Shown one piece after another: positions 1 through 59,156 of a stretch of 59,156 nucleotides of DNA (within the stretch, counting starts at the first letter, position 1; every line of letters begins with the position of its first letter). This DNA comes from Ignavibacteria bacterium (GTDB lineage: Bacteria > Bacteroidota > Ignavibacteria > Ignavibacteriales > Ignavibacteriaceae), in the NCBI GenBank assembly GCA_011052365.1, contig DRJC01000200.1, positions 1 through 59,156 on the forward strand, in the 5' to 3' direction. The position numbers and the translations under genes are program-made. The notes below the pieces were generated by a model that was not told where the DNA came from, made no database searches, and saw only the letters and a list, made by a program, of their open reading frames with translations.

Positions 1-675
1 AAACCTTCTCTTTTAAGTGTTGATGAAGTTCAAACATTATTTCACGAATTTGGTCATGCATTGCACGGTTTGCTTTCAAATGTTACTTACGAATCAATTT
101 CGGGAACCGAAACACCGAGAGATTTTGTAGAATTTCCATCTCAGGTAATGGAAAATTGGGCAATGTATCCTACGGTATTAAATAAGTACGCAAAGAACTA
201 CAAAACAGGTAAAGTAATTCCAAAGAATTTAATAGAAAAAATTAAAAACAGCAGCAAGTTTAATCAAGGTTTTAAAACTGTTGAATATTTAGCCGCTTCT
301 TATTTGGATATGGCGTGGCATACAATAACAGACACAACATTGCTTGATGCAAATAAATTTGAAGAAAAAACTATGAATGATATCGGATTGATCCCTGAGA
401 TAATTCCGAGATACAGAAGCACGTATTTCAATCACATATTTTCCGGTGGATATTCTGCAGGTTATTACGGCTATATTTGGTCGGAAGTACTTGATGCAGA
501 TGCATTCGCTGCTTTTGTGGAAAGCGGTAGTGTTTATAACAAAGAATTAGCGGGCAGGTATAAAAAGTATATTTTATCCTCCGGCGGTTCTGATGATGCA
601 ATGACCCTTTATAAAAAGTTTAGAGGCAAAGAACCGAGTATTGAACCGTTACTTGAAAGAAGAGGGCTGAAATAA
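1..675 (+). CDS. dcp: M3 family zinc metallopeptidase (peptidyl-dipeptidase Dcp / oligopeptidase A-like), C-terminal part; 5' end lies outside the window
   Basis: Frame 1 is open from nt 1. HEFGH zinc motif (HExxH) is encoded at nt 43-57, followed by ALHGLLS...RDFVEFPSQVMENW, typical of M3 peptidases. Stop at 673-675. Confidence 0.8.
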   Translation, partial: KPSLLSVDEVQTLFHEFGHALHGLLSNVTYESISGTETPRDFVEFPSQVMENWAMYPTVLNKYAKNYKTGKVIPKNLIEKIKNSSKFNQGFKTVEYLAASYLDMAWHTITDTTLLDANKFEEKTMNDIGLIPEIIPRYRSTYFNHIFSGGYSAGYYGYIWSEVLDADAFAAFVESGSVYNKELAGRYKKYILSSGGSDDAMTLYKKFRGKEPSIEPLLERRGLK

Positions 676-704
676 ATATTAATCATTCACGTTACGCAAA
701 AAAC

Positions 705-744
705 AGAGATGACATCTTTATTAAAAAATAAAGATGTCATCTCT
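705..744 (+). terminator. Long perfect hairpin after the peptidase gene (probable rho-independent terminator)
   Basis: AGAGATGACATCTTTATT / AATAAAGATGTCATCTCT inverted repeat (18 bp arms, ~4-5 nt A-rich loop), followed by TTTGCTATT. Confidence 0.6.
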
Positions 745-792
745 TTGCTATTCACTTTTCTGCGTAATATGAGTTAATAAAATAGAAATTGT

Positions 793-2514
793 ATGTACGG
801 TGATTTGAAAAAAACCGGCTCTGATAAACGATACACTCTTAATTTGTGGTTTATAAAATTGAGATGGATTGCGGTAGCAATATCTTTTATTCTAATCTAT
901 CTTGCTGATTATCACTTTCATTATTTAGAAAAAGGAAGTTTTTGGCCTTTAATCTTTATAGTTTCATTTCTTTCCCTTATTAATATTATTTATAAAATTC
1001 TATTAATAAAAAGAATATTTTTTAATTTTTTAGAAAAAATACAAATATTTATTGACCTGTTAATACTTTCTCTAATGCTTCAATTTTCCGGAGGAATTGA
1101 AAACCCCCTTTCTTTTATTTATTTATTGCACGTTATTTTAAGCGGGATACTGCTTTCAAAAATTGACTGTTATAAAGTAGTTTTTATTGCCACTCTTTTT
1201 TACGCTATGATTTCTATCGGTGAATTGTATGGGGTTTTACCGCACTACACTTTATTAATATATCCGCACACAACCGAACAGAATATTGAAAATGCTGATT
1301 TGGGAACGGAAACTCATCAACATGCAGAAAATGAAAGTACACTGGTTCACGCCGCACATTACCCGTTATACGTTTGGAGCATGATTGGATTTAATTTTTT
1401 CATAATGCTGCTTACCGCCTATTTTATTACAACAATTATGGAACGTTTAAGGAACGAGGAAAGAGAAACACTGGAAAAATATCAATGGTTGCAAAAAGTT
1501 CTGCAAGCAACCGGGGCAGGGTTACTTATTTTAAATAAAAAACTAAAAGCCGAATGGATGAACGAACCGATTAAAAATTGGCTGAATATTAAAGAATTAG
1601 ATAGAGAAGAAACAGATCTAACTATCTCCGAATGGGTAAAAGAAAAACATAATGTAATTGCACAAATATTTATCGACGGAATTATAAAAACAATTGAACT
1701 TGATAAGATAACAGAAAGCGGGCAGAAACAATTTTTTCAAGTTACTGTTGCTCCATTATTCGGTGCTGATGGTGATATTTATCAAATAGTTGAACTCGTT
1801 CAGGACATCACTGATAAAAAAATATTAGAAGCCGAAATGCTTCATTCTTCTAAAATGGCAATCGTCGGTACTATGGCAGCAAGTATTGCACACGAAGTTG
1901 GAAATCCTTTATCATCTATTGCTACAAGACTAATGTTGTTGGAGAATCAAAAAGATCCTGCTTTTTTAGAAAAAAGTATTCCGCTGCTTCAGAAAGAAAT
2001 TGAAAGAATAAAAAGAATTGTAAGAGGAATCTCTCAGTTTGGGAAACCGGCAAAGGAAGTATGGAGTGTTTGTCAAATCAACAGAATAATTTCAGAAACC
2101 GTTGAAATACTAAAATACCATAAGACATCAAAAAAATGTGAAATTATTACAAGTTTAAACAACAGTTTACCACCCACCTTAGCTTCTTATGATCAACTGA
2201 AACAAGTTTTCCTCAACTTGGGACTTAACGCATTTGAATCAATGGAAAACGGGGGAACTTTGACAATTGAAACGGATTATGAAAGAGGAAACATTTTAAT
2301 TAAATTTACGGATACAGGTAAAGGAATTAATCAAAGACTTCTTGACCAAATCTTCAATCCTTTTTTCTCAACAAAGGAACAGAGTTCGGGTTTAGGTCTT
2401 TTTATAGTTTATCATATTGTTCAGGCACACGGAGGCGAGATTAAAGCATATAGCAAAACGGGTAAAGGTTCTACTTTTAAAATCTATCTGCCAATACAAC
2501 AACATTCAAAATAA
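793..2514 (+). CDS. Membrane sensor histidine kinase (multi-TM N-terminal domain, PAS-like region, HisKA + HATPase; NtrB/AtoS-like)
   Basis: About 6 hydrophobic helices in the first ~220 aa. H-box SIAHEVGNPLSSI, N-box LNLGLNAFESM, G1 DTGKGI, G2 SGLGLFIV. Lies 9 nt upstream of a sigma-54 response regulator. Confidence 0.9.
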   Translation: MYGDLKKTGSDKRYTLNLWFIKLRWIAVAISFILIYLADYHFHYLEKGSFWPLIFIVSFLSLINIIYKILLIKRIFFNFLEKIQIFIDLLILSLMLQFSGGIENPLSFIYLLHVILSGILLSKIDCYKVVFIATLFYAMISIGELYGVLPHYTLLIYPHTTEQNIENADLGTETHQHAENESTLVHAAHYPLYVWSMIGFNFFIMLLTAYFITTIMERLRNEERETLEKYQWLQKVLQATGAGLLILNKKLKAEWMNEPIKNWLNIKELDREETDLTISEWVKEKHNVIAQIFIDGIIKTIELDKITESGQKQFFQVTVAPLFGADGDIYQIVELVQDITDKKILEAEMLHSSKMAIVGTMAASIAHEVGNPLSSIATRLMLLENQKDPAFLEKSIPLLQKEIERIKRIVRGISQFGKPAKEVWSVCQINRIISETVEILKYHKTSKKCEIITSLNNSLPPTLASYDQLKQVFLNLGLNAFESMENGGTLTIETDYERGNILIKFTDTGKGINQRLLDQIFNPFFSTKEQSSGLGLFIVYHIVQAHGGEIKAYSKTGKGSTFKIYLPIQQHSK

Positions 2515-2523
2515 TTTCGATTT

Positions 2524-3879
2524 ATGGTTACAAAAATATTACTAATAGATGATGAAGAGCTTTTCAGAGAAGATTTTGCACTTCTACTTAGGAATGAAGG
2601 ATATAAATGCCTGACTGCCGCATCTGCTGAAGAAGGTCTTGAAACAGTTAAAAACGAATTCCCCGATATAATTTTTGCCGATATAGTAATGCCCGGTAAA
2701 AGCGGGATAGATATTTTGGAAGACATTAACAGAATAAATTCAGAAGGTTCCATAATAATAATGACCTCATACGGCACATTAGAAACTGCGATAAAGGCAT
2801 TCAGATTCGGAGCTATAGATTATATTTTAAAACCAATTGAGTTTGAAGAAGTATTAATTAAAATTGAAAGAATTATTCAGCACAAAAAATTATTAAATGA
2901 AGTAAAATTTTTAAGAAAAGAAGTTTTTGAAAACGCCGAAGAATTTTCTTTTGTGGGTAAAAGTGAGCCTATAAAAAACGTGAAAGAACTGATAAATAAA
3001 GTGGGACCTACAAACAGTACAGTGTTGATTAATGGAGAATCCGGTACCGGGAAAGAAGTGGTTGCCCAGGCAATTCACCAAGTAAATGATAATGCAGATA
3101 AACCGTTTATTGCAATAAATTGTTCAAGTCTACAGGAAAATTTATTAGAAAGCGAGTTGTTCGGACACGTTAAAGGAGCCTTTACAGGTGCTATTAAGGA
3201 TAAAGTAGGTTTTATGGAAGCGGCAGGAGAAGGCACAATATTTTTGGATGAAATCTCAGAAATACCGATAACTTTGCAAAGCAAACTACTGAGAGTTTTA
3301 GAACAAAGAGAATTTTATAGAGTAGGCGGAACAAAAAAATTTCCGTTAAACGCAAGAATAATTACATCCACAAATCGTAATTTAAAGGAAAGTATAAAGA
3401 ACGGTGATTTTCGTGAGGATCTATTTTATAGAATCGCTGTTTTTGAAATAGATTTAGTACCTTTAAGAAAAAGGATAGAAGATATTCCATTATTAATAGA
3501 ATATTTTATAAAAAAGTTTAATAATGAAATGAAGAAGAAATATATTAGTGTTTCTTCCGATTCTATGAAAGCTATGATGAATTATAATTGGCCTGGCAAT
3601 ATTAGAGAACTACGCAATGTAATAGAAAGAGCAATGATTTTGTGTGATGACAAAACAATTACACTAAACGGATTACCTTCCCAAATAAAAGGCACTGCAC
3701 AAATAGCTAACAAATCAAAAAGTCTAAAAACCACAATTAATCTCTATGAGAAATCCTATATTACGCAAATTCTGAAAGAAAACAACTGGAACAAAGAAGA
3801 AACTGCAAGAATACTAGAAATTAATTCTTCAACGTTGTACAGAAAAATAACTGAATTAGGAATTTCTGAAGAAAATTAA
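2524..3879 (+). CDS. Sigma-54-dependent response regulator (REC + AAA+ sigma-54 interaction domain + Fis-type HTH; NtrC family)
   Basis: REC domain (ILLIDDE...FADIVMPGKSG). Walker A GESGTGKE, ESELFGH, GAFTGA sigma-54 contact loop. C-terminal HTH ETARILEINSSTLYRKI. Confidence 0.93.
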   Translation: MVTKILLIDDEELFREDFALLLRNEGYKCLTAASAEEGLETVKNEFPDIIFADIVMPGKSGIDILEDINRINSEGSIIIMTSYGTLETAIKAFRFGAIDYILKPIEFEEVLIKIERIIQHKKLLNEVKFLRKEVFENAEEFSFVGKSEPIKNVKELINKVGPTNSTVLINGESGTGKEVVAQAIHQVNDNADKPFIAINCSSLQENLLESELFGHVKGAFTGAIKDKVGFMEAAGEGTIFLDEISEIPITLQSKLLRVLEQREFYRVGGTKKFPLNARIITSTNRNLKESIKNGDFREDLFYRIAVFEIDLVPLRKRIEDIPLLIEYFIKKFNNEMKKKYISVSSDSMKAMMNYNWPGNIRELRNVIERAMILCDDKTITLNGLPSQIKGTAQIANKSKSLKTTINLYEKSYITQILKENNWNKEETARILEINSSTLYRKITELGISEEN

Positions 3880-3895
3880 GACAACACATAAAACT

Positions 3896-3951
3896 CACTA
3901 CTCTTTATGCAAATAAAGTAACTTTGTATAAGTAACTCTTGCAAAATTGCA
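3896..3951 (+). promoter_or_regulatory. Candidate upstream activator sites for the NtrC-type regulator (two related copies)
   Basis: CACTACTCTTtaTGCAAA at 3896-3913 and AACTCTTGCAAAA at 3934-3946; the second runs into the perfect palindrome TGCAA-aa-TTGCA (3940-3951). The 12-mer ACTCTTGCAAAA recurs at 6214-6225 in the paralogous intergenic region. Confidence 0.45.
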
Positions 3952-4038
3952 AAATATTTGTAACTCTCTCTAAAAAGAAATCCTCCTAACTAATTTAATA
4001 ATAATAAATTACATAGATTTAGCTTTCCATTTTAATAA

Positions 4039-4054
4039 TGGCACAGTGGTTGGT
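4039..4054 (+). promoter_or_regulatory. Sigma-54-like -24/-12 promoter candidate (TGGCAC-N5-TTGGT)
   Basis: TGGCACagtggTTGGT has GG-N10-G spacing as in the TGGCAC-N5-TTGC consensus, but the -12 position reads GG instead of GC. It lies 70 nt upstream of the ATG at 4109 and directly downstream of an NtrC-type activator gene. Confidence 0.4.
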
Positions 4055-4108
4055 ATGCACCAAAAAAATATATTGTAATAATAAACAATAATAACATCAG
4101 AGGATAAA

Positions 4109-4537
4109 ATGAAAAAAACAAGATCGAAACTAACCATTTTAACAGCCGTAACTGTTGCAATAGTAGCCATATTGTTCTTTTCAATTGATAATTTTGGAAA
4201 TCCGGGCGGAAGTAATTGGAAAGTACCCGGTGTAGCTAAAAAACTTAAAAACCCTGTTCCTTCTTCAAAATTATCCATCAAATTAGGTGAAAAATTATTC
4301 GTACAAAACTGTGCAACCTGCCATGGAGAAAGTGGTGTCGGTGACGGGCCCGTAGGTAAATTCTTAGGAAAGAAAGTTGCCGATTTAACATCTAAGGCAG
4401 TACAGAGTCAAGTAGACGGTGTGATATTTTATAAACTTACCAAAGGCAGAGCTCCGATGCCCTCTTATAAAACAATATTAAATACAAAACAACGCTGGTC
4501 TGTTATTAATTACATTAGAACACTTAAATCTAACTAA
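4109..4537 (+). CDS. Class I monoheme c-type cytochrome, N-terminally membrane-anchored or secreted
   Basis: N-terminal hydrophobic helix, single CATCH heme motif, downstream Met ligand region (GRAPMPSY). AGAGGA Shine-Dalgarno before the ATG. Clear paralogue of the 6390-6869 product. Confidence 0.85.
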   Translation: MKKTRSKLTILTAVTVAIVAILFFSIDNFGNPGGSNWKVPGVAKKLKNPVPSSKLSIKLGEKLFVQNCATCHGESGVGDGPVGKFLGKKVADLTSKAVQSQVDGVIFYKLTKGRAPMPSYKTILNTKQRWSVINYIRTLKSN

Positions 4538-4560
4538 TCATAAATACGGAGAAAAATAAA

Positions 4561-5688
4561 ATGAAAAGAATTCGTTTTATACTGTTTTCGGCATTGGCAA
4601 TTCTCATTGGCTCTGCTACTCAAAATCCGGCTCAAGAAAGTACTGACTTACAGAGTCAAATTCAAAAATTTCAAGCAGGTACTCATCAGTTTATGCTTGC
4701 TGGATATGCAGTTACAAGCTTTATAAAGGAAGAAGGCAATCCTTCACAATTTGAAAGTGCCTTTATGCCAATATTCTTATTTAAGGCAACAGATAAAGTA
4801 TTTTTTGAAGGTGAATTAGAAATAGAAATTGAAGATGGAGCTCAAGAAATGAATCTTGAATATGGGCAAATATTGTATTTATTTAGTGATTACCTGATTT
4901 TTGGTGCCGGAAAATTTCTTAATCCCACAAACTATTTTATTGAAAGGTTACATCCGGCTTGGATAAATAAAATGCCTGACAAACCTTTAATGGTACATCC
5001 GGGTACAAGAATGCTGGCCAGCCAACATTTAGGATTTCAATTAAGGGGTGCAGTACCTATTAAGGGTAGCAAAATAGAATACTCTTTCTTTGTTGGGATG
5101 GGACCTGTATTAGACCCTGCAACAGGTGAAGTAACATTTACAAATTATGGAGATAATAACGATAACAAATCTATTGGCGGAAGAATAGGTTTTATACCTA
5201 TTCCAAAATTTGAAATCGGATATGGTTTTGAAGTTGCTAAAGTAGGCGATGCAAATACAAATTTAGAAAGTGTTAAAGCAATAAACAATGTAGTAGATTT
5301 TTCATATGCTAAAGAAATAAAAGGACTAAAGGGCGGAGTAGATTTAAAAGCTCAATTAGTATGGCTAAATATTGATAATCCAAATATTGCACCATTAATT
5401 TACAGTAATGACTCATTTGGCGGTTATGCTCAAATTTCGTTCCGTCCATACAACTCACCAAGTGAATTCTTTCAAAATTTAGAATTCGTTTATCGTTATG
5501 ACTGGAGTGACAAACCGAATAAAGCTCCATCAAATGAATATATTAAAAGGTCTGGTTTTGGCATTAATTATTGGTTAACTTCAAGCAGCCTATTTAAATT
5601 TGCTTATGAAACATCTAATATCGATTTACCTAACGGAAGTACAACTAATGAACACCGTTTTATTGGTCAAGTTGCATTTGGTTTTTAA
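4561..5688 (+). CDS. Putative outer-membrane beta-barrel porin, no heme motif
   Basis: Signal peptide (ALAILIGSATQNPAQE), alternating hydrophobic/polar strand pattern, Gly/Tyr/Asn-rich. C-terminal ...GQVAFGF ends in Phe (OMP signature). No CxxCH. Confidence 0.6.
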   Translation: MKRIRFILFSALAILIGSATQNPAQESTDLQSQIQKFQAGTHQFMLAGYAVTSFIKEEGNPSQFESAFMPIFLFKATDKVFFEGELEIEIEDGAQEMNLEYGQILYLFSDYLIFGAGKFLNPTNYFIERLHPAWINKMPDKPLMVHPGTRMLASQHLGFQLRGAVPIKGSKIEYSFFVGMGPVLDPATGEVTFTNYGDNNDNKSIGGRIGFIPIPKFEIGYGFEVAKVGDANTNLESVKAINNVVDFSYAKEIKGLKGGVDLKAQLVWLNIDNPNIAPLIYSNDSFGGYAQISFRPYNSPSEFFQNLEFVYRYDWSDKPNKAPSNEYIKRSGFGINYWLTSSSLFKFAYETSNIDLPNGSTTNEHRFIGQVAFGF

Positions 5689-5708
5689 TTATTTAGGAGA
5701 AAACAAAA

Positions 5709-5984
5709 ATGAAATTGAAAAGGAAATACATAACCGGTTTTTTACTTGTTTTAGGCTTTTTTGTAGTAGTGGCTATTTCAGGTTGTGCATCTACAACTGA
5801 CATTGCCGATAGATCGGGTGCTGAATTATGGGGCAATAACTGCGCTAGTTGCCATAATATCCGTCCACCCCAGACTTTAACAGACGCACAATGGGAAGTT
5901 GCTGGAATTCATATGAGAACAAGAGCTAATCTTACAGGCGTAGAAACTAATAAAATAATAGAATTCTTAAAAACGGCTAACTAA
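5709..5984 (+). CDS. Small monoheme c-type cytochrome lipoprotein
   Basis: Lipobox VAISGC, single CASCH motif, 91 aa. Starts 20 nt after the barrel gene. Confidence 0.75.
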   Translation: MKLKRKYITGFLLVLGFFVVVAISGCASTTDIADRSGAELWGNNCASCHNIRPPQTLTDAQWEVAGIHMRTRANLTGVETNKIIEFLKTAN

Positions 5985-6010
5985 TTAGGGATTCTATTTG
6001 ACTCAAAAAG

Positions 6011-6040
6011 ACCGGGTGACAAAACCATCCGGTTTTTTTA
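6011..6040 (+). terminator. Rho-independent terminator closing cytochrome/porin module 1
   Basis: ACCGG...CCGG stem followed by TTTTTTTATTTT. Confidence 0.6.
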
Positions 6041-6157
6041 TTTTAAATGAGTGAATCTATTTTAACCATAATGGGTATTATGTTTTTGCAGTTAATACTT
6101 CTAACAAATAAAAAAAATGTATTAAAAAATTACTCCGGTAAATACGGCAATAATTAA

Positions 6158-6177
6158 AAAGGTTATTGATAACCTTT
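6158..6177. promoter_or_regulatory. Perfect 9-2-9 palindrome (possible protein-binding site)
   Basis: AAAGGTTAT-tg-ATAACCTTT in the intergenic region upstream of module 2. Confidence 0.3.
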
Positions 6178-6209
6178 GTATTTGAATATAAACTTCCTCA
6201 TTAATGCCC

Positions 6210-6235
6210 CACTACTCTTGCAAAAATGCGAGAGT
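6210..6235 (+). promoter_or_regulatory. Candidate upstream activator site, paralogous to 3896-3951
   Basis: CACTACTCTTGCAAAA contains the same 12-mer ACTCTTGCAAAA (6214-6225). It is embedded in the imperfect inverted repeat ACTCTTGC-aaaaat-GCGAGAGT (6214-6235). Confidence 0.45.
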
Positions 6236-6319
6236 AAAAAGAAAACACAATATCAGCATCCGTAACTATTTTATATAATAAACAATAACTTACGAAATAA
6301 TACTATTCTTTTATTATAT

Positions 6320-6335
6320 TGGCATTAAAGTTGAT
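6320..6335 (+). promoter_or_regulatory. Sigma-54-like -24/-12 promoter candidate (TGGCAT-N5-TTGAT)
   Basis: Same block spacing as 4039-4054. Lies 106 bp downstream of the shared 12-mer and exactly 70 nt upstream of the ATG at 6390. The -12 position reads GA rather than GC. Confidence 0.4.
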
Positions 6336-6389
6336 TAATAGTAAGGTTAGTTAATAATTTTTCACAAATAAATATTGAGTGTAAATAAA

Positions 6390-6869
6390 ATGAACAAAAA
6401 AACGGTCTCAAGAAGTTTGCTAATATTGGCTGCAACTATAATATTCTTTGCGTCCCCAACAATAAATGCGCAGACCAATAATTGGAAAGCTCCAAAAATT
6501 GCTGATAGACTTAAAAACCCATTAAAAGGAGATCTTTCAGCGGTTAAAAAAGGCAAAGAATTATTTGATATAAATTGTGTTACTTGCCACGGTGCAAAAG
6601 GATTAGGAGATGGTATTGCAGCATCAAGTTTATTTCCAAAACCTGCAAATTTAACTTCTAAAGAAGTTCAAAAACAATCTGACGGTGCTATTTATTATAA
6701 GATTACAAAGGGAAAAAACGCCATGATATCATGGAAGTATTCATTATCAGAAAAACAACGCTGGCAATTAGTTAGTTACATAAGGGAATTAGTACCTCAT
6801 AAGGCAAAGGTTAAAGTTAAAAAATCAACAGCCAAAAATGTAAAACTTAAAAAGAAAACTAAGATATAG
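6390..6869 (+). CDS. Class I monoheme c-type cytochrome (paralogue of 4109-4537) with a Lys-rich C-terminal tail
   Basis: Signal peptide ending INAQT, CVTCH motif, NWKAPK...LKNP... aligns with the 4109 product. The ORF track starts at TTG 6375; ATG 6390 is preferred because it reproduces the 70-nt promoter-ATG spacing of the paralogue. Confidence 0.85.
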   Translation: MNKKTVSRSLLILAATIIFFASPTINAQTNNWKAPKIADRLKNPLKGDLSAVKKGKELFDINCVTCHGAKGLGDGIAASSLFPKPANLTSKEVQKQSDGAIYYKITKGKNAMISWKYSLSEKQRWQLVSYIRELVPHKAKVKVKKSTAKNVKLKKKTKI

Positions 6870-6928
6870 TTTGGAACGAAACATAAAAATGAACTCGGAA
6901 AGAAATAAAAATTAATAGGAGATAAAAA

Positions 6929-8263
6929 ATGAATAATATTTATAAAACCAAAATTCAATTTATAGCTATTGCTGCTCTTATACTATCTTTTATAATTCCA
7001 GAAGAAGCATCAGCCATACCAAGTTTCTCCCGCCAAACAAATCTGCCTTGCAGCACTTGTCACTACAAATTTCCCGAATTAAAACCTTTCGGCAGATTAT
7101 TTAAATTGAACGGTTATACAATGACAGGTGTAGCATCTATTAAATCAGCCAATAATGACAAAATAAATCTCCAACTCTTAAAATCACTACCAATTTCGGT
7201 AAGTTTTCAAACATCATATACTTCAGTAGCTTCAAAAGTTCCTGACAATCAGAACAACACGTTTGAATTTCCACAAGAATTAGGTATCTATTTTGCAGGA
7301 GAAATTACTCCTCATATTGGTGCTTTTATTCAAATTAGTTATGAAGATCAAGAAGGTTCAATTGGATTAGATATGACGGATATTCGTTACGCTAATCATA
7401 CATCTATTGACAATAAAGATTTATTATACGGAGTTAGTTTAAACAACTCACCAACAATGCAAGACGTTTGGGGTACCGTACCAATGTGGTCTTATCCATT
7501 TGTTGGTTCAGGCACAGCTCCTACACCAATGATCAGCACCATGTTAGAGTCTATGATGAACGTATTGGGTTTTGGAACGTATGTGTTGTATGACAACTTC
7601 ATATACGCTGAAGTAAGTGCTTATCGTTCTGTTGTACAGGGAGGACCTATACCTCCAAATGCATCTTCGTCTAATACAATCAGTGCCCTTGCACCATATT
7701 GGAGATTAGCGTTACAGCATCAATGGGAAAATCAATATATTGAAGTTGGAACATACGGAATGGCTCCACAGATTTTTCCTAGTGGGATTACAGGAAAAAA
7801 AGATAATTATACAGACTTCGCATTAGATGCACAATATGAGAACTCGTTCAATAACGGTAGTCTAATAACACATTTTAATTACATATATGAAAAACGGAAT
7901 TTAAATGCCACTTATGCTTCCGGTGGTTCGGCTAGCTTATCAAATACTCTTAATTCTCTAAAAGTTGATGCGGGTTATAACTCTAATGCGGGTTACTCAT
8001 TTACTGTTGGGTACTTCAATATAAATGGAGATGCCGATAACAAATTATACGCACCTGCCCAGGTGGAAGGAAGCGTTAGCGGTTCGCCGAACAGTAACGG
8101 ATTTACATTGCAGGCAACTTTAGCCCCTTGGCTTAATACTCAATTCTCATTGCAATATGTATTGTATAATAAATTTAACGGTTCAAGCGATAATTACGAT
8201 GGGAACGGAAGAAATGCATCCGATAATAATACTTTGTATGCAAATGTATGGCTTATGTTCTAA
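6929..8263 (+). CDS. Fused monoheme cytochrome-porin (Cyc2-like architecture)
   Basis: Signal peptide (…EEASA), then IPSFSRQTNLPCSTCHYKFPELKPFGRLFKLNGYTMTG with a single CxxCH at residues ~41-45. About 390 aa of Gly/Tyr/Asn/Ser-rich beta-strand-like sequence follows, ending ...NVWLMF (terminal Phe). Confidence 0.65.
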   Translation: MNNIYKTKIQFIAIAALILSFIIPEEASAIPSFSRQTNLPCSTCHYKFPELKPFGRLFKLNGYTMTGVASIKSANNDKINLQLLKSLPISVSFQTSYTSVASKVPDNQNNTFEFPQELGIYFAGEITPHIGAFIQISYEDQEGSIGLDMTDIRYANHTSIDNKDLLYGVSLNNSPTMQDVWGTVPMWSYPFVGSGTAPTPMISTMLESMMNVLGFGTYVLYDNFIYAEVSAYRSVVQGGPIPPNASSSNTISALAPYWRLALQHQWENQYIEVGTYGMAPQIFPSGITGKKDNYTDFALDAQYENSFNNGSLITHFNYIYEKRNLNATYASGGSASLSNTLNSLKVDAGYNSNAGYSFTVGYFNINGDADNKLYAPAQVEGSVSGSPNSNGFTLQATLAPWLNTQFSLQYVLYNKFNGSSDNYDGNGRNASDNNTLYANVWLMF

Positions 8264-8351
8264 TATTAAATTTATCGTCTGAATTTTTATTATCAAATGA
8301 TAATAAAGTTTTTAAAAGCGATTTATTAACAAGAACTTAAATTTCAATTCT

Positions 8352-8382
8352 AAAACGACCGGATTTTTTCGGTCGTTTTTTT
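8352..8382. terminator. Bidirectional hairpin terminator between convergent genes
   Basis: AAAACGACCG-gatttttt-CGGTCGTTTT, with A-run and T-run on either side. Confidence 0.65.
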
Positions 8383-9577
8383 ATGTCTGATTTTTAGCCA
8401 CTTGTAGTATTTTAGGCAGATAATAAAGACTTAAAATAAAAATGATTGCTGTAAATGCAGCACCGGTTAAGAAAGGATATTGATAACCGATATATTCAAA
8501 AGCAAAGCCGCCCCACAAAGGACCCAATACTCTTGCAAACGCTGAGAAAGATTGGTTGACACCGAGGGTAAATCCCTGTTCGCTTTCGGACGTGTTCTTA
8601 GATATCAGGCTTAACATTGTCGGTTGAAGACTTCCACTACCCAAAGCAAGTATAATCGTTACAAAAATAAGTCCGGTCATGTTACCGGCATACGGTACCA
8701 TTGCAAGACCAAGCATCATAAGAAATGATCCGGCGACAATAATCTTTTTATCATCCATATATTTTGATATAACACGCAGCAGTCCACCTTGAACTATAGC
8801 TGAAACAATACCGATAATACCGAACATAATACCGTTTTGCATATCGGTAAAGTGATATTTTTTATAACCGATTAATGCAAATGTTCCGTATATGTTTGCG
8901 ATTGAGAAAACAAGAATAAAAAACATTATAATAAGTGATGCTAATTTATTGTTTCTAAACAATAATTTTACGGCAGGTATGTCAATTAATTTTCTTGTCT
9001 TAATCCTAATTCCATCTTTAATTTTTTTCAAAGATTCGGGTAAGAAAAAGATAGTAAATAAGAAGGCAATAAATGAAAAAGCAGCACTTGCAAACCCTGT
9101 TACCTCATATCCGTATTTTGAAAGGAATCCTCCTATAATTGGTCCGAATACAAATCCCAAACCAAAAGCAGCTCCAATCATACCCATTCCTTTGGAGCGA
9201 TCTTCTTTTGATGTAACATCAGCTATATATGCTTGAGCAACGGCAACACTACTGCCACCAATTCCGGCAACTATACGCGATACTAACAGCAGCAAAAAAG
9301 AATTTGTAAATGCAAAAATTATATAACCGACGGCATTTAGAAACAGACAACCTATAATTATAGGACGCCTTCCTACTCTGTCCGAAAGGTTACCAAGGAT
9401 AGGACCTAAAAGAAATTGAGTAAGCGAATAAACCGCAAGTACAATTCCGATTGAGAATTCGCTTAAGTTTAATTTGATAGTGGCAAAGGTTGGTAAAATG
9501 GGTATAAGAATACCGAAACCTAAGAGGTCTATAAAAACCGTAATAAATATTAATGAAAGTGAAGCTTTTCTGTTCAA
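8381..9577 (-). CDS. MFS transporter (12-TM, TetA/drug-H+ antiporter-like)
   Basis: Hydrophobic throughout. MFS motif A-like GNLSDRVGRRP between TM2 and TM3. TTG start codon. Confidence 0.85.
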   Translation of the reverse strand: MNRKASLSLIFITVFIDLLGFGILIPILPTFATIKLNLSEFSIGIVLAVYSLTQFLLGPILGNLSDRVGRRPIIIGCLFLNAVGYIIFAFTNSFLLLLVSRIVAGIGGSSVAVAQAYIADVTSKEDRSKGMGMIGAAFGLGFVFGPIIGGFLSKYGYEVTGFASAAFSFIAFLFTIFFLPESLKKIKDGIRIKTRKLIDIPAVKLLFRNNKLASLIIMFFILVFSIANIYGTFALIGYKKYHFTDMQNGIMFGIIGIVSAIVQGGLLRVISKYMDDKKIIVAGSFLMMLGLAMVPYAGNMTGLIFVTIILALGSGSLQPTMLSLISKNTSESEQGFTLGVNQSFSAFARVLGPLWGGFAFEYIGYQYPFLTGAAFTAIIFILSLYYLPKILQVAKNQT

Positions 9578-9702
9578 CTTATTTCTCTAGTAACCAAACT
9601 TTTTCGCAGTATTAGTTTGAATTGTGTTTTCTAAATAAGAATTCATATTAAAAAATTTTAGCCATAAAGATACAAATATATTTCCAAATATTGGATATGT
9701 TG

Positions 9703-10836
9703 TTACTTGTCTATAACCGGTAAGTCGCTGTAAGATTTTAATTTTTCGTTGGTATCTTCAAAAGATTGAAGCATTTCCTTAAAAGTAGAATCGTTAAAAA
9801 ATTGATAAATTGGAGAAGTGTAATAATATGTGGAAGGAATAATTACAAATTCATTTTTATACTTGGTTTTTCCTTTAAAAACATAGGTCGGTAAATAATC
9901 AATATTTGAAACTATAGACTTTCCGCTCTTAAAATCTTTTTTAATCTTAATAGTAAGAATTACTCCCCCGTTTGAATAACGCCACCTCTGATTTGATATA
10001 AAATTGCCTAAAGAATAAGCAACAAATGTACGTCTATCTTTTTTGTCAATAAATTTTATTGGTTGAACAACGTGCGGATGCGAACCAATGATTATATCCG
10101 CTCCATAATTTAATGTCGAGTCTACTACTTCTTTCTGATATTTACTTGGTTCTCTCTTGTATTCTTTACCAAAATGATAATATACAATGATCATATCCGC
10201 ATCTTTCTCTTTTGATTTTTGAATATCATTTTTAATTTTTTTAAAGTTTATTCTGTTGATTAGGTATTCTTTACCTTTGGGAATTCTATTTCCATTAGTT
10301 CCGTAGGTATAACTCAAGATTGATAATTTGATTCCGTTTATATCAATTATTTTTACAGAGTCTCTTTCTGCTTTTGTTAATGATGTACCGCTGTAAAGCA
10401 TATTGTTTTTCTTAATCTGTTCAATAGTTCTTCTTAAACCGTATTCTCCCTTATCTAAGGAATGATTATTCGCCGTTATTAATAAATCAAAACCGGTGTA
10501 TTTTAAGGCAGTTAAATATTCATCAGGTGAATTAAATAAAGGATATCCGCTGTAATTTATGGAATCACCTCCCAACACTGTTTCAAGGTTTCCAACTGTT
10601 AAATCCGCTTGACTCAAATAATCTTTAACATACCTGTAAACCGGCTTAAAATTATAAGTTGAATCTTTTAGCATAGCATATTTTAATTGAGTAGAATGAC
10701 CCATTAAATCACCGACAAATGTGATTGTTGCCGTTGTTGTTGAATCAAGTAATAAAATATTAGATTTGATTTTATTAGCTTTAGTTGTAAAACTAAAGAC
10801 TAATATGAATATGAATATAGTTTGTATTTTATTCAT
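9703..10836 (-). CDS. CapA/PGA_cap family metallophosphatase-like protein (poly-gamma-glutamate capsule synthesis family)
   Basis: FVGDLMGHS, GNLETVL, ANNHSLDKGEYG, GADIIIGSHPHVVQP, YSLGNFISNQ. Start placed at ATG 10836, which gives a clean signal peptide MNKIQTIFIFILVF; the ORF track TTG at 10869 is also possible. Confidence 0.8.
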   Translation of the reverse strand: MNKIQTIFIFILVFSFTTKANKIKSNILLLDSTTTATITFVGDLMGHSTQLKYAMLKDSTYNFKPVYRYVKDYLSQADLTVGNLETVLGGDSINYSGYPLFNSPDEYLTALKYTGFDLLITANNHSLDKGEYGLRRTIEQIKKNNMLYSGTSLTKAERDSVKIIDINGIKLSILSYTYGTNGNRIPKGKEYLINRINFKKIKNDIQKSKEKDADMIIVYYHFGKEYKREPSKYQKEVVDSTLNYGADIIIGSHPHVVQPIKFIDKKDRRTFVAYSLGNFISNQRWRYSNGGVILTIKIKKDFKSGKSIVSNIDYLPTYVFKGKTKYKNEFVIIPSTYYYTSPIYQFFNDSTFKEMLQSFEDTNEKLKSYSDLPVIDK

Positions 10837-10905
10837 TGTGATTAAAAAAGGCTGAATTATCATTGACAACTCAGCCTAAATTAGTAAGAGTAAAACAAAT
10901 TTATT

Positions 10906-11094
10906 TTATTTATTTGCCTTTCTCTGTGCTTTTAACTCTTGTATACCCTTTCTTAGTTCTTGAGCATCTTTCCTTAATTGGCTCAAGCCTTTTCTTAAAC
11001 GAGTACCTGCAGCAGCTTGTCCCTTAACATAGAATTTCTCAAAATCATTTTCCATATTATGAACAGACTGTAAAAGGTCTTCATATTGTTGCAT
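10906..11094 (-). CDS. Histone H1-like (Hc1-type) small basic nucleoid protein
   Basis: 62 aa. KGQAAAGTRLRKGLSQLRKDAQELRKGIQELK matches my memory of the Bacteroidetes/Chlamydia histone H1-like family. Confidence 0.6.
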   Translation of the reverse strand: MQQYEDLLQSVHNMENDFEKFYVKGQAAAGTRLRKGLSQLRKDAQELRKGIQELKAQRKANK

Positions 11095-11125
11095 ATTACA
11101 CCTCTGAATTAGTTAGAAAAAAAAG

Positions 11126-13132
11126 TTATTTAGTGTTTTCCAATATTATTTCAGCTATATCTTTTACTTTAACTTCTTCTGACTTTTCAAAATGTTTAAC
11201 ACCGTCTGTAATCATTGTCATGCAAAAAGGACAAGCAGATGCAATAGTATCAGCACCGGTTGCCAAGGCTTCTTTTGTCCTTTCAATGTTGATTCTTCCT
11301 CCTTCCTCATCTTCAAGAAACATCCTTCCACCGCCTGCACCACAGCAAAATCCACGTGTTTTGTTCCTTTTCATTTCAATATAATTGATTTTTTCGACTT
11401 TTCCCAATGAATTTCGAGGAGAATCAAAAATATTATTATATCTGCCTAAGTAGCAAGAATCGTGATAAGTAACATCCATAGCTGTTTCATCCACATTATC
11501 ACTCAATTCCAATTTACCTTCATTCAGCATTTCTTCAATTAATTCAGTGTGGTGAAGCACCTCAAAGTTTCCGCCGAACTGTTTATATTCATTTTTTAGC
11601 GAATGAAAACAATGCGGGCAAGCAGTAACTATCTTTTTAACGTTATAACCATTCAGCTTTTCTATGTTGTCCTTCATCAAAGTTTGGGCAAGATATTCGT
11701 TACCCAATCTTCTTGCAGTATCACCGTTACATTTTTCTTCAGTTCCTAAAATTCTAAAATCAATATTACCCTTCTGCATCAGTTTGGCAAAAGCTTTTGT
11801 AACCTTTTGATAGCGTGCATCAAAAGAACCTGCACAACCCACCCAAAATAGAATCTCACCATCCGAATCTTGAGCCATAGTTTTTATGTCCATTCCTTCC
11901 GCCCAGTTGGCTCTGTCAGCAGAGTTAAAAGCCCAGGGTGTATAGTTTGTTTCAAGGCTTTTAAATACATTATTTAAATTTGATGGAAATTGAGCTTCAG
12001 TAAGTACAAGGTCTCTTCTCATATCAACTATAGAATCAACGTGCTCAATCATAACCGGACACTCTTGTACACACGCCATACAAGTTGTACACTGCCAAAG
12101 ATTTAAATCGGGTATATAATCGTGTACCAACGTTTTGCTCATCACCTCTTCATTCTCAATTCCGTTAGCGAGCAAATGGGCTTTATCCTTTGTACGTTTT
12201 CTTATTTGCACTATTACTTCTCTCGGTGAAAGCGATTTACCAACAGTAGCAGCCGGACAAACAGATTCACATCTTCCGCATTCCGTGCAGGAATATCCAT
12301 CCAGAATTTGTTTCCAGGAAAGATGTTCAATGTCTGCTACGCCAAAAGTTTCCAGATTTTCATCTTCTAAATCTATAGGTTTTAGAGTATTTCTAACATC
12401 GCTTAAATTGGAAAAGAAAGTATTCGGAATTGAAGTTAACACGTGTAAGTGTTTTGAATATGGTAAATAATTTAAAAAACCTAAAACTACTACTATGTGC
12501 ATCCACCAAAAAACTTCGTGAGCCGTACCTGCAGCTCCTATATTGCCTGAGTATATTAGCTTACTCAACGGCAATGCAATAAAATTCATTTGGTTGGGAA
12601 GAAGGTTAAAATTATTTTGGGCAATTAATGCCGTACTTTGCCCGAACATTGAAAGTACAACGAGAAAAATTAATGAAAGAATAAGTAAGGCATCAAGTTT
12701 ACCGGCTTTACCCACTTCCAGCCTTGGTACTTTAATAACTACTCTCCTGTATATTGCAACAAGTACAGCAAGCATTACAAGAGCACCAAAAATATCTTCT
12801 ATAAAAGTTACAAGGCTGTAGAAAAAGCCGGTCGATTCATAGTTAAACGACGGAAAGAAACCCTGGATTAATGCTTCGACAACGGCAAAAAGGAAGAGTA
12901 AAAAACCCCAAAATATAAGTGAATGCAAAATTCCTGCTAACCGGAAACGGAATAATTTTTTTTGACCTATCGCATATTTTAATACATTAAGTAACCTTGT
13001 TCCGATTTTGTTTAATCTGTTATCTGCTTTTTTTGCAACGAACATATAGCGGATTAAATTTCTGGAGCTATAAAAGAAAAATCCGAATGCTAAAATAAAT
13101 ATGATTAAAAAAACTATGTTCTTTGTGTCCAT
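11126..13132 (-). CDS. Membrane-bound (Fe-S) oxidoreductase: NarI/DsrM-like heme-b membrane domain fused to an HdrD/DsrK/GlpC-like 2x[4Fe-4S] + CCG domain
   Basis: About 5-6 N-terminal TM helices with conserved His. Ferredoxin motifs CTECGRCESVCP and CTTCMACVQECP. Two Cys-rich CCG-type regions (…VGCAGSF…, …FCCGAGGG…CPFC). Confidence 0.8.
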   Translation of the reverse strand: MDTKNIVFLIIFILAFGFFFYSSRNLIRYMFVAKKADNRLNKIGTRLLNVLKYAIGQKKLFRFRLAGILHSLIFWGFLLFLFAVVEALIQGFFPSFNYESTGFFYSLVTFIEDIFGALVMLAVLVAIYRRVVIKVPRLEVGKAGKLDALLILSLIFLVVLSMFGQSTALIAQNNFNLLPNQMNFIALPLSKLIYSGNIGAAGTAHEVFWWMHIVVVLGFLNYLPYSKHLHVLTSIPNTFFSNLSDVRNTLKPIDLEDENLETFGVADIEHLSWKQILDGYSCTECGRCESVCPAATVGKSLSPREVIVQIRKRTKDKAHLLANGIENEEVMSKTLVHDYIPDLNLWQCTTCMACVQECPVMIEHVDSIVDMRRDLVLTEAQFPSNLNNVFKSLETNYTPWAFNSADRANWAEGMDIKTMAQDSDGEILFWVGCAGSFDARYQKVTKAFAKLMQKGNIDFRILGTEEKCNGDTARRLGNEYLAQTLMKDNIEKLNGYNVKKIVTACPHCFHSLKNEYKQFGGNFEVLHHTELIEEMLNEGKLELSDNVDETAMDVTYHDSCYLGRYNNIFDSPRNSLGKVEKINYIEMKRNKTRGFCCGAGGGRMFLEDEEGGRINIERTKEALATGADTIASACPFCMTMITDGVKHFEKSEEVKVKDIAEIILENTK

Positions 13133-13147
13133 AATTTCCCCTGGAAT

Positions 13148-13744
13148 TTATGAGTTATTTACAGGTAACTTTTTGTATTTATTAGAAGTACTTGCAAATA
13201 ATGAAGCTGCAAGAAAAACTTTTATTACCATCCAGACCGAAAAGATAGCCGCTCCCAGTTTAATACCTTCTAATATTCCTCCTCTGAAAAATAATCCAAG
13301 ATATAAAGAACCGAATAAAAGGATAAATATATTTGCTGCAAACATAGAAAGTATTGTACTTAAGTATCCTTTGTTTTTTTCAATAAAATAACCGACAATA
13401 AATGCGGCTAAAGGAAACGATAGTAAATATCCGCCGGTGGGTCCAAATATTCTTGCTATTCCTATTAAACCGTCAGGTGTTTGAGCAAAAACAGGCAATC
13501 CGATAACTCCCATCGTTAAATATAGAATTTGACTTAACGCACCGTTCCTTGCGCCAAGGAAAGCACCTGCAAGCAAAACCATAAAAGTCTGCATTGTAAA
13601 CGGTACAGGTTGCACCGGTACTGCAATTTGCGCAGCGAAAGCTGTTAAAATAGAAAAAGATACTATCCAAAATAATTGAGATGCAAAAGCCGTTGATAGA
13701 TATCTTACAATTATGCTTTTATTTACATTTTCTGTTGCCGACAT
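13148..13744 (-). CDS. bioY: Biotin transporter S-component BioY
   Basis: VPVQPVPFTMQTFMVLLAGAFLG...GLPVFA...GPTGGYLLSFPLAAFIVG is typical of BioY. No bioMN adjacent. Confidence 0.85.
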   Translation of the reverse strand: MSATENVNKSIIVRYLSTAFASQLFWIVSFSILTAFAAQIAVPVQPVPFTMQTFMVLLAGAFLGARNGALSQILYLTMGVIGLPVFAQTPDGLIGIARIFGPTGGYLLSFPLAAFIVGYFIEKNKGYLSTILSMFAANIFILLFGSLYLGLFFRGGILEGIKLGAAIFSVWMVIKVFLAASLFASTSNKYKKLPVNNS

Positions 13745-13753
13745 ATTTATTCC

Positions 13754-14587
13754 TTAATTTAAATTACGTTTAAAAAATTCTGCTGTCTTATTTAATAAAG
13801 CATCAAATTTATTATTGCTTCCTTTAAATGGATGTTGAATATCAAAAGTGTGCCCGGTATTTTCAATTGGATAAAATTCAGTTAGACGTTTATCAGCCAA
13901 TTCAAACAACTTTTTTCCTTCATTAAAAGGAACTGCCAGATCCTGCTTTCCGTGTGCAATGAGTAGAGGTTTGTTTAATTCACGAACTGCTTTTTCAATA
14001 TTTAAGCTGTCATTACTATTTTGTTCAACGTCTTCTAATAAAGATACATTCAATTTCATTACTTGTTTTGTCCTTGTATTCAAAACTTCAAAAACACCCT
14101 TCTCTCTCCACTTTTCTTTTTGCTTCTCCGAATATCTATCCAGCCTTGAAACAGCCGACCATGTTGTAACTGCGTTTACAGACTCATTTTTACTTGCCGT
14201 TAATAATGAAATTGCGCCACCTCTGCTGTGCCCTATTAAACCTATCTTTTTATTTTCTACTACGCAAAAATCTCCCTTTAAGTAAGCAGTTATAATTTCA
14301 TTTAATTCATCTATTTCTAATGAAAAAGTGTTATCGGCAAATTTATCAAGTTCAGTAAATTCCATTAAATTATCACCAACACCATTATGAGAAAAATTAA
14401 AAGTGATAACAAAAAAACCTTTCTTTGCTAAGTATTCACCGGTATAAGGACAGAATCCCCAATCTTTAAATCCCTTAAAACCGTGAACCAAAATAAGGCA
14501 AGGAACCGTACATGCATTTTCAAAACCATAGGTAGTTATTCTAAGTTTTTCGTTTCGCGAAGTGATAAGTATAAAATCTTTACTCAT
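13754..14587 (-). CDS. Alpha/beta hydrolase fold protein
   Basis: HG oxyanion region (LILVHGFKG), nucleophile elbow GHSRGG, C-terminal His (NTGHTF). Confidence 0.75.
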   Translation of the reverse strand: MSKDFILITSRNEKLRITTYGFENACTVPCLILVHGFKGFKDWGFCPYTGEYLAKKGFFVITFNFSHNGVGDNLMEFTELDKFADNTFSLEIDELNEIITAYLKGDFCVVENKKIGLIGHSRGGAISLLTASKNESVNAVTTWSAVSRLDRYSEKQKEKWREKGVFEVLNTRTKQVMKLNVSLLEDVEQNSNDSLNIEKAVRELNKPLLIAHGKQDLAVPFNEGKKLFELADKRLTEFYPIENTGHTFDIQHPFKGSNNKFDALLNKTAEFFKRNLN

Positions 14588-14727
14588 TAGACGGAAATAT
14601 GGTGATTATAGCCTAAAAAGTCAAGAATACGGTAGTAAAAGTGCAAAAAATAATTCACTAAAATGTGACCGTCTTTTCACCGTTTGGTATTATAAATTGA
14701 CATAAAAAATATTTTATGATATATTTC

Positions 14728-14747
14728 ATTTGAACGTTTGCTCAAAT
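14728..14747. promoter_or_regulatory. Candidate ArsR/SmtB-family operator
   Basis: ATTTGAACgtttGCTCAAAT is an imperfect inverted repeat containing TGAAC-N4-GCTCA, which resembles SmtB/CzrA/CadC-type operators. It lies 16 bp upstream of the regulator ATG. Confidence 0.4.
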
Positions 14748-14762
14748 ATTTAAAGGATAATA

Positions 14763-15122
14763 ATGCCTGAAGAAAAAGACCTAATATGTGAAACAACTTT
14801 TATTGATGAAAACAAAGTCAATAGAGTGAAAAAACAATTACCCGAAGAAGATATTCTGTTGGGATTATCTGAAATTTTTAAAGTCTTAGGTGATTCTACT
14901 CGATTAAAAATTTTATTATCGATTTCATATACTGAACTTTGTGTGTGTGATATCTCTGCTTTAATTGGAGTATCTGTTTCTGCAATATCACATCAATTAA
15001 GATTGTTGAAAAATTCACGTTTAGTTAAATACCGAAAAGAAGGTAAAATGGTTTATTATTCTTTAAAGGATGATCATATAAAAAGTATAGTGAATGAAGC
15101 AAGGAAACACGTTGAAGAATAA
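14763..15122 (+). CDS. cadC: ArsR/SmtB family metalloregulator, CadC-like
   Basis: ELCVCDISALIGVSVSAISHQLRLL carries the alpha3 thiolate site plus wHTH. There is an additional N-terminal Cys (LICE). It is followed by a P1B-2 ATPase. Confidence 0.8.
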   Translation: MPEEKDLICETTFIDENKVNRVKKQLPEEDILLGLSEIFKVLGDSTRLKILLSISYTELCVCDISALIGVSVSAISHQLRLLKNSRLVKYRKEGKMVYYSLKDDHIKSIVNEARKHVEE

Positions 15123-15197
15123 ATGGAAATACAAATCTCTATAAAATTACAGTATTAATAACCGAAGTGAAATCTCAACTTATAAAAGGATCATTAT

Positions 15198-15548
15198 ATG
15201 AAATATATTCCAAAACTTATTTTACCGCTTTTAATTATTACGATTATCGGAATAGTTTATTACAGTTACTTTAAACCGAATGATGAATTGGGAAATTTTA
15301 GCAAATTTAATACCGGTAGTGAAATTAATCAGAAAATTAACGTAGCAATAGTTAGAACTAAGATGATGCGAGAAGATGCAAATGGAATGATTATTTCTTT
15401 TGTTGCAAAAGATAAAAATAATGTAGAGGTGATTGTTAATATACGCGAACCGGCTCCTGAAAAAATTATGAATGCAAAGGTGATTGAACTTTTGGGACAT
15501 TTACACAAAGAGGGTTTCTCCGCTGTGAGAGCCACAATAATCAGGTAA
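15198..15548 (+). CDS. Small membrane-anchored protein of unknown function (tentatively CcmE-like OB-fold)
   Basis: One N-terminal TM helix followed by ~85 aa of beta-rich sequence. Sits between the regulator and the ATPase. No heme-binding His/Tyr tail seen. Confidence 0.35.
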   Translation: MKYIPKLILPLLIITIIGIVYYSYFKPNDELGNFSKFNTGSEINQKINVAIVRTKMMREDANGMIISFVAKDKNNVEVIVNIREPAPEKIMNAKVIELLGHLHKEGFSAVRATIIR

Positions 15549-15553
15549 GATAA

Positions 15554-17653
15554 ATGAAAAATTATAAATTAAAAAATATGAGCTGTGCATCCTGTGCAGC
15601 AAAGATTGAAGATGGAGTTGCAAAATTAGAAGGAGTAAAATTTGTTTCCGTTAACTTTGCAGCTTCAACAATTAAAATCGAGACCGACAATATAGAAAAA
15701 GTAAAAAAGAAAATAAAACAAATTGAACCGGATGTAGAAATAGTTGATGAAACTTTAAACCGGGAAGAAACAGAAGATAAGTTCAGTATAAAAAAAGAAC
15801 TCTTCAAGATTACAGTGATTATAGCACTTTTAATTGTAGCCATAATATATAAAGATTCGTTGCACAATACTACCTATTCTATTGCAGAATATATTGTTTT
15901 TATTTCTATATACCTGCTGAGCGGATGGAATGTTTTAAAAACTGCGGGAAGAAATATTATAAGGGGACAGGTTTTTAACGAACAATTTCTGATGTCCATT
16001 GCAACTTTGGGAGCCTTTGCTATCCACGAAATGCCGGAAGCTGTTGCCGTTATGGTGTTTTTTAATGTCGGTGAGTTTTTTCAAAATCTTGCAGTACATC
16101 GCTCACGAAGATCAATTAAAAGTTTATTGGAAATACGACCCGATTCCGCCAACGTTTTTATAAACGGCGAAGTAAAGGAAGTCTCACCGGATGAAGTTAA
16201 TGTTGGAGATAAAATATTAATTAAACCCGGAGAAAAAATTCCTTTAGACGGTGATGTACTGGAAGGAAAGTCAATGGTTGATACTTCTGCGCTTACAGGT
16301 GAGTCCGTTCCGCGTCACGTTAAAAAGGGTGAGCCCGTTATGGCCGGTATGATTAACAAATCAGGCACATTAACTGTTATTGTAAAAAAACTGTTCGGTG
16401 AATCTTCCATCTCAAAAATTTTGGACCTTGTTGAAAATGCAACATCTAAAAAATCAAAGACAGAAAAATTTATAACAAAGTTTGCCCGTTATTACACACC
16501 CGCCGTTGTTATAGGTGCAATTCTCGTTGCAGTATTACCTCCACTATTGTTTGAGGGACAGTTGTTTTCTGTGTGGATATACAGGGCATTAATTATGCTT
16601 GTTGTTTCCTGCCCTTGTGCTTTGGTTATTAGTATTCCCCTCGGTTATTTTGGTGGTATCGGCGGGGCATCACATAAGGGGATATTGGTTAAAGGTTCTA
16701 ATTATTTGGATACGCTTACTGAAATTAAAGAAGTGGTCTTTGATAAAACCGGGACACTAACAAAAGGTGAATTCAAAGTCTCCGAAATTATTCCAAATAA
16801 TAATTTTAATAAAGATGAAGTTTTAGAACTTGCAGCTTATGCCGAATCTAATTCAAATCATCCGATAGCACAATCTATTATAGAAGCATACAATGGAAAT
16901 ATTAAGCAACAAGAAATTGTCAAAGTTTCAGAGATTGCCGGACAAGGAATTGAAGCAAGGGTGGACGGCAGAATTATTATCGCCGGCAACGATAAACTTC
17001 TTCACAATAAAAATATTACACACGATAAATGTAATATAGAAGGAACAGTAGTTCATATTGCAGTAGATAACAAGTATGCGGGTTACATTGTAATTTCAGA
17101 CAGTATTAAAGAAGACTCCGTTACAGCCATTAAAGACCTAAAGAAACTGGGCGTAAAAAAAACGATTATGCTTACGGGAGATAATTCTTTTGCCGCTAAA
17201 AAAATAGCTGATAGTTTAAACATTGATGAATTCTATGCGGAATTATTACCTGAAGATAAAGTAAAGTATATAGAAAAATCACTATCTCAAGCCGGGAAAA
17301 ATGAAAAGATTGCCTTTGTTGGTGACGGTATAAACGATGCACCTGTTTTAGCTCGTGCTGACGTTGGAATAGCAATGGGCGCACTTGGTTCCGATGCTGC
17401 GGTAGAAACTGCCGATGTGGTTCTTATGAATGATACCCTTGCGAGCGTTCCTATGGCAATAAGAATTGCTAAAAAAACCCGCAAGATAGTTTGGCAGAAT
17501 ATTATTTTTGCTCTCGTTGTAAAACTGCTGTTTATAATTCTTGCAGCATTCGGTATAGCAACAATGTGGGAAGCGGTATTCGGCGATATGGGTGTGGCAT
17601 TAATTGCAATTTTTAATGCTATGAGAGTAAGAAATATTCAGAATAATCTTTAA
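15554..17653 (+). CDS. cadA: P1B-2-type heavy-metal (Zn/Cd/Pb) translocating ATPase
   Basis: N-terminal HMA domain MSCASCAAKIE. TM6 SCPCALVISIP (CPCx4SxP), DKTGTLT, SNHPIA, GDGINDAP. TM7 Nx7K (NIIFALVVK) and TM8 DxGx7N (DMGVALIAIFN) are the signatures of the P1B-2 subgroup. Confidence 0.93.
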   Translation: MKNYKLKNMSCASCAAKIEDGVAKLEGVKFVSVNFAASTIKIETDNIEKVKKKIKQIEPDVEIVDETLNREETEDKFSIKKELFKITVIIALLIVAIIYKDSLHNTTYSIAEYIVFISIYLLSGWNVLKTAGRNIIRGQVFNEQFLMSIATLGAFAIHEMPEAVAVMVFFNVGEFFQNLAVHRSRRSIKSLLEIRPDSANVFINGEVKEVSPDEVNVGDKILIKPGEKIPLDGDVLEGKSMVDTSALTGESVPRHVKKGEPVMAGMINKSGTLTVIVKKLFGESSISKILDLVENATSKKSKTEKFITKFARYYTPAVVIGAILVAVLPPLLFEGQLFSVWIYRALIMLVVSCPCALVISIPLGYFGGIGGASHKGILVKGSNYLDTLTEIKEVVFDKTGTLTKGEFKVSEIIPNNNFNKDEVLELAAYAESNSNHPIAQSIIEAYNGNIKQQEIVKVSEIAGQGIEARVDGRIIIAGNDKLLHNKNITHDKCNIEGTVVHIAVDNKYAGYIVISDSIKEDSVTAIKDLKKLGVKKTIMLTGDNSFAAKKIADSLNIDEFYAELLPEDKVKYIEKSLSQAGKNEKIAFVGDGINDAPVLARADVGIAMGALGSDAAVETADVVLMNDTLASVPMAIRIAKKTRKIVWQNIIFALVVKLLFIILAAFGIATMWEAVFGDMGVALIAIFNAMRVRNIQNNL

Positions 17654-17688
17654 CTTTAAAGAAGAAATAATTTTATTAATATATCTAA

Positions 17689-18438
17689 ATGAAAAAATTA
17701 CTTGTCATACCGTCTATAGATATCAAGGGAGGAAAAACAGTCAGAGTAGTTCATGGAATTCCTGAATTAGATTGCAAAGAATATGGAAGTGATCCTGTTG
17801 AAATGGCAAGACTGTGGCGAGCAGAAAATGCTAAAATGATTCACGTTGTTGATTTTGACGGTGCTTGGGAATACTCTCATAGGAATTACAAGATTATTGA
17901 AGAGATGTGTTCTTCTGTTGTAATTCCCGTACAGTTCTCAGGCGGCATAAGAAATTTTGAAGATATAAAAGATATAATGGATCGCGGGATTATAAGATTA
18001 GCCATAAATACAATGGCATTTAACAATAAAAAAGATTTAATTAAAGCATTAGGAATATATGGTCCTAAAAAGATTGTAATTGCTCTTGATATACTTGATG
18101 ATGAAATAGTTATTAAAGGAAGAAAAATAAAAACAGGAGTTCACTATTTACAATTTGCAAAAGAAATGTTAGAATTAGGTGTTGAAAGATTTTTGGTTGC
18201 AGATATTTCAAAAAACGGAATGATGACGGGACCAAATTTGGCATTATCAAAAGAAATTGCAGAAAAAACAAAAGCTAGAATCACACATTCAGGCGGTATA
18301 AGAAACAAAGATGAATTGATGGATTTTCAGAATCTATGTAATATTGGTGTTGACTCTGTGGTTATTGGACGAGCCTTTTATGAAAATAGGTTCCCTTGCC
18401 AAAAATTATGGCGTGTAGCGGAAAGCGGAACAATTTAA
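17689..18438 (+). CDS. hisA: HisA-family (beta/alpha)8 ProFAR isomerase-like protein
   Basis: VIPSIDIKGGKTVRVVHG... and GVDSVVIGRAFYENRF are characteristic of HisA. No other his genes are in the window. Confidence 0.7.
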   Translation: MKKLLVIPSIDIKGGKTVRVVHGIPELDCKEYGSDPVEMARLWRAENAKMIHVVDFDGAWEYSHRNYKIIEEMCSSVVIPVQFSGGIRNFEDIKDIMDRGIIRLAINTMAFNNKKDLIKALGIYGPKKIVIALDILDDEIVIKGRKIKTGVHYLQFAKEMLELGVERFLVADISKNGMMTGPNLALSKEIAEKTKARITHSGGIRNKDELMDFQNLCNIGVDSVVIGRAFYENRFPCQKLWRVAESGTI

Positions 18439-18450
18439 CAAGGAATAAAT

Positions 18451-18972
18451 ATGGACAACAAGCAACAAGTAATTCACAGTAGTTTTTGGACAAATTTTTT
18501 TACTTCAAATACGGATGAATCAAATTTAAGGGAAGCTTTGCAAGCTTTACCTTTATTTAAGGATTTGAGTAAAAGAGATTGTTCCCTTCTGCTTAATATT
18601 GTTCATAATAGAATTTATGTTGCGGGTGAATATATTTTTTATCAAGGTGACCCTGGTTTAGGAATGTATTTAATTAGAGACGGCGAAGTTGAAATTAAAA
18701 GAGAAGGAACATCAAAGAAAGCCGAATCATTGGCTAAATTAAAGAAGGGAGATTTCTTCGGCGAGCTTGCTCTTGTTGATGGCGAAAAAAGATCTGCTTC
18801 GGCTATAGCGATTACAGACACAAAATTAGCTGTCATTTTTAAACCGGACTTAGAAGATTACATTGAGAAACTTCCGAAGAAAGGAATAAAAATAATGAGA
18901 GGTATTTCAGAAATTATAGCTGCACGTTTAAGAAAAGTGAACGCGGAATTAGAACATCAACAAATAAAATAG
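18451..18972 (+). CDS. Stand-alone cyclic-nucleotide-binding (CAP_ED) domain protein
   Basis: FGELALVDGEKRSASAIA phosphate-binding cassette. No output domain. Confidence 0.8.
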   Translation: MDNKQQVIHSSFWTNFFTSNTDESNLREALQALPLFKDLSKRDCSLLLNIVHNRIYVAGEYIFYQGDPGLGMYLIRDGEVEIKREGTSKKAESLAKLKKGDFFGELALVDGEKRSASAIAITDTKLAVIFKPDLEDYIEKLPKKGIKIMRGISEIIAARLRKVNAELEHQQIK

Positions 18973-18984
18973 GAGTAAATAGAG

Positions 18985-19473
18985 ATGGAACCTCATATAA
19001 AAAAAATTTTAGTTCCTATAGATTTTTCCGATTATTCTAAAGATGCATTAAACTATGCAATTAATTTTATAAAATATTTTAATGCAAAACTTACACTTAT
19101 TTATGTAATTGAACCTGTAATTTACCCGCCTGATTTTAGTGCAACTCAAATAAGCATTCCACCCACCGATTATGAATTAACAAAAACCGCCAAAGAAAGC
19201 CTGGAACATTTTATAGAAAGAGAGATACCTTCTAATATAGATGTGGACACAGTAATTAAAACAGGCAAACCATTTGTCGAAATTATAGAAACAGCAGAAG
19301 AAGAAAATATTGATTTAATAATTATTTCTTCTCACGGTCATTCCGGGATAGAAAAAATATTATTCGGCAGCACTGCTGAAAAGGTTGTTAGAAAAGCTCC
19401 CTGCCCTGTCCTTACTTTAAGGACACCGATTAAAGGATTTAATTATAACAATGAAAGAAAGAATGAGAAATGA
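18985..19473 (+). CDS. Universal stress protein (UspA family)
   Basis: KILVPIDFSDYS..., IIISSHGHSGIEKILFGSTAEKVVRKAPCPVLT. Confidence 0.88.
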   Translation: MEPHIKKILVPIDFSDYSKDALNYAINFIKYFNAKLTLIYVIEPVIYPPDFSATQISIPPTDYELTKTAKESLEHFIEREIPSNIDVDTVIKTGKPFVEIIETAEEENIDLIIISSHGHSGIEKILFGSTAEKVVRKAPCPVLTLRTPIKGFNYNNERKNEK

Positions 19474-19504
19474 TAAGTTAGAAATTATGAATTTAAGTTT
19501 GGGA

Positions 19505-20485
19505 TTAATTTTTTCTATTAACAATAAAATCGACTAAAGATTCTAAAGCAATTTTGGATGGTGAAACAGGGAAGATTTTTAACACTTCTCTTGCGGATTC
19601 TAAAAAATAATTTGCTTTCTCTAACGCAAATTCAATACCATTATTTGCTCTAACAAAATCGACAACTTTTTGAACATCTTCCCTGCTGTTGCCTTTCTTT
19701 ATAATTTTTCTAATTTTGTTTGCCTCGGATTTTGGAACATTATTCAGTGAATAAATTAATGGTAATGTAATTTTTTTTTCTTTTATATCACCCCCAACAG
19801 GTTTGCCTATAACATGGCTTTTTCCGTTAAGGTCCAAAACATCATCTATTATCTGAAAAGCCATCCCTATTTTATCTCCGAAAATTTTCATTCCATTTAA
19901 ATAATCAGGATTATCGGTTGTACTCATTGCACCAATTTGGCAGCAAGTTTCAAGCATAGACGCAGTCTTATCGGAAATTATTTTGTAGTATGTTTCCTCA
20001 TCAATATCCAGTTTCCTTGTTTTCTTTATTTGAAGAAGTTCACCTTCCGACATTCTCTTAACAGTATTTGTAATTACCTCCAAGAAGTCGTAATCCTTAC
20101 CTTTAACGGCTATCATCAATCCTTTGGATAAAAGATAATCCCCCATCAAGACAGCAATCTTATTTTTAAAGACAGCATTTATTGACCAAAACCCTCTACG
20201 CTTATCAGCATTATCAACAACGTCATCGTGTACTAAAGTAGCTGTGTGTAATAACTCAACCAAAACCGCACCGCGGTATGTTCGGTCATTAATACTTCCG
20301 GCTACTTTGGAAGACAGCAAAACCAAAAGCGGACGGATTTTTTTCCCTTTTTGCCTTAAGATATACCGGGTTACTAAATCTACTAACCCAACTTTTGAGT
20401 GCATAGATTCTTTAAATCTTTTATTAAACTCTTCCAGTTCAGAGTTAATAGGATAACTTATTTCTTTAAGTTTAGGTTTTATCAC
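19505..20485 (-). CDS. Polyprenyl diphosphate synthase (long-chain, IspB-like)
   Basis: Two Asp-rich motifs: LVHDDVVDNADKRRG and QIIDDVLD. Confidence 0.88.
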   Translation of the reverse strand: MIKPKLKEISYPINSELEEFNKRFKESMHSKVGLVDLVTRYILRQKGKKIRPLLVLLSSKVAGSINDRTYRGAVLVELLHTATLVHDDVVDNADKRRGFWSINAVFKNKIAVLMGDYLLSKGLMIAVKGKDYDFLEVITNTVKRMSEGELLQIKKTRKLDIDEETYYKIISDKTASMLETCCQIGAMSTTDNPDYLNGMKIFGDKIGMAFQIIDDVLDLNGKSHVIGKPVGGDIKEKKITLPLIYSLNNVPKSEANKIRKIIKKGNSREDVQKVVDFVRANNGIEFALEKANYFLESAREVLKIFPVSPSKIALESLVDFIVNRKN

Positions 20486-21234
20486 TTTTTCTTATAAACA
20501 AATTTTGAAATTAATATACTGATTTCGTACAAAAAGGCAAGCGGTATTGCTAATATAATTTGTGAAACTACATCTGCAGGAGTTAAAAAAGCTGATATGA
20601 TAAGAATTATTATAAGTGCATATTTCCTATATTTTGCCATAAACATAGGGGTAAGTATTCCTATTTTAGTCAGGAAGTAGGTTACCATTGGCAGCTCAAA
20701 CACTACCCCGGCACCCAACATAACACTGAGAATTACACTTAAATATTCATTTAATGCAAATTGATTACTTATCTCCTGCGAACCAAAATTTGCAGCAAAA
20801 CTTAAAGTAAAAGGTAGTATTACAAAATATGCAAATGCAATACCGATAATAAAACATATCGAAGAAAAAATAACAATAACAGAAATGTATTTCCGCTCAT
20901 TTTCTTTTAATGCCGGTACTATAAACTTCCAAAACTGGTAGAATATATTTGGTATACTTAAAACTATACCTGCAATTATAGCAACTTCTAAATAAACATA
21001 TACTTGTCCAAATGGTTTCAAGTTTTGAAGAACTATTCCGGAATCTTCTGCCGGTTTTAATAAAATTACGTTTATTAAATAATCAATAAAAATCCAGCTT
21101 ATAATTGTAGCAACAACTATCCCTAAAAAGGAATAAATTAACCGCCATCTAAATTCTTCAAGATGTTCAAGAAATGTCATAGAACCTTGGGGTTCTTCTT
21201 CGTCCAAATCTTTTGGTATTTCTTTTTCTGACAA
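20482..21234 (-). CDS. tatC: Twin-arginine translocase subunit TatC
   Basis: MTFLEHLEEFRWRL... N-terminus, 6 TM helices, 4-nt overlap with the downstream gene. Confidence 0.9.
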   Translation of the reverse strand: MSEKEIPKDLDEEEPQGSMTFLEHLEEFRWRLIYSFLGIVVATIISWIFIDYLINVILLKPAEDSGIVLQNLKPFGQVYVYLEVAIIAGIVLSIPNIFYQFWKFIVPALKENERKYISVIVIFSSICFIIGIAFAYFVILPFTLSFAANFGSQEISNQFALNEYLSVILSVMLGAGVVFELPMVTYFLTKIGILTPMFMAKYRKYALIIILIISAFLTPADVVSQIILAIPLAFLYEISILISKFVYKKK

Positions 21235-21243
21235 TTTTTAATT

Positions 21244-22524
21244 CTATTTATTAGTAAATAATGGATAATTTGAACAAAGATCCTTTACACTTTTTTTAAT
21301 CGCATTTAATTCGTCTTCGTTTTCATAGTTTGTTATTGCCCTATTTATAAACCCGGCTATTATACCCATTTCATTTTCTTTCATACCTCTTGTAGTTACG
21401 GCTGCCGTACCAACTCTAATTCCGCTGGTAATAAACGGGCTTCGTTCATCGAATGGAATCATGTTTTTATTAACGGTTATACCTGCTTTGCCTAAAGCTA
21501 TCTCGGCTTTTTTTCCTGTGATATCTTTATTGGTTAAATCAATTAACATTAAATGATTGTCAGTCCCACCTGAAATAATGTTAAAACCATGCTCACTTAA
21601 TTTTGCTGCTAAAGCTTTTGAGTTACTTATAATTTGTTTAGCATATTGTTCAAATGAATCACTTAAAGCTTCACCAAAAGCAACAGCCTTAGCCATTATT
21701 ATATGCATTAAAGGTCCACCCTGAATTCCCGGCATAACTTTACTGTCAATTAATTCGGACATCATCTTAACTCTTCCGCTTTTGGGGGCTATAACTCCCA
21801 TTCTATTTTCATAATCTTTACCCATTAAAATAACACCGCCTCTGGGTCCACGTAAAGTTTTGTGCGTAGTTGATGTTACTACATCGCAATACGGCAGCGG
21901 ATTGTTTAACAACCCCTTTGCAATTAAACCTGCCGGATGCGCCATATCACACATTAAATATGCGTCCACAGAATCAGCAATTTCTCTGAATTTTTCATAA
22001 TCCCATTCACGGGAATAAGCACTAGCTCCCATAATAATTAATTTAGGTTTTTCTTTTTTTGCTGAATCGGCAATTTGATCGTAGTCCAACATTTGGGTTT
22101 CTTTATTAAGATTATAACCAACAGCCTGATAAAGTTGACCCGAAAAATTAACCGGTGAACCGTGTGTAAGATGCCCTCCGTGTGCTAAACTTAATCCTAA
22201 AAATTTATCTCCAGGTTTTAATAGGGTCATTAAGACAGCCATATTAGCCTGCGAACCGCTATGTGGTTGCACATTTACATATTCAGCATTAAATAATTTT
22301 TTCAATCTATCCCTTGCAATGTCTTCAGCCATATCAACAAACTCACAACCGCCGTAATATCTTTTACCGGGATAACCTTCAGCATATTTATTTGTTAATA
22401 TTGTACCCGCTGCTTCTAATACCGCAGAGCTTACATAATTTTCCGAAGCTATTAATTCAAGGTTTTCTAATTGTCTTTTTGTCTCTAGTTCAAGTACTTT
22501 TGATATTTCTTTATCTGTCTGCAA
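21244..22524 (-). CDS. glyA: Serine hydroxymethyltransferase
   Basis: LIASENYVS..., [14 protein letters not shown] (PLP lysine motif). Confidence 0.97.
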
Positions 22525-22628
22525 TGCATTACCTTCTGTAGTTGTATTTTTTTAAAAAATTAACATTTCTAATGTAACTATTTATCAAATTCTTATCTAC
22601 AATTAAAAGTCATTGATAACTTCAATAC

Positions 22629-22670
22629 AAAAAAAAGGTTTCAAAATAAAATCTTGAAACCTTTAAAAAA
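22629..22670 (-). terminator. Rho-independent terminator at the end of the glgA...TPR gene string
   Basis: AAAGGTTTCAA-aataaaatc-TTGAAACCTTT with flanking A/T runs (bidirectional shape). Confidence 0.65.
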
Positions 22671-22688
22671 CATTCTATATAAAGAGGA

Positions 22689-23969
22689 TCACCTTACGGT
22701 TACGCTTCGTTTTATCCATTCAAAATATTTGCCTTTTATTTTAAGTGTAGTCCCTTTTTTGTATCCTCTAAAGAAATAATCCTCTTTAGTAGGAAGAGAA
22801 GAAGATAAAGCTTTTAACCTGGCTTTTGCTTGGTCAAGCGTGGGATCAATTCTTAAAGCTTTACGATATGTTTGAACTGCTAACAAGTAAACAAGTTTAT
22901 CTTGAAAATCGAATTTACGTTTTCTTGCACTTAACTCATACAACAATCCTTCATAAAAAATTGGTAATCCCCAACTTTTATCTAACTCATAAGCTTTAAT
23001 ATATTCTGTTCTTGCTTTGGCAAACTTTCCTCCGTCTTTGTAAATTATTCCCAAGTTCAAGTGATTTTCTTTTTTACCGGGTTCTAATTTTATTAAAGTT
23101 TTATAAGCTTCTTCAGCTTTCTTTAAATTTCCAACTTTCAGATATGCTGTTGCTAACTGGGTCCAATAATTTATTGTCTTGGGAGCTTTGGACGCCAAGA
23201 ACTCTAATCCTACTATAGCTTTATCATACTCACCGGCTCTTTGTGCAATTGAAACATATTTCCAAGCTTTGGCAAGATTATTTTTGTCCTGATCCCAAGC
23301 CTTTTTAGTAAGTTGAACAAGTTGATCAATATTCTCAACCATTGATTCTAACTGTGCATTCCATTCAGGATTATTAGGTTCTTTTTCACTTAATTTAGAA
23401 TAAAGCTCAATCGCTTTCTCTTTATAATCATTTTTATCTGATGCATTATTTTTATAAACCAGGCCAAGCCTGTTAATCCAGTATGTAGAAATATTAGGAT
23501 TGGCTTTAATTGCTTCCAAGTAATATGCAATTACTTTTGCAGGAGGTAATTTAAGCCAGGTTTCTGCAACAAAAGCTCGCCTCGGAAGGAAAAAATTTGC
23601 AGAGGAGGTATCATATTTTAATGCAAGATCATATACATACATAATAGTATCATTTATTGCTTTCTTCTCTTTAGGACTTACTGTTGAAGAATCGTGTAAT
23701 TGCCAAAGGATATCTTCCATTTTATAAAAAATCCATTTACCGAATTTCTTAGGGTTAATACTTAGTACTTTCCAACCGTAAGGTAAAGCACTTTCAAAGT
23801 CTTTATTTTTATAATACTCTGAAAATAAACTGTATTGCTCAAGTAAGTTAACTGAGTCAGCAGGGGTATTAAAATTATATTTTATTTTAAGATCAGATGC
23901 AAAATTATTATTAGTGAAAACAAATAATAAAATAATTATCCCCAATGCATATTTCGTTAATCTATTCAA
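22689..23969 (-). CDS. Secreted TPR-repeat protein
   Basis: Signal peptide. Repeated A..Y...L..P/A-K-A TPR-like helices (AIELYSKL, AEEAYKTLIKLEP, ARTEYIKAYELD). Confidence 0.7.
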   Translation of the reverse strand: MNRLTKYALGIIILLFVFTNNNFASDLKIKYNFNTPADSVNLLEQYSLFSEYYKNKDFESALPYGWKVLSINPKKFGKWIFYKMEDILWQLHDSSTVSPKEKKAINDTIMYVYDLALKYDTSSANFFLPRRAFVAETWLKLPPAKVIAYYLEAIKANPNISTYWINRLGLVYKNNASDKNDYKEKAIELYSKLSEKEPNNPEWNAQLESMVENIDQLVQLTKKAWDQDKNNLAKAWKYVSIAQRAGEYDKAIVGLEFLASKAPKTINYWTQLATAYLKVGNLKKAEEAYKTLIKLEPGKKENHLNLGIIYKDGGKFAKARTEYIKAYELDKSWGLPIFYEGLLYELSARKRKFDFQDKLVYLLAVQTYRKALRIDPTLDQAKARLKALSSSLPTKEDYFFRGYKKGTTLKIKGKYFEWIKRSVTVR

Positions 23970-23995
23970 TGTTATACCTGTATTTGTTGTTTAAT

Positions 23996-25249
23996 TTACC
24001 TATTTCTACGAATGAACCAAAGTTCAGCCAAACTTAATCCAACACTAAATCTTATACGATTTTCTTTTATTAAATTTGAACTAGTCGTTCCTCTAATTGA
24101 ATATTCAAGTGCTAAATCTAATGAATTTTTAAGACTTAAAGGTAAAGATAAACCGGAATAAATTGCTATTTGATTTATGCCTTTACCGTTAAATCTGTAT
24201 TGTGTCTTTTCGTAACTTACACCGAGACGCCAAACCATATGTTCCCTATTTAAACCCGCACCTTTGTTCTGATTATCGTGTTCAATTCCAAAACTGTAAC
24301 GATATGAATCTCTTAAATTATCTGATTTTTTACCATTAAAAGTATAATTTGCCCATTTTTGTTCAGTATAGTCAAATGTGAATAGATACTTTTTATTAAC
24401 TATAAAACTCACACCGGCAAAAATTCTCGTCGGCAAATGCATATTTACTTTTTCATTAGATAAGGTATCAATTCCGAGGACAGAAGTTCTAATTAACAAT
24501 GTATCTGTGGGTAATTCAGAAAAAAGATTTACGGAAAATCCTAATCTAAATTCAGATAAAAGATTAGAGGAAAATAATTTTGAAATATCAGGAGTTATTA
24601 TACCTATAGTACTTCCAAGCCCGCCGGGTCGTCTTTTGTTATTGTATTCAGATTTATTCTTAGATATATTATTAGGAAATTCTATCCGAGAATAATATGT
24701 AAAACTCCCAAAATAATAATCCATTGATACACCAAAGCTAAAATCAAACGGCATTTTAATTGAAGTTCCTAAAAATAATTTGGAAAGACTTCCGGTTCCT
24801 TTATAAGTTGTAACAGACCTTTCAGAGAGATCTCCATTAGGTGTAATAGTTTTAACATCTAAATAATTTACGTTTGAAAATGGTAATAAACCCATGGATA
24901 AAGTTATACCGTTAGCTGTGCTTACAGGGAAAGCCAAGCTAACACCGTCAAATCGACCGCTGGCATAAAATCCCTTATTAGTATTATCAGATAAAAATGA
25001 ACCGCTAAGATTAGCACCGAACTCAACTCTTGTGAGTCTTAATTTTGTTAAACTTGCAGGGTTTACAAAACTAAGATAACTTCCATTTAGAACAGAAACA
25101 CCGAGACCTCCAAGTCCTATATTTCTTCCTGAATAAGAATAAATAATTTCACCAACTCCAAATTTTGTATAATTAGAACTTATCTGTGCAGGTGTAACTA
25201 ATTGGAGTAATAGGACTAATGTAAAAATGTAACTTCTAATATAATTCAT
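23996..25249 (-). CDS. Outer-membrane beta-barrel protein, FadL/PorV-like N-terminal motif
   Basis: Signal peptide. SGRNIGLGGLGVSVLNGSYLSFVNPASL resembles the G-x-G-G...NPA-L motif of FadL/PorV-type barrels. Alternating strand pattern throughout. Confidence 0.5.
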   Translation of the reverse strand: MNYIRSYIFTLVLLLQLVTPAQISSNYTKFGVGEIIYSYSGRNIGLGGLGVSVLNGSYLSFVNPASLTKLRLTRVEFGANLSGSFLSDNTNKGFYASGRFDGVSLAFPVSTANGITLSMGLLPFSNVNYLDVKTITPNGDLSERSVTTYKGTGSLSKLFLGTSIKMPFDFSFGVSMDYYFGSFTYYSRIEFPNNISKNKSEYNNKRRPGGLGSTIGIITPDISKLFSSNLLSEFRLGFSVNLFSELPTDTLLIRTSVLGIDTLSNEKVNMHLPTRIFAGVSFIVNKKYLFTFDYTEQKWANYTFNGKKSDNLRDSYRYSFGIEHDNQNKGAGLNREHMVWRLGVSYEKTQYRFNGKGINQIAIYSGLSLPLSLKNSLDLALEYSIRGTTSSNLIKENRIRFSVGLSLAELWFIRRNR

Positions 25250-25250
25250 T

Positions 25251-26432
25251 CTATTTCTTAGTTGTATAAATTATTTCTAATCTTGGTCTGTCAGCTAAAA
25301 CCGGTGCATTACTGCCTTTTAATACAAATAAATCGACTCCGTTAATTCCCTCAACGGGTGCTAAAAGCATCCCTTCATTTTTACCGGTATTTAACCAAGT
25401 TTGAACAAATGATGTAATTAACCCGGAATAAGTATTTCCATTAGGAGTTAGATTTTTTTGAGTCAGGGTTGAATCAATAACTTTTGTAGTACTATCAACA
25501 ATATTACTTACTAAAATTGCATCTACTAAATTTGTTCCTTTAATTGTTAACATAGAATCGGATGTAAGAAAAAGTCTTGCCCTGTTAATAATAGCATTCT
25601 TGGGTAAAGATGAGATATCAAACCAGAGCTTTGAATTTATAACAAACCCGGATTGCAAAGCCATCTCTCCTGAGCCTATCGCCGGTAAATTTCCGTAGAC
25701 TATACTTACATCAGCTTCGGGGGTAAATTTTAAAGTATCCGTGTAAACACCCGGTTTATTTATTATCACGTGTAATTCAGGTTGATTGATTGAAAATGAA
25801 GTCTTCGCCTGGAAGCCAAGTACCTTTTGAGAAATTGGAGACGATTCTACATAAAGACCTTTATTGCTTTTCAAAGAAGTATCAATTACAGATTGGAACC
25901 AAGATTTAATAAGATTTACATCAAGATTAAATGTCTTTATTGAATCAGTTAGATTTAATGCGGAACTTACGTTTGCAAAATCATACATCAAATTCGGTAA
26001 ACTATCGGATGTAAACCCAATTGAAGACCAATCCGAAGTGACTTTGTGTGCTGTTATTGCAAAGGCAGCCGAACTGTCACCATATTGATAAGTATTAATT
26101 AATTTAACCTTAGCTTCTGTAATGATTACGGCTCCTGATGAAATACCCGTTTTTATAGAGTCGGCTAAAGGAAGTATAAATTTGATTAAGAATGATGCGT
26201 TAACGTTATCTTTTTTTCCAACAAGTAAGTTCTGTGAAGCACCGAGAGGCGTTACTGTCTTAAATGTTGTTGAAATTTGTGCAACGGAATCTTTAGTAGT
26301 ATTAAGTGTATCTAAGACTATAAAATCTGAACTTAAGATATCAACACCAAAATTTTTTGGCGCATCACTGCACGACGATAATTGAAAAAAAACAATACCG
26401 GTTAACAAAATTAAGAATAGTCGTTTAGTCAA
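25251..26432 (-). CDS. Lipoprotein of unknown function (possibly DUF4270-like)
   Basis: Lipobox QLSSCSD; Ser/Thr/Asn-rich beta protein. I recall that DUF4270 proteins sit next to glgA in Bacteroidetes, but this was not verified. Confidence 0.4.
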   Translation of the reverse strand: MTKRLFLILLTGIVFFQLSSCSDAPKNFGVDILSSDFIVLDTLNTTKDSVAQISTTFKTVTPLGASQNLLVGKKDNVNASFLIKFILPLADSIKTGISSGAVIITEAKVKLINTYQYGDSSAAFAITAHKVTSDWSSIGFTSDSLPNLMYDFANVSSALNLTDSIKTFNLDVNLIKSWFQSVIDTSLKSNKGLYVESSPISQKVLGFQAKTSFSINQPELHVIINKPGVYTDTLKFTPEADVSIVYGNLPAIGSGEMALQSGFVINSKLWFDISSLPKNAIINRARLFLTSDSMLTIKGTNLVDAILVSNIVDSTTKVIDSTLTQKNLTPNGNTYSGLITSFVQTWLNTGKNEGMLLAPVEGINGVDLFVLKGSNAPVLADRPRLEIIYTTKK

Positions 26433-27008
26433 TTATGACACTCCCAAAAAATCATTCTGAATAAAATTAAAAGAATCCAATAAATTTTGAGCAACAAAAC
26501 TGGGTAAATTATTTTGCATTTTCAAGACATCTAAAGATTTTTTTCCGTTTCCGGTTTTTACTAAAATTGTTTTTAATCCGGCATTCTTACCACACTCAAT
26601 ATCAGTAACCATATCACCTATAAAATATGATTTACTTAAATCGATATTATGATCTTTTGCGGCTTCTTTAATCAGCTTTGTTGAGGGTTTACGACACCGA
26701 CATTCTTCCTCGCTACTGAACTCAGGATGATAAGGACAATAATAAAAATCATCAATCTGTACGTTAAATTTCTGTAATAATTCGTTTATTTTATTGTTGA
26801 TGTTTTTTACCATCTCGTCGGTCAAAATTCCTCGTGCAATTCCAGATTGATTTGAAATAACAATTAATTTAAGATTACATCTTTTTTTTAATAATGAAAG
26901 CCCTTCCCCTGCACCTGGTAATAAAACAACTTTATTTGAATCACCAAGATACCCAGGATCTTCATTTATAGTTCCATCTCTATCGAGAAAAATAGCATAG
27001 TTAGGCAT
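26433..27008 (-). CDS. gmhB: HAD-IIIA phosphatase, D-glycero-D-manno-heptose 1,7-bisphosphate phosphatase-like
   Basis: FLDRDGTIN (motif I), SNQSG, Zn loop CPYHPE...CRCRKP, GDMVTDIECGKNAG. Confidence 0.8.
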   Translation of the reverse strand: MPNYAIFLDRDGTINEDPGYLGDSNKVVLLPGAGEGLSLLKKRCNLKLIVISNQSGIARGILTDEMVKNINNKINELLQKFNVQIDDFYYCPYHPEFSSEEECRCRKPSTKLIKEAAKDHNIDLSKSYFIGDMVTDIECGKNAGLKTILVKTGNGKKSLDVLKMQNNLPSFVAQNLLDSFNFIQNDFLGVS

Positions 27009-28501
27009 TAATTGCTATTAAGAATTGTTTTATAAAGATCGATATATTTTTTTGCGGACGATTTCCAGCTAAAATCAGATTTCATACCGGCTTTCATAAT
27101 CTTCTGCCATATTTTTTTATCTTTATAAATATTCACTGCTCTCTTTATTTCTTTAAGCATTTCCTCAGCGTTATATTTTTTAAACATAAAGCCATTGCCA
27201 TCACCTTTATTCTCATCATATCTTATAACAGTATCTGCCAATCCCCCGGTTTCTCTTACAATTGGAACGGTTCCGTAAACCAAACTATACATTTGGTTTA
27301 AACCGCAAGGCTCATATTGAGAGGGCATCAAAAACATATCGGCACCACTTTCAATAATATGAGCTAATTCATCATTAAAGCCTAAATAACATGCAAATTT
27401 ACCTTCATATTTTGAACTCATTTTATTAAAGAAGGTATGGTATTTTTGATCACCGGTTCCAAGTAAGACCATTTGTATATTTAATTTCATAATTTCTGCA
27501 AAGGCTTTTTTAATTAGGTCAAAACCTTTAGCGTCATACATTCTAGCAATAATACCAATGATCGGGATTTCATCACTAACTTCAAAATTAAATTTTTCAG
27601 CCAATACTTCTTTATTAATTCTTTTAGCGTCCAGGTTTTTAATTGTATATTTTTTCTTTATATGTTTATCTTTTTCAGGGTTCCATACTTTAAAGTCAAT
27701 TCCGTTAACAATTCCGTAAAGATCATCTTTACGTTTCGCTAAAATATCTTTAAGCCCTGCACCGTATTCATCGTCTGTCCTAATTTCTTCAGCATAAGTT
27801 TTACTAACTGTATTTATTACATCTGCATAAAGCAGACCGCTTTTCATTAAATTTATTTTTCCGTTTTTCAATAAGCCGGATTCTGAATTTAATTTTTCAT
27901 CCAAGCCAAAAGTATTAAATGCAGATTTTTTAAACTCACCCTGATAAGCTAAATTGTGAATTGTAAATAGAGTTTTAAACTTTGAAAATAATTCATCATC
28001 TTTATATAGAGTTTTAAGATAAGCAGGTATTAAAGCTGTCTGCCAATCATTGCAGTGAATTAAATCCGGTTCCCAGCCAAGTTTACTAATAAGTTCAAAA
28101 ACAGATTTTGAAAGTAATGTAAATCTTTCGTCATTATCGGAATATTCTTTACCGGTAAGTGGGTCTGAGTATAAACTGTTTCTACTTCTAAAATATTCTT
28201 CGTTATCAAGAAAATAAATCTGTACTCTAACTCTTTGCCCCGGCAAGAAACAAGATTTTATTGAGAAAGTTACGTCTTTATCTCCAATTTTTACTTGCAG
28301 ATCTTTTAGTCTTACAACTTCATGTATTTTATATTTTCTATCATCTACTGCACCATATTTCGGTACAACAATTCTAACTTCGTGCCCCATTTCGGCTAAC
28401 ATTTGAGGAAGGGCAGCAGAAACATCCGCTAATCCCCCCGTTTTAACAAACGGAACAACTTCTGAAGTAACAAATAGAATTTTATATTTTTTTGCAGCCA
28501 T
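27008..28501 (-). CDS. glgA: Glycogen/starch synthase (GT5)
   Basis: FVTSEVVPFVKTGGLADV N-terminal motif, ~497 aa, C-terminal ...VRETGGLADTV. Confidence 0.93.
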   Translation of the reverse strand: MAAKKYKILFVTSEVVPFVKTGGLADVSAALPQMLAEMGHEVRIVVPKYGAVDDRKYKIHEVVRLKDLQVKIGDKDVTFSIKSCFLPGQRVRVQIYFLDNEEYFRSRNSLYSDPLTGKEYSDNDERFTLLSKSVFELISKLGWEPDLIHCNDWQTALIPAYLKTLYKDDELFSKFKTLFTIHNLAYQGEFKKSAFNTFGLDEKLNSESGLLKNGKINLMKSGLLYADVINTVSKTYAEEIRTDDEYGAGLKDILAKRKDDLYGIVNGIDFKVWNPEKDKHIKKKYTIKNLDAKRINKEVLAEKFNFEVSDEIPIIGIIARMYDAKGFDLIKKAFAEIMKLNIQMVLLGTGDQKYHTFFNKMSSKYEGKFACYLGFNDELAHIIESGADMFLMPSQYEPCGLNQMYSLVYGTVPIVRETGGLADTVIRYDENKGDGNGFMFKKYNAEEMLKEIKRAVNIYKDKKIWQKIMKAGMKSDFSWKSSAKKYIDLYKTILNSN

Positions 28502-28780
28502 AATTTTTCTAAAATTTTTTTTAGGAATATCGAAATTTACAAAAAAATAGTCTCTTACTCAAAAATTTGTTTGCTTTTTATTTCACTTTACTTATATTAA
28601 TTAGTTCTGTTATCATATTTCGATTGGCATACCCTTCATCTCTATTATTAAATAGTTATACTTCTTTGTCACGGAGCTGTCACCGAAAAAAAAACGGGCA
28701 GGTATGTCAGCCAAGAAGAAAAGTTATTCCCTTAGGCGACTCAACGAATCGTCTCTACTGATATTTTAATATTTTTTAGC

Positions 28781-28859
28781 AACCTCCGATGTTACATCTT
28801 TTATATTCCTAATCATACTTTATCAAATCGTTTACTTAATTTGGAAAACATCGGAGGTT
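28781..28859. repeat. Perfect 13-bp inverted repeat flanking a 53-nt AT-rich spacer
   Basis: AACCTCCGATGTT (28781-28793) and AACATCGGAGGTT (28847-28859). Confidence 0.8.
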
Positions 28860-28902
28860 ATTAATACAATTTTTCATTCCAAAATCGACATAGACAGATT
28901 GT

Positions 28903-29003
28903 TTTGTAAAGCGAGCAGGTTTACCTTGACGTTTGTAAAGCGAGCAGGTTGCTCGCTCAAAAAGAGCTGAAAAATAAGCGACGAACCTCGTCGCTCTACA
29001 AAG
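28903..29003. repeat. Short repeat family: two direct 19-nt copies plus one inverted partial copy, with associated GC-rich hairpins
   Basis: TTTGTAAAGCGAGCAGGTT occurs at 28903-28921 and 28932-28950. An inverted relative, CTTTGTAGAGCGAC, is the reverse complement of 28990-29003. Hairpins AGCGAGCA-ggt-TGCTCGCT (28939-28957) and GCGACGA-acc-TCGTCGC (28978-28994). Confidence 0.8.
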
Positions 29004-29091
29004 TTACAATTACATTTTGGAATTACTTTGACACTTGTCAAGATTTCTTATATGTTTTGAACCTATATCAATTAAAAATTTGTATCTATTT

Positions 29092-29616
29092 ATGCGTAAA
29101 GTTTTATCGACATGTTTGTTGTTTTTGATACCTTTAATCTTGCTAAATTCTTGTGGTTCTTCTACCGAAATAAGTAAAAAGAATAAAACCGTTAAAAAAA
29201 CAAATAAAAAAATGAGCATTAAAAACATTAAAGAAGACTTCATTATTACGCCTTACAGAACAAAGATAAAAGTTAAACCTAATACCAATACAACTCAATC
29301 TTCACATCTCAATATTTGGTACGGTTATAATAATAATTTTTCAACCGACACTTCAAATGTTATTAAAAAAACAACAGGTTTTAGAGTTCAAATTTTGTCA
29401 ACTGATAACCTTGAACAAGCAAGAAGAATGAAGAATAGAGTTCTACCAAAAATAAGTCAGAAACATGTTCACATTTTATTTGACCCTCCTTTTTATAAAG
29501 TACAAATCGGTGATTTTACTGTTCATTCATTAGCTGAAGATTTAACTTTCAAATTAAAACAGTTGGGTTATAACTATGCAAGAATAGTTAGAGAAAAAAT
29601 AAACCATTATCGCTAA
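29092..29616 (+). CDS. SPOR-domain lipoprotein (peptidoglycan-binding)
   Basis: MRKVLSTCLLFLIPLILLNSCGS lipobox. C-terminal GFRVQILSTDNLEQARRM...YKVQIGDF... is a SPOR fold pattern. Start moved from 29035 to ATG 29092. Confidence 0.7.
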   Translation: MRKVLSTCLLFLIPLILLNSCGSSTEISKKNKTVKKTNKKMSIKNIKEDFIITPYRTKIKVKPNTNTTQSSHLNIWYGYNNNFSTDTSNVIKKTTGFRVQILSTDNLEQARRMKNRVLPKISQKHVHILFDPPFYKVQIGDFTVHSLAEDLTFKLKQLGYNYARIVREKINHYR

Positions 29617-29634
29617 CACAAATATGAAATTCTA

Positions 29635-30885
29635 ATGCATCGGCTAATTTTAAATCCATCACAAATAATAACGGCAGATACAAACGGTGTAGGATACAAG
29701 AGAGGTAATGATTTAAACAAAATTGAGCTGATCGAAAACCATTCAATAGTTATTGAAAAAGATATTATCAAAGATTTTGTACCAAACACTTCCGTTAATA
29801 AAAATCAATTTGACGAAATTATTAATGCAGAAGATAATATTGTATTGCCTGGATTAGTTGAATGCCACACACATCTTGTTTTCTCAGGGTCACGTGCAGA
29901 TGAATTTAAACAAAAGTTAGCTGGAGTTTCTTACGAAGACATTTTTAGAAACGGTGGAGGAATAAACAAAACCGTTAACTCCGTAAGGGAAACGTCCTTT
30001 ACGGAATTGATTAATATTGCTTCTAAAAGAGTTCAGCATTTTATTGAACAGGGTGTTACTACTTTAGAAATTAAAAGCGGTTACGGACTTGATTTTGAAA
30101 ACGAGATAAAACTTTTAAAAGTAATCAATCACCTTAATGATAAATTCCCCATTGATATTCTTTCAACATTTTTAGGCGCACATACAATCCCAAAAGAATT
30201 TTCTTCCAATCGAAACGGATATATAAAATTAATTATTGATAAAATGCTACCGGCTGTGAGCAAAGAAAAACTTGCTGACACCTGCGATGCTTTTTGTGAA
30301 TCCACTGCATTTACAAAAGATGAAGTTGATTTGATTTTTAATAAAGCAAATGAATTGGGATTGAGATGCAAACTTCATACAGATCAATTTAACAGCATCG
30401 GCGGAATTGATGCGGCTATAAAAAATAATGCAATTAGCGTAGACCATTTAGAAGTAATACCCGACGACGAAATTTCAAAACTTTCCAATATAGAAATGGT
30501 TTGTGTTTTATTGCCGGGGGTATCTTATTTTCTTAATCATAAATATGCACCAGCTGAAAAACTGATTGATAATAATGCAATAATAGCTTTGGCAACAGAT
30601 TTTAATCCGGGTTCTTCCAATATTTCCAACATCAGTTTTATAATGAGTTTGGCGGCAGTAAAATTGGGAATGAGCATCGAACAGATAATTTCAGCTTATA
30701 CAATCAATTCCGCGAAAGCACTAAATTTAAGTGATAAATTGGGAAGTTTAGAAATAGGAAAGCAGGCTGATTTCTCGATTTATGATACAAATAATTACGC
30801 TGATTTAATTTATCAAACGACAGAAAATTTAAACATAAAAACAATCAAAAAAGGTAAAATTATTTTTGATAAAAACGGAGGATAA
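29635..30885 (+). CDS. hutI: Imidazolonepropionase
   Basis: LPGLVECHTHLVFSG metal-binding motif, amidohydrolase fold, ...ATDFNPGSS. Confidence 0.9.
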   Translation: MHRLILNPSQIITADTNGVGYKRGNDLNKIELIENHSIVIEKDIIKDFVPNTSVNKNQFDEIINAEDNIVLPGLVECHTHLVFSGSRADEFKQKLAGVSYEDIFRNGGGINKTVNSVRETSFTELINIASKRVQHFIEQGVTTLEIKSGYGLDFENEIKLLKVINHLNDKFPIDILSTFLGAHTIPKEFSSNRNGYIKLIIDKMLPAVSKEKLADTCDAFCESTAFTKDEVDLIFNKANELGLRCKLHTDQFNSIGGIDAAIKNNAISVDHLEVIPDDEISKLSNIEMVCVLLPGVSYFLNHKYAPAEKLIDNNAIIALATDFNPGSSNISNISFIMSLAAVKLGMSIEQIISAYTINSAKALNLSDKLGSLEIGKQADFSIYDTNNYADLIYQTTENLNIKTIKKGKIIFDKNGG

Positions 30886-30887
30886 TT

Positions 30888-31904
30888 TTGAAAATTATTG
30901 AGTGTGTACCAAATTTCAGTGAGGGAAAAAGAAACGAAACTTTTGATGCAATAAGGGATTCGTTAAACAAAACCGAAGGTGTTAAATTATTAAACTTAGA
31001 ACCCGATGCCGACTATAATAGAGTTGTTGTTACTTTAGCCGGAGATGAAAACGGCATAATAGAAGGTGCATTAAATGCCTGTAAAGCAGCAGCAGAAAAT
31101 ATTGATATGCGTAACCAAAAAGGTGAGCATCCCCGACTTGGTGCAATAGACGTGGTTCCATTTATACCGGTTAAAAATGTTACGACTGAAGATTGTGTAA
31201 GAATTTCAGAAGAGTTCGGTAAGCGCGTTGCTCAAGAATTAAATCTGCCTGTGTATTTATACGAAGCATCGGCAAGAAAACCGGAGAGACGGAATCTTTC
31301 AAATATTCGTAAGGGTGAATACGAAGGACTTGAAGAAAAATTAAAAGATGAGCAATGGGCACCGGATTTTGGTGAAGCTGTTTTTAATCCTAAGCTTGGT
31401 GCATTAGTTACAGGTGCAAGATTTTTTTTAATTGCGTATAATGTTAATATAAAATCTACCGATACAAAATATTCAAAAGAAATAGCAGAAGTTTTAAGAG
31501 AATCCGGTAAACCTAAAAGAAACGAAGAAGGTAAAATTATTAAAGTGGAAGGTAAAACCGTTCGCATTCCCGGCAGATTGAAAAACGTAAAAGGTATGGG
31601 TGTTGCACTCGAGAAACATAATATAACCCAGGTTTCGATGAACTTAACAAACTACACCGTTACCCCGATGCACGTTGCATTTGAAGAAGTTAAGAAAGAG
31701 GCGGATAGACTCGGAGTTGAAGTTATGGGTAGTGAAGTTGTCGGTTTGGTACCTTTGGACGCAATGTTATTAGCAGGGAAATATTATTCCGAAAACGAAT
31801 CGGCAACAGAAGATGAATTGGTAGACCTAACAATTGAAAAGTTGGGACTTAACAGCATTACGCCGTTTGAAAAGAATAAAAAAATTATTGAATATATGAT
31901 TTAA
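30888..31904 (+). CDS. ftcD: Glutamate formimidoyltransferase (FTCD N-terminal-type)
   Basis: KIIECVPNFSEGKR N-terminus is characteristic. TTG start with GGAGGA SD 6 nt upstream. Confidence 0.88.
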   Translation: MKIIECVPNFSEGKRNETFDAIRDSLNKTEGVKLLNLEPDADYNRVVVTLAGDENGIIEGALNACKAAAENIDMRNQKGEHPRLGAIDVVPFIPVKNVTTEDCVRISEEFGKRVAQELNLPVYLYEASARKPERRNLSNIRKGEYEGLEEKLKDEQWAPDFGEAVFNPKLGALVTGARFFLIAYNVNIKSTDTKYSKEIAEVLRESGKPKRNEEGKIIKVEGKTVRIPGRLKNVKGMGVALEKHNITQVSMNLTNYTVTPMHVAFEEVKKEADRLGVEVMGSEVVGLVPLDAMLLAGKYYSENESATEDELVDLTIEKLGLNSITPFEKNKKIIEYMI

Positions 31905-32016
31905 CATTTATCCACAGAAGCTTTAGCGTAGGTGGAATTAACAAATAGAAATATATGAAAAATTTAAAAATGTCATTATAGAATAATTTTAATAACAAAA
32001 AATAAGAGAACAAAAA

Positions 32017-32646
32017 ATGGATTACACAATAACACTAAATGATTATTTAGAAAGTATATCATCAAAAGCCCCTACACCGGGCGGGGGAAATGTTTCTGCA
32101 TTCAGCGGAGTATTAGCTGCAAGTTTATCAATAATGGTCTGCAATCTTACCATTGGAAAAAAGAAATATGTTGATGTGGAATCAGAGATGGTAGAAATAA
32201 AAAATAATTTGGAAAATCTTAAAAATAGATTCTCCGAATTAGCAGATGAAGACAACAAAGCATTTGACAAGGTAATGGAAGCTTTTAAATTGCCAAAAGA
32301 AACCGACGAAGAAAAACTTGAAAGAACCGCAAAAATAGACGAAGCTACTCTTGGTGCGGCGGAAGTTCCCTCAGAGGTTGTAAATGTATGCAAAAAAATT
32401 CTTCCAAATATTAAAACCATTGTTATCAAAGGAAATCAGAATTCACTTTCAGATGCAGGTGTTGCTGCTTCTCTTGTAAACACTGCTGCCGAAGGTGCGT
32501 TCTTAAATGTTTTGATTAATTGTACTTCCTTATCCAACCGGACTTTAGGTAATGAATTTTTGAAAAGAGCAGAAATAATTTATGAAGAAGTAAAAAAATC
32601 TTGTGCTGAAATAAGTAAACTTGTTAATAATAAATTGAGAAGTTAA
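32017..32646 (+). CDS. Formiminotetrahydrofolate cyclodeaminase / cyclohydrolase family protein
   Basis: SKAPTPGGGNVSAFSGVLAASL motif of the FTCD C-terminal family. Confidence 0.85.
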   Translation: MDYTITLNDYLESISSKAPTPGGGNVSAFSGVLAASLSIMVCNLTIGKKKYVDVESEMVEIKNNLENLKNRFSELADEDNKAFDKVMEAFKLPKETDEEKLERTAKIDEATLGAAEVPSEVVNVCKKILPNIKTIVIKGNQNSLSDAGVAASLVNTAAEGAFLNVLINCTSLSNRTLGNEFLKRAEIIYEEVKKSCAEISKLVNNKLRS

Positions 32647-32684
32647 ATCTTTTATGTAGAGGCGTATTTTAATATGTCTCTACT

Positions 32685-34385
32685 TTATTTTTTAAAAAAA
32701 TCAAAAATCACATCTGTTTGCATCCATCTCGGTTTTAATTTTAAAGTAGGTTTGAGATATGAAAATTTTTCACTCGGTTTAAAAGGTACAGCGGTACCAA
32801 AACTATACTCCCCGTTTTTATCTGAATCTATAAAACTCCAAAGTTTATAACTTCCCGAGACCACCCTGTTAAAAATAAATTTTCTGTCTGTTCTTAAAAG
32901 TTGTTTGTAAGTCTTTTTGCTTTTATCTATCCCGCTTAAAATAATATAAACAGGGTCTTCTGTATTTAGATTTTTTATTTCGCCGGAAACACCGGAAAAG
33001 TTCAGTCCATTAATCGTTGTAAATTTATATACATAATCCGAGTCGGCAGATGCACGGTTTTTGTTTCTAATCTTTGAAAGATTGATTATTATTTCATAAT
33101 CTTTTACAGGTAATAAGTCAATATCGGCTTTAACTGAAAACGAAGCATCATCAAAAAAATTTATGCTGAATGGAATTTTATTGCTGTTTGCATCCGTAAA
33201 ATCTATCCCGGATTTAGCAGTTGAAGTATCAAAATAATCGGAGAAATAAAATTCAAACTTTTGTCCGACATAATCTGCTTCACTATCCCCCAAAGGAGGA
33301 AAGGTAGTAATCAAATCCGGCTTTGAAGTATCTTCTCTATCGCTATAGATTAAACTTACAAAATCTTTTTCAGTTGTATTGCCTTGTACATCTTTTAAAT
33401 TTGAAGCAGTTAAAAATAAGTTCGACTTACTATCTAATTGGTTATCATTAATTAAAATCACTTGATTTTTTTTAGGATACTTCCTATAAATGTTTTTGAA
33501 AGAAAACATCTTATTTTGTGTGGAATCTATAATAGAAAAATTACCTAATTTCACAGAAGATTGGGCTAAATCTTCCGTAAAATCTACAACAATGTGTGTA
33601 CGATCCGTCATGATTGCCTTCATTATTCTTGGAGGTTCGGAATCGATCTTTGTCAATTTGAAATTTACATTCTTAACCGTAGTATCATTTTTTGTAAAGG
33701 TGATGTCATCATTGCTTATCCCAATTTCATCCTGTTTTGGTTGGAATAAAAAATCTTTAAATTTATCCCGGACAGCTAATATTCTGAATTTACCGGCTGA
33801 TACCCCATCAAGTTTATATGAACCGCTTTTCCCGGTTTGTGTAATATAGTCCGGTTTAACTGTGCGGGGGTCCAAAGTATCGTCTTTTATTTTATAAGCA
33901 TAAATCATTACACCGGAAGGATTATCATCAAAAACCTTTCCACCGATTGATCTTTTATCTATTTCATTACCTGTAGAAAATGTTAAAGAAAAAGATTGAG
34001 CCATTTTGTTTCGATTATGAACATCAGCAACATCTGTCCCAATAGTTACTACGTAAGTTGTATTAGCTTTTAATTTTGTGGGGAATTCAATAGTGACATT
34101 TGTTCCGCTCCAACTGTATTGCAACTCACCGTCAATTTGTGGTGAAATAAAAACCGCTTCTTTGAAAGATCTTTTTTCAACATATTCAGAAAAGTCAAAG
34201 CTAATATTATCATCCGAAAAATTAATTGTTCCATTTGGCGGATAGGATTCTTCAATTTTTGGAGGTGTTTTATCTACCTCTCCCCCACTCGGCGGCAACT
34301 GTATTGCACAACCTGATAAAAACAAAAGAATCAAAAAAATGATTATGATTTTTGTTTTGCCTTTCTCTTTTGCTGTCTTACCCAT
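32685..34385 (-). CDS. Ig-like (Big_5/SbsA-type) domain lipoprotein
   Basis: Lipobox FLSGCA. PPKIEESYPPNGTINFSDDNISFDFSEYV repeated-type Ig-like modules. The 5' end overlaps mltG by 43 nt. Confidence 0.6.
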   Translation of the reverse strand: MGKTAKEKGKTKIIIIFLILLFLSGCAIQLPPSGGEVDKTPPKIEESYPPNGTINFSDDNISFDFSEYVEKRSFKEAVFISPQIDGELQYSWSGTNVTIEFPTKLKANTTYVVTIGTDVADVHNRNKMAQSFSLTFSTGNEIDKRSIGGKVFDDNPSGVMIYAYKIKDDTLDPRTVKPDYITQTGKSGSYKLDGVSAGKFRILAVRDKFKDFLFQPKQDEIGISNDDITFTKNDTTVKNVNFKLTKIDSEPPRIMKAIMTDRTHIVVDFTEDLAQSSVKLGNFSIIDSTQNKMFSFKNIYRKYPKKNQVILINDNQLDSKSNLFLTASNLKDVQGNTTEKDFVSLIYSDREDTSKPDLITTFPPLGDSEADYVGQKFEFYFSDYFDTSTAKSGIDFTDANSNKIPFSINFFDDASFSVKADIDLLPVKDYEIIINLSKIRNKNRASADSDYVYKFTTINGLNFSGVSGEIKNLNTEDPVYIILSGIDKSKKTYKQLLRTDRKFIFNRVVSGSYKLWSFIDSDKNGEYSFGTAVPFKPSEKFSYLKPTLKLKPRWMQTDVIFDFFKK

Positions 34386-35437
34386 CTTCTAAACTTTTTT
34401 ACATTTCTTAAATGTTGATTGTAACTGTTTGAAAAATTATGCCCGCCTTTTCCGTTTGCAACAAAATAAAGAAAACGTGTTTTGGCAGGATATAAAACCG
34501 CTAATATTGCTGCTTTACCCGGATTGTTTATCGGACCGGGCGGCAAGCCGGCATATTTATATGTATTATAAGGTGAATCAATTTTTAAATCATCATATAA
34601 TAATCTCTTCCAGCCATTTGTTTGCAAAAATTGTATTGTGGGATCCGCTTGAAGTCTCATACCGATTCTAAGTCTGTTCAAATACACACTTGCAATTTTC
34701 GGCATTTCAGCTTTGTAATTAGTTTCTCCCTTTATAATTGATGCCAAAGTAACAACTTGTTCAAATGAATATCCGGATTTTTTAGTTTGCTCCCAAAGTG
34801 AATCTACCATAAATTCTTGAAAGGATTTATACAGTCTTTTTAATACTTCTTTACCGGTGCTCCGTTCATAAAACTCATATTCACCCGGCATAAGAAAACC
34901 TTCAAGTGAATTTCTCTGTAATCCCAAACTTCTAACAAAACTTTCATCTTTACTTAAATTTACAAATGAAGTGGAGTCCATAAGTATCTTTTTTTTAAGA
35001 ATATACGCCATCCATTTGGCGGATAATCCGTCTCTTAAATAAACTCGTCTTAAAAAATCTGCTTTCCCTTTTGTAAAAAGATCAATCAGATCTAAATAAC
35101 TTAATCCGTTTGGAATATGATATCTTGCAGCCCTTAATTTGTTTTGTGCTCCATAAATATAACTCGCTAAAAACATATTTTTTTTACTCGGGATTATTCC
35201 GGTATCATATAACCTATTAATAATACTATTTAACGGTTCTCCATTATGAATTTCAAATTTAATAGGAGATGGTTTATCATAATAATTTGGAGTAAAAAGG
35301 ATAAGGTATAAAGTCATCCACACAATTAAAAAAACACTTGCAAAAATTACTACTTCTTTTTTGTTCACTATAGCAATTAACTTTTCTAATTTGCTATTTA
35401 ATTTTTCTGTATTCAATTTAATTTTCTTCAATATCAT
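34343..35437 (-). CDS. mltG: Endolytic murein transglycosylase MltG (YceG family)
   Basis: N-terminal TM, ...ASIIKGET..., LQADPTIQF, SPYNTYKYAGLPPGPINNPG. Confidence 0.9.
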   Translation of the reverse strand: MILKKIKLNTEKLNSKLEKLIAIVNKKEVVIFASVFLIVWMTLYLILFTPNYYDKPSPIKFEIHNGEPLNSIINRLYDTGIIPSKKNMFLASYIYGAQNKLRAARYHIPNGLSYLDLIDLFTKGKADFLRRVYLRDGLSAKWMAYILKKKILMDSTSFVNLSKDESFVRSLGLQRNSLEGFLMPGEYEFYERSTGKEVLKRLYKSFQEFMVDSLWEQTKKSGYSFEQVVTLASIIKGETNYKAEMPKIASVYLNRLRIGMRLQADPTIQFLQTNGWKRLLYDDLKIDSPYNTYKYAGLPPGPINNPGKAAILAVLYPAKTRFLYFVANGKGGHNFSNSYNQHLRNVKKFRRWVRQQKRKAKQKS

Positions 35438-35756
35438 CCTTTTGGATCGCTCTTGATTCGTCTAATATCCTTTCATAGATACGATTTAAAGCTGAAGTAT
35501 TAAGTGGTTTTTTTGCAAATTTATTTATCCGTTTACTTATCTCTCTTTCTCTTTCGGGATTGTATGTCGGCATTTTTAAAGCACGTTTAACACGCCCTAT
35601 CATCACGGAAAAGTAAGTTCTTTTACTCAATAATTTTGTTAAGTTCTCATCCAAAGAATCAATCTCATTTCTTAGCTTAGTAAGAAGTTTCTCTTTTTCA
35701 TCTTTGTTTAATTCGTTAAAATCCTCAAGCATTAATTTATAATCTTTATTATTCAT
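35418..35756 (-). CDS. Chorismate mutase (AroQ class)
   Basis: LRNEIDSLDENLTKLLSKRTYFSVMIGRVK... and ...RIYERILDESRAIQ. Confidence 0.8.
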   Translation of the reverse strand: MNNKDYKLMLEDFNELNKDEKEKLLTKLRNEIDSLDENLTKLLSKRTYFSVMIGRVKRALKMPTYNPEREREISKRINKFAKKPLNTSALNRIYERILDESRAIQKDDIEEN

Positions 35757-35848
35757 TTAGTTCAAATTATAATTGGTAGAAATGGTTAAAACTATTCTTT
35801 ACAATTTTATAAATTTTTTTTAATTATTATTACAAGATAATACAATAA

Positions 35849-36868
35849 TTAAAAATTAAAACCATCTTTTGAAAGATGCGGAAAAGGTTTACCGGATAAA
35901 TCAAATCTTTTCCCCTGATTAAATACAGTCATTCCTCTAAATGCTATCATTGCCGCATTATCACCGCAATATTCTAATTTCGGAATGATTGATCTTTTTC
36001 CGTACTTGTTACTTAAACTTATTATAGAATCCCTTAAACTTTTATTAGCTGCTACTCCTCCTACTAATGAGATAGAATGAACTTTAAATTCCCGTAAAGC
36101 CTTTTCAGTATTTTGTATCAAGGCACCTTTCACGGCATTCTGAAATGCCAAAGCAATATCATTTTTCAATTTCTGGTCCAATTGTTTATCGCCAACACTA
36201 TTTTTTTGAATATATCTTAGAACCGAAGTTTTAACTCCGCTGAATGAAAAATCATAAGGTCGCTTTAAATTTGCAATCGGAAATTTTATATCAGTACCAT
36301 TTGACTTTGAGGCAAGCTCCTGTATTTTTGGTCCGCCCGGGTATTGAAGTCCCAACATTTTAGCAACTTTGTCAAAAGATTCACCGGCAGCATCATCAAT
36401 TGTTGAACCAAGCTGAACGATTTCAGTAAAGCTTTTAACAAGCAAAAGTAACGTATGTCCACCTGAAACAACAAGGGTCAAGAAAGGGAATTCAGGTTTT
36501 TCATCCATTAAAAAACCGGAAAAAATATGTCCTTCAATATGGTTAACCGGAACGAAAGGTTTGTTAAGAGAAAGTGCCAACCCTTTTGCAAATGTAAAAC
36601 CAACAAGTAAAGCTCCTATTAAACCGGGACCTGCTGTTGCACAGATTAAATCAATATCTGTCAATTCTAAATTGGATTTTGTTAATGCTTGTTTTACTAA
36701 CGGAGTTATAATTTGCAGATGTGCGCGGCTCGAAAGTTCAGGTACAACTCCCCCGTATTCTTTGTGAAAGTCTTGAGAGGAAATTAAATTAGCAAGCAAT
36801 TCATCATCAGATAATATTGCTACTGAAGTTTCGTCGCATGAGCTTTCAATTCCTATTACATTCATCAT
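35849..36868 (-). CDS. tsaD: tRNA N6-adenosine threonylcarbamoyltransferase
   Basis: IGIESSCDETSVAI, HIEGHI, SGGHT, GVAANK motifs. Confidence 0.95.
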   Translation of the reverse strand: MMNVIGIESSCDETSVAILSDDELLANLISSQDFHKEYGGVVPELSSRAHLQIITPLVKQALTKSNLELTDIDLICATAGPGLIGALLVGFTFAKGLALSLNKPFVPVNHIEGHIFSGFLMDEKPEFPFLTLVVSGGHTLLLLVKSFTEIVQLGSTIDDAAGESFDKVAKMLGLQYPGGPKIQELASKSNGTDIKFPIANLKRPYDFSFSGVKTSVLRYIQKNSVGDKQLDQKLKNDIALAFQNAVKGALIQNTEKALREFKVHSISLVGGVAANKSLRDSIISLSNKYGKRSIIPKLEYCGDNAAMIAFRGMTVFNQGKRFDLSGKPFPHLSKDGFNF

Positions 36869-37764
36869 TTAAAAGAAAACAAATTTTTAAATATGTATCC
36901 TGCAATAGCAGGATTTTCTTTCAGTCTGCGAATTGAATAGTTATACCAATGTTCCCCGTATGGAATATAAACCCTAATTTTATAACCGTCTTTCACTATT
37001 CTATCTCTTAAATCTTCTCTTACTCCAAGCAGCATTTGAAACTCAAAATTATCATTCGATAAATTATATTTTTTAATCATTTTATATGCTTCATTAATAA
37101 GATATTCATCATGAGTTGCAATACCAACATAATTGCCCGATGAAATAATTTCTTCCAACAGCTTTAAATAATTTTCCCTTATAGCTTCTTTCTTTTTGTA
37201 AGCAATGTCTTGTGATTCAATATAAATGCCTTTACACAGCCTGTAATTAGTATTTATTTTATTTAAATCTTTAATATCATCCAAGCTTCTTTTAAGGTAT
37301 GCTTGAACAACAACGCCTACCCTGTTGTATTTTTCTTTCAGCTTCTTTAATAAATCAAAAGTTAAAGTTGTGTAAGGAGAATCTTCCATATCAATGCGTA
37401 TAAAATTATTTACCTCTTCAACTTTTGACACTAATTCAGAAATTTGTTCATACGCAAAATCACTATTTATGCTAAGTCCCATTTGTGTCGGTTTAATTGA
37501 GAGATTAGCATCTAAGTTTTCTGAAATGATTTTATCGATAATACATTTTGCTTCTTCTTTTGATTTTATTGCTTCATCTTTATTTGTTACGGCTTCACCA
37601 AGCACATCCAATGTTGCAAGAATTCCTTTTTTATTGAGTCCTTTAACTAAGTCAACTGCTTCTTGAAGTGTTGCCCCTGCAATATATCTTTTGGAGAATT
37701 TCCATACTAATTTCTTAGGCATAAATTGTACAATAGCAACAATCAATCTATTAAGCGGATTCAA
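36865..37764 (-). CDS. Proline dehydrogenase family protein (monofunctional PRODH)
   Basis: TIM-barrel PRODH pattern. ...LLGVREDL..., YIPYGEHWYNYSIRRLKENP C-terminus. Confidence 0.8.
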   Translation of the reverse strand: MNPLNRLIVAIVQFMPKKLVWKFSKRYIAGATLQEAVDLVKGLNKKGILATLDVLGEAVTNKDEAIKSKEEAKCIIDKIISENLDANLSIKPTQMGLSINSDFAYEQISELVSKVEEVNNFIRIDMEDSPYTTLTFDLLKKLKEKYNRVGVVVQAYLKRSLDDIKDLNKINTNYRLCKGIYIESQDIAYKKKEAIRENYLKLLEEIISSGNYVGIATHDEYLINEAYKMIKKYNLSNDNFEFQMLLGVREDLRDRIVKDGYKIRVYIPYGEHWYNYSIRRLKENPAIAGYIFKNLFSFK

Positions 37765-37835
37765 TATTTATTCCCTTTAATTTAATAAACAAATTTACTT
37801 TAACGGTTTTACTATTTCAATTACACTAATAATAC

Positions 37836-38669
37836 TTATTCTGAGATAAGCTTACCGGTTTCATAAGTGCCAAAAGATTTTATTCCGGATGAGATTTCTT
37901 TAAGGTGAGTAATGGCTAACTTTATTTTTTCATCTTTCACATCACCTACAAAATCGATATAAAATAAATATTGAAACGGTTTATCCGGTAAAGGTCTTGA
38001 TTCTATTTTTACAAGGTCGATATCTCTTAGAGCAAACACACTTAAAGCTTTAAACAAGGCTCCGGGTATACTCTTTAGTTCAATACTTAAAGACGTTTTT
38101 GGATTATTTAATTTCCCCCTATGTGGTCTTTTGGCAATAATTAGAAATCTTGTATAATTTTTCTTTTTGTTCTGAATATTTGATCTGATTATTTTTAGTC
38201 CGTAAAGCTTAGCTGCTTCCTTGCTGGCAATAGCAGCTGAGATTTCATCGTGATCTTTGTTCAGCATTTTAGCTGAACCGGCTGTATCATAATTCGGTAT
38301 TATTTTTACTCTATGTATTGATCCTAAAAATATTGAGCATTGTCCTAAAGCCTGAGGGTGGGAGTATATTTTTTTGATCTGTGCAATCTTATATTTTTTG
38401 TTGGAAAGCAGACAGTGACTTATCTGAAGATTAATTTCACCAACGATATAAAGAGAATTTTTTTGAAGCAAGTCAAGCGAATCGATTATACTTCCGTAAA
38501 GTGAATTCTCTATAGGTACAATACCGTAGTTTACCTTTTTGTTTTTGACTTTATTAAAAACATCGTTAAAAGAAAATGATGTTGAAACTCTAATATCTTT
38601 TCCGAAAAAACCTTTCGCCGCAATTTCACTGAATGAACCTTTTTCACCTTGAATAGCTATCAATTTCAT
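37836..38669 (-). CDS. pheA: Prephenate dehydratase (PDT + ACT domains)
   Basis: IAIQGEKGSFSE, NYTRFLII (TRF motif), IESRP motif in the ACT domain. Confidence 0.9.
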   Translation of the reverse strand: MKLIAIQGEKGSFSEIAAKGFFGKDIRVSTSFSFNDVFNKVKNKKVNYGIVPIENSLYGSIIDSLDLLQKNSLYIVGEINLQISHCLLSNKKYKIAQIKKIYSHPQALGQCSIFLGSIHRVKIIPNYDTAGSAKMLNKDHDEISAAIASKEAAKLYGLKIIRSNIQNKKKNYTRFLIIAKRPHRGKLNNPKTSLSIELKSIPGALFKALSVFALRDIDLVKIESRPLPDKPFQYLFYIDFVGDVKDEKIKLAITHLKEISSGIKSFGTYETGKLISE

Positions 38670-38670
38670 A

Positions 38671-39282
38671 CTACTTATTAACCATCCCTTTTAGAACCAA
38701 TAAAAGTAATTCCGCCTTTTGTTTAAGTTCTTTAATACTACCGTTATTCTTAAATTCAAAATCAGCTCTTTTACTTTTTTCTTCTTCTTTTATCTGGTTC
38801 TCTTCCCTTCTCTTAAATTCTTCAAAAGAATAATTATCACTTTTTTCTTTTCTCTTAAATCTATTTCTAAGTTCAGAGGAAATTAGAACAACGTAATTAA
38901 AAAGTTCTTCCATACCTGCTTCATATATTAATGCAGCTTCAACAAATACAATATTTTCATTTACAAGTAATGAATTAATTTGTTCATTAAGATTTTTTAT
39001 AACGACAGGGTGAATAATAGAATTTATTAATTGAACTTTTTGCGGGTCTGAGAACACCGTTTCGGCAAGAAATTTTTTATTTAATTCCTTACCGTTAAAT
39101 GTTTCAGTACCAAATTCTCTAATAACTTCCGATTTTACATTTTCATCATTTACCAATATCTCTTTGGCAATATCATCAGCTCTTAATACTTTGTAACCTT
39201 TTGATTCTATATAATTACAAAAAGTTGATTTACCCGAACCAATATTTCCTGTTACGGCTATTTTAAGTTTTTTACTATTCAT
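38671..39282 (-). CDS. coaE: Dephospho-CoA kinase
   Basis: IAVTGNIGSGKST P-loop, ~200 aa. Confidence 0.88.
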   Translation of the reverse strand: MNSKKLKIAVTGNIGSGKSTFCNYIESKGYKVLRADDIAKEILVNDENVKSEVIREFGTETFNGKELNKKFLAETVFSDPQKVQLINSIIHPVVIKNLNEQINSLLVNENIVFVEAALIYEAGMEELFNYVVLISSELRNRFKRKEKSDNYSFEEFKRREENQIKEEEKSKRADFEFKNNGSIKELKQKAELLLLVLKGMVNK

Positions 39283-39307
39283 TTAAATATGTTTAGAAAA
39301 TGAAAGT

Positions 39308-40882
39308 TTATTTAGCGTAACTTATTTTTCTGATTTCTCTTATAACTGTAACTTTTATTTGTCCGGGATACTCCATTTCTTCTTGAATTTTATCGGCAAT
39401 GTCGTGAGCTAATTTATCTGCAAGTGTATCGTCAACTTTATCCTGTTCAACAACAACCCTAACTTCTCTGCCCGCTTGTATAGCATAAGTTTTTGCAACA
39501 CCCTCAAAAGATTTTGCCAATGCTTCAAGTGTTTCCAAACGTTTTACATAACCTTCCAACGGTTCGCGCCTGGCACCGGGTCTTGCACCGCTAATAGCAT
39601 CAGCAGCCTGTACCAAAGGAGCAATCGGGTGTTCCATTTCTATATCTTCGTGGTGAGAACCTACGGCATTGGAAACAATAGGATGTTCTTTATGTTTTTT
39701 GGTTAAATCATAACCAATCAAAGCGTGAGGTCCTTCAATACTTTTATCCACAGTTTTACCTACATCGTGTAGCAATCCTGCACGTTTTGCCAGGTTCACA
39801 TCTAGCCCCACTTCGGCAGCCATAATCCCTGTTAAGTAAGCAACTTCTACACTATGCTGTAATAAATTTTGACCGTAACTTGAACGATATCTCATCCGAC
39901 CGATGTGTTTGGTTAATTCAGGGTGCATATTATGCAAGCCTAATTGAAGTACTGTGTTTTCTCCATCTCTCACTAATTCTTCTTCTAATTCAGATTTTAC
40001 TTTTTCAACAACTTCTTCTATCCTGGTTGGATGAATTCTTCCATCATTAATTAATCTCTCTAAAGAAACCCTTGCTACTTCACGACGGAACTGGTCAAAA
40101 GATGAAAGTATTACTGCTTCGGGGGTGTCATCAACAATAACGTCTACACCTGTTGCGGCTTCAAAAGCTCTAATGTTTCTCCCTTCTTTACCGATGATTC
40201 TTCCTTTCATATCATCGCTTTGAATCTGCACAACAGAAACAGTTGTTTCAATAGAATGGTCGGCTGCTGTTCTTTGAATTGCTTGAACTATAATTTTCTG
40301 GGCATCTCTCTTTGCTTCGGCTTTTGCATTCTCGTGTAAATCTTTTATAGCCTGTGATGCTTCAACTTTTGCATCTCTCATTAAATTATCAATAAGCATA
40401 TTTTTAGCTTCTTCTTTGCTAAACCCGGAAATCTTTTCGAGTTTTTCATTCTGTTCTTCTTCTGTTCTTTTAACTATTTCTAAACGTTTATCAGTTTCTA
40501 TTTTTGACTCATTTAATAGCTTCTCAAAATCTTTTATCTCTTTTTCTTTCTTTATAACAAGGTCAAATTTCTTTTCAATATTTACCTCTCTATTGCTAAA
40601 CTGTTTCTCAAGATTTGAAAACTTATTTCTTTTATTAGAAACTTCTTTGTCAAATTCGCTTTTCTTTTTATACCATTCATCTTTAACTTCAAGAAGTTTT
40701 TCTCTTTTTAAATTATTTACTTCTTTTTCAGCATCTCTTAATATCTGTTTTGCTTTTTCTTCAGCTGATGCGAGACTTTTTTTACCCAATTTTGCATTAA
40801 GCATCCAGCCAAAATAAAAGAACAACGCTACTATAAAAACAGATATCCCTATCACCATAATAATATTCTCTGTAATAGACAT
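39308..40882 (-). CDS. rny: Ribonuclease Y
   Basis: N-terminal TM, long Lys/Glu coiled coil, KH domain (GRIIGKEGRNIRAFE), HD domain (LLHDVGK). GGGAGGAAAT SD before the ATG. Confidence 0.96.
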   Translation of the reverse strand: MSITENIIMVIGISVFIVALFFYFGWMLNAKLGKKSLASAEEKAKQILRDAEKEVNNLKREKLLEVKDEWYKKKSEFDKEVSNKRNKFSNLEKQFSNREVNIEKKFDLVIKKEKEIKDFEKLLNESKIETDKRLEIVKRTEEEQNEKLEKISGFSKEEAKNMLIDNLMRDAKVEASQAIKDLHENAKAEAKRDAQKIIVQAIQRTAADHSIETTVSVVQIQSDDMKGRIIGKEGRNIRAFEAATGVDVIVDDTPEAVILSSFDQFRREVARVSLERLINDGRIHPTRIEEVVEKVKSELEEELVRDGENTVLQLGLHNMHPELTKHIGRMRYRSSYGQNLLQHSVEVAYLTGIMAAEVGLDVNLAKRAGLLHDVGKTVDKSIEGPHALIGYDLTKKHKEHPIVSNAVGSHHEDIEMEHPIAPLVQAADAISGARPGARREPLEGYVKRLETLEALAKSFEGVAKTYAIQAGREVRVVVEQDKVDDTLADKLAHDIADKIQEEMEYPGQIKVTVIREIRKISYAK

Positions 40883-40908
40883 ATTTCCTCCCAGTATTTG
40901 AATTTAAA

Positions 40909-41112
40909 CTCCGCTTCTGCCAGTCATATTTTAATAAGGAAAAACCCTATTAAGACAATGTGGGAACCTGCTCAAACGCTTTTTGCTTCCACTGCTGCTA
41001 AAAGCAAATCTTTCATAAAAAATGAAAGATGAGGCCTGCAATAGACGCCGAAAGTCAAACTCCCTAATAATGAAAGTTAGTTTTTCATTTATTAAAGACT
41101 GACAGAGCGGAA
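40909..41112 (-). ncRNA. ssrS: Structured ~200-nt RNA, 6S RNA (ssrS)-like rod; alternatively a structured rny 5' leader
   Basis: The ends pair over ~15 bp (40910-40925 with 41097-41111, one bulge; one position is a G-U pair only on the minus strand). The stem continues with TTTAATAA/TTATTAAA (8 bp) and GAAAAAC/GTTTTTC (7 bp). An unpaired central region and a central perfect hairpin TCTTTCAT-aaaaa-ATGAAAGA (41010-41030) follow. It lies immediately downstream of zapA, as ssrS does in E. coli. Confidence 0.45.
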
Positions 41113-41116
41113 AAGA

Positions 41117-41413
41117 TTAAGAAGGGTTAGATGTTTCCGGTTCGTAAAGATTTAATTTTATTTTCTTTACTATATCTGAAGCTTGTATTACGAATTCTCG
41201 ATTTTTATTTTTCTCAAGGAACAAATCATAAGCAATATTTAAACAAGCAATAATTGCTATGGTTTGTGCCGGTTGGTCAGGAAGTTCTTCTTTTGTCTCT
41301 TCCATAACTTTATTTACGTAAATAGCCAGTTCTTTTGCTATATCTTCATTTTCAACTAATAGAGAATATTCCGTATCAAATATTTTTACTTTTAGCTTCT
41401 TTTTGTCCGCCAT
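41117..41413 (-). CDS. zapA: Cell division protein ZapA
   Basis: 98 aa. VKIFDTEYSLLVENEDIAKELAIYVNKVMEE... is typical of ZapA. Confidence 0.75.
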   Translation of the reverse strand: MADKKKLKVKIFDTEYSLLVENEDIAKELAIYVNKVMEETKEELPDQPAQTIAIIACLNIAYDLFLEKNKNREFVIQASDIVKKIKLNLYEPETSNPS

Positions 41414-41448
41414 AAATATCTAATCCTTCTATAATCCTTAATATTATA

Positions 41449-41763
41449 TTAAGAACTAATATGATAATCAATTCTTGTAAGCAAATTCTGTAATCTTGAT
41501 TTAAGATTTGCTCTTTCTTCACTGCTTAGTGAATCAAACAAAGAATTATTATCTTTTTTATTTTTAATCTCTGATAACTCCGATTCAATGCCTACAATCC
41601 TCAGAGTCAATTCCGAGATCTTTTGCTGTGCACTTTCTAATTGTTTTTCCAAATCTAAATTTCTATTAGTAAGGTCACTACAATTAGAAACTAAAATTGA
41701 TACTTGCGTCTCTATTGTATTTAGCTCATTTAATAAAATTTCGGATTTTGTATATTCAGACAA
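41449..41763 (-). CDS. Small coiled-coil protein (ZapB-like / unknown)
   Basis: 104 aa, heptad Leu/Glu-rich. Abuts the pheT stop (1-nt spacing) and precedes zapA. Confidence 0.5.
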   Translation of the reverse strand: MSEYTKSEILLNELNTIETQVSILVSNCSDLTNRNLDLEKQLESAQQKISELTLRIVGIESELSEIKNKKDNNSLFDSLSSEERANLKSRLQNLLTRIDYHISS

Positions 41764-44169
41764 TTAGTTACCTCTTAATTGTGCACCAAATTTATTTGTA
41801 ACCGCAGTAATTAAACTACGGAAATCTTTTTCAACTTCTTCTTCCGTCAGCGTTCGTTTGTTGGAATAATACTCCATGGCAAACGCCAAACTCTTTTTAT
41901 TTCTTCCTAATGATTCATGTTCAAATAAATCAAAAAGACGAATAGATTTAAGTAAATCAGAACTTTTTTTATTTATAAAATCTCTAACCGTTTCAAAATC
42001 AATCTCCTTATCAAATATAAAAGCAAAATCCCTGTATATTTTAGGAAATTTCAACGGCTCAATATAATACTTTTTATCCGGAATTATGCTTTTTAATAAC
42101 TCCAAATCATACTCAAACAAATATACATCTTGGGCTATATCAAATTGTTTGAGAAGGTCTTTATTTAACTTACCTCCTTCTCCTATTTGTGTTTCTTTAT
42201 AATTTTTTTGAATGAAATAATCATAAAAATTACTTTCAATATTATTATAGGAATCATTCAAAACATTGTCAAGGGAAATTTTTCTTTCAAAGCTATTTAA
42301 CATGCCTTTTAGATTATAAAAATCATATCCTTTTTCCTTTGCAAACCATTGTTTTTTACTTGATTTACCTGTCAATATAAATATCAACTTTCCTTTTTCT
42401 GTAAAATCATCAACACTTGATATCTTCTTATCACTAAGCTTATTAAACACATTCCCAATTTCAAAAAGCTGCAAATCTTTTTCACCGTATTTAATATTTT
42501 GAGATACTACTTTTAAAGCACCGGGAATTAAAGACGTTCTTAAACATTCCATATCCAGGCTTTGAGGATTTTTAACAAAAACCGGGGTACCAATCACGGA
42601 AGCAGTTTCTTTATTCTGAAGTGGATTATTTATCATTTCGTAAAAACCCAAACCATTTGCAGTAGTTCTTAGTAATTCGGCAAATGTTGTTTCATCAGTT
42701 TTTTTATCGAGTGTGATTGATATTTTTGAAATTGTCGGAATATTTTCAAACCCGTTTATGCGGGCTATTTCTTCTATCACATCCACTTCCCTTTCAATGT
42801 CCGGTCTGAATGTGGGAATTGATACAGTTAGATTGTCATTATCTTCAGAAACAATTTTCAATTCCAAACTGTTAAGAACATTTTTAATTTTTTCTTTGTC
42901 AATATCGTAGCCCAATAATTTTGTAACACGGGAATAACGTATTATTATATTTTGCGGCTCAATTTTTTTAGGATAGTTATCCAGTATGCCGTCAATAATT
43001 GTCCCACCGGATAATTCTGATATTAAATTCGCTGCTCTCTCCGCTGCAAAATCCGTAATGTTGGGATTTGTTCCTCTCTCAAATCTGTAAGAAGCATCTG
43101 TACTTAACTGAAGTACTTTTGCAGTTCTTCTAATTGACGAAGGATTGAAATACGCACTTTCAATCAGTATGTCTTTAGTGTTTTCGTTTATCTCGGAATT
43201 CTCTCCGCCCATAATGCCGGCAACAGCAACAGGCTTCTCTCCGTCACAAATCATTAATGTATTTTTAGGCAGTGTCCTTTCTTTTGAATCTAAAGTTGTA
43301 AATTTCGTTTCTTCATCCGTGCTTTTTACAATAATTTTTTGTTTTGCTAATTTATTTAAATCAAAAGCATGCAGCGGCTGACCTGTTTCGTGCATAACAA
43401 AGTTGGTAATATCAACAATATTATTTATCGGTCTTAGCCCGATGTTTTTTAGTTTGTCTTCTAACCAAGCCGGTGATTTTTTTATCTGTACATCCTTAAT
43501 AATCTTAGCAGAATATCTTGGACAATTTTCTACATCTTCAATTTCAACAGCAGCAAATTTTGAAGCTTCACCTAAACTTTCTGATATTTTTACTTCAGGA
43601 ATTTTTAACTCTTTTCCCAGTAAAGCACAAACATCTCTTGCTACACCAATATGAGAAAGTGCATCCGGGCGGTTCGGAGTAATTGCAATTTCCATAATAA
43701 CATCATTTAAATTCAATGCATCACACAAAGGTGTTCCCTCTATTAGCGAATCATCAAGTACCATTATTCCATCGTGATCATCACCAAGTTCTAATTCATC
43801 TTCGCTGCAAATCATTCCGCAGGATTCAACACCGCGGATTTTTGCTTTCTTTAATTGGAAATTACCTTTGGGAATTACCGCACCGACCGGAGCAAAAATT
43901 ATTTTCTGACCTTTATCAACATTGGGTGCGCCGCAAATAACCTGTAAATCTTCTTTGCCGTTTGATACCGTACAAAGTGATAATCTATCGGCATTGGGAT
44001 GTTTGTTTTTTTCTTTTACAAATCCGACAATGAAATCTTTGTAAATTTCTTTTTGATCAACATAATCTTCTACTTCCAAACCGGACATTGTTAAACTATT
44101 AACAAGTTCCACCACAGGCATATCACCGATGTCTACATATTCTTTTAACCAATTAAGTGAAATTTTCAA
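41764..44169 (-). CDS. pheT: Phenylalanine--tRNA ligase beta subunit
   Basis: MKISLNWLKEYV N-terminus; tRNA-binding, B3/4, B5 and FDX-ACB regions; 801 aa. Confidence 0.97.
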   Translation of the reverse strand: MKISLNWLKEYVDIGDMPVVELVNSLTMSGLEVEDYVDQKEIYKDFIVGFVKEKNKHPNADRLSLCTVSNGKEDLQVICGAPNVDKGQKIIFAPVGAVIPKGNFQLKKAKIRGVESCGMICSEDELELGDDHDGIMVLDDSLIEGTPLCDALNLNDVIMEIAITPNRPDALSHIGVARDVCALLGKELKIPEVKISESLGEASKFAAVEIEDVENCPRYSAKIIKDVQIKKSPAWLEDKLKNIGLRPINNIVDITNFVMHETGQPLHAFDLNKLAKQKIIVKSTDEETKFTTLDSKERTLPKNTLMICDGEKPVAVAGIMGGENSEINENTKDILIESAYFNPSSIRRTAKVLQLSTDASYRFERGTNPNITDFAAERAANLISELSGGTIIDGILDNYPKKIEPQNIIIRYSRVTKLLGYDIDKEKIKNVLNSLELKIVSEDNDNLTVSIPTFRPDIEREVDVIEEIARINGFENIPTISKISITLDKKTDETTFAELLRTTANGLGFYEMINNPLQNKETASVIGTPVFVKNPQSLDMECLRTSLIPGALKVVSQNIKYGEKDLQLFEIGNVFNKLSDKKISSVDDFTEKGKLIFILTGKSSKKQWFAKEKGYDFYNLKGMLNSFERKISLDNVLNDSYNNIESNFYDYFIQKNYKETQIGEGGKLNKDLLKQFDIAQDVYLFEYDLELLKSIIPDKKYYIEPLKFPKIYRDFAFIFDKEIDFETVRDFINKKSSDLLKSIRLFDLFEHESLGRNKKSLAFAMEYYSNKRTLTEEEVEKDFRSLITAVTNKFGAQLRGN

Positions 44170-44184
44170 TCTATAAGCTCCGCA

Positions 44185-45198
44185 TTAAAACTGTTTCAAA
44201 AATCTATAATCATTTTCAAAGAAAACTCTTATATCCGTTATTCCGTATTTTAACATTGCAATTCTTTCAATTCCCATTCCGAAAGCATAACCTGTATATT
44301 TTTCATTATCATAACCCACATTGTCAAACACATTCGGATCAACCATTCCGCAACCCAATATTTCCAACCAACCTGAATGTTTGCAAATTTTACACCCGTC
44401 GCCCTTACAAATAAAACAGGTAATATCCATTTCAGCACTCGGTTCAGTAAAAGGGAAAAAACTTGGGCGAAAACGGAATTTCAAGTTATCTCCATAAAAT
44501 TGTTTTGCAAAAGAAGCCAACGTTCCTTTTAGTTCGGCAAATGTCACATCGGTATCAACATATAATCCTTCAACTTGATGAAACATACAATAACTTCTGG
44601 AACTAACAGCTTCATTCCTGTAAACACGTCCCGGCATAATCGCTCTTACAGGTGGTTTCTGTGCTTGCATTAGTCTTATTTGAACCGGGGAAGTGTGTGT
44701 GCGTAAAACAAAATCATCGCTTATAAAAAAAGTATCCTGCATATCTCTTGCCGGATGATCGGGTGGAAAATTAAGTGCTTCAAAATTATTGTAATCGGAT
44801 TCAAGTTCCGGTCCTTCAGAAACAGAAAAGCCCATACCTTTAAAGATTGATTTAATTTCATCAAGAGTTTGAGTTAGAATATGCTTGCTCCCGATATTTC
44901 TTTCTATACCGGGTAAGGTTAAATCAACATCAATACTTTTACTGCTGCCGTCTTTAGATACTTGCTCCTTTACAACATTAAATTGATTTTGCAGGCCTGA
45001 CCGAAGTGTGTTTAAAACTTTTCCTAATTGAGGCTTTTCTTCCTTGGATGCATCCTTTAACAAACCGAACAGAGAAGCTATTAAACCATTTTTACTAAAG
45101 TACTTAACTCTTAATTCTTCAAGTTGTTTATCGTTATCTATATTAGAAATTTCTTTTGAAAAATCTTCTTTAATCTGCTCTATTTTTTCTTGAAGCAT
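44185..45198 (-). CDS. pheS: Phenylalanine--tRNA ligase alpha subunit
   Basis: HPARDMQDTFF, class II motifs FRPSFFPFTEPS and GMGIERIAMLKYGI. Confidence 0.97.
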   Translation of the reverse strand: MLQEKIEQIKEDFSKEISNIDNDKQLEELRVKYFSKNGLIASLFGLLKDASKEEKPQLGKVLNTLRSGLQNQFNVVKEQVSKDGSSKSIDVDLTLPGIERNIGSKHILTQTLDEIKSIFKGMGFSVSEGPELESDYNNFEALNFPPDHPARDMQDTFFISDDFVLRTHTSPVQIRLMQAQKPPVRAIMPGRVYRNEAVSSRSYCMFHQVEGLYVDTDVTFAELKGTLASFAKQFYGDNLKFRFRPSFFPFTEPSAEMDITCFICKGDGCKICKHSGWLEILGCGMVDPNVFDNVGYDNEKYTGYAFGMGIERIAMLKYGITDIRVFFENDYRFLKQF

Positions 45199-45316
45199 TA
45201 TGTATCCCGTATATTTGTTTGCTCCTCGTAAATTATTTTATTTAGTCTTAGAAGCATTTTCTACTTTAAATGATTAGAGAAATACGAAGAGAAATTGGTC
45301 AATTATTTAAAATGAT

Positions 45317-45341
45317 GCCCCCTAATAATTTATTAGGGGGC
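45317..45341 (-). terminator. GC-rich hairpin after rplT
   Basis: GCCCCCTAATAA / TTATTAGGGGGC palindrome directly after the rplT stop. On the minus strand it is followed by ATCATTTT. Confidence 0.55.
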
Positions 45342-45347
45342 AAAGAA

Positions 45348-45695
45348 TTAATTTTTAGTAAATTCTACTAATTCACTAAAAGTAGATGGATTTTCGAGAG
45401 CTAAACTTGCCAATACTTTTCTATTTATATTTATTCCTTTTAGACTTAATGCGTGCATAAGCCTGGAATAAGTTGTACCGTTTTGTCTTGCAGCAGCATT
45501 TATACGAATAATCCACAATCTTCTAAAGGTTCTTTTCTTTAGTCTTCTATCCCTGTAAGCATGAACCAAACCTTTTTCAACGTGATTTTTAGCAACAGTA
45601 TAAACCTTGCTTCTTGCTCCCCAATATCCTTTGGCAAGCTTTAGAATCTTCTTCCTTCTTCTATGAGAAGCTACTTTGTTTTGAGAACGAGGCAT
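45348..45695 (-). CDS. rplT: 50S ribosomal protein L20
   Basis: [29 protein letters not shown]... Confidence 0.97.
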
Positions 45696-45712
45696 ATTAA
45701 ATATCCTTTATC

Positions 45713-45904
45713 TTATTGTATCATAGTTTTTACGCGCTTTTCTTCTGATGATGAAACAAGAGTAGCGTGGCGTAAATTACGCTTTCTCTTTGTTGACTTT
45801 GAAGTCAAAATATGACTTGCATAAGCTTTTTTTCTTTTTATTTTGCCAGAGGCAGTTTTTCTAAAACTTTTACTTGCACCTTTGTTGCTTTTCATTTTTG
45901 GCAT
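45713..45904 (-). CDS. rpmI: 50S ribosomal protein L35
   Basis: [27 protein letters not shown]... Confidence 0.95.
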
Positions 45905-45913
45905 TTTTTATTC

Positions 45914-46453
45914 CTAATTGTTTTTCTTTTTTCCTTTAGCTTTTAATGGAACTAAAATTAAATTCATATTCCGCCCTTCCATTTTAAGCGGAGATTCTAT
46001 TTTGGCAATATCTTCAACTTTTTCTACAAATCTTGCAAGTAATTCTTCACCTTGTTCCTTATAAGCCATTTCCCTTCCTTTAAACATAACTGAAACTTTA
46101 ACTTTGTTACCTTCTTCCAAAAAATTCATTGCGTGTTTAGCTTTAAACTCAAAATCATGCACATCAGTATTGGGATGAAGCCTTATTTCTTTTAAAATCG
46201 ATACAGTTTGATTCTTTCTTTGTAATTTTTCTCTCTTTTGTTGCTCATATTTAAACTTGCCATAATTAATAATCTTACATACAGGAGGATCCGCTTGCGG
46301 TGCTATCTCTACTAAATCTTGTCCTCTTTCTTCTGCTTTTTCTAAAGCTTCATTTATTGGCATAACTCCTAATTGTTTACCGTCAAAATCTATTACTCTT
46401 ACCTGTTGGGAAACAATTTCTTCATTTATTTTTACAAAATTTCTTTTAGCGAT
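45914..46453 (-). CDS. infC: Translation initiation factor IF-3, with a non-AUG (ATC) start
   Basis: The ORF track starts at an internal Met (46363). The frame stays open upstream and encodes AKRNFVKINEEIVSQQVRVIDFDGKQLGV, the conserved IF3 N-domain. The only plausible start is ATC at 46453-46451, 6 nt after a GAGAGG SD. Confidence 0.85.
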   Translation of the reverse strand: MAKRNFVKINEEIVSQQVRVIDFDGKQLGVMPINEALEKAEERGQDLVEIAPQADPPVCKIINYGKFKYEQQKREKLQRKNQTVSILKEIRLHPNTDVHDFEFKAKHAMNFLEEGNKVKVSVMFKGREMAYKEQGEELLARFVEKVEDIAKIESPLKMEGRNMNLILVPLKAKGKKKNN

Positions 46454-46467
46454 TGAATACCTCTCTT

Positions 46468-48411
46468 TTAGTTAATCAATTTATTTTTTATTTCATCTGT
46501 AATATTATCAATAAAATCATTTAGAGACAAAGTTCCTTTATCACCTTCTTTATGTTTTCTAACGGAAATATTACCTGCTGTTTGTTCCTTTTCACCAATT
46601 ATTAACATATATGGAATTTTATTTGTTTCACTTTCTCTAATTTTGTAACCAATTTTTTCATTTCTTTCATCAATTTCAACTCTTAAGCCATTTTCTTTTA
46701 ACGAATTTACAACTTTTTTTGCATATTCAATGTAATTTTGAGAAACCGGAATAACAGTTACTTGAACCGGAGATAGCCAGGTAGGAAAATATCCGGCATA
46801 ATGTTCGATAAGCACACCGATAAATCTTTCCAGTGATCCAAACGGCGCCCTATGAATAACAACCGGACGATGTTTCTGTCCGTCACTTCCGACATATTCC
46901 AAATTAAATCTTTCGGGCATAACGTAATCAATTTGGACAGTACCAAGCTGCCATTTTCTACCAAGAACATCTTTAACCATAAAATCAATTTTAGGTCCGT
47001 AAAAAGCGGCTTCACCTTCTACTATTTTATAATTCAAGTTCATTTCATCTGCAGCAGCTTTAATTTCTTTTTGAGCTTTTTCCCATAATTCGATTTCGCC
47101 GCCGTATTTTTCAGTATTGTTATCCCTGTAAGAAAGCTGGGTTGTAAAATCTGCAAAACCGACTGCGGAAAAAACCGTCTGTACCAAATCAATCACATCA
47201 AGTAATTCATCTTTTAGCTGGTCTTGACGCACAAACATATGCGAATCATCCACAGCAAAAGAACGAACTCGTGTCAACCCGTTTAATTCACCTGACTGCT
47301 CATAACGGTATACCGTTCCAAATTCAGCGAGACGAAGAGGCAGATCTCTGTAGCTGCGCATCTTGGAAGAATATATCTGGAAGTGATGGGGACAATTCAT
47401 CGGTCTGAGTAAGTATTCTTCTTTACTGTTTTCAAATTTTAAAGTTGGGAACTGGCTATCTTTATAATAAGGATAATGACCGCTTGTTTTGTATAATTCA
47501 ATATTTCCGATATGAGGTGTTACAACAGGCAAGTATCCTCTTTTCACTTGTTCTTCACGCAGAAAATTTTCTAATGTTTCTCTTAAGACAGCACCTTTAG
47601 GCAACCATAAAGGTAAACCCGCTCCAACTTTTGGAGTGAAATAAAACAGCTCAAGCTCCCTGCCTAATTTTCTATGATCACGTTTTTTTGCTTCTTCCAA
47701 CAATGCAAGATGCTCATCCAACATTTTCTTTTTTGGAAATGAAATCCCGTAAATTCTTTGAAGCTGCTTATTGTGTTCGTCCCCTCTCCAATATGAACCC
47801 GAGATATTCAACAACTTTACATATTTAATTTTACCGGCAGACGGTAAGTGTGGACCTCTGCATAAATCTACAAATTCACCTTCTTTGTACAAGCTAACTT
47901 TTTCTGATTTTTCATCTATCTCCGATAAGATCTCAAGTTTATATTCATCACTTTTTTCTTTAAAAAATTTAACAGCTTCATCTTTTGAAATATCTTGTCT
48001 TATAAATTGGTCATTACGTTTAGCTATTTCCAACATTTTTTCTTCAATCTTAATAAGCTCTTCTTCGGTAATAGATGAATTTATATCAATGTCATAATAA
48101 AAGCCGCTTTCAATTGCGGGCCCTACACCAAACTTTGCCTCAGGATAAATTTCCTTAACGGCATGAGCCATTAAGTGAGAAGTTGAATGCCAATAAACTT
48201 CTTTGCCTTCATCATCTTTAAACGTGAAAAATTGAATGGTGGAATCGGAATTTAATTTGCTATGTATATCTTTTATTTCGTCGTTAACTTTAACAGCTAA
48301 AGCATCATCAGCCAAACGATGTGAAATTGACTCGGCAATTTTGAAAGCAGTAATTCCTTTTTCAAATTGCTTTACCGAACCGTCAGGAAATGTAATATTT
48401 ATATTTTCCAT
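46468..48411 (-). CDS. thrS: Threonine--tRNA ligase
   Basis: TGS domain N-terminus, editing-domain HSTSHLMAHA, class II core (RPMNCPHH, FRYEQSG, GTVQID), anticodon-binding C-terminus. Confidence 0.97.
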   Translation of the reverse strand: MENINITFPDGSVKQFEKGITAFKIAESISHRLADDALAVKVNDEIKDIHSKLNSDSTIQFFTFKDDEGKEVYWHSTSHLMAHAVKEIYPEAKFGVGPAIESGFYYDIDINSSITEEELIKIEEKMLEIAKRNDQFIRQDISKDEAVKFFKEKSDEYKLEILSEIDEKSEKVSLYKEGEFVDLCRGPHLPSAGKIKYVKLLNISGSYWRGDEHNKQLQRIYGISFPKKKMLDEHLALLEEAKKRDHRKLGRELELFYFTPKVGAGLPLWLPKGAVLRETLENFLREEQVKRGYLPVVTPHIGNIELYKTSGHYPYYKDSQFPTLKFENSKEEYLLRPMNCPHHFQIYSSKMRSYRDLPLRLAEFGTVYRYEQSGELNGLTRVRSFAVDDSHMFVRQDQLKDELLDVIDLVQTVFSAVGFADFTTQLSYRDNNTEKYGGEIELWEKAQKEIKAAADEMNLNYKIVEGEAAFYGPKIDFMVKDVLGRKWQLGTVQIDYVMPERFNLEYVGSDGQKHRPVVIHRAPFGSLERFIGVLIEHYAGYFPTWLSPVQVTVIPVSQNYIEYAKKVVNSLKENGLRVEIDERNEKIGYKIRESETNKIPYMLIIGEKEQTAGNISVRKHKEGDKGTLSLNDFIDNITDEIKNKLIN

Positions 48412-48428
48412 ATTATTTTACTGTTCAT

Positions 48429-48450
48429 AAAAAAATCGGAGACAACTCCG
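48429..48450 (-). terminator. Hairpin + U-run immediately after tRNA-Val and 18 nt before the thrS ATG
   Basis: Minus strand reads CGGAG-uugu-CUCCG followed by AUUUUUUU. Confidence 0.5.
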
Positions 48451-48461
48451 ACTAACTACTG

Positions 48462-48535
48462 TGGGCTCTAGAGGAGTCGAACCTCTGACCTTCTGCACGT
48501 CAAGCAGACACTCTAACCAACTGAGCTAAGAGCCC
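48462..48535 (-). tRNA. tRNA-Val (anticodon GAC)
   Basis: Minus strand begins GGGCTCTTAGCTCAGTTGGTTAGAG.... Anticodon stem TCTGC/GCAGA with loop TTGACGT. T-arm AGAGG-TTCGACT-CCTCT. Acceptor GGGCTCT/AGAGCCC. No encoded CCA. Confidence 0.92.
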
Positions 48536-48673
48536 AGAACTTTAAAAAGAAAAAGGTAAAATTAAAATCCCAAAGGAATGCCTTTCCATAGGACACCTTT
48601 ACCAAAGGCAATCCTTCGGAACGGATCGACAAAAGTAAAGATTTACGTTTCTAATTTTTTTTCTTGTATACTG

Positions 48674-48759
48674 TACCGAGGGCCGGACTCGAACCGGCAC
48701 GGGAAAAAATTCCCACTGGATTTTAAGTCCAGTGCGTCTACCAATTCCGCCACCCCGGC
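48674..48759 (-). tRNA. tRNA-Leu (anticodon TAA), long variable arm
   Basis: Minus strand begins GCCGGGGTGGCGGAATTGGTAGACGC.... Anticodon stem CTGGA/TCCAG with loop CTTAAAA. Variable arm GGGAATTTTTTCCC. T-arm GCCGG-TTCGAGT-CCGGC. Confidence 0.92.
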
Positions 48760-48988
48760 AAGAAATTAGATAATCAAAAAATTTAAGGAACTCTTTTACC
48801 TATTTTACTTTTTTACAATCAATTTTAGCTTGTAAATATAGAGAAATGTTCATTGTTTTTCAAGATTTCTTGGTTTTATAAAAAACACAGATTTAACGGT
48901 AAGAAAACATTCTTATAATGATTGCCGATTATTTTTATTCTCTACGAATTTCACTAAATTATAGCACATTTTTATTTAATATGATTTT

Positions 48989-49831
48989 ATGTCGGATGAA
49001 TTAAACAATAATACCGTCTTGTCCATATCATCTTATCTTAAAGATAAGAGAAACTTCAATCTTAAATATCTATGCCCTTCCTTAATAAACAGAAGATTAA
49101 ACCGGCGTCTGCTTGAACTAAATATAAAATCTTCTAAAGAATATTATAATTATTTGCTTGATACAGATGATGAAATAGATGAACTAATAAATTCCTTAAT
49201 GATAAACTATTCTACATTTTTTAGGAATTCTTTATTATTTGAATATATCGCTAACATAATATTACCTGAAATTCTAACACAAAAGGACATAGGGAAAGGA
49301 AAAAGCTTAAGAATTTGGTCTGTCGGTTGCTCCAGCGGTGAAGAACCATATTCAACAGCAATTTTGATTAATGAATTTATTCAAAAAAATGATATTGATT
49401 TTGAATTTAATTTGTTTGCCACAGATATTGATACGGATTCATTAACTAAAGCAAAAAAAGGTACGTATAGTTTTGAAGCAGTAGAAAGTGTGAAATATGG
49501 TCTACTTCAAAAATATTTCAAAAAAGATGATGGATTATTTTATCTGTCGGATGATATTAAAAATATGGTTTCTTTTTCAAAATATGACGTTTTTGATAAG
49601 AAAGGATTCTCACCCCCTCAAAGTATCTTTGGAGATTTTGATATTGTTATTTGTCGTAATTTATTGATTTATTACAACCAGGCCTCTCAAGAAAAAATTT
49701 GTGATAAACTTTCATGTTCGATTTCTAATAACGGTTATTTAATTCTTGGCAAGGTTGAACATCTTTCTAATAATATTGCTTCATATTTTAAAATGGAAAA
49801 CGAATATTTACATTTATATAAGAAAAAATAA
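48989..49831 (+). CDS. cheR: CheR-type protein-glutamate O-methyltransferase (orphan)
   Basis: NYSTFFRN (TxFFR), SAM-binding IWSVGCSSGEEPYSTAILI, FATDID...L.KAKKG.Y, DIVICRNLLIYYN. Confidence 0.88.
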   Translation: MSDELNNNTVLSISSYLKDKRNFNLKYLCPSLINRRLNRRLLELNIKSSKEYYNYLLDTDDEIDELINSLMINYSTFFRNSLLFEYIANIILPEILTQKDIGKGKSLRIWSVGCSSGEEPYSTAILINEFIQKNDIDFEFNLFATDIDTDSLTKAKKGTYSFEAVESVKYGLLQKYFKKDDGLFYLSDDIKNMVSFSKYDVFDKKGFSPPQSIFGDFDIVICRNLLIYYNQASQEKICDKLSCSISNNGYLILGKVEHLSNNIASYFKMENEYLHLYKKK

Positions 49832-49855
49832 GTTGAATTTTAACATTTTAACAAT

Positions 49856-51028
49856 ATGAGATTACAAAACCTTAATACAAGAAACAAACTTCTTCTTTCA
49901 TCTCTGATAATAATTGGGATTACATTGTTAATCTATTTTTTATCCGCGAAACAAGAAATGAGAATGAGTCCTCTTGGTCAACCGACAAATTTACCCAACC
50001 ACCCAATTTATTCTCAATACATTTACACCCAAAATGATACCACAATAAATATTGGTTTTCAGCCTTTATACTTACCAACCGGAATTATATTTGAAGTTAT
50101 AAAACGCGATAGAATTCTTCAGAATGTCCTTAAACGTTTAGGAAAGAAAATTGCATATTTTCCATACATCAAGGGTGCCGATATTAACTTTTTCTTAAAA
50201 CAAAAAGAACTGGTTGCCGGGGTTGGCGGTGATATGCCGGCTTTATCTGCCTCATCGGAGTTCGATATCATTATACCGGTGATTTTACAGAAAGGAAATG
50301 TCTCTATCGTTTCAAGCCAGCCGATGTTAACAAATGATATGAAGGGAAAACGTATCGCATATCCCTTCGGATCAATCTCACATTATTTTCTTTTAGACCA
50401 ATTGCATGATGCGGGAATTAAGGATAACGAAGTGACATTAATTCCCATGGATGTTAGGTTTATGGCAGATGCATTACACAATAACAAAATTGATTTGTTT
50501 TCTGCGTGGGAACCGATTGTGGCTTCAGCACTAAAACAATATCCTAAGTTTTTTATGACCTATAGAAGAATATCAACCGGGTATTTATATTTCTCAAGAA
50601 AATTTGCCGTAAACAATCCGAAAGCTGTCAATCATATTCTTGCCGCTGTTATTCGTGCATTTACCTGGATGAAAAAAGATAGGAGGAACCTTCTCTTGGC
50701 TTGTCAATGGAATTTAACGGAGATGGAAAAATTAACCGGAGGAAAAGACATATTAGACACAGAAGAAATTGCCGACCTTGCACTAAAGGATATTTTAGGA
50801 TATAATTCTAAGTTCTCAATTGTTATAAATGAAAATGATACACAAATAAACAGTCCACTTCATCAAGAATTCAGATTCCTTAAAGGATTAAACAAAGTGC
50901 CTGCAAGCAGCCGATGGGATAAAGTAAGTAAAAGCTTTAATCGAAATTTGATCTTAAAAATTTTTAAACAACCTAAAAAATATAATCTGAATAAATTTGA
51001 CTATGACACTGCTTTTAAGGAGCATTAA
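49856..51028 (+). CDS. Membrane-anchored periplasmic-binding-protein-like protein (NMT1/NitT/TauT-type SBP fold)
   Basis: Single N-terminal TM (LLLSSLIIIGITLLIYFL). About 330 aa with an SBP-like pattern (INIGFQPLYLP..., GGDMPAL, AYPFGSISHYFL, FSAWEP). No permease or ATPase genes nearby. Confidence 0.6.
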   Translation: MRLQNLNTRNKLLLSSLIIIGITLLIYFLSAKQEMRMSPLGQPTNLPNHPIYSQYIYTQNDTTINIGFQPLYLPTGIIFEVIKRDRILQNVLKRLGKKIAYFPYIKGADINFFLKQKELVAGVGGDMPALSASSEFDIIIPVILQKGNVSIVSSQPMLTNDMKGKRIAYPFGSISHYFLLDQLHDAGIKDNEVTLIPMDVRFMADALHNNKIDLFSAWEPIVASALKQYPKFFMTYRRISTGYLYFSRKFAVNNPKAVNHILAAVIRAFTWMKKDRRNLLLACQWNLTEMEKLTGGKDILDTEEIADLALKDILGYNSKFSIVINENDTQINSPLHQEFRFLKGLNKVPASSRWDKVSKSFNRNLILKIFKQPKKYNLNKFDYDTAFKEH

Positions 51029-51312
51029 TATGGATTATCATTTGCAGTCGATAATTTTATTTGAAATAAAAAAACAAGGTGAGTTAGTTGATCATTTAAC
51101 AGTTACACTTGATGAAAAGTACATAAACGAAGATATTTATAAAAATAAAAATCGGACATATTGGAGATCATAAGATTACTAAATGGATATATAAAACATC
51201 TTACTACGAGGAAGAAAGAGAAGATAGTTGAGTAGTTGATTTGTATTACTTACCAAATTACCTACTAACCGATTTAACAACTCTACTACGGCTAATTTAT
51301 TAGGAGTTTCAA

Positions 51313-54300
51313 ATGAAGAAATTTGCATTCAAAAGCATCAAAACACGTTTAACTTTTTGGTTTCTTTGTGTTGCGTTAATACCGTTATCAATAATTTTAG
51401 TAATTACATATACACAAAGAGCAAAAGCTATTGAAATTAGAACATTTGAAAAACTTACGGCAATACGTGACTTAAAAGTAAAACAGTTGGAGTCTTGGAT
51501 TGATGAAAGAATAGGAGATATGAAAACAGCTTCTTCCAATTATAGCCTTTCTAATTTGGAAGATATTATCAATAAAAATTATCTGAATAAAAATGATATT
51601 AAAATACTTAATAATGACAGGCAGATATTAATTCGTTATTTGGAAAATTATTTATCTTATGATGAGTTTTTCATAATCAATCCCCTCAACGGGGAAATTA
51701 TTATATCTACCAATACAAGTTCTGAAGGTGAAGACAAATCGAATAATACTTATTTCTTAAAGCCGATGCAATCTCAAGAACTTTTTATTAAGGATATTTA
51801 CTATTCAAAAGAAAAATCAAAAGTAACCATGACATTTTCCATACCTATATTCAGCACCAAATATAATGATAACCATATCATAGGCATATTGGTTGCACGT
51901 ATTGACCTGGAACATTCTCTTTTTAACCTGCTGAGGGATAGGGTTGGATTAGGTAAAACCGGTGAAACACTTATTGTGAACAAAAATGTGATGGCTTTGA
52001 ATGAACTTCGCTGGTATGAAAATGCACCGCTTAATTTAAAGATAAATGCCCAACCTGCTGTAAGTGCAGTAAATGGTGAAACCGGAATTAAGATTTCAAC
52101 AGATTACCGCAATGTGAAAGTTTTGACTGCATATACATATATACCTGAAACCGGTTGGGGCTTTGTAAGCAAACAAGACCTTTACGAATTAAATGCTCCA
52201 ATGCGTAAAACGATTTCTGATTTCTTCATCTTATTTCTTGTAACAGCCCTCCTAATTTACATCGTCACCTTTTTTATCAGTAAGACGATATCAACACCCA
52301 TAGTAAAACTATCTTCCCACGCTAATAACATTGCAAAAGGCAACTTTGATTCTAAAATTGACATACAAACTTTTGATGAAACCGCTACACTAACAAATTC
52401 CATAAACTCAATGACATCCTCTCTTACTCAAAATATTATTGTCTCAAATAGCCAAAATATTTTGTATTCGGCTCTTGTAGAAGAAAATGAGATTACTGAT
52501 TTTGCAAAATCTTTATTACTTGAGTTGATGGATTTCAGCAACTCTGAAGTAGCTGCTTATTTTAAACTTAATGATGCGGGGACAAAATTTTATAAATTAA
52601 TTTCTTTTGGTTTAGAAGAAGAAGGCAATAATTCTTTTGATGTCCGGAATTATGAAGGAGAATTCGGAAAGGTATTAGCTGAAAAAAAAGTAATACTGCA
52701 ACAGGATATACCGGATGATACAAGGTTCTTGTATAAGACTGTAGCCGGTAATATAATTCCCAAGAACATACTTATTATCCCTCTTATTGCCGACAACGAA
52801 ATTGACTCATTAGTTGTGCTCGGCAGTCTTAATAAATATTCCGATTCATTTATTACGATAGTAAAGGAAACAACACCGTTTGTTAATTCAGCCCTTGGCA
52901 GAATTTTAGAGATAATTAAAGTAAGACACTTCACAAAGGAATTAGAGAATGCAAATATTAACCTTCAAGAAAAGTCAGAAGAACTACAAGTGCAAGCTGA
53001 AGAATTGCAAAGTCAGTCCGAAGAACTGAATGAACAGAACACCGAATTAGAAGCTCAAAAAAAATTAGTGGAAGAATCAAGTAGATTAAAAAGTCAATTC
53101 TTAACAAATATGAGTCACGAACTCAGAACCCCCCTAAATTCTGTTATTGCTTTGTCAAGAGTACTGGTGGATCAAACAAAAGACAAACTTTCAGATGAAG
53201 AGATTAATTATCTGCGGGTGATAGACAGAAACGGTAAAAATCTTCTTAATTTAATAAATGATATTTTAGACCTTTCAAAAATAGAATCGGGTAAACTTGA
53301 TTTTTATTTTGAAGACACAAATCTGTATGAAATATTAAATCTTGCCGTTGATAATTTAGAACCATTATCTGCCGAAAAAAAGATAGAGCTTGTTAAAAAA
53401 ATTCCTTCCGATATCACACATATTCAAACAGACCAAAAAAGATTTCTGCAAGTTATTGAAAATATTGTTGGCAATGCAATCAAATTTACAGATAAAGGGA
53501 GTGTTACAGTAACTGCAAGAAACGATAATGAAAATTTATATGTTGAAGTTATTGATACAGGTATTGGAATTTCCAAAACCGACATCCAACATATTTTTGA
53601 TGAATTTATTCAGGCAGACGGTTCATCAACAAAACAATTTGAAGGAACAGGATTGGGACTTACAATATCTTATAAATTAATAAAGGAACTTGGTGGAAAT
53701 TTAGAAGTAGAAAGTAAACTTGGGAAAGGATCAAAATTTACGATTATACATCCTATAAAATTATCGGATAATATCAGAAATTTTAAATCCCGACAAAGTA
53801 TCGATAACGGTACGCAATTAAATAGTAAAATATCTTATGAAAAAGCTGATTTGAATATTAATTTAACCGGAAAAAGAATTTTACTTGTTGAAGACAATGA
53901 TGTAGCAATAATTCAAATCAAAAATTTGCTGGAAGATGAAGGCCTGATAATAGACTCGGTAGTGAATGTAAAAGAGGCATTAAAATACATTAAGAATACT
54001 GTCCCCGATGGATTTATACTTGATATTATGATGCCTGGAATTGATGGAATAGAATTCTTACAAAAAATAAGGACATTCGCATTTACAAAAACTATCCCGG
54101 TTATTATGTTAACGGCTAAGGATCTGACACATAAAGAATTAGCGACAATTAAAGGAAATAATGTATATCAATTAATTTACAAAGGGGATATAAATAAGAA
54201 AGAGCTTGTTTCACTTGTGAAAGGAATGTTGAAAATTTCTACAAAAAATTCAGGAACAAAAGATAAAGAGAAAACAGTATCACTTATTTCTCCAAAAGCA

Positions 54301-54696
54301 AAAAAGAGAGGTAAAGTAAAAAGTAGCGATATCCCTAAAATATTAGTTGTTGAAGATAATCATGACAATATGATAGTTATAGAAGCTCTTCTAAAAAATA
54401 AATGTAAGCTTTTGAAAGCTTTTGATGGGAAATCCGGGTTAGAACTTGGTAAACTAAAGAAACCTGATTTAATATTAATGGATATTACATTACCTAAAAT
54501 AGGTGGAATAACTGTAATGAAAAAGTTAAAAAGTGATCCGGCAACCAGCAACATCCCTATTATTGCTTTAACTGCTCACGCAATGACAGGTGACAAAGAG
54601 AAATTTTTGTCTGCCGGATTTGATGATTATATAAAAAAGCCTATTGATGCTGATGATTTTATTGATCATATAAATAAATGGGTAAATGTTTCTTGA
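51313..54696 (+). CDS. Hybrid sensor histidine kinase: TM - periplasmic Cache-like domain - TM - HAMP - GAF-like - E/Q-heptad coiled coil - HisKA - HATPase - REC - REC
   Basis: Two TM helices flank ~270 aa. HAMP (STPIVKLSSHANNIAKGNFD). H-box FLTNMSHELRTPLNSV. G2 GTGLGLTIS. Two receivers (ILLVEDNDV...LDIMMPGIDG; ILVVEDNHDN...MDITLPKIGG). TAGGAG SD. Confidence 0.92.
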   Translation: MKKFAFKSIKTRLTFWFLCVALIPLSIILVITYTQRAKAIEIRTFEKLTAIRDLKVKQLESWIDERIGDMKTASSNYSLSNLEDIINKNYLNKNDIKILNNDRQILIRYLENYLSYDEFFIINPLNGEIIISTNTSSEGEDKSNNTYFLKPMQSQELFIKDIYYSKEKSKVTMTFSIPIFSTKYNDNHIIGILVARIDLEHSLFNLLRDRVGLGKTGETLIVNKNVMALNELRWYENAPLNLKINAQPAVSAVNGETGIKISTDYRNVKVLTAYTYIPETGWGFVSKQDLYELNAPMRKTISDFFILFLVTALLIYIVTFFISKTISTPIVKLSSHANNIAKGNFDSKIDIQTFDETATLTNSINSMTSSLTQNIIVSNSQNILYSALVEENEITDFAKSLLLELMDFSNSEVAAYFKLNDAGTKFYKLISFGLEEEGNNSFDVRNYEGEFGKVLAEKKVILQQDIPDDTRFLYKTVAGNIIPKNILIIPLIADNEIDSLVVLGSLNKYSDSFITIVKETTPFVNSALGRILEIIKVRHFTKELENANINLQEKSEELQVQAEELQSQSEELNEQNTELEAQKKLVEESSRLKSQFLTNMSHELRTPLNSVIALSRVLVDQTKDKLSDEEINYLRVIDRNGKNLLNLINDILDLSKIESGKLDFYFEDTNLYEILNLAVDNLEPLSAEKKIELVKKIPSDITHIQTDQKRFLQVIENIVGNAIKFTDKGSVTVTARNDNENLYVEVIDTGIGISKTDIQHIFDEFIQADGSSTKQFEGTGLGLTISYKLIKELGGNLEVESKLGKGSKFTIIHPIKLSDNIRNFKSRQSIDNGTQLNSKISYEKADLNINLTGKRILLVEDNDVAIIQIKNLLEDEGLIIDSVVNVKEALKYIKNTVPDGFILDIMMPGIDGIEFLQKIRTFAFTKTIPVIMLTAKDLTHKELATIKGNNVYQLIYKGDINKKELVSLVKGMLKISTKNSGTKDKEKTVSLISPKAKKRGKVKSSDIPKILVVEDNHDNMIVIEALLKNKCKLLKAFDGKSGLELGKLKKPDLILMDITLPKIGGITVMKKLKSDPATSNIPIIALTAHAMTGDKEKFLSAGFDDYIKKPIDADDFIDHINKWVNVS

Positions 54697-54724
54697 AATT
54701 TATTAAATACATAAGTCCGTGTAG

Positions 54725-55888
54725 AATAAAGGGAATATGTTATGTCTAAAATATTATTGATTGATGACAATGCAGATAATTTAATTTCACTATCTGCAAC
54801 ATTAAAAGATCTCATCCACACATCTACTATTTTAACTGCCAAATCCGGCCCGGAGGGACTGAAGATTGCCTCGGCGGAAATGCCGGATGTTATAATTTTA
54901 GACATTCGTATGCCTGGAATGGACGGCTACGAAGTGCTCGGGTTACTTAAGGCTAATGTAAAAACTAAAGTTATCCCCGTGATACTTTTAACGGCAAACT
55001 ATACAGACATTAAAAGCAAGGTGCGGGGATTAGAAGCAGGTGCAGATGCTTTCCTATCAAAGCCAATAGATAAAAACGAGCTTATTGCACAGGTTAAAGT
55101 GATGCAAAGGATAAAAAAAGCAGAAGATATTTTGCGAAAAGATAATATATTATTAGAGACTGTTGCAAAAAATTCTTCTATGAAATTTGATTTTACTCAA
55201 AGAAAATATCAGAATGTTTTTGATAACAACATTGCCGGTATTCTTGAAACAACATTCGACGGTGAAATAATTAATTGCAATACAGCACTTGCAAAAATGT
55301 TTGGTTTTAAAAATATTGAGGAAGTTTTTGAGCACAAAACGATTCCTTTTTACAAGCACATTTCCGATAGAGAAAAGATTATTTCGTCTTTAAAAAAGGA
55401 TAATGAACTAATAAATTATGAAGTTGAGCTTGTTGACAAAAACGGCAAAACAGTAGACGCTTTAATAAGGTGCTTCAATATTAATAATCAATCTGTTTTA
55501 TCTTTTCTAATTGATATTACTGATATAAAAAGGCTACAAGAGCAACAACACCAATACGAACATATTGTATCCAGTTCCACTGATATGATAGCGCTTCTCG
55601 ATAAAAATTTTACATACCTTGCCTCTAACTCCGCATATCTTGAAGCATTTGGTAAAACTTCAGAAGAACTAATTGGAGCTACCTTGGAAGATGTGTTTGG
55701 TAAGGAGATATTTGACACAGTGATAAAACCAAATGCATTGCGTTGTTTATCCGGCGAAGTAATTAATTATCAAGAGTGGTTTAATTTTCCAATTAGAGGA
55801 AAGTCTTATATGGATGTTGGTTACTTCCCATATAAAGACAAAAAGAATAAGATTAAAGGTTTTGTTGTAAATGCACGAGATATTACAG
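54725..55888 (+). repeat. Copy A of a ~1.16 kb tandem segmental duplication (RBS + REC + first two PAS modules)
   Basis: Collinear with 57889-59052 at a constant offset of 3164 nt, no indels noticed. About 90% or more identity by eye, highest over the REC domain. Confidence 0.85.
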
Positions 55889-57813
55889 AACATAAAAAAA
55901 CTGAAGATGCTCTTAAAGAAAGTGAACAACATTATAGGGATTTATTTAATAACATAAACGACTTGATATGTATTCATGATTTAGAAGGTAAAATCTTGTC
56001 TATGAATCCTGCAGCAGAAAGAGATATCGGCTATAAAATAAGCGAAGTATTAAACAGAAATCTAAGTGAGTTATTAGCCCCTGAAGTAAGAAGTCAATTT
56101 AATGATTACCTTATAAAAATAAAAAAGGAAGGCAAAGCTAAAGGCTTAATGCTCATTCAGACGCGCACGGGTGAAAAAAGAATTTGGGAATATGATAACT
56201 CTATTGTAAAAACGGAAGGTAAAGGACAATTTATCAGTGGTGTAGCTAGGGATGTGACGGATGTAAAAGAAGCAGAAAAAGCAATGCAAGAAAGCGAAGA
56301 GCGGTACCGCTCCCTATTTGAAGATAGTCTAACCGGTGTTTATTTATCATCATTTGATGGCGAATTGTTGGACTGTAATGACGCTTTCATAAAAATGTTT
56401 GGCTATGTTTCTAAAGAAGAACTTAAAAGAGTGCCGACTAATCAATATTATGAAAATAAAAATGATAGGAATATTTTCTTAAAAGAGATAAAAGAGAAAG
56501 GGGCTTTGGTGAACTATGTAGAAAAATTGAAAAGGAAAGACGGCTCTTTTATATGGACACTTCAGAATGTTCGTCAGCTTAATAATAGGATACAAGGCAC
56601 CGTAGTAGATATATCTGCAGATATAGAATCCAGGAATGCACTGATTGAAGCAAAAGAAAAAGCAGAAGAAGCAAATAAGTTAAAATCAAACTTCCTTGCA
56701 AATATGTCTCACGAGCTGAGAACACCCATGGTCGGTATTATAGGATTTATAGAAATCTTAGAGGAAGAAATAGAAAAACCGGACTTAAAAGAATATGCAT
56801 CCTTTATCCACGAAGCCGGCAACAGGTTGATGGAGACATTAAACTTAATATTAAACCTTACAAAAATTGAAGCTGAAAAAATAAACATTGAACTATCAAG
56901 AATTGATATTATCCGGAATATAAAAAAAATAATGTCAATATTTGATAAAATGGCTGATAGAAAGAATATATATTTAAGATTTGAAAGTGATATTAAAAAA
57001 TTTGAAACTGAAACAGATGAAAAAATGTTTAACCAAATAATTAGCAACTTGGTAAACAATGCCGTTAAATATACGGACAAAGGCGGAGTAGCGGTTTCTG
57101 TTAATAAAATTAAAAACGATACTTATTTAGAAATAAAGGTGAAAGATACCGGTATTGGTATTCCAAAAGATAAGCAAGAATTAATTTGGGAAGATTTTAG
57201 ACAAGTAAGTGAAGGCGAGACAAGAATATATGAAGGTACCGGTTTGGGATTAACAATAACAAATAATTTTGTTCATAAACTTGACGGGAATATAAAATTA
57301 GAAAGTGAACTTGGTAAAGGTTCGACTTTTACTTTACTGCTCCCTATCCGAACAAAATCTATTTCAGTTAAAACCAAAGAGCCGGCTTTTGATTTTAACA
57401 AAACAACCGATACACCAAAAATAAAAGACACACAAGAAAAACTAAAAACCCTGCTTTATGTTGAAGACGATAAGATATCCTTAGAAGTAATCCCACTCTT
57501 TCTAAAGGGTTGTTACAATGTTGAATGTGTAAAAAAAGGTGAAGCTGGAATTGAAAAAGCCAAAAAGAAAATATACGACGGTATACTGATGGATATTAAC
57601 CTGCATACCAGAATGGATGGCGTTCAAGCAGCTGAAAAGATTAAAGAAATGGAAGAGTATAAGGAAGTACCAATAATCGCTGTAACCGCATACGCTATGG
57701 TTGGAGACAGAGATAAATTTTTAGAAACCGGATTTACAAATTACATATCAAAACCGTTTTCAAAAAATGATATTATTGAATTGTTGAATAAAACAATAAA
57801 GGAAAAGAATTAA
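54742..57813 (+). CDS. Hybrid histidine kinase: REC - 4x PAS - HisKA - HATPase - REC
   Basis: N-terminal REC (ILLIDDNADN...LDIRMPGMDG). Repeated PAS modules (…NARDITEHKK, …ARDVTDVKE). H-box FLANMSHELRTPM. GTGLGLTIT. C-terminal REC (LLYVEDDK...MDINLHTRMDG). Confidence 0.92.
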   Translation: MSKILLIDDNADNLISLSATLKDLIHTSTILTAKSGPEGLKIASAEMPDVIILDIRMPGMDGYEVLGLLKANVKTKVIPVILLTANYTDIKSKVRGLEAGADAFLSKPIDKNELIAQVKVMQRIKKAEDILRKDNILLETVAKNSSMKFDFTQRKYQNVFDNNIAGILETTFDGEIINCNTALAKMFGFKNIEEVFEHKTIPFYKHISDREKIISSLKKDNELINYEVELVDKNGKTVDALIRCFNINNQSVLSFLIDITDIKRLQEQQHQYEHIVSSSTDMIALLDKNFTYLASNSAYLEAFGKTSEELIGATLEDVFGKEIFDTVIKPNALRCLSGEVINYQEWFNFPIRGKSYMDVGYFPYKDKKNKIKGFVVNARDITEHKKTEDALKESEQHYRDLFNNINDLICIHDLEGKILSMNPAAERDIGYKISEVLNRNLSELLAPEVRSQFNDYLIKIKKEGKAKGLMLIQTRTGEKRIWEYDNSIVKTEGKGQFISGVARDVTDVKEAEKAMQESEERYRSLFEDSLTGVYLSSFDGELLDCNDAFIKMFGYVSKEELKRVPTNQYYENKNDRNIFLKEIKEKGALVNYVEKLKRKDGSFIWTLQNVRQLNNRIQGTVVDISADIESRNALIEAKEKAEEANKLKSNFLANMSHELRTPMVGIIGFIEILEEEIEKPDLKEYASFIHEAGNRLMETLNLILNLTKIEAEKINIELSRIDIIRNIKKIMSIFDKMADRKNIYLRFESDIKKFETETDEKMFNQIISNLVNNAVKYTDKGGVAVSVNKIKNDTYLEIKVKDTGIGIPKDKQELIWEDFRQVSEGETRIYEGTGLGLTITNNFVHKLDGNIKLESELGKGSTFTLLLPIRTKSISVKTKEPAFDFNKTTDTPKIKDTQEKLKTLLYVEDDKISLEVIPLFLKGCYNVECVKKGEAGIEKAKKKIYDGILMDINLHTRMDGVQAAEKIKEMEEYKEVPIIAVTAYAMVGDRDKFLETGFTNYISKPFSKNDIIELLNKTIKEKN

Positions 57814-57837
57814 AACCACCGGAACATTTACACTGTC

Positions 57838-57882
57838 ATTGCGAAAGAACAGAGCTACTGAAGCAATCTGTCTTTGTTTTTT
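57838..57882 (+). terminator. Weak hairpin plus T-rich tail after the second kinase
   Basis: ATTGC...CAG-agcta-CTG...GCAAT followed by CTGTCTTTGTTTTTTA. Confidence 0.3.
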
Positions 57883-57888
57883 ATTTGA

Positions 57889-59052
57889 AATAATGGAAAT
57901 ATGTTATGTCTAAAATATTACTAATTGATGATAATGCTGATAATTTAACTTCTCTATCTGCAACTTTAAAAGATCTCATCCACACATCTACTATTTTAAC
58001 TGCCAAATCCGGCCCGGAGGGACTGAAGATTGCCTCACTGGAAATGCCGGATGTTATTATTTTAGATATTCGTATGCCTGGGATGGACGGCTACGAAGTA
58101 CTCGGGTTACTTAAAGCTAATGTGAAAACTAAAGTTATACCCGTGATACTTTTAACGGCAAACTACACAGACATCCAAAGCAAGGTGCGGGGATTAGAAG
58201 CCGGTGCAGATGCTTTCCTTTCAAAACCTATAGACAAAAACGAACTTATTGCACAGGTTAAAGTGATGCAGAGAATAAAAAAAGCAGAAGATATGTTACG
58301 AAATGAAAATATATTATTAGAGTCCGTTGCGAAAGATGCTTCTATGAAATTTGATTTTAGCCAAAAGAAATATCAAAATGTTTTTGATAACAATATTGTC
58401 GGTATAGTTGAAACGACATTTGACGGTAAAATAATTAATTGCAATACTGCACTTGCAAAAATGTTTGGTTTTAAAAATATTGAAGAAGTTTTAGAACACA
58501 AAACAATCCCCTTTTACAAGCACATTTCCGATAGGGAAAAGATCATTTCGTTTATAAAAAAGAATAATGAACTGATAAATTATGAAATTGAGCTTGTTGA
58601 CAAAAACGGCAAAACAATAAATACTTTAATAAGGTGCTTTAATATTAATAATCAATCTATTTTATCTTTTCTAATTGATATTACTGATATAAAAAGACTA
58701 CAAGAGAAACAACACCAATATGAACATATTGTATCCAGTTCAACTGACATAATGGCGCTTCTCGATAAAAATTTCACATACCTTGCTTCTAATACTGCAC
58801 ATCTTGAAGCGTTAGGTAAAACCTCAGAAGAAATAATAGGACATACCGTAGAAGAATTATTTGGAAAAGAATTTTTTGAAGAAGTAATAAAACCATATGC
58901 TTTGCGTTGTTTATCCGGGGAAGTAATTAATTATCAAGAGTGGATGGATTTGCCAATTAGAGGGAGGTGTTATTGGGATGTTAGTTATTTTCCGTATAAA
59001 GACAAACAGAACAAAATTAAAGGTTTTGTTGTAAATGCACGAGATATTACAG
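57889..59052 (+). repeat. Copy B of the ~1.16 kb tandem segmental duplication
   Basis: See copy A. Similarity stops abruptly after ...AATGCACGAGATATTACAG (55888 / 59052). Confidence 0.85.
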
Positions 59053-59156
59053 TACGCAAGCAGGCGGAAGAAAAACTATTGAAGAGCGAATATTTTTTAA
59101 GTGAAGCACAAAGGATTGCCCATATAGGTTCTTATGAACTTGATGTTGCTACCGGA
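57906..59156 (+). CDS. Paralogous REC-PAS hybrid histidine kinase; 3' end lies outside the window (absent from the ORF track)
   Basis: ATG at 57906 opens a frame of 417 codons with no stop up to the window end. The product MSKILLIDDNADNLTSLSATLKD... is near-identical to the 54742 product for ~382 codons. Confidence 0.9.
   Translation, partial: MSKILLIDDNADNLTSLSATLKDLIHTSTILTAKSGPEGLKIASLEMPDVIILDIRMPGMDGYEVLGLLKANVKTKVIPVILLTANYTDIQSKVRGLEAGADAFLSKPIDKNELIAQVKVMQRIKKAEDMLRNENILLESVAKDASMKFDFSQKKYQNVFDNNIVGIVETTFDGKIINCNTALAKMFGFKNIEEVLEHKTIPFYKHISDREKIISFIKKNNELINYEIELVDKNGKTINTLIRCFNINNQSILSFLIDITDIKRLQEKQHQYEHIVSSSTDIMALLDKNFTYLASNTAHLEALGKTSEEIIGHTVEELFGKEFFEEVIKPYALRCLSGEVINYQEWMDLPIRGRCYWDVSYFPYKDKQNKIKGFVVNARDITVRKQAEEKLLKSEYFLSEAQRIAHIGSYELDVATG

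Follow-up and report, generated by a model that had tools for sequence, protein, structure and literature searches.

The cytochrome genes that lie between positions 4109 and 8263 of the window (the whole analysed stretch of 59,156 nucleotides) very probably form two independent sigma-54 (RpoN)-dependent transcription units under the control of one two-component system. As the sequence-only reading had proposed, each unit appears to be preceded by a sigma-54 promoter with an enhancer for the adjacent NtrC-type activator. The proposal is supported by the domains of the activator, the conservation of the arrangement in six related loci, the recognition helix of the activator, and the terminator that closes the first operon (Table 1). 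Sequencing runs that match the region are all DNA runs, from metagenomes of hydrothermal vents and marine sediments; a search for matching RNA runs found none.

Table 1 Features of the two-component system and of the two predicted sigma-54-dependent transcription units.
Feature	Position	Strand	Details
Sensor histidine kinase	793..2514	+	N-terminal membrane segments (about 5-6) followed by PAS, HisKA and HATPase_c (Pfam, hydropathy profile)
NtrC-type response-regulator bEBP	2524..3879	+	Receiver, AAA+ sigma-54 interaction, HTH_8
Distal degenerate enhancer-like site, promoter 1	3896..3919	.	About 32-35 bp upstream of the proximal site
Putative proximal enhancer (UAS), promoter 1	3935..3956	.	ACTCTTGC-AAAATT-GCAAAATA; centre 93.5 bp upstream of the T of TGGCA
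Predicted -24/-12 element, promoter 1	4039..4054	+	TGGCACAGTGGTTGGT = TGGCAC-AGTGG-TTGGT (GG-N10-GG)
Monohaem class I cytochrome c, operon 1 gene 1	4109..4537	+	CATCH (Pfam)
375-aa haem-less protein	4561..5688	+	Large unnamed family (Pfam)
91-aa small cytochrome c	5709..5984	+	CASCH; lipoprotein-type signal peptide, ISGC (Pfam)
Intrinsic terminator closing operon 1	6005..6045	+	14-pair stem, then T run
Putative enhancer (UAS), promoter 2	6214..6235	.	ACTCTTGC-AAAAAT-GCGAGAGT; centre 95.5 bp upstream of the T of TGGCA
Predicted -24/-12 element, promoter 2	6320..6335	+	TGGCATTAAAGTTGAT = TGGCAT-TAAAG-TTGAT (GG-N10-GA)
Monohaem cytochrome c, paralogue, operon 2 gene 1	6390..6869	+	CVTCH
Cyc2-type fused cytochrome-porin, putative iron oxidase	6929..8263	+	Signal peptide, AIPSFSRQT, CSTCH, PEL, beta-barrel
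Intrinsic terminator closing operon 2	8352..8379	+	

The cytochromes encoded by the first genes of the two operons are paralogues with 46% sequence identity. Sequence similarity between the large proteins encoded after them was not detectable. Some members of the family of the haem-less protein from operon 1 score as OprO/P porins, others are fused to a cytochrome c domain, and the protein is likely an outer-membrane porin. Because a strong terminator closes operon 1, operon 2 requires a promoter of its own. When leaders and intergenic DNA were scanned against Rfam, nothing relevant appeared, and no element that would account for the leaders. The two operons encode periplasm-to-outer-membrane electron-transfer modules whose most likely role is Fe(II) oxidation or extracellular electron exchange in a hydrothermal-vent bacterium, itself probably a member of the class Ignavibacteria.

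Cyc2 proteins are recognized by a signal peptide, a single N-terminal CXXCH, and a length of at least 365 residues, and their specific motif consists of AXPXFAR[Q/K][T/Y] ahead of the CXXCH and PXL four residues past it (PMC8406198). The second protein of operon 2 is 444 residues long, has an N-terminal helix (residues 2-21) in keeping with a signal peptide, and contains CSTCH (residues 41-45) as its sole CXXCH. Its motif AIPSFSRQT differs from the family consensus AIPSFARQT by the substitution of S for A at one position, and PEL begins four residues past the H of CSTCH. The AlphaFold model (pTM 0.74) is all-beta from about residue 70, with approximately 16-18 strands, and its best matches in the PDB are 16-stranded porins, for example OmpF and OmpC (E-values around 1e-9 and target-based TM-scores of up to 0.6). 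Judged by its sequence and predicted structure, the protein is a Cyc2 fused cytochrome-porin, and its role as an iron oxidase is putative.

By its predicted domains, the response regulator is an NtrC-family bEBP with a receiver, AAA+, and Fis-type HTH. The corresponding Pfam matches are Response_reg (1e-26), Sigma54_activat (3e-67), and HTH_8 (1e-9), and AAA_lid is also present. An intact GAFTGA, which tells true sigma-54 activators apart (PMC3162934), is located at residue 218; the Walker A motif is GESGTGK and the recognition helix INSSTLYRK. None of the NCBIfam equivalogs (AtoC, NtrC, ZraR, NtrX, and others) scored above its curated cutoff; the best was AtoC with 413 bits against a cutoff of 714, and NtrC reached 381 against 559. 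The activator belongs to an unnamed bEBP subfamily, and a scan of the genome collection with it identified only one close relative.

We compared the region with six non-redundant related loci: L006/L014, L015/L016, L017, L018, L019 (porin operon), and L101/L102 (Cyc2 operon). In all six, an orthologous kinase and a GAFTGA-type activator adjoin a cytochrome-porin or cytochrome-Cyc2 operon, the activator of L101 having GAFTNA in place of GAFTGA. All six also contain the palindrome TCTTGC-N6-GCAAGA (with at most two mismatches) centred 91.5-97.5 bp upstream of GGYA-N6-TTG, and L006 combines a perfect palindrome with a canonical TTGC. The DNA flanking these motifs has diverged, with a GC content from 0.30 to 0.48. 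Some 70 porin loci that are more distant and have no bEBP lack the combination of palindrome and promoter, and it is also absent from the DNA upstream of cyc2 in four Cyc2 loci without a bEBP (L099, L103, L104, and L106). A scan of 1.69 Mb with the composite motif found only cognate promoters, eight of them non-redundant, against roughly 0.2 expected by our own estimate. L042 and L105 were considered as further cases and fit only in part. L042, a short contig and one of the more distant porin loci, has two perfect palindromes and, upstream, only a divergent PAS-domain gene fragment; its promoter, TGGCAC-N5-TATAG, has TAT at a deviant -12 and no TTG. In L105, the palindrome lies 260 bp upstream of TGGCAC-N5-TTCTT.

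The 12-mer ACTCTTGCAAAA reported upstream of both operons is real and exact at 3935-3946 and 6214-6225, but it is only the left half plus the spacer of a 22-bp palindrome. Of the distances of 105 and 106 bp that had been given from the 12-mer to TGGCA, the latter is right and the other is 104 bp (start to start). The 12-mer occurs exactly twice in the window, and five times with at most one mismatch (0.84 expected). The inverted repeat ACTCTTGC-N6-GCGAGAGT is present at 6214-6235 as described, and its arms are complementary at seven of eight positions. At promoter 1, the right half of the proximal palindrome (GCAAAATA) is degenerate, and the core TCTTGC-N6-GCAAAA has one mismatch to the palindrome consensus. 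The supposed second copy CACTACTCTTtaTGCAAA does occur at 3896-3913, as part of a weaker, degenerate distal site; most orthologues have a TGCAA-type half-site in the corresponding place, which is about 32-35 bp ahead of the proximal one. With at most one mismatch, TCTTGC-N6-GCAAGA has three matches in the window against 0.07 expected, two of which are the putative enhancers. The third, at 47693, is inside a threonyl-tRNA synthetase gene, has no -24/-12 partner, is absent from the composite scan, and was treated as a chance match. Between enhancer and promoter, there are weakly conserved TAAC and RnTTAY blocks, for which a possible IHF-like site was considered. We make no claim for IHF, since the blocks are inseparable from composition in such AT-rich DNA.

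We regarded as enhancers dyad-symmetric sites positioned roughly 80-150 bp upstream of a promoter and conserved together with the activator. The palindromes at eight non-redundant promoters are centred within the 91.5-97.5 bp interval upstream of the -24 block, and most likely they are binding sites of the activator encoded next door, as their co-occurrence suggests. Across the eight cognate activators, the recognition helix IN(S/P/A)STLYRK does not vary, and it is different in two outgroup bEBPs. It is conceivable, although unlikely, that the promoters depend on sigma-54 while another factor binds the palindrome, and the adjacent activator binds elsewhere or acts from solution. The pairing of activator and palindrome is one of co-occurrence, which leaves room for such an arrangement, and the STLYRK helix is not unique to this clade, because helices of this type are common among bEBPs. 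Against a separate factor speaks that, where the sequenced upstream DNA is long enough, the palindrome was found only at loci with an adjoining orthologous activator gene, with L042 as the sole exception. Furthermore, the position at about -120, the dyad symmetry with 12-bp half-site spacing, and the second site about three helical turns upstream constitute the classic layout of a bEBP enhancer.

The -24/-12 elements TGGCA(C/T)-N5-TTG(G/A)T are present at 4039-4054 and 6320-6335, as had been noted, and the distance from the T of TGGCA to the start codon is exactly 70 nt in both cases (start codons at 4109 and 6390). This exact distance holds for both promoters of the window and is not conserved in the relatives (49-77 nt), so that it is partly coincidence. 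TGGCAY-N5-TTG occurs only twice in the window, both strands included, with 0.88 occurrences expected. The count alone is unremarkable; what matters is the placement of both sites in sense orientation 70 nt ahead of the paralogous first genes. Based on the canonical sigma-54 geometry, transcription is predicted to start near 4065 (promoter 1) and 6346 (promoter 2).

Both candidate promoters have the arrangement of GG, N10, and doublet within TGGCAC-N5-TTGC, with the doublets GG and GA at -12 instead of GC. We scored 118,282 positions with a sigma-54 matrix that is our own approximation of the canonical consensus. Promoter 1 ranked fifth and promoter 2 only 26th, and therefore the canonical matrix is not decisive alone. 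The four sites that scored above promoter 1 (9257, 17804, 34041, and 34293) are all within ORFs. After removal of the -12 C column, promoters 1 and 2 ranked first and second in the window. The -12 doublets of the orthologues are GC, GG, GT, GA, GA, and GT; GG is invariant among the related promoters and TTG is present in eight of ten. The caveat of a non-canonical -12, raised when the sites were first noted, is correct in that neither has the C, but this is a lineage-wide property and not a weakness of these two promoters. Judging from the aligned promoters, the G of -12 is retained in the lineage and the C is free to vary. Sigma-54 promoters that deviate at -12 are known from experiments (PMC12316311). 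Strain variants of the promoter 1 region comprise ten substitutions, none of them in the proximal palindrome, TGGCAC, or TTG, and one of them, 4053 G>A, alters exactly the position of the -12 C, giving GA; the depletion in the core blocks is in the right direction, with too few sites for significance. A search for the RpoN box in the window, which is a metagenome contig, and all 107 fetched loci found none; that the genome may nevertheless encode rpoN is indirectly supported by the intact GAFTGA of the activator (PMC3162934). The literature on rpoN or sigma-54 in Ignavibacteria provided nothing useful.

The variable -12 C is also compatible with TTG being the -35 hexamer of a housekeeping-sigma promoter, in which case AT-rich -10-like hexamers 16-18 nt downstream would complete the promoter, and ordinary activators or repressors would use TGGCA and the palindrome as their operators. 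A sigma-70 scan found TTGATT-16-AATAAT at 6331-6358, overlapping the -12 block of promoter 2, and inspection by eye of several orthologues revealed four to five of six matches to the -10 hexamer 16-18 nt past TTG. Sigma-70-like matches are not enriched, their number (16) being below the 20.9 expected from shuffled sequence, and the promoter-anchored stack contains no -10 hexamer conserved at a fixed position. Housekeeping-sigma promoters would leave unexplained the invariant GG placed exactly 10 nt ahead of the doublet that follows TT, the TGGCAY block, the strict co-occurrence with GAFTGA activators, and an operator 120 bp upstream. We consider them very improbable and, given the lack of enrichment in the scan, rejected them as the main explanation.

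The stretches from promoter to ATG had been described as conserved essentially only at the -24 and -12 blocks; alignment of the two promoter regions confirms these and the enhancer block as the only conserved parts, and the rest is unalignable. That the shared motifs are functionless leftovers from duplication of a promoter region and cytochrome gene, as the paralogous first genes and the 10-mer CACTACTCTT common to 3896-3905 and 6210-6219 might suggest, is effectively refuted by the comparison of related loci, since neutral DNA is expected to be randomized when the cytochromes are only 46% identical, and six further non-redundant loci have kept both the blocks and their spacing.

A mechanism of sigma-54-dependent activation of the two operons can be proposed. 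The membrane sensor kinase would phosphorylate the NtrC-type activator, dimers of which would bind (A)CTCTTGC-N6-GCAAGAG(T), with its centre some 120 bp ahead of either predicted start, and at promoter 1 perhaps also the weaker second site about 32-35 bp further upstream. The DNA-bound dimers would assemble into an active AAA+ ring, which, through DNA looping, would contact the sigma-54 holoenzyme at TGGCAY-N5-TTG and use ATP to open the promoter. The output would be cytochrome c, the likely porin, and the small lipoprotein cytochrome c from operon 1, and cytochrome c and the Cyc2 fused cytochrome-porin from operon 2. More broadly, we tentatively suggest, on the slightly doubtful side of even, that the PilS-like kinase and NtrC-type activator are a switch dedicated to outer-membrane cytochrome-porin modules, both Cyc2-type and split, in Ignavibacteria-like bacteria of vents, operating through a lineage-typical -12 reduced to TTG with the C unconstrained.

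Cyc2 is the main marker gene of neutrophilic microbial iron oxidation, and we found almost nothing in the literature on the regulation of cyc2. In the literature searched, sigma-54, cyc2, and iron oxidation came up together only for RegBA of an acidophile (PMC5506826), and cytochromes go unmentioned in a cross-phylum survey of sigma-54 regulons from 2025. The circuit is compact, with a single sensor kinase and a single activator, the 22-bp enhancer, and the two promoters. In an uncultured bacterium of vents, it would place two cytochrome-porin modules of the outer membrane under the control of a signal from the environment. If the pair is indeed such a dedicated switch, the palindrome about 94 bp upstream of TGGCAY-N5-TTG would be the first cis-regulatory code described for cyc2 outside acidophiles, and it would provide a direct handle on the inducing signal (Fe(II), redox state, or O2) of neutrophilic iron-oxidation genes. 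The regulatory parts could be rebuilt in E. coli to seek that signal. The composite motif may be used for finding more regulon members in MAGs, and sigma-54 matrix scans that lean on the -12 C will probably overlook genuine promoters of the lineage.

NtrB/NtrC-glnAp2 of enteric bacteria is the textbook case of a sigma-54 enhancer system. Its tandem dyad sites (TGCACC-N5-GGTGCA), about three helical turns apart, precede a GG-N10 -24/-12 promoter by roughly 110-140 bp, and activation involves looping and ATP hydrolysis. The system described here resembles it in the two-component response-regulator bEBP, the dyad-symmetric upstream sites, and the -24/-12 promoter. It differs in the site, TCTTGC-N6-GCAAGA, in the membrane-embedded kinase, and in the -12 C that is not conserved; the activator is not an NtrC equivalog, and the targets are cytochromes and porins rather than nitrogen assimilation genes. 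In PilS/PilR, the sensor kinase has a 6-TM membrane module, and its partner is a sigma-54 response-regulator activator. The likeness to that pair consists of the sigma-54-type partner and of weak Pfam matches to 6TM_PilS (PF25323) on the kinase orthologues of L014 and L101, whereas the targets are not pilin genes and there is no PilR-type site. RegA of the RegB/RegA system is not known to be a sigma-54 activator. In Acidithiobacillus ferrooxidans, RegB/RegA regulates the rus operon, cyc2-cyc1-... (PMC5506826), and thereby shares the two-component control of an operon with cyc2 and a soluble cytochrome c, but that host is an acidophile, and the operon content and cis elements differ. The sigma-54-dependent response regulator BccR of Geobacter sulfurreducens adjoins cbcBA and is needed for cytochrome induction in metal-linked electron transfer (bioRxiv 10.1101/2021.04.15.440034). 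Both systems have a sigma-54-type regulator beside a respiratory cytochrome operon with a sigma-54 promoter. Unlike the genes described here, which encode periplasmic and outer-membrane parts including Cyc2 in a different phylum, cbcBA encodes a bc-type quinone oxidoreductase of the inner membrane that functions in Fe(III) reduction, BccR is divergently transcribed, and the binding sites are not known to be related in sequence. The kind of system is already known, and here an ordinary kind of switch is placed on an interesting gene set.

The promoters P1 and P2, located upstream of operon 1 (4109-5984) and operon 2 (6390-8263), respectively, had been proposed in a sequence-only reading to depend on sigma-54 and on enhancer sites for the adjacent NtrC-type bEBP. 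Each proposed element was found in positions 3800-6500 of the window, and both ATGs, at 4109 and 6390, are 70 nt from the T of TGGCA. The 12-mer is positioned upstream of TGGCA as described, but the start-to-start distances are 104 and 106 bp, not 105 and 106 bp. The two listed copies of the exact 12-mer are the only ones on both strands of the 59-kb window. TGGCAY-N5-TTG likewise occurs only at 4039 and 6320 on both strands, with 0.88 occurrences expected by chance, and its significance rests on placement rather than count. Both sites are sense-oriented and shortly upstream of two cytochrome c paralogues, which are 46% identical.

Regulatory elements and genes of the cytochrome region of the window.
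Feature	Position	Strand	Remark	Basis
P1 -24/-12 element TGGCACAGTGGTTGGT	4039-4054	+		sequence reading of 3800-6500
P2 -24/-12 element TGGCATTAAAGTTGAT	6320-6335	+		sequence reading of 3800-6500
12-mer ACTCTTGCAAAA	3935-3946 and 6214-6225			sequence reading
Related copy CACTACTCTTtaTGCAAA	3896-3913		upstream of P1	sequence reading
Inverted repeat ACTCTTGC-N6-GCGAGAGT	6214-6235		upstream of P2	sequence reading
Histidine kinase	793-2514		~5-6 N-terminal membrane segments, PAS, HisKA, HATPase_c	
Response regulator (activator)	2524-3879		receiver, sigma-54-interaction AAA+, AAA lid, Fis-type HTH; GAFTGA at residue 218	
Monohaem cytochrome c	4109-4537		operon 1	
375-aa haem-less protein	4561-5688		operon 1; large unnamed family	
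91-aa lipoprotein-type cytochrome c	5709-5984		operon 1	
Terminator, 14 pairs	6005-6039		closes operon 1	
Paralogous cytochrome c	6390-6869		operon 2	
444-aa Cyc2 homologue	6929-8263		operon 2	
Terminator	8352-8379		closes operon 2	

The 12-mer is real, but it constitutes merely the left arm and spacer of a 22-bp dyad, (A)CTCTTGC-N6-GCAAGAG(T), with half-sites spaced 12 bp centre to centre. The dyad is perfect in the related loci L006 and L017, 7/8 arm positions pair at P2, and P1 combines a good left arm with a degenerate right arm. The supposed second copy at 3896-3913 is a related site, better described as a distal site, which precedes the proximal palindrome by 31-35 bp. In L042 and L019 this distal site forms a complete palindrome of its own, and most other loci show a TGCAA-type half-site there; no clear distal site was found at P2.

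Loci for comparison (L-numbers; slash pairs are redundant copies of one locus) were gathered through homologues of the porin-like 375-aa protein, including 80 metagenome loci, and through Cyc2 homologues. Orthologous kinase and activator genes adjoin a cytochrome operon in six non-redundant loci, of the cytochrome-porin type in L006/L014, L015/L016, L017, L018 and L019, and of the cytochrome-Cyc2 type in L101/L102. All six contain the palindrome and the -24/-12 element at the same spacing, and the GC content of the related loci ranges from 0.30 to 0.48.

Enhancers and promoters of the window and of activator-bearing loci.
Promoter or locus	Enhancer core	Centre to T of TGGCA (bp)	-24/-12 element
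Window P1	TCTTGCAAAATTGCAAAA	93.5	TGGCACAGTGGTTGGT
Window P2	TCTTGCAAAAATGCGAGA	95.5	TGGCATTAAAGTTGAT
L006/L014	TCTTGCAAAAATGCAAGA	93.5	AGGCATAATAGTTGCT
L015/L016	TTTTGCAAAATTGCAAGA	94.5	TGGCATAATCATTGGA
L017	TCTTGCAATACTGCAAGA	91.5	TGGCATAAAGATTGTT
L018	TCTTGCACTTTTGCAAGA	97.5	TGGCACTATAGTTGAA
L019	CCTTGCAATTTTGCAAGA	94.5	TGGCATTATTATTGAT
L101/L102	TTTTGCAATATTGCAAAA	93.5	TGGTATAAAGATTGTA

A MAFFT alignment and a promoter-anchored stack bore out the earlier observation that conservation is confined to shared blocks, since nothing beyond the palindrome and the -24/-12 element is strongly kept. The combination of palindrome and promoter is missing in about 70 more distant porin loci, all of which lack the activator gene, and was not found upstream of cyc2 in the activator-less Cyc2 loci L099, L103, L104 and L106. 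The window and fetched loci, 1.69 Mb in all, were scanned for GGYA-N6-TTG preceded at 86.5-106.5 bp by the palindrome (<=2 mismatches); this returned eight non-redundant matches, at cognate promoters only, where an estimate from single-motif frequencies gave ~0.2 by chance. The activators of the related loci are 59-82% identical to that of the window, and the recognition helix IN(S/P/A)STLYRK is common to all of them; the helices of two outgroup bEBPs, 36-39% identical to the window activator, differ. At the level of sequence, the comparison of related loci decides the sigma-54 promoter question, and the predicted enhancer-dependent promoters appear correct and are now well supported by their architecture, the six related loci and the scan.

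Two related loci, L042 and L105, fit partially. L042, the sole palindrome carrier among the distant porin loci, combines TGGCAC with a pair of perfect palindromes at the appropriate distance, yet lacks TTG. In L105, the palindrome adjoins the activator gene, and TGGCAC-N5-TTCTT is 260 bp away. The L101 bEBP (5200-6552, minus strand) has GAFTNA in place of GAFTGA, and its target promoter TGGTAT in place of TGGCAY, which could mean that the two co-vary or that the system is decaying. Separately, a sigma-54-like element whose -12 base is not C (TGGCATAAAGATTGAT, L106 378-393) precedes a YHS/HMA heavy-metal P-type ATPase gene by 65 nt; a Cyc2 homologue is encoded on the same contig. No TCTTGC palindrome was found upstream of this element, and therefore another activator presumably controls it.

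The sequence-only reading had cautioned that P1 and P2 have GG and GA instead of GC at -12. This is true of both, but it is group-wide rather than particular to them: the -12 doublets of the eight promoters, starting with P1 and P2, are GG, GA, GC, GG, GT, GA, GA and GT, and the canonical C is unconstrained in this group. The strain variant 4053 G>A, present in the vent metagenome runs X6 and X7, affects exactly the P1 position of the canonical C and changes TTGG to TTGA, as in P2. None of the ten strain substitutions observed is in the proximal palindrome, TGGCAC or TTG. Scoring with an approximate canonical sigma-54 matrix, suggested earlier as a check, placed P1 fifth and P2 26th of 118,282 positions, and the four sites above P1 are all intragenic; after removal of the -12 C column, P1 and P2 took ranks 1 and 2. 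The distance of exactly 70 nt to the ATG holds for P1, P2 and L006, but the relatives have 49-77 nt. Such a distance is typical, and nothing special follows from the exact match of P1 and P2.

It is conceivable that the TTG block is part of a sigma-70-type promoter, which the AT-rich DNA makes possible. However, such a promoter would leave the invariant GG at fixed spacing and the co-occurrence with the activator unexplained. The promoters also share no conserved -10 hexamer. For the proposed sigma-54 promoters, a mechanism can be outlined from the observed anatomy, domains, conservation and co-occurrence, with steps taken from established sigma-54 knowledge. The phosphorylated activator would bind the palindromes, centred ~120 bp upstream of predicted starts near 4065 and 6346, oligomerise, and remodel the sigma-54 holoenzyme at the -24/-12 element via DNA looping. 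The weakly conserved TAAC and RnTTAY blocks between enhancer and promoter, which are not separable from AT-rich composition, could be a site for a DNA-bending protein.

The activator contains an intact GAFTGA loop, the feature by which true sigma-54 activators are recognised (PMC3162934), and sigma-54 regulons occur in Bacteroidota (PMC12316311). No named NCBIfam equivalog matches the activator above its cutoff (top match AtoC, 413 bits versus 714), and a PilS-type 6TM model matches orthologues of the kinase. In the 54725-58188 region, a tandem pair of giant hybrid kinases is encoded (1127 and 1023 aa). A 300-nt direct repeat of 93% identity (54725-55024 and 57889-58188) spans the start of the large response-regulator/PAS/histidine-kinase gene 54742-57813 and recurs just past its end, pointing to recent duplication of the start of a receiver-domain gene.

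The 375-aa protein of operon 1 is likely an outer-membrane porin; a few members of its family have OprO/P porin scores or a cytochrome c fusion. The family (931 matches, most without a Pfam model; homologues P0017, P0024 and P0038 among those noted) occurs in Calditrichaeota, KSB1, Bacteroidetes, Methylocaldum and Nitrosomonas. Because some members, 563-588 aa long, carry a fused N-terminal cytochrome c, operon 1 may be the "split" counterpart of a second fused cytochrome-porin kind, distinct from Cyc2. The small cytochromes 6390-6869 (E 1.7e-10) and 4109-4537 (E 3e-5) have weak NCBIfam matches, well below cutoff, to Leptospirillum cytochrome 579, which acts in the periplasm as partner to a Cyc2-like outer-membrane cytochrome.

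Judged by the published set of Cyc2 criteria (PMC8406198), the 444-aa protein is a Cyc2 homologue by sequence and predicted structure. It has a signal peptide, a single CXXCH (CSTCH, residues 41-45), PEL four residues past the haem motif, and AIPSFSRQT (family consensus AIPSFARQT) at the Cyc2-specific AXPXFAR[Q/K][T/Y], and it exceeds the 365-aa length criterion. Its AlphaFold model contains a porin barrel (pTM 0.74), with OmpF-type 16-stranded porins as top PDB matches. The closest homologues are labelled Ignavibacteria or originate from hydrothermal-vent metagenomes, and window DNA was detected in vent and marine-sediment metagenomes. The closest Cyc2 homologues (L099 and L103, 78-82% identical) lack an upstream cytochrome c or activator gene, and Rieske and cytochrome b genes are located downstream. 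They are preceded by a leader or intergenic region of ~600 nt (L099 6344-7000, L103 5247-5827), which includes a GC-rich block amid AT-rich DNA and could be a structured RNA or other regulatory region.

Operon 2 is missing altogether in the closest relatives (L006/L014, L015, L017), in which an MFS gene directly follows the 91-aa cytochrome gene. The missing unit corresponds to window 5985-8380 and comprises enhancer, promoter, cytochrome c gene, Cyc2 gene and terminator. Therefore, operon 2 looks like an insertion or lineage-specific acquisition brought under the same regulator. In other lineages (L101, L105), the same two-component system is coupled directly to Cyc2, and the window organism apparently relies on a single regulator for the two modules.

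In the literature searched, neither cyc2 control by sigma-54 nor the palindrome TCTTGC-N6-GCAAGA was found described. New aspects are the genes targeted (in an uncultured bacterium from vents, Cyc2 plus a split cytochrome-porin module), the enhancer sequence, which is now defined, and the relaxed -12 element. The window promoters share the architecture of classical NtrC-type enhancer-dependent promoters, including the 12-bp half-site spacing and, at P1, a second site some three helical turns further upstream. In function, the closest precedent is the Geobacter protein BccR, a response regulator of the sigma-54 type that is encoded next to cytochrome genes and is required for the cbcBA cytochrome operon (bioRxiv 10.1101/2021.04.15.440034); for cyc2, it is the Acidithiobacillus rus operon, which RegBA controls (PMC5506826). 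Because of this architecture and these precedents, the locus represents a well-supported prediction of an already known kind of regulatory device.

Follow-up and report, generated by a model that had tools for sequence, protein, structure and literature searches.

A conserved gene triad of a porin-fold barrel and two monoheme cytochromes as a candidate metal-ion redox system of the bacterial outer membrane

To our knowledge, the established couplings between an outer-membrane barrel and heme are limited to the multiheme wires of the Mtr and Pcc type and to the fused protein Cyc2. Members of the Cyc2 family carry a published signature, AXPXFAR[Q/K][T/Y]...CXXCH...PXL, in which PXL follows CXXCH by 4 residues (Keffer et al. 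2021, PMC8406198), and Cyc2 models contain an acidic tunnel ending at the heme (bioRxiv 10.64898/2026.01.22.701106). The literature nearest to the locus described here concerns an MtrAB-type cluster in Methylobacter and the modelling of Cyc2 (bioRxiv 10.64898/2026.01.22.701106), neither of which describes the gene triad reported below, and searches of the literature on a porin with a monoheme lipoprotein cytochrome, on copper with cytochrome and porin, and on cupric reductase returned no description of it.

The triad lies in a 59,156-nt stretch of an Ignavibacteria bacterium contig (this whole stretch is referred to as the window), in which three plus-strand open reading frames at 4109–4537 (gene 1, 142 aa), 4561–5688 (gene 2, 375 aa) and 5709–5984 (gene 3, 91 aa) are separated by spacers of 23 nt and 20 nt. 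The unit ends in an intrinsic-terminator-like hairpin on the plus strand at 6005–6039, with a 14-pair stem followed by TTTTTTT, confirming the three packed genes with a single shared terminator that a sequence-only reading of this DNA had described. Gene 1 encodes a monoheme class I cytochrome c (PF00034, E 5.7e-11) with one CXXCH, present as CATCH in the context KLFVQN-CATCH-GESG; its hydrophobic N-terminus, which has no obvious cleavage site, could be a signal anchor or a signal peptide, and we propose that the protein serves as a periplasmic relay. Gene 2 encodes a heme-less outer-membrane barrel, and gene 3 a lipoprotein in which a short tether precedes a minimal monoheme cytochrome c domain.

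The same three-gene arrangement exceeds what chance would produce: it is shared by about nine bacterial phyla, and the species-level genomes that have it number at least 450, those of methanotrophs and ammonia oxidisers included. Whether the barrel family always adjoins a small lipoprotein cytochrome, a question raised by the sequence-only reading, is answered by these genomes: a gene 3 homologue lies directly 3' of the barrel, within 400 nt, in 80 of 80 barrel-seeded genome loci, and the barrel lies directly 5' of gene 3 in 69 of 70 metagenome loci found through gene 3 alone, so that the linkage of the two is obligate. Of 74 barrel-seeded genome loci, 59 have a gene 1-like cytochrome 5' of the barrel (tblastn), as do 36 of 39 gene 3-seeded metagenome loci; in methanotroph loci, divergent cytochromes c take this position. 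In 5 of 77 loci the gene 1-type cytochrome is fused to the barrel, and the protein database also contains fusions of cytochrome c, coiled coil and barrel, the cytochrome being located at the far end of an N-terminal coiled-coil extension; these fusions argue for physical proximity. We propose that the genes at 4109–5984 act together as a single, conserved outer-membrane unit.

The gene 2 product carries a signal peptide, contains no cysteine and ends in ...VAFGF, and its AlphaFold2 model is a 16-strand barrel (pLDDT 90.6, pTM 0.84), in agreement with the initial description of an outer-membrane-like protein without CxxCH. Foldseek comparison of this model gave TM scores of 0.5–0.62 to generic trimeric porins; the OprP/OprO structures 2O4V and 4RJW, at 0.60–0.62, ranked only 27 and 40, after general porins, and the matches also included DcaP and OmpM1, both of which are stalked porins with periplasmic stalks. 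Judged from its model, the protein has a porin fold and is probably trimeric. It has no Pfam match (E up to 1) and no NCBIfam match, and a profile of the barrel family matched no PDB sequence, all that it returned being noise caused by the coiled coil of the N-terminal extension. Weak precomputed PF07396 matches in about 12 of 120 listed homologues leave a distant sequence relationship to that family possible. We rejected the assignment of gene 2 as an ordinary OprO/OprP phosphate porin, given the lack of a PF07396 match at E 1, the lack of a PDB sequence match and the glutamate ladder described next; an ordinary phosphate porin with no conserved cytochrome neighbour, the outcome that would have spoken against the sequence-only reading, is thus not what the barrel turned out to be, in view also of its strict linkage to gene 3.

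Strand 3 of the barrel carries a ladder of five glutamates (E83/85/87/89/91), 84–99% conserved and alternating with hydrophobic residues, a pattern from which the glutamates would be expected to face the lumen. Between strands 5 and 6, a 34-residue loop-3-like segment (residues 121–154, ERLHPAWINKxPD) is almost invariant and more strongly conserved than any other part of the family; it occupies the place at which loop 3 of porins turns into the lumen. With an acidic ladder and a constriction loop in its lumen, gene 2 should conduct cations and not phosphate, and we infer that it is cation-selective. Met and Cys, with which Cu(I) sites are usually made, are missing from the conserved residues of the pore, and this absence counts against Cu(I) as the substrate. 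In about 60% of homologues, the protein is extended at its N-terminus relative to the window protein by 30 to 250 residues, typically about 60–80, that score as coiled coil; the window protein itself is modelled nearly without a stalk, with a helix at residues 28–36 only.

The lipobox of gene 3 reads ISGC, its single heme motif is CASCH in the context SGAELWGNN-CASCH-NIRPPQ, and its mature form of 65 aa contains a heme domain of about 55 aa with an invariant HMR. It belongs to a family of 1536 representative clusters, matches cytochrome c models at sub-threshold level only and matches no curated model. The predicted structure (pLDDT 71.6, signal peptide included and heme absent) shows a three-helix core, and this moderate-confidence model found no meaningful Foldseek match in the PDB; sequence matches to 3CU4, 3DP5, 5MCS and 6U97, at E 0.19–1.8, cover the heme motif only. 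A SorAB-type sulfite dehydrogenase was considered on the basis of weak similarity of gene 3 to SorB (E 0.006) and rejected, a SorA-like enzyme being absent among the conserved neighbours. The lipobox cysteine is present in about 62–68 of 79 homologues and missing from about 10, which counts against a lipid-tethered gene 3 product as a general rule; the length of the tether varies widely, and Asp at position +2 occurs in none of 62 scored homologues, from phyla in which sorting rules are not established. When a gene 3 profile was run against 1.84 billion representatives, the best 150 relatives were stand-alone or tandem diheme proteins of 60–232 aa, with no barrel–gene 3 fusion among them, an observation that counts against contact between the products of genes 2 and 3.

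We also examined the genes that accompany the triad elsewhere. Electron-transfer modules, varied in kind, occur near 39 of 80 loci: NrfC/NrfD-like pairs in about 20, pairs of an FMN_bind-heme protein and an NqrF-like protein in 9 methanotroph loci, and, in Planctomycetota, COX3–cytochrome c fusions, a cupredoxin-like protein and a diheme/EB_dh protein. Heavy-metal genes, mostly of copper type, comprise CusCBA-like pumps, P1B ATPases, proteins with HMBD, YHS and CopB domains, Met/His-rich proteins and an HMA-AraC regulator, HMBD being the most frequent remaining Pfam family. Such metal genes lie near only 18 of the 80 loci, and the window itself offers no copper support, both of which count against a metal substrate; a copper link within the window was rejected, as the only nearby P-type ATPase (15554–17653), 9.5 kb away, is of Zn/Cd type with an ArsR/SmtB regulator. 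On the direction of electron flow the neighbours disagree, with NqrF-like and NrfCD-like genes pointing outward and oxidase-like genes and the Cyc2-type neighbour in the window pointing inward. The conserved neighbours include no catalytic subunit, be it a molybdo-, copper- or multiheme enzyme; reaction with the solute would then fall to the cytochromes themselves, which favours metal ions.

As the most likely explanation, we suggest a cation-selective redox porin that acts on metal ions together with the tethered heme of gene 3 and gene 1 as relay, an account that we consider plausible and only a little short of probable. In this scheme, a redox-active metal cation would move along the acidic ladder of the gene 2 pore, copper suiting most of the related loci and iron suiting the Cyc2-type neighbour in the window. 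Where the pore opens to the periplasm, the tethered, usually lipid-anchored, heme of gene 3 would oxidise or reduce the metal, and gene 1 would relay the electron between gene 3 and the inner-membrane modules, exchanging it with the respiratory chain in one direction or the other; where gene 3 sits, what the substrate is and which way the electrons flow are, with the cation selectivity, the parts of this scheme that we infer. A competing account, which we consider unlikely, would couple the products in function only: gene 2 would specifically let one small solute, be it a metal or not, into or out of the cell, and the cytochromes would be ordinary carriers in the periplasm, serving a respiratory branch that uses this solute, with no defined complex formed. 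The barrel does have the fold of diffusion porins, genes 1 and 3 both look like six-coordinate electron-carrier cytochromes, and the NrfCD-like, COX2/COX3 and diheme cytochrome neighbours are respiratory; however, the lack of a conserved catalytic subunit favours metal ions, and the fusions of cytochrome c to the barrel suggest that the proteins are physically close.

A second module follows the triad on the plus strand. It begins with a periplasmic monoheme cytochrome c at 6390–6869 (PF13442, E 1.4e-13), whose proposed paralogy with gene 1 was confirmed (46% identity, E 1e-39), continues with a Cyc2-type fused monoheme cytochrome-porin of 444 aa at 6929–8263, and ends in a terminator-like hairpin at 8352–8379. 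The 444-aa protein reads AIPSFSRQT-NLP-CSTCH-YKF-PEL, with one A-to-S change relative to the Cyc2 signature (family consensus PSFARQT), and by sequence criteria it has all the Cyc2 features: signal peptide, Cyc2 motif, CXXCH, PXL and a length of at least 365 aa. Its family comprises more than 2683 clusters, named 'cytochrome C' in the sources. Module 1 does not qualify as a fused Cyc2 protein: its CXXCH motifs and its barrel belong to different proteins, gene 2 lacks cysteine altogether, and the Cyc2 motif upstream of CXXCH is absent from both gene 1 and gene 3. Aligned with hhalign, the gene 2 family (116 sequences) and the Cyc2-like family (33 sequences) gave a probability of 0.3%, that is, no detectable homology, bearing out the earlier caveat that the two barrels are not obviously homologous. 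Nor is a Cyc2-type gene a general neighbour of the triad across the genome and metagenome loci examined. The suggestion that the window presents one logic in a fused and an apparently two-piece form consequently survives as an analogy only, and 'split Cyc2' can be used in that sense alone.

Upstream of both modules, the window encodes a sensor histidine kinase (793–2514, plus strand; Pfam: multi-pass N-terminal membrane domain, PAS, HisKA, HATPase) and an NtrC-family sigma-54 enhancer-binding response regulator (2524–3879, plus strand; Receiver, Sigma54_activat at E 3e-67, HTH_8). Of 80 loci, 25 have a homologue of the kinase close to the triad and 25 one of the activator, the latter in several phyla; a more specific name for the pair was rejected, its AtoSC/ZraSR/NtrBC-like similarity in NCBIfam being generic and sub-threshold. 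The two modules share a promoter architecture. A pattern search located an activator-site-like palindrome, ACTCTTGCAAAATTGCAAA, at 3935–3953 upstream of module 1 and a second copy, ACTCTTGCAAAAATGCGAG(AGT), at 6214–6232 upstream of module 2, both on the plus strand; these are the 2 matches in the 59-kb window, where 0.05 would be expected, and the palindrome is kept upstream of gene 1 orthologues in two related loci (L001 and L003). A sigma-54-type -24/-12-like element, TGGCACAGTGGTTGGT, lies at 4039–4054 on the plus strand, 104 nt 3' of the first palindrome and 55 nt 5' of the gene 1 ATG, and another, TGGCATTAAAGTTG, at 6320–6333 on the plus strand, 106 nt 3' of the second palindrome. The window contains no copies of TGGCAY-N5-TTG other than these two, and several related loci have similar sigma-54-like elements after the activator gene. 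From these motifs, the kinase and activator probably switch on module 1 and the Cyc2-type module together through sigma-54 promoters. The -12 elements depart from the TTGC consensus, the module 1 copy reading TTGG, which counts against shared sigma-54 control.

The apparently co-regulated Cyc2-type module next door, the strict pairing of genes 2 and 3, and the 16-strand barrels with proposed acidic interiors of both Cyc2 and gene 2 would all suit a conduit across the outer membrane, in which the heme domain of gene 3 plugs the gene 2 barrel, in the manner proposed for the heme domain of Cyc2 and for MtrA within MtrB, and electrons are exchanged with substrates at or beyond the cell surface. 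We regard such a conduit as quite improbable, and with it the docking of the small cytochrome in the barrel that the sequence-only reading had proposed as one option. In the model, the loop-3-like segment, the most conserved part of the family, stands at a lumen-filling position, and 16 strands would leave little room for a 55-aa domain with its heme, so that a heme inside the barrel is unlikely; furthermore, the variable tether and the homologues without a lipid anchor fit better with a mobile periplasmic domain, and no barrel–gene 3 fusion was seen among the best 150 relatives. For a possible physical unit of barrel and cytochrome in the broader sense, the indications are indirect, namely the strict co-occurrence and the fusions of gene 1 to the barrel. 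Similarly improbable is a barrel that serves mainly as an anchor or scaffold in the outer membrane, its coiled coil setting the cytochromes at a fixed periplasmic height from which they could bridge complexes of the inner membrane and enzymes of the periplasm, and its pore being irrelevant, since the coiled-coil extension of about 60% of homologues, the fused cytochrome at its far end and the structural matches to DcaP and OmpM1 are set against a window protein that is almost stalkless yet keeps the triad, and against conservation that peaks in loop 3 and in the charged residues directed into the lumen, the stalk being less conserved.

Returning to the redox porin acting on metal ions, we tentatively propose, as a possibility that falls clearly short of probable, that the triad represents a widespread and so far unrecognised kind of 'redox porin', which would act in the outer membrane as a minimal oxidoreductase for the metals Cu(I)/Cu(II) or Fe(II) and would be a two-piece functional analogue of Cyc2 with an independent origin. 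If so, electron exchange with metal ions would extend to Planctomycetota, Verrucomicrobiota, Bacteroidota/Ignavibacteria and Calditrichota, as well as to gammaproteobacterial methanotrophs and Nitrosomonas; methanotrophs and ammonia oxidisers depend on copper. The triad would be a candidate oxygen-independent route for switching the redox state of periplasmic copper beside Cus-type efflux pumps. A third, modular coupling of barrel and heme would also alter the way in which genomes are judged for their potential to cycle iron and copper: FeGenie-type rules that require heme plus porin would miss the triad, because its barrel lacks a heme motif and gene 3 matches no curated model. With a barrel of 375 aa and a mature cytochrome of 65 aa, the pair would offer a small, tractable system for studying cooperation between pore and heme.

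Among known systems, the rus operon of Acidithiobacillus ferrooxidans joins Cyc2, Cyc1, a cupredoxin and an aa3 oxidase, and this pattern of outer-membrane barrel, cytochromes, blue copper protein and oxidase is echoed, as compared by domain families only, in Planctomycetota triad loci, whose neighbours include extra diheme cytochromes beside the cupredoxin-like protein and the COX3–cytochrome c fusion; the arrangement is lineage-specific and absent from the window. OprP/OprO (PF07396; PDB 2O4V, 4RJW) share with the model of gene 2 a 16-strand porin fold and a ladder of like charges along the pore; however, their ladder is of arginine and lysine and that of gene 2 of glutamate, implying opposite ion selectivity, and the obligate cytochrome partners are on the side of gene 2. 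MtrAB/MtoAB/PioAB and Geobacter Pcc resemble the triad in that an outer-membrane barrel gene adjoins genes for c-type cytochromes, linked to quinol- or NADH-side modules at the inner membrane. They have 20–26 or more strands and octa- to decaheme cytochromes, whereas the triad has 16 strands and one CXXCH each in genes 1 and 3, and we accordingly rejected its classification as an MtrAB/Pcc-type multiheme complex; with monoheme cytochromes, no heme wire can span the membrane. Geobacter OmcF and the domains of PgcA are, like gene 3, small lipoprotein c-type cytochromes on flexible tethers, and in PgcA, tethered single-heme domains can move electrons by tethered diffusion (PMC11520253). Similarity of gene 3 to these proteins is marginal (E 0.02–1.8) and limited to the heme motif, and gene 3 differs in being much smaller and always encoded alongside a dedicated porin.

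A further comparison is with Cyc2, the Fe(II) oxidase of Acidithiobacillus, Zetaproteobacteria and Gallionellaceae. Both systems combine one heme with a 16-strand barrel for which an acidic interior is proposed, and in both a class I periplasmic cytochrome adjoins the barrel. Cyc2 is one fused protein, whereas the triad divides barrel and heme between separate proteins, and gene 2 keeps a loop-3-like constriction, suggesting that the heme is probably outside the barrel. In contrast to known iron-oxidiser loci, the surroundings in which the triad recurs are copper and heavy-metal genes and varied electron-transfer modules.

Module 1 consists of three forward-strand genes, separated by spacers of 23 nt (gene 1/gene 2) and 20 nt (gene 2/gene 3) and closed as a unit by one terminator-like hairpin (6005–6039). 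Gene 1 (4109–4537) encodes a class I cytochrome c (PF00034, E 5.7e-11) with a single heme motif, CATCH; gene 2 (4561–5688) a 375-aa signal-peptide protein with ...VAFGF at its C-terminus and no cysteine anywhere, and so no CxxCH; and gene 3 (5709–5984) a 91-aa lipoprotein with lipobox ISGC and one CASCH. These features, including reading frames, coordinates, strand and spacers, reproduced those described in a sequence-only reading of the DNA. Searches of Pfam and NCBIfam returned nothing for gene 2 at E-values up to 1, and cytochrome matches to gene 3 in these databases were all sub-threshold. Module 2 begins with a paralogue of gene 1 (6390–6869; 46% identity, E 1e-39), followed by a 444-aa protein (6929–8263) containing AIPSFSRQT-NLP-CSTCH-YKF-PEL, which places the N-terminal heme that had been noted on this second barrel within a Cyc2 signature. 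Cyc2 is defined by AXPXFAR[Q/K][T/Y] before CXXCH and PXL four residues after it (Keffer et al., PMC8406198); the 444-aa protein fits with one A-to-S change, its own family consensus being PSFARQT. At the level of motifs, module 2 is therefore a Cyc2-type fused cytochrome-porin accompanied by a periplasmic cytochrome.

The barrel alignment was run against 185,579 species, each represented by a single genome, and we kept the best 80 of 450 loci, picked by the barrel alone, with gene 3 playing no part in selection. They came from Bacteroidota/Ignavibacteria, Calditrichota, KSB1, Lentisphaeria/Verrucomicrobiota, Planctomycetota, Acidobacteriota, Krumholzibacteriota, gammaproteobacterial methanotrophs and Nitrosomonas, and in all 80 of these best-scoring loci a gene 3 homologue followed the barrel within 400 nt. 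In the opposite direction, a scan of metagenome contigs that used gene 3 as its sole seed yielded 463 loci; among those kept, 70 had 400 nt or more of upstream sequence, and in 69 of these the barrel was directly upstream, the sole exception having just 446 nt. Where the upstream sequence was long enough, a gene-1-type cytochrome preceded the barrel in 59 of 74 loci of the first scan and 36 of 39 of the second, and methanotroph loci seemingly empty at this position encode a PF00034 cytochrome of more divergent sequence. The scans thus make genes 2 and 3 an obligate pair, to which gene 1 adds a third, almost constant member of the triad; they also answer in the affirmative the question, raised by the sequence-only reading, whether this barrel has a small cytochrome beside it across genomes. 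One planctomycetotal locus shows a variant arrangement, in which a 277-aa diheme cytochrome (L070:8085–8915; L numbers denote loci matched by the barrel search) directly follows the barrel and the best gene-3-type match lies ~2 kb further downstream, past it.

Conservation across the gene 3 family is tight (G-A-x-L-W-x-x-N-C-x-R-C-H-N ... W-E-V ... H-M-R-x-R-A-N-L-T ... I-x-E-F-L-K). The heme domain is tethered to the lipobox cysteine through 3 to 35 residues of low-complexity sequence. This cysteine is present in ~62–68 of 79 homologues, with Asp at +2 in none of the 62 scored; about ten homologues have a plain signal peptide instead. An exhaustive profile search recovered 1536 representative clusters, and among the best 150 of these no fusion to a barrel was found, all being small stand-alone proteins or tandem duplicates. 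Tandem two-domain forms of 205–232 aa occur among the representative matches (database proteins P0314, P0360, P0364, P0376 and P0393).

The AlphaFold2 model of gene 2 (116-sequence alignment; pLDDT 90.6, pTM 0.84) has sixteen transmembrane strands, with strands 5 and 6 joined by a 34-residue segment (residues 121–154) that includes a short helix and would occupy the position of loop 3, which in classical porins folds into the lumen. Foldseek searches of the PDB with this model returned generic 16-strand trimeric porins (TM 0.5–0.62, 9–15% identity), including OmpC, OmpU/T, OmpK36, Omp32, OmpM1 and DcaP, with OprP and OprO only at ranks 27 and 40; by sequence, the family profile matched no solved structure in the PDB. 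Conservation within the family is unusual for a porin. Its best-conserved motif, the almost invariant ERLHPAWINKLPD, lies in the loop-3-like segment, and strand 3, FFEGELEIEIED, carries glutamates E83, E85, E87, E89 and E91, 84–99% conserved with hydrophobic residues between them; E100, D246, E308, R312, D314, R330 and K346 are near-invariant too. Because the glutamates alternate with hydrophobic residues, they would form a lumen-facing acidic ladder, opposite in charge to the arginine ladder on which the phosphate specificity of OprP depends. Gene 2, which also lacks any Pfam match, is therefore no ordinary phosphate porin, an outcome that the sequence-only reading had allowed for, and a cation-conducting pore would be its natural reading.

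Relative to the window protein, ~60% of gene 2 homologues are longer at the N-terminus by 30 to 250 residues, typically ~60–80, and this extension scores as coiled coil; in the window it is reduced to a short helix (residues 28–36). In 5 of 77 loci (L005, L052, L065, L070 and L076), and in database proteins P0017, P0024 and P0038, a gene-1-type cytochrome is fused to the barrel N-terminus through this region, in the order cytochrome c, Pro/Ala-rich linker, coiled coil, barrel. The fusions are mostly from Verrucomicrobiota, and they place the cytochrome at the distal end of a presumed periplasmic stalk.

Directly upstream of module 1 lie a histidine kinase (793–2514) and an NtrC-family sigma-54 activator (2524–3879), and 25 of 80 loci have homologues of both close to the triad. 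The palindrome ACTCTTGCAAAAWTGCRAG occurs twice in the 59-kb window against 0.05 expected, once upstream of gene 1 (3935–3953) and once upstream of module 2 (6214–6232). The window's only two matches to a sigma-54-like -24/-12 element, TGGCAY-N5-TTG, follow 104 nt (4039–4054) and 106 nt (6320–6333) downstream of these copies. Both signals are kept upstream of gene 1 orthologues in two other loci (L001 and L003), and several further loci have consensus-like sigma-54 elements after the activator gene. Sharing this pair of signals, the two modules probably form one regulon under the adjacent kinase and activator. The triad-Cyc2 link is local to the window: among the other 160 loci, the only Cyc2-like match (L007) was weak, ~5 kb from the triad and on the opposite strand.

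We clustered the ORFs flanking the 80 barrel-seeded loci and annotated them with Pfam, and found lineage-specific electron-transfer modules beside the triad in 39. NrfC/NrfD-like quinol-side pairs occurred in ~20 loci (Planctomycetota, Chitinophagaceae, Opitutae). Nine methanotroph loci (L015, L016, L018, L019, L025, L029, L030, L043 and L055) encode, downstream of gene 3, a conserved pair made up of a ~515-aa membrane protein, which has a single CXXCH and at its C-terminus an FMN_bind (NqrC/RnfG-like) domain, and an NqrF-like NAD(P)H/FAD/2Fe-2S protein carrying Fer2/FAD/NAD; a CusCBA-like pump immediately precedes the whole set in L019 and L043, and in L019 the set is followed by a CopA-type ATPase. 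Planctomycetota loci (L040, L042, L044, L047–L049, L051 and L066) encode a COX3-cytochrome c fusion, a 257-aa cupredoxin-like protein (type-1-copper-like C-x2-H-x2-M motif, CarboxypepD_reg domain) and a 606-aa diheme cytochrome with an EB_dh domain, a grouping of barrel, cytochromes, cupredoxin and oxidase components reminiscent of the Acidithiobacillus rus operon.

Heavy-metal genes, mostly copper-type, were present in 18 of 80 loci from at least four phyla. CusCBA-like pumps flank the triad on either side in methanotrophs, Opitutus, Flavobacteriaceae and Calditrichaceae; P1B ATPases (that of L019, examined closely, has the CopA-type residues YN and MxxSS) and HMBD, YHS and CopB domains also occur, HMBD being the commonest Pfam family among otherwise unannotated neighbours. 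Chitinophagaceae have an HMBD-repeat protein, an HMA-AraC regulator and small His-rich and Met-rich proteins near the triad, which in L057, L063, L067, L069 and L078 lies inside a long operon that also encodes an NrfC/NrfD-like pair and a ~200-aa membrane-anchored Ig-like protein (weak bMG3 match). Within the window, a copper link was rejected: the P-type ATPase at 15554–17653 is Zn/Cd-type, and with an ArsR/SmtB metalloregulator and a 116-aa membrane protein it makes up a divalent-metal efflux unit (14763–17653). About 5 kb from the modules, a minus-strand gene (11126–13132) encodes a 668-aa protein, N-terminally multi-pass with a C-terminal Fe-S/CCG domain, that resembles TfrB, LdhH and DsrK, each below cut-off, and is possibly a quinone-linked oxidoreductase.

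The triad thus combines a porin-fold barrel and two monoheme cytochromes that are strictly co-inherited, with a cytochrome fused to the barrel in some cases, and whose redox partners at the inner membrane vary. We propose, with no more than moderate confidence, that gene 2 conducts cations along its glutamate ladder, that the tethered gene 3 heme acts where the pore opens to the periplasm, and that gene 1, anchored or free in most organisms and stalk-fused in some, links gene 3 to the inner membrane as electron carrier. A heme buried within the barrel, one of two placements previously suggested for the small cytochrome, is unlikely because of the sixteen strands and conserved loop 3 predicted for gene 2. 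No catalytic enzyme conserved with the triad was found among the neighbours of the 80 loci, so the cytochromes themselves would have to react with the substrate; monoheme cytochromes can react with metal ions, and a redox-active metal ion would be the substrate. Copper fits the recurrent neighbours and iron the window's Cyc2 partner. The NqrF-like and NrfCD-like partners suggest outward electron flow, which could for example reduce Cu(II) and so supply the Cus pumps with Cu(I), the form for which they are specific; the oxidase-like partners and Cyc2 suggest inward flow, with oxidation of Cu(I) or Fe(II). Tethered one-heme domains of PgcA are able to transfer electrons by tethered diffusion (PMC11520253), and in recent Cyc2 models an acidic tunnel leads to the heme (bioRxiv 10.64898/2026.01.22.701106).

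The triad is widespread, tightly conserved and experimentally small; we found no published description of it in the literature searched, and source records name its members 'hypothetical protein', 'c-type cytochrome' and, once, 'OprO/OprP family porin'. Module 1 lacks both the large barrel and the multiheme cytochromes that define Mtr/Pcc complexes, which upholds its proposed distinctness from the MtrAB type, and gene 2 has neither the PF07396 match nor the arginine ladder of OprO/OprP. From Cyc2 the triad departs in every defining feature tested: module 1 is not one polypeptide, lacks the signature motif and shows no detectable barrel homology to the Cyc2-like family (hhalign probability 0.3%), in line with the earlier impression that the two barrels are not obviously homologous. 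Of the idea that the window holds fused and two-piece versions of one logic, the shared outline stands, but not the equivalence: module 1 is porin-cytochrome-like in outline, yet a separate, modular solution.

Follow-up and report, generated by a model that had tools for sequence, protein, structure and literature searches.

Cyc2 is a single-heme pore of the outer membrane through which electrons move between dissolved extracellular iron and the respiratory chain. Its gene is a marker for microbial iron oxidation and is widely used as such through FeGenie; among the FeGenie iron-oxidation calls at DeMMO sites D2-D6, Cluster 3 Cyc2 is reportedly dominant. All Cyc2 proteins that have been biochemically tested so far oxidize Fe(II) (PMC8406198, PMC13647500). 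The signature of the family consists of AXPXFAR[Q/K][T/Y], CXXCH and PXL, and the first of these elements is stated to be unique to Cyc2 (PMC8406198).

Here we describe a Cyc2-like protein encoded by the last gene of a cluster in an Ignavibacteria contig (DRJC01000200.1); the whole stretch of DNA that was analyzed, 59,156 nucleotides, is referred to as the window. Like Cyc2 of Acidithiobacillus ferrooxidans, the outer-membrane Fe(II) oxidase of the rus operon, the protein has a signal peptide, one N-terminal CXXCH and a porin of ~400 aa. Judging from the sequence, its cytochrome domain is closest to this Acidithiobacillus (Cluster 2) type. Over the N-terminal block only (AIPSFSRQTNLPCSTCHYKFPELKPFGRLFKLNGY in the window, ALPTFARQTGWSCATCHTSYPQLTPMGRMFKLL in Acidithiobacillus), it is identical at 18/33 positions to the Acidithiobacillus Cyc2 fragment P0404 (64 aa) and at 21/35 to the printed A. 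ferrooxidans Cyc2 string, and both proteins have RQT where Cluster 3 has RKY. A c-type cytochrome gene lies before or after cyc2 in the window and in A. ferrooxidans alike. In contrast to A. ferrooxidans, the window cluster has no rusticyanin, no aa3 oxidase and no cyc1 (diheme c4), and the proposed partner is a monoheme ActE/c552-like cytochrome. The window also differs in its neutrophile-type, AT-rich, Ignavibacteria-like host, in having FSR for FAR, and in the two-component control through sigma54 that is proposed for it.

Cyc2PV-1 of Mariprofundus ferrooxydans and the Cluster 1 proteins (Gallionellaceae, Chlorobium ferrooxidans) share with the window protein the fused architecture, a predicted 16-strand barrel and AxPxFARQT. 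Over the N-terminal block only, up to the heme His, 10/17 residues are identical to PV-1 Cyc2. In other loci of the window clade, the Cyc2-like gene is found in association with cytochromes c and ACIII, in line with the Zetaproteobacteria pathway model. Cluster 1 has one extra residue between CXXCH and FP relative to the window protein, as read from a printed alignment in noisy, machine-read text, and its hosts are established lithoautotrophic or phototrophic iron oxidizers, which is not known for the window clade. The initial annotation pointed to homologues in Chlorobi-type lineages; Chlorobium Cyc2 sequences do exist, but they belong to this different cluster (Cluster 1). Cyt572 of Leptospirillum (Cluster 3) is also a fused monoheme cytochrome-porin of similar length. 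However, Cluster 3 has FARKY and a different post-heme block (14/35 identical), and the signature of the window protein sets it apart from this type.

The outer-membrane conduits MtrAB, MtoAB and PioAB likewise combine a beta-barrel with a c-type cytochrome. In these, a separate decaheme cytochrome sits in a 26-strand barrel and can reach solids, whereas the window protein has one heme motif fused to 16 predicted strands. An MtrAB-like complex was rejected given the 16 strands in the model and the one CxxCH per cluster cytochrome.

Architecture and family signature of the Cyc2-like protein

The Cyc2-like gene is an ATG-start ORF of 444 aa (6929..8263, + strand) with AGGAG 8 nt 5' of the ATG; the strand opposite the ORF has many stops. 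The protein is divided as follows.

6929..7015, + strand: signal peptide, aa 1-29, with cleavage inferred after ASA (read from the sequence)
7016..7117, + strand: cytochrome domain, aa 30-63, signature AIPSFSRQTNLPCSTCHYKFPELKPFGRLFKLNGY, numbered from A29, the last residue of the signal peptide
7049-7063, + strand: heme motif CSTCH, aa 41-45, within the cytochrome domain
7193..8263, + strand: predicted 16-strand beta-barrel porin domain, aa 89-444 plus the stop codon (AF2 model and Foldseek), with the beta-signal-like end NVWLMF

By inspection, the N-terminus (MNNIYKTKIQFIAIAALILSFIIPEEASA, followed by IPSF) has a basic n-region (K6, K8), a hydrophobic h-region (aa 9-23) and an AXA c-region (PEEASA) with Ala at -3 and -1, and aa 2-21 form a helix in the AF2 model. 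CSTCH lies 12 residues past the inferred cleavage site, and its C41 and C44 are the sole Cys residues of the protein, giving one CXXCH in an N-terminal position. The barrel part (aa 87-444) contains 10.6% S, 10.3% N, 8.4% G and 7.3% Y. The initial annotation had described an ORF of this length with a signal peptide, a single CSTCH about 12 residues after the cleavage site and a Gly/Tyr/Asn/Ser-rich stretch ending in NVWLMF, and it was correct on each count. Exactly one CxxCH is found at the equivalent position in 203/205 relatives, while Pro at H+4 (PEL in this protein, the PXL element) is present in 198/203 and a C-terminal F in 190/203; these counts indicate that the features are not due to chance.

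The string AIPSFSRQT-NLP-CSTCH-YKF-PEL corresponds to the published Cyc2 signature with one A-to-S change (8/9), and the family consensus AIPSFARQT matches it at 9/9 positions. The FSRQT variant occurs in 37/203 relatives, and both FSR and FTR variants are found among accepted Cyc2 sequences (PMC9769843, Suppl. Fig. 9). Because FSR replaces FAR, the protein would not pass the literal filter expression PXFAR[Q/K][T/Y] of PMC8406198. The 3-residue spacer from the signature to the first Cys is common to the window, Acidithiobacillus, Caballeronia and Acidiphilium sequences. At 444 aa, the protein lies within the FeGenie length rule for Cyc2 (at least 365 aa, most at least 400).

The most conserved part of the family is the 35-residue heme block, where the protein is identical to the family consensus at 30/35 positions and to a Bacteroidota relative (L046) at 25/35. 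Over aa 24-444, this full-length relative, encoded on a contig of the Bacteroidota MAG Dive100_bin10.60, shares 48% identity with the window protein. The Cyc2 alignment of PMC9769843 (Suppl. Fig. 9) includes its N-terminus under "Dive100_bin10.60, Bacteroidota", and the clade is thus part of a published phylogeny; the main text of that paper assigns Bacteroidota Cyc2 sequences to Cluster II. Full-length tblastn matches at 29-36% identity (E = 1e-49 to 1e-79) include proteins of Ralstonia, Caballeronia, Paraburkholderia and Acidiphilium. Cyc2 homologs are attributed to Ralstonia and Burkholderia in PMC8406198 and to Burkholderiales and Rhodospirillales in PMC10654088. The single conservative change in the signature, the N-terminal likeness to Acidithiobacillus Cyc2 and the 48%-identical clade member in the published Cyc2 tree support the original Cyc2 reading, and we are highly confident that the ORF belongs to the Cyc2 family and has its conduit architecture.

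In the AF2 model of the protein (m00f3776af284; pLDDT 81.8, pTM 0.80; 69-sequence alignment), the region from aa 89 to aa 443 folds into 16 long strands, and confidence is low for the heme domain and the linker (pLDDT < 50 at aa 23-38 and 67-86). A strand count and a check for a closed barrel had been suggested, with a non-barrel fold as grounds for refutation; the prediction is a closed 16-strand porin, and the refutation fails. The best Foldseek matches are 16-strand porins (E ~1e-9, target-normalised TM-score ~0.6), comprising general diffusion porins (OmpF/OmpC, OmpU, Omp-Pst) and OprO/OprP. These differ from the Cyc2-like protein in having no heme domain and no detectable sequence similarity to it; Cyc2 is likewise described as structurally homologous to such porins (PMC8406198). 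Searches of Pfam, NCBIfam and PDB sequences with the protein and its family profile gave no match, in libraries that hold no Cyc2 model or structure.

Gene cluster and putative regulation

The Cyc2-like gene is preceded on the same strand by the following genes and elements.

793..2514, + strand: sensor histidine kinase (PAS, HisKA, HATPase_c; Pfam), which opens the cluster
2524..3879, + strand: NtrC-type sigma54-dependent response regulator (Response_reg, Sigma54_activat, HTH_8; Pfam, Sigma54_activat E = 3e-67)
3935..3950, + strand: 16-mer ACTCTTGCAAAATTGC, candidate activator-binding site, copy 1 (direct repeat family D10), 104 nt 5' of the -24/-12-like element
4039..4054, + strand: sigma54-type -24/-12-like element TGGCACagtggTTGGt, 1 mismatch, 55 nt 5' of the cyt142 ATG
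4109..4537, + strand: cyt142, class I monoheme cytochrome c (Pfam Cytochrom_C, Cytochrome_CBB3)
4561..5688, + strand: por375, predicted heme-free 16-strand outer-membrane porin of an OprO/OprP-like family (homologs have PF07396 or are named OprO/OprP family porin)
5709..5984, + strand: lipocyt91, lipoprotein monoheme cytochrome c (lipobox AISGC; weak Pfam cytochrome c matches)
6005..6039, + strand: terminator-like hairpin with T-run at the end of the first transcription unit (from sequence)
6214..6229, + strand: 16-mer ACTCTTGCAAAAATGC, candidate activator-binding site, copy 2 (D10; 15/16 identical to copy 1), 106 nt 5' of the second element
6320..6335, + strand: sigma54-type -24/-12-like element TGGCATtaaagTTGAt, 2 mismatches, 55 nt 5' of the cyt164 ATG at 6390
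6390..6869, + strand: cyt164, 159 aa from the ATG at 6390, periplasmic class I monoheme cytochrome c (Pfam) with a Lys-rich C-terminal tail
8352..8379, + strand: terminator-like hairpin past the Cyc2-like gene, between convergent genes (from sequence)

The 159-aa start of cyt164 is the one in public gene calls, and its PDB sequence matches include cytochrome c552 and the ACIII subunit ActE (6btm_E, E = 6e-12). We propose cyt164 as the redox partner of the Cyc2-like protein. All cytochromes of the cluster carry one CxxCH, and no multiheme gene is present in the cluster. Terminal oxidase, bc complex and carbon-fixation genes were not found in the window. At a distance of 6.5 kb from the Cyc2-like gene are genes for an ArsR regulator and a heavy-metal P-type ATPase.

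The cluster contains a second module, unrelated to the Cyc2-like protein, that is composed of a cytochrome c, an OprO/P-like porin and a lipoprotein cytochrome. Its cytochrome, cyt142, is a paralog of cyt164 (46% identical), and in P0300, P0307 and P0321 a cyt142-type domain is joined to a por375-like porin in one protein. The AF2 model of por375 (pLDDT 87.7) has 16 long strands, and its Foldseek matches are general porins, OprO (4rjw) and OprP (2o4v). We rejected por375 as a heme-less paralog of the Cyc2 barrel (hhalign probability < 1%); the two sequences are unrelated. The third member, lipocyt91, has weak PDB matches to "lipoprotein cytochrome c", and in one locus (L087) a 53%-identical homolog directly follows a fused cytochrome-porin gene.

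The two upstream regions have a parallel layout, in which the 16-mer is followed by 104 or 106 nt, the -24/-12-like element, 55 nt and the ATG, with a terminator-like hairpin after each unit. Thus, the Cyc2-like cluster appears to be under sigma54 control, and the 16-mer pair, with the shared form ACTCTTGCAAAA(T/A)TGC, is a candidate site that may be bound by the regulator encoded at 2524-3879. Window-wide, the sigma54 pattern is not enriched (18 matches vs 18.2 expected), so that the promoter argument is one of placement only. The strict pattern occurs in only 3/82 related upstream regions, and other loci contain only loose look-alikes of the 16-mer.

Relatives and their gene neighborhoods

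Heterotrophic Ignavibacteria, Bacteroidota and Gemmatimonadota account for a very large share of Cyc2 homologs. The profile of this Cyc2-like clade matches 4994 representatives at 50% identity, and the family spans these three groups and the Proteobacteria. The best 150 of the 4994 reach only E = 1e-89, and the ten of these 150 that were named are Gammaproteobacteria, Burkholderiales or Thiotrichaceae. The nearest relatives are Ignavibacteria-type MAGs (BMS3Abin03, 80%; MNBD_IGNAVI01, 79%; Melioribacteraceae, 66-67%), and the closest of them originate from hydrothermal-vent and bacterium BMS3Abin MAG assemblies.

The title of the initial annotation, with its non-proteobacterial, AT-rich genome, implied an unusual host. 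The base composition agrees with an AT-rich genome (GC 0.30-0.37 over the whole window), but the lineage is less unusual than implied, as metagenome surveys had already found Cyc2 homologs in Ignavibacteriaceae/Ignavibacteriales, Bacteroidota and Gemmatimonadota (PMC6344600, PMC8478452, PMC9769843). Since such genes were previously reported in the same bacterial group, the find is sound but ordinary. The window holds nothing new in kind, and provides a clean, complete example with a likely partner cytochrome, regulator and promoters. A horizontally acquired island is unsupported, given the uniform GC and the housekeeping genes on the flanks. Organoheterotrophy prevails among the hosts of this clade, some of which are akin to Fe(III) reducers (PMC6344600, PMC9769843).

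We compared gene neighborhoods in the best 80 loci from a family-profile search of genome contigs, all of them close relatives. Cytochromes c are the commonest neighbors of the Cyc2-like genes in these 80 loci: a small monoheme cytochrome c adjoins the gene on the same strand in 47, and a cyt164 homolog lies directly 5' of it in 16. Pairs of a histidine kinase and a sigma54 regulator adjoin the gene in 11 of the 80. Genes for a Rieske protein and cytochrome b/c occur within 6.5 kb in 13-14, and a multiheme, molybdopterin-like, FeS and NrfD (ACIII/Qrc-like) set in 9-10. Overall, at least 23 of the best 80 loci have a Rieske/cytochrome b or an ACIII/Qrc-like complex within 6.5 kb, usually in the order cyc2, cytochrome c, complex on one strand.

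Possible function and direction of electron flow

For the statement as a whole, direction included, we lean somewhat towards the Cyc2-like protein being an outer-membrane electron conduit that probably oxidizes Fe(II). Fe(II) oxidation is favored by the biochemical record, in which every Cyc2 assayed so far is an Fe(II) oxidizer, and by the origin of the closest relatives in hydrothermal-vent and bacterium BMS3Abin MAG assemblies. The initial annotation warned that the sequence does not disclose the substrate; we uphold this caution, for the direction of electron flow as well. In the proposed mechanism, the protein would be exported via Sec, heme would be attached at C41/C44, and the C-terminal 356 residues would then form a 16-strand outer-membrane barrel, with the heme peptide of ~35 residues kept at the pore or inside it. 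A redox species dissolved outside the cell, most likely Fe2+, could donate an electron to the single heme, from which it would pass to the putatively co-transcribed periplasmic cyt164 and on to the respiratory chain. The neighboring pair of PAS histidine kinase and sigma54-dependent regulator probably activates expression of the Cyc2-like gene and also appears to control the upstream module of cytochrome c, OprO/P-like porin and lipoprotein cytochrome.

The same protein could instead carry electrons outward, from quinol via a bc- or ACIII-type complex and a small cytochrome c to the porin-held heme and a soluble acceptor (such as chelated Fe(III), humic quinones or Mn(III)), or it could act as a bidirectional valve; we consider this possible, though unlikely. 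At least 23 of the best 80 loci have a Rieske/cytochrome b or ACIII/Qrc-like complex nearby, an arrangement typical of a respiratory branch together with its terminal enzyme. For the most part, the hosts are organoheterotrophs that lack carbon-fixation pathways (PMC9769843), Cyc2 homologs occur in Ignavibacteriaceae that are called Fe(III)-reducing taxa in PMC6344600, and PMC8406198 allows other functions for Cluster 2 and 3 homologs. However, the bc/ACIII synteny fits both directions and does not discriminate between them, because Fe(II) oxidizers too need bc/ACIII for reverse electron flow. Moreover, all assayed Cyc2 proteins oxidize Fe(II), and Cyc2PV-1, at +208 mV, is a poor match for the reduction of Fe(III) oxides at neutral pH. 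Solid minerals would be out of reach for a single buried heme, and the known outward conduits are multiheme cytochromes in 26-strand porins. Doubtful, as a broader proposal, is that the Cyc2 clade of Ignavibacteria, Bacteroidota and Gemmatimonadota is a respiratory outlet or two-way valve, connected through small monoheme cytochromes to bc-/ACIII-type complexes, and not a marker of iron oxidation. In this proposal, one sigma54 two-component system would co-regulate it here with a second type of conduit, of which we know no description: a class I cytochrome c and an OprO/P-like 16-strand porin, fused to each other in other phyla, together with a lipoprotein monoheme cytochrome.

Fe(II) oxidation at the surface, as in the favored reading, might also be mainly protective or serve as a redox signal, keeping Fe2+ from the periplasm and limiting Fenton chemistry in an iron-rich vent habitat. 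The Cyc2-like gene does sit in a regulated accessory cluster with no oxidase alongside, many Cyc2 homologs are found in bacteria not known for growth on iron (e.g., Ralstonia, Burkholderiaceae), and the ArsR and P-type ATPase genes are 6.5 kb off. We nonetheless regard such a role as improbable: in related loci such genes are often closely linked to respiratory complexes and to dedicated cytochromes c, a pattern indicative of electron flow that conserves energy, and a protective role lacks direct evidence in any Cyc2. We think it highly improbable that the protein is an ordinary diffusion porin, with an incidental CxxCH, or a heme/iron uptake channel with heme as its cargo, neither of which would transfer electrons. 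Although the Foldseek matches are all general diffusion porins and the Pfam, NCBIfam and PDB sequence searches gave no match, the heme block is the best conserved part of the protein, and both the single CxxCH and the heme-stabilising PxL are retained in nearly all relatives (203/205 and 198/203). The signature is that of proven Fe(II)-oxidizing cytochromes, and cytochromes c are the commonest neighbors.

The comparative neighborhoods (cytochrome c, Rieske/cytochrome b, ACIII/Qrc-like) thus pose the clade as an inlet for electrons from Fe(II) versus an outlet, and which of the two applies decides how metagenomic claims of "iron-oxidation potential" for Ignavibacteria, Bacteroidota and Gemmatimonadota are to be read. 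In Caballeronia, the homologous gene is flanked by one gene for a HiPIP and one for a diheme cytochrome c.

Sequence, fold and relation to Cyc2

The open reading frame at 6929..8263 (+) comprises 444 codons from its ATG, with a ribosome-binding site (AGGAG) 8 nt upstream, and numerous stop codons interrupt the complementary strand. The N-terminus of its product, MNNIYKTKIQFIAIAALILSFIIPEEASA|IPSFSRQTNLPCSTCHYKFPELKPFGRLFKLNGY (bar, inferred cleavage), is by sequence a standard Sec signal, with a basic n-region, a hydrophobic core of 15 residues and A-S-A. C41 and C44, both within CSTCH, are the only cysteines; Ser, Asn, Gly and Tyr are abundant in the remainder, whose last residues are NVWLMF. 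The initial annotation's description of a 444-aa protein with a signal peptide, a single CSTCH and a Gly/Tyr/Asn/Ser-rich remainder is thus borne out, as is its AT-rich setting (GC 0.30-0.37, uniformly throughout the window). This is not a chance ORF. Matches to it number more than 2683 among database proteins, and a single CxxCH, PxL at H+4 and a terminal Phe are near-invariant across 205 relatives.

Three public assemblies hold an identical protein, with no recorded Pfam hit, and searches of Pfam, NCBIfam and PDB sequences gave no match. Thus, identification leans on the published definition of Cyc2, an outer-membrane fused monoheme cytochrome-porin of at least 365 aa with a signal peptide, a single CXXCH and a porin part of 16 strands (Keffer et al. 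2021, PMC8406198). The definition includes PXL four residues past the heme site, and the motif AXPXFAR[Q/K][T/Y] upstream of that site is called unique to Cyc2 (PMC8406198). The window protein carries, in order, AIPSFSRQT, three residues, CSTCH, YKF and PEL, the sole deviation from the motif being Ala to Ser in 'FAR'. Across 69 relatives the consensus, AIPSFARQT, fits exactly, and FSRQT is a minority variant (37 of 203 relatives). Taken literally, the regex filter of PMC8406198 would have dropped this protein.

An AlphaFold2 model (69-sequence alignment; pLDDT 81.8, pTM 0.80) has 16 long strands in residues 89-443, and its top Foldseek matches are all 16-strand porins (Omp-Pst, OmpU/OmpT, OmpF/OmpC; E ~1e-9), in agreement with the barrel of about 16 strands that the initial annotation gave for Cyc2. 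The heme region and linker are modeled at low confidence, and heme placement relative to the lumen is not readable from the model.

Three lines connect the protein to reference Cyc2s. N-terminal blocks are printed in Supplementary Fig. 9 of PMC9769843, in machine-read, noisy text, for A. ferrooxidans (ALPSFARQTGYSCAACHTS-FPQLTPMGRMFKLLGY), M. ferrooxydans PV-1 (AIPAFARQTGAACLSCH...FPLLNAFGR.FKAAGY) and Leptospirillum (AMPQFARKYNFPCAFCH...). Over this noisy N-terminal block only, the window protein shares 21/35 residues with the Acidithiobacillus string and 14/35 with that of Leptospirillum; with an Acidithiobacillus database fragment (P0404, ALPTFARQTGWSCATCHTSYPQLTPMGRMFKLL) it shares 18/33. 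The same figure has an entry 'Dive100_bin10.60, Bacteroidota'. A contig of that MAG (L046) encodes a protein that bears the printed N-terminus and shares 48% identity with the window protein across residues 24-444, and the text of PMC9769843 places both Bacteroidota sequences and A. ferrooxidans Cyc2 in Cluster II. Finally, tblastn against plasmids gave full-length matches (29-36% identity, E 1e-49 to 1e-79) from Ralstonia, Caballeronia, Paraburkholderia and Acidiphilium; named holders of Cyc2 homologs include Ralstonia, Burkholderia, Burkholderiales and Rhodospirillales (PMC8406198, PMC10654088). Two translated plasmid matches retain the signature and its spacing, exactly in Caballeronia and with Ala replacing the motif Arg in Acidiphilium. 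On these three lines we file the protein, from its sequence, as a member of the Cyc2 family, probably of Cluster 2 type; together with the once-altered motif and the 16-strand model, they support the Cyc2 reading of the initial annotation.

At E <= 1e-3 the family profile retrieves 4994 representatives at 50% identity (672 at E <= 1e-30), and relatives are encoded by at least 581 stretches of species-representative genomes. Hosts among the matches listed include Ignavibacteria, Melioribacteraceae, Bacteroidota, Kryptoniota, Calditrichota, Zixibacteria, Gemmatimonadota, Binatia and some Proteobacteria. Published surveys record Cyc2 homologs in Ignavibacteriaceae (PMC6344600), in Ignavibacteriales and Zixibacteria (PMC8478452) and in Bacteroidota, Gemmatimonadota and Calditrichota (PMC9769843). 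The window protein adds an example to a kind already known, and at survey level this kind has been reported from its lineage before; the chief value here lies in the comparative wiring, the question of electron direction and a second cytochrome/porin module alongside.

The cytochrome cluster and its proposed control

The Cyc2-like gene closes a same-strand cluster of seven genes:

Cluster genes and terminator-like hairpins in the window
793-2514, +, gene 1, PAS histidine kinase
2524-3879, +, gene 2, NtrC-type sigma54 activator
4109-4537, +, gene 3, cyt142 (class I monoheme cytochrome c)
4561-5688, +, gene 4, por375 (heme-free porin)
5709-5984, +, gene 5, lipocyt91 (lipoprotein monoheme cytochrome c)
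6005-6039, terminator-like hairpin after lipocyt91
6390-6869, +, gene 6, cyt164 (class I monoheme cytochrome c)
6929-8263, +, gene 7, Cyc2-like gene
8352-8379, terminator-like hairpin after the Cyc2-like gene

The two hairpins suggest that the cluster forms two transcription units. Both cytochrome units have a common upstream layout (3935-4054; 6214-6335), in which a 16-mer, ACTCTTGCAAAA(T/A)TGC, comes first, a sigma54-type -24/-12-like element (TGGCAC-N5-TTGG or TGGCAT-N5-TTGA) lies 104 or 106 nt past it, and the ATG follows exactly 55 nt beyond that element. The -24/-12 pattern is not enriched over the whole window, so the case for these promoters rests on placement and symmetry, not on statistics. 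The shared layout points to the neighboring NtrC-type regulator as the probable controller, and from placement and symmetry we infer that the two-component system alongside drives both units.

Cyt164 is 46% identical to cyt142 and is similar to cytochrome c552 and to the ActE subunit of Alternative Complex III. It ends in a strongly basic tail (PHKAKVKVKKSTAKNVKLKKKTKI, window 6795-6866), which cyt142 lacks and which could anchor it to an acidic surface or to the porin.

Por375 is an OprO/OprP-like porin of 16 strands, and its sequence is not related to that of the Cyc2 barrel. In three database proteins of 563-588 aa (P0300, P0307, P0321), a cyt142-like domain is fused N-terminally to a por375-like porin, and in another genome such a fused gene (L087 325-2418) has a lipocyt91 homolog (53% identity) downstream. 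Based on these Rosetta-stone fusions and on the lipocyt91 homolog behind the fused gene, cyt142, por375 and lipocyt91 (window 4109-5984, +) appear as a conserved module recurring in distant bacteria, and it reaches at least one other phylum (P0321 is a Verrucomicrobiales protein). The module represents a second way to couple a monoheme cytochrome with a porin, unrelated in sequence to Cyc2.

Elsewhere the window carries ordinary chromosomal genes (for tRNA synthetases, RNase Y, TsaD, glycogen synthase etc.), and it encodes no oxidase or bc complex. At 14763-17653 (+), 6.5 kb downstream of the cytochrome cluster, genes for a regulator of the ArsR family and a heavy-metal P-type ATPase (HMA, E1-E2_ATPase) lie together with an ORF of 116 aa that has no Pfam match. 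In a 668-aa protein (11126-13132, -), two CCG domains accompany a 4Fe-4S dicluster domain (HdrD/GlpC-like); the adjoining 62-aa ORF (~10906-11094, -) is histone H1-like Hc1 (PF07432) in public gene calls.

Comparative wiring and the direction of electron flow

In 47 of the best 80 related loci of the genome scan, the gene immediately next to the Cyc2-like gene, on the same strand, encodes a small monoheme cytochrome c. A Rieske protein and a cytochrome b fused to a diheme cytochrome c lie within 6.5 kb in 13-14 loci, in the gene order cyc2 - cytochrome c - Rieske - cytochrome b/c in L002 and L007, and a multiheme cytochrome with molybdopterin-like, 4Fe-4S and NrfD-type membrane subunits (ACIII/Qrc-like) occurs in 9-10, e.g. 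L025; a sigma54 regulator is present in 11. The Cyc2-like gene heads operons of both kinds, with cytochrome c, Rieske and the cytochrome b/diheme c fusion (L002, L006, L007, L014, L016, L033, L036, L037, L054 and others) or with cytochrome c, a pentaheme cytochrome and the molybdopterin-like, FeS and NrfD subunits (L017-L019, L023, L025, L026, L029, L035), at no fewer than 23 of the 80 loci combined. Across these loci, the clade shows a consistent linkage to periplasmic c-type carriers and quinone-level complexes. These recurrent neighbors support a role as electron conduit and are compatible with either direction of flow. The Caballeronia homolog (L082 4930-7947, plasmid pSBC1_3) lies between genes for a HiPIP and a diheme c4-type cytochrome, a compact layout similar to known iron-oxidation clusters, here on a 734-kb plasmid of a soil Burkholderiaceae strain.

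We prefer an inward reading. As architecture and synteny suggest, the protein would be exported by Sec, receive its heme and insert as a 16-strand barrel; dissolved Fe2+ would be oxidized at the porin-held heme, and the electron would pass, again judging by architecture and synteny, to cyt164 and on to a respiratory chain encoded elsewhere in the genome. The kinase/sigma54 pair would induce expression. Fe2+ is proposed as the donor because all assayed Cyc2s oxidize Fe(II) (PMC8406198, PMC13647500) and because the named sources of the closest relatives are hydrothermal-vent and bacterium BMS3Abin MAGs. The main rival is that electrons flow outward through the conduit, or that it acts as a two-way valve, which would fit the heterotrophic hosts and the gene's leading position in bc and ACIII operons; the high potential known for Cyc2PV-1 and the single buried heme speak against it. 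A protective or sensory role ranks as a minor alternative, and that the protein is merely a porin seems remote.

Some genomes carry two Cyc2-like paralogs 2-6 kb apart (L005, 3944-5284 and 9609-10949; L006; L031; L078), each paralog with its own small cytochrome c. In L008, a 375-aa protein (9248-10375, -) encoded 1.2 kb from the Cyc2-like gene has one CxxCH right after its signal peptide (N-terminus YSIPRFALMMGGTCSDCH) and a porin-like C-terminus ending in ...LQFHFYY, and may be a shorter, divergent cytochrome-porin fusion.

Follow-up and report, generated by a model that had tools for sequence, protein, structure and literature searches.

The locus described here lies on the forward strand of a 59,156-nucleotide stretch of DNA from an Ignavibacteria bacterium (contig DRJC01000200.1), which was analysed at its full length and is called the window below. 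Genes for a CheR-type methyltransferase, a single-TM TauA/SsuA-like binding protein and a large hybrid sensor kinase (HK1) are arranged head to tail and are followed by two REC-PAS hybrid kinases, HK2 and HK3 (Table 1). The CheR and binding-protein ORFs are separated by 24 nt (49832–49855). An earlier note on this DNA had read a canonical CheR, an NMT1-type protein 24 nt beyond it, a Cache-HAMP-GAF-HisKA-HATPase-REC-REC kinase and two REC-PAS hybrid kinases from the sequence, and Pfam domains, motifs and fold matches bear out this layout. The note had also reported that chemotaxis and transporter genes are missing, and a Pfam scan of all plausible ORFs of at least 100 aa in the 59-kb window likewise found no MCPsignal, CheW, CheA-type or CheB_methylest domain and no ABC_tran or ABC permease domain. 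No esterase gene linked to the CheR-HK1 locus was found.

Table 1. Coordinates of genes and domains at the CheR-HK1 locus.
Feature	Position	Strand	Evidence
CheR-type protein-glutamate O-methyltransferase, pentapeptide-independent type, 280 aa	48989..49831	+	Pfam CheR, motifs, structure matches
Membrane-anchored TauA/SsuA-like substrate-binding protein, 390 aa	49856..51028	+	TM segment, Pfam NMT1, AF2 model and Foldseek
HK1, RsbK-like hybrid sensor kinase, 1127 aa, TM-dCache-TM-HAMP-GAF-S-helix-HisKA-HATPase-REC-REC	51313..54696	+	Pfam, TM segments
HK1 dCache_1 extracytoplasmic sensor, residues 56-286	51478..52170	+	Pfam 3.6e-13, 50 bits vs 45-bit cut-off
HK1 HAMP (residues 321-372) and GAF (residues 393-517)	52273..52863	+	Pfam, AF2
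HK1 S-helix heptad array KSEELQV QAEELQS QSEELNE QNTELEAQ	52972..53058	+	Sequence, alignment, AF2
HK1 HisKA (residues 593-660) and HATPase_c (residues 707-814)	53089..53754	+	Pfam 2.6e-18 / 5.8e-27
HK1 two C-terminal receivers, ~residues 854-973 and 1009-1120	53872..54672	+	Pfam Response_reg
HK2, REC-PASx4-HisKA-HATPase-REC hybrid kinase, cytoplasmic	54742..57813	+	Pfam; TM segment searched, none found
HK3, REC plus PAS, tandem paralogue of HK2, cut by window end	57906..59156	+	Pfam

The CheR matches the Pfam CheR family at 6e-49, with its CheR_N part at 25.1 bits, slightly below the 27-bit cut-off, and carries the motifs STFFRN, VGCSSGEEPYS and ICRNLLIYY. Its closest solved structure is Bacillus subtilis CheR 5FTW (4.7e-30). 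Its FFR arginine and IY tyrosine line up with two catalytic residues of Salmonella CheR, R98 and Y235, and four residues are deleted from the Gly-rich β-subdomain loop. Identity to RsbM, the orphan CheR-type methyltransferase of Bacillus cereus, is 27%, and RsbM falls in a different CheR group; the two are not orthologous. The window CheR lies nearer to canonical CheRs than to RsbM and could therefore also serve MCPs. Kinase-linked CheRs, including this one, group as one clade apart from che-operon CheRs.

The binding protein has a single hydrophobic/TM segment (residues 10-32) and an NMT1 match above the Pfam cut-off (1.8e-10). Its AlphaFold (AF2) model (pLDDT 88.3) is most similar in Foldseek to TauA 6SSY and SsuA 3KSJ/2X26 (E 1e-16, TM 0.73 by target). 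This fold and family, together with the name "ABC transporter substrate-binding protein" that source records give to its relatives, would suit a stray or shared transporter component with its permease and ATPase elsewhere and no sensor partner among kinases. Such an origin is very unlikely given that the window lacks ABC genes, that the protein scores far under the NCBIfam SsuA and TauA cut-offs, and that it combines a TM anchor with a C-terminal extension of ~110 residues that is absent from solved SsuA and TauA structures. The family has 250 representatives at E<=1e-30. Its genomic company also argues against a transport role: a dCache receptor gene lies directly 3' of the binding-protein gene in 36 of 45 loci, and these receptors include kinases and an HD-GYP protein. 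The protein is thus proposed to be an extracytoplasmic co-sensor for the HK1 dCache domain, as the earlier note had suggested; this role is supported by the dCache pairing, by the lack of a transporter partner in the window and by the parallel with LuxP-LuxQ and HptA-HptS.

HK1 spans the membrane with segments at residues 11-35 and 299-327. Its HAMP domain is recognized by Pfam (9.8e-09); the GAF domain is under the cut-off (GAF_2, 1.4e-4) and its fold is seen in the AF2 model. The phospho-acceptor is H602 (53116-53118), and the two C-terminal receivers (Response_reg 3.5e-43, two stretches) carry the acceptor-Asp motifs ILDIMMP and LMDITLP. HK3 and HK2 share 86% identity over 395 aa. A REC-first hybrid kinase also stands behind an HK1-type kinase in L003, L004, L101, L105, L168 and L169, and HK2 is likely a downstream relay partner of HK1.

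Cross-genome co-occurrence, proposed earlier as a check, was found for CheR and kinase as it was for binding protein and dCache. CheR adjoins an HK1-class kinase in >20 loci from at least five phyla, although some loci are near-duplicates, so synteny counts are not fully independent. The kinase lies directly downstream of CheR in L001 (74% identity), L003 (Desulfobacteraceae), L004 (Bacteroidetes), L005 (Nitrospiria) and L032 (Syntrophobacteraceae), and in many metagenome loci; in L005 and L032, CheR also has CheD deamidase genes as neighbours. When the kinase was the search start, CheR was adjacent for 3/3 kinases looked up (4 loci). Among loci found through the binding protein alone, CheR accompanies 7 of 8 kinases with GAF plus heptads versus 0 of 12 others (Fisher p=1e-4). 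Some CheR-kinase pairs occur without the binding protein, or with 4HB_MCP or PilJ sensors, so CheR adjacency tracks the GAF plus heptad-helix module and neither the sensor domain nor the binding protein. One exception is L095, in which the kinase is present and CheR is absent. The recurrence of the same order on unrelated contigs, its kinase-class specificity and the pairing of binding protein with dCache mean that the CheR-kinase linkage is not due to chance.

These data bear on an alternative reading, that CheR is an ordinary chemotaxis methyltransferase for MCPs encoded elsewhere and that its adjacency to the kinase reflects co-regulation or chance. In its favour, no canonical CheR feature is missing from the enzyme, and structurally solved chemotaxis CheRs resemble it more closely than RsbM does. 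The absence of che genes applies to the 59-kb window rather than to the whole genome, Melioribacteraceae relatives may well encode chemotaxis, and an MCP and CheW lie ~5 kb upstream of CheR in L105. Against this stand an adjacency conserved across phyla for one kinase class, the separate clade of kinase-linked CheRs and the lack of MCP, CheA, CheW and CheB in most related loci as well as in the window, which together make the explanation quite improbable.

Between the GAF domain and the phospho-histidine, the HK1 helix has four heptads with a conserved Glu preceding Leu; these residues (E557, E564, E571 and E578) are candidate methyl-accepting glutamates. AF2 predicts residues 511-621, from GAF to DHp, as one continuous helix that contains the array (pLDDT ~90). 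The array-to-H-box register has zero indels over 19 kinases. Of 44 unique helices, 35-42 keep the "c" Glu and 40-43 the "d" Leu, and few residues in this region are better conserved than those at the "c" Glu positions. Heptad runs (>=3 [EQ]E[LIM]) number 45 in 1.43 M aa of six-frame ORFs. All but three lie <=3.7 kb downstream of a same-strand CheR, 32 of these 42 inside CheR-fusion ORFs, and the other three come from contigs whose upstream sequence is absent or incomplete. Across GAF-S-helix-DHp, HK1 also shares 39% identity (E 3e-50) with a fragment of an RsbK encoded at a sigB-type locus, and the two arrays are in register.

The statement in the earlier note that known CheR substrates are MCPs is incomplete, because it omits two cases. 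B. cereus RsbM methylates the kinase RsbK on its S-helix in a 14C-SAM assay (PMC4574943), and Salmonella CheR methylates the response regulator PhoP at Glu/Asp residues (PMC8546571). The PhoP case makes it conceivable that CheR acts elsewhere on the kinase system, on a receiver or the GAF domain, and that the Glu heptads are a structural coiled coil only. HK1 and its neighbours have at least five receiver domains, and a CheR+SBP+kinase sub-clade (L003, L105, L107, L108 and L136) has degenerate EE pairs with just one or two "c" glutamates left. We consider this unlikely in view of the assignment of RsbK methylation to the S-helix (PMC4574943), the conservation of the "c" Glu positions and the presence of EEL arrays with CheR in receiver-less architectures (CheR-PAS_10-array-PAS proteins).

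We suggest that the locus probably encodes an RsbK/RsbM-like sensor module that works independently of chemotaxis and in which CheR methylates the HK1 S-helix. The earlier proposal of CheR acting on a kinase is supported in this part by CheR adjacency that tracks the GAF plus heptad module, by arrays near or in CheR genes, and by the RsbK S-helix alignment with its RsbM precedent. The data do not support adaptation of the reversible, MCP-like kind: the locus has no linked esterase, and CheB deletion in B. cereus leaves the RsbK pathway unaffected (PMC4574943). The tethered binding protein would capture a small ligand at the outer face, its fold being that of sulfonate/taurine binders, and the loaded protein may dock on the HK1 dCache. 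The signal would pass through TM2, HAMP and GAF into the long helix, which runs straight into the phospho-acceptor helix and whose four (N/S/A)-E-E-L-Q-x-Q heptads would serve as methylation targets. Cytoplasmic CheR with S-adenosylmethionine may methylate the Glu before each Leu, and charge neutralisation could alter packing of the dimeric helix and set the basal bias of HK1. By analogy with RsbK, methylation and the C-terminal receivers would keep HK1 off until a stimulus arrives. Phosphoryl groups may then move to the receivers of HK1 itself and/or to the N-terminal receivers of the two REC-PAS hybrid kinases.

Several known systems share parts of this arrangement. MCP adaptation by CheR/CheB uses the same enzyme family, glutamates seven residues apart on the exposed face of a long signalling helix after HAMP, and sensor modules of the types found in HK1 (dCache) and its relatives (4HB_MCP and PilJ). 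In contrast, the window has no MCP signalling domain, CheA, CheW or CheB, receptor and kinase are one protein, and the (N/S/A)EELQxQ motif lies in a predicted two-helix coiled coil and fits the MCP methylation consensus inexactly; there is no pentapeptide tether, and the tether-binding loop is deleted in CheR. CheB-CheR-PAS and CheR-PAS_10 fusions of Actinobacteria, Cyanobacteria and Bacteroidota have 5-11 NEELQST/NEELETT heptads just after the CheR-PAS_10 part in the HK1 register (a = N, b and c = EE, d = L). They differ in having enzyme and array in one polypeptide, often with CheB, in lacking a transmembrane sensor, GAF and binding protein, and in belonging to a separate CheR clade. In LuxP-LuxQ, HptA-HptS and TorT-TorS (reviewed in PMC8050422), the kinase, which has a dCache-like sensor, likewise has a neighbouring gene for a dedicated extracytoplasmic binding protein that lacks a transporter partner; here the family is NMT1/TauA-like and the anchor is a TM helix, whereas known examples are soluble or lipid-anchored. 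PhoP is a non-MCP CheR substrate inside a two-component system, but it is a receiver/DNA-binding regulator methylated by a chemotaxis CheR, with no dedicated gene linkage or heptad array. The closest parallel in architecture is RsbK-RsbM, also covered by Chen et al. 2012 and de Been et al. 2010/2011 (cited in PMC4574943 and PMC12848376); RsbK-like kinases number 127 from 10 phyla (PMC4574943), and PMC12848376 credits de Been 2011 with noting that RsbK and CheR are associated in genomes. Both systems have a sensor-HAMP-GAF-S-helix-HisKA-HATPase-REC kinase, an adjacent CheR homologue without a linked esterase and aligned S-helix EELQxQ heptads, and RsbK-RsbM is chemotaxis-independent, as proposed here. 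RsbK differs in having a CHASE3 sensor instead of dCache with a separate tethered binding protein, one receiver instead of two, and a helix longer by 21 residues (three heptads). The window has REC-PAS hybrid kinases in place of the RsbY PP2C phosphatase, RsbV/RsbW and sigma B. Kinase methylation by CheR is thus a concept already known from RsbM-RsbK, although little studied, to which the HK1 locus would add a CheR from another lineage, its own dedicated, membrane-tethered binding protein and a different output.

The CheR of this locus probably methylates the signalling helix (S-helix) of HK1, an RsbK-like hybrid sensor kinase encoded downstream of it, as sequence comparison and analogy with the RsbK/RsbM system of Bacillus cereus suggest. 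The genes for CheR, for a membrane-anchored TauA/SsuA-like binding protein (SBP) and for HK1 are co-directional, with CheR 1.5 kb upstream of HK1, and are followed by two REC-PAS hybrid kinases, HK2 and HK3 (see table). An earlier note, made from the sequence alone, had described this layout, which is confirmed by open reading frames (ORFs), Pfam domains and transmembrane (TM) segments; the CheR motifs that it listed are all found in the CheR sequence, and the 24-nt CheR-SBP spacing and the single-TM NMT1-type protein are likewise as described. The reported absence of MCP, CheA, CheW, CheB and ABC genes also held up, with no MCPsignal, CheW, CheA-type, CheB_methylest or ABC-transporter domain found by Pfam among all plausible window ORFs of at least 100 aa. 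Pfam found no SpoIIE/PP2C, STAS or sigma-factor genes in the window. The opposite strand upstream of CheR carries thrS-infC-rplT-pheST and two tRNA genes, tRNA-Val(GAC) and tRNA-Leu(TAA), which lie between thrS and the CheR promoter region. The SBP-HK1 gap is unusually long at 284 nt, compared with ~30-70 nt in related loci, and public annotation calls a 47-aa ORF within it. Promoter and terminator scans of 48700-58000 gave chance-level results, none convincing in this gap, and are uninformative on operon structure. L084, a public assembly of this region, has one 1391-aa gene that begins at the HK2 start and reaches the end of the contig; in some assemblies the HK2/HK3 tandem repeat may have been collapsed or wrongly joined. 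Elsewhere in the window there is an unrelated second two-component pair, with two c-type cytochrome genes and two ORFs without Pfam match downstream.

Features of the CheR-SBP-HK1 locus and other window elements named in the text
Feature	Position in window	Strand	Description
Two-component pair and genes after it	793-8263		PAS kinase and sigma-54 activator; two c-type cytochrome genes; two ORFs without Pfam match
tRNA genes	48461-48759	-	tRNA-Val(GAC), tRNA-Leu(TAA)
CheR	48989-49831	+	280 aa; Pfam CheR 6e-49
SBP	49856-51028	+	390 aa; start 24 nt past CheR; one hydrophobic segment, residues 10-32
SBP-HK1 gap	51029-51312
HK1	51313-54696	+	1127 aa; TM-dCache_1-TM-HAMP-GAF-HisKA-HATPase_c-REC-REC (Pfam and TM prediction)
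HK2	54742-57813	+	cytoplasmic REC-PASx4-HisKA-HATPase-REC
HK3 (HK2 paralogue)	57906-59156, cut by window end	+	86% identity to HK2 over first 395 aa

The window CheR matches the SAM-binding CheR domain PF01739 at 166.6 bits (cut-off 27), and the N-terminal all-alpha CheR_N domain PF03705 at 25.1 bits, just below the 27-bit cut-off. Its basic helix RR..RR (INRRLNRRL) aligns to that of solved CheRs; the CheR_N basic helix contacts the acidic substrate helix. R98 and Y235 are the catalytic Arg and Tyr of Salmonella CheR (PMC3447774), and the window CheR retains both: its FFR (R79) and LIYY (Y227/Y228) align to 'ffrea' and 'miyf' of 1BC5. In the clade alignment F77, F78 and Y228 never vary, and R79 hardly does. 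Pentapeptide binding by CheR involves Q182, R187, G188, G190, G194 and R197 of a beta-subdomain loop (PMC2577667). The window CheR, like that of B. subtilis, has four residues deleted at Salmonella RGTGPHEG, the Gly-rich tether-binding loop, and the HK1 C-terminus (...KWVNVS) has no xWxxF tether; in sequence, the enzyme resembles pentapeptide-independent chemotaxis CheRs. It scores 118.9 bits against the NCBIfam CheR equivalog NF007902, below the 435-bit cut-off, and the NCBIfam comparison turned up nothing beyond sub-cut-off hits to generic kinase and CheR models. The nearest named relative, from a Melioribacteraceae MAG, has 64% identity. A neighbour-joining tree groups the kinase-linked CheRs in a single clade, apart from che-operon CheRs and CheR-PAS fusions. 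Identity to RsbM of L167, a locus with a sigB-type gene series, is 27% (E 4e-21), and RsbM clusters with the CheRs of L127 and L130 outside the window clade; judged from these comparisons, the window CheR is not an RsbM orthologue.

The candidate substrate is a heptad array between the GAF domain and H-box of HK1, which reads KSEELQV QAEELQS QSEELNE QNTELEAQ. AlphaFold predicts one unbroken helix (HK1 511-621, pLDDT ~90) that holds both the array and the phospho-acceptor H602, and across 19 related kinases the register from array to phospho-histidine is free of indels. Glutamates in the 'c' position, directly before the heptad Leu ('d'), occur at H-45, H-38, H-31 and H-24 in 39, 40, 35 and 42, respectively, of 44 unique helices of the class, with the Leu retained in 40-43 of the 44. 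E557, E564 and E571 belong to the small set of nearly invariant positions in this region; as a counter-point, the EE pairs are degenerate in one CheR-linked kinase sub-clade. The six-frame ORFs of all the loci that were fetched, 1.43 M residues in total, were scanned for at least three consecutive [EQ]E[LIM] heptads; this yielded 45 runs, of which 42 lie on the same strand as a CheR gene and no more than 3.7 kb downstream of it. Among these CheR-linked runs, 32 are inside CheR-PAS_10-array-PAS or CheB-CheR-PAS-array-kinase fusions; the remaining three of the 45 are in same-class kinases on contigs with the upstream region absent or truncated. One run in a probable MCP serves as an internal positive control for the scan. 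That the heptads are no more than the coiled coil typical of this kinase family is an insufficient explanation, because similar arrays recur in CheR-fusion proteins that are not kinases of the family. No Pfam family covers the array; PF28159 (CEP89) and PF28019 (HmpF), precomputed on some homologues, are weak generic coiled-coil matches, not an array family. The SBP was considered as a CheR substrate and is rejected because TM prediction places all of it but ~9 N-terminal residues outside the cytoplasm.

Linkage between CheR and kinase was assessed from three independent starts: CheR, SBP and kinase. In L001, a CheR homologue with 74% identity is followed directly by a 1127-aa dCache-HAMP-kinase, and in L003, from a Desulfobacteraceae MAG, the order is CheR (44% identity), NMT1-like protein (45% identity), dCache-GAF hybrid kinase and REC-GAF hybrid kinase. 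The background comprised 80 genomic CheR loci from a genome-collection scan with the CheR-clade alignment, mostly distant CheRs with a best identity of 40% among the matches listed; in at least three of these loci a GAF kinase follows CheR (L004, Bacteroidetes MAG; L005, Nitrospiria MAG; L032, Syntrophobacteraceae MAG), and the kinase sensor domains vary among them (4HB_MCP, PilJ, dCache). For loci retrieved with the SBP, CheR accompanies 7/8 GAF plus heptad-helix kinases vs 0/12 others (Fisher p=1e-4), with fewer independent observations than these counts because some loci are near-duplicates. From the kinase side, all three homologues of the GAF-helix-HisKA region that lie on long contigs have an adjoining CheR. 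Roughly twenty related loci pair an S-helix kinase with a CheR-type methyltransferase; L095, which has a GAF/heptad-class kinase without CheR, is an exception. Co-occurrence of this CheR clade with the SBP and a Cache-GAF kinase, a check that the earlier note had put forward, is seen across loci and is specific to GAF plus heptad kinases. A REC-first hybrid kinase follows the HK1-type kinase in the window and in L003, L004, L101, L105, L168 and L169. The clade and synteny results together indicate that two conserved units overlap in the window, SBP with a dCache receptor and CheR with a GAF/S-helix kinase.

The MCP hairpin motif was found in none of the CheR-kinase loci except L105, where a CHASE3-MCP and CheW, with no CheA, lie at 1682-4682, ~5 kb upstream of the CheR, SBP and kinase genes; four receiver domains are present in the L105 kinase. 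Directly upstream of CheR and kinase are separate genes for CheD and an HDOD protein in L005 (8410-9951) and a CheD-HDOD fusion in L032 (1438-2781). CheD is an MCP glutamine deamidase, and its position in these two loci hints that the kinase helix is deamidated or demethylated in certain lineages. In L130 (8311-15047), an RsbM-type CheR with 25% identity to that of the window accompanies an SBP and a dCache kinase, the latter with a long helix of 'SKYKSEFLANMSH' type. A poly-HAMP kinase of the same 'SKYKSEFLANMSH'-helix class occurs in L171, where a fragment of CheR and a CheB_methylest gene lie 2 kb downstream of it. In L096 (2860-5880), the array of the kinase downstream of CheR and SBP ends after two heptads (NQELEAQTEE), with PAS and a different HisKA type in place of the remainder; this kinase looks like a recombinant that retained CheR and lost most of the array. 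The protein P0241 (456 aa) matches CheR_N in its first 35 residues and continues as GAF-HisKA-REC; it is an artefact of gene calling or assembly, or else a genuine fusion in which a CheR N-terminal helix is joined to the kinase.

The SBP scores 41.6 bits against Pfam NMT1 (cut-off 20.5), and its AlphaFold model (pLDDT 88) matches TauA by Foldseek (E 1e-16, TM 0.73); both results assign it to the NMT1/SsuA family with its type II periplasmic-binding-protein fold. In NCBIfam it scores 65 against SsuA_fam (cut-off 163.5) and 43 against the TauA model (cut-off 304), and the window holds no cognate permease or ATPase gene. Its family is tightly conserved and of modest size (250 representatives at E<=1e-30 among 1.84 billion), with GGDMPA invariant. 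The relatives P0156, P0157 and P0159 (~600 aa) have an extra N-terminal region of ~210 residues. Retrieval with the SBP gave 80 metagenome loci, 45 of them with enough downstream sequence, and in 36 of these 45 a dCache receptor directly follows the SBP gene; all but one of these receptors are kinases, of several types, the exception being an HD-GYP protein. SBP-stimulated dCache kinases are known in LuxP-LuxQ and HptA-HptS (PMC8050422), and the window is like LuxP-LuxQ in that its dedicated SBP gene also adjoins a receptor with an extracytoplasmic dCache-type domain. No description of a TauA/SsuA-like SBP paired with a dCache receptor was found in the literature searched.

In the proposed mechanism, the tethered SBP would pass a ligand signal to the dCache domain of HK1, from which it would travel through HAMP and GAF to the S-helix. 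CheR would methylate the 'c' glutamates of that helix, and methylation would set the basal state of HK1, with phosphoryl groups flowing to the HK1 receivers and/or those of HK2 and HK3. The exact methylation sites and the sign of the effect are held with less confidence than methylation of the S-helix itself. The earlier idea that CheR acts on the kinase draws support from conserved synteny, helix conservation and the RsbK/RsbM precedent, which make such action likely; 'adaptation' in the MCP sense is unsupported because no esterase is linked.

The fusion proteins carry arrays of 5-11 perfect heptads (NEELQST/NEELETT) between two PAS domains, with no Pfam family. CheR-PAS_10-array-PAS or CheB-CheR-PAS-array-PAS-kinase fusions were observed at L015 9881-11851, L010 9248-14605 and ~30 further loci. 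We tentatively consider that the (N/S/A)-E-E-L-Q array might act as a portable module that accepts methyl groups and is separate from the signalling domain of MCPs, although we lean slightly against this reading; it would serve at least three CheR lineages, represented by the window enzyme, by RsbM and by the CheR part of CheB-CheR-PAS fusions. If true, many phyla would have a second receptor-methylation system parallel to chemotaxis, and the CheB-CheR-PAS fusions, long unexplained, would methylate the arrays that they themselves carry. The window would then encode a chemoreceptor-like sensor that unites binding protein, dCache and methylation and whose output is a phosphorelay rather than control of motility. 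To our knowledge, CheR methylation of a histidine kinase has been shown in one organism only, Bacillus cereus. Pairing of helix and methyltransferase outside Bacillus occurs in several lineages, including Desulfobacterota, Bacteroidota, Nitrospirota and the Ignavibacteria of the window, and the mechanism looks general, not a Bacillus oddity, because this pairing spans phyla, sensors, CheR lineages and outputs. The analysis offers E557, E564, E571 and E578 as concrete candidate sites, points to a likely substrate for uncharacterised CheB-CheR-PAS fusion proteins and establishes that a TauA-like tethered binding protein and a dCache receptor form a conserved pair. It also carries a warning for annotation: where an orphan cheR adjoins a kinase of this type, chemotaxis should not be deduced from it.

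RsbK has the architecture CHASE3-HAMP-GAF-S-helix-HK-CA-REC, and its signalling helix is methylated by RsbM, an orphan CheR-type methyltransferase, in a 14C-SAM assay (PMC4574943). Methylation represses RsbK signalling jointly with an inhibitory receiver domain, deletion of the sole CheB of B. cereus has no effect on the pathway, and 127 RsbK-like kinases in 10 phyla have been reported (PMC4574943). The genomic association of RsbK with CheR had already been noted by de Been and colleagues, as a passage in PMC12848376 records. Among the fetched loci, L167 is a Bacillus cereus-type sigB cluster, with genes for CHASE3, GAF-HisKA, HATPase-REC, CheR, REC-PP2C, a ferritin-like protein, a sigma factor, an RsbW-like kinase and an RsbV-like STAS protein. 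HK1 shares with RsbK the series sensor-HAMP-GAF-S-helix-HisKA-HATPase-REC, with a GAF-to-DHp helix predicted to be continuous; over GAF-S-helix-DHp it has 39% identity (E 3e-50) to P0266, the RsbK fragment of L167, and the EELQxQ heptads of the two are in register, although HK1 is shorter by exactly 21 residues (three heptads) between array and DHp. Like RsbK/RsbM, the window has an adjacent CheR-type methyltransferase and no linked esterase, but its CheR comes from another lineage than RsbM, its sensor part consists of dCache and, as a separate tethered protein, the TauA/SsuA-like SBP, and REC-PAS hybrid kinases follow HK1 where RsbY, RsbV, RsbW and sigma B are absent. The mechanism belongs to the known, little-studied RsbK/RsbM kind; what is new in the window is the other CheR lineage, the dedicated binding-protein co-sensor and the other output.
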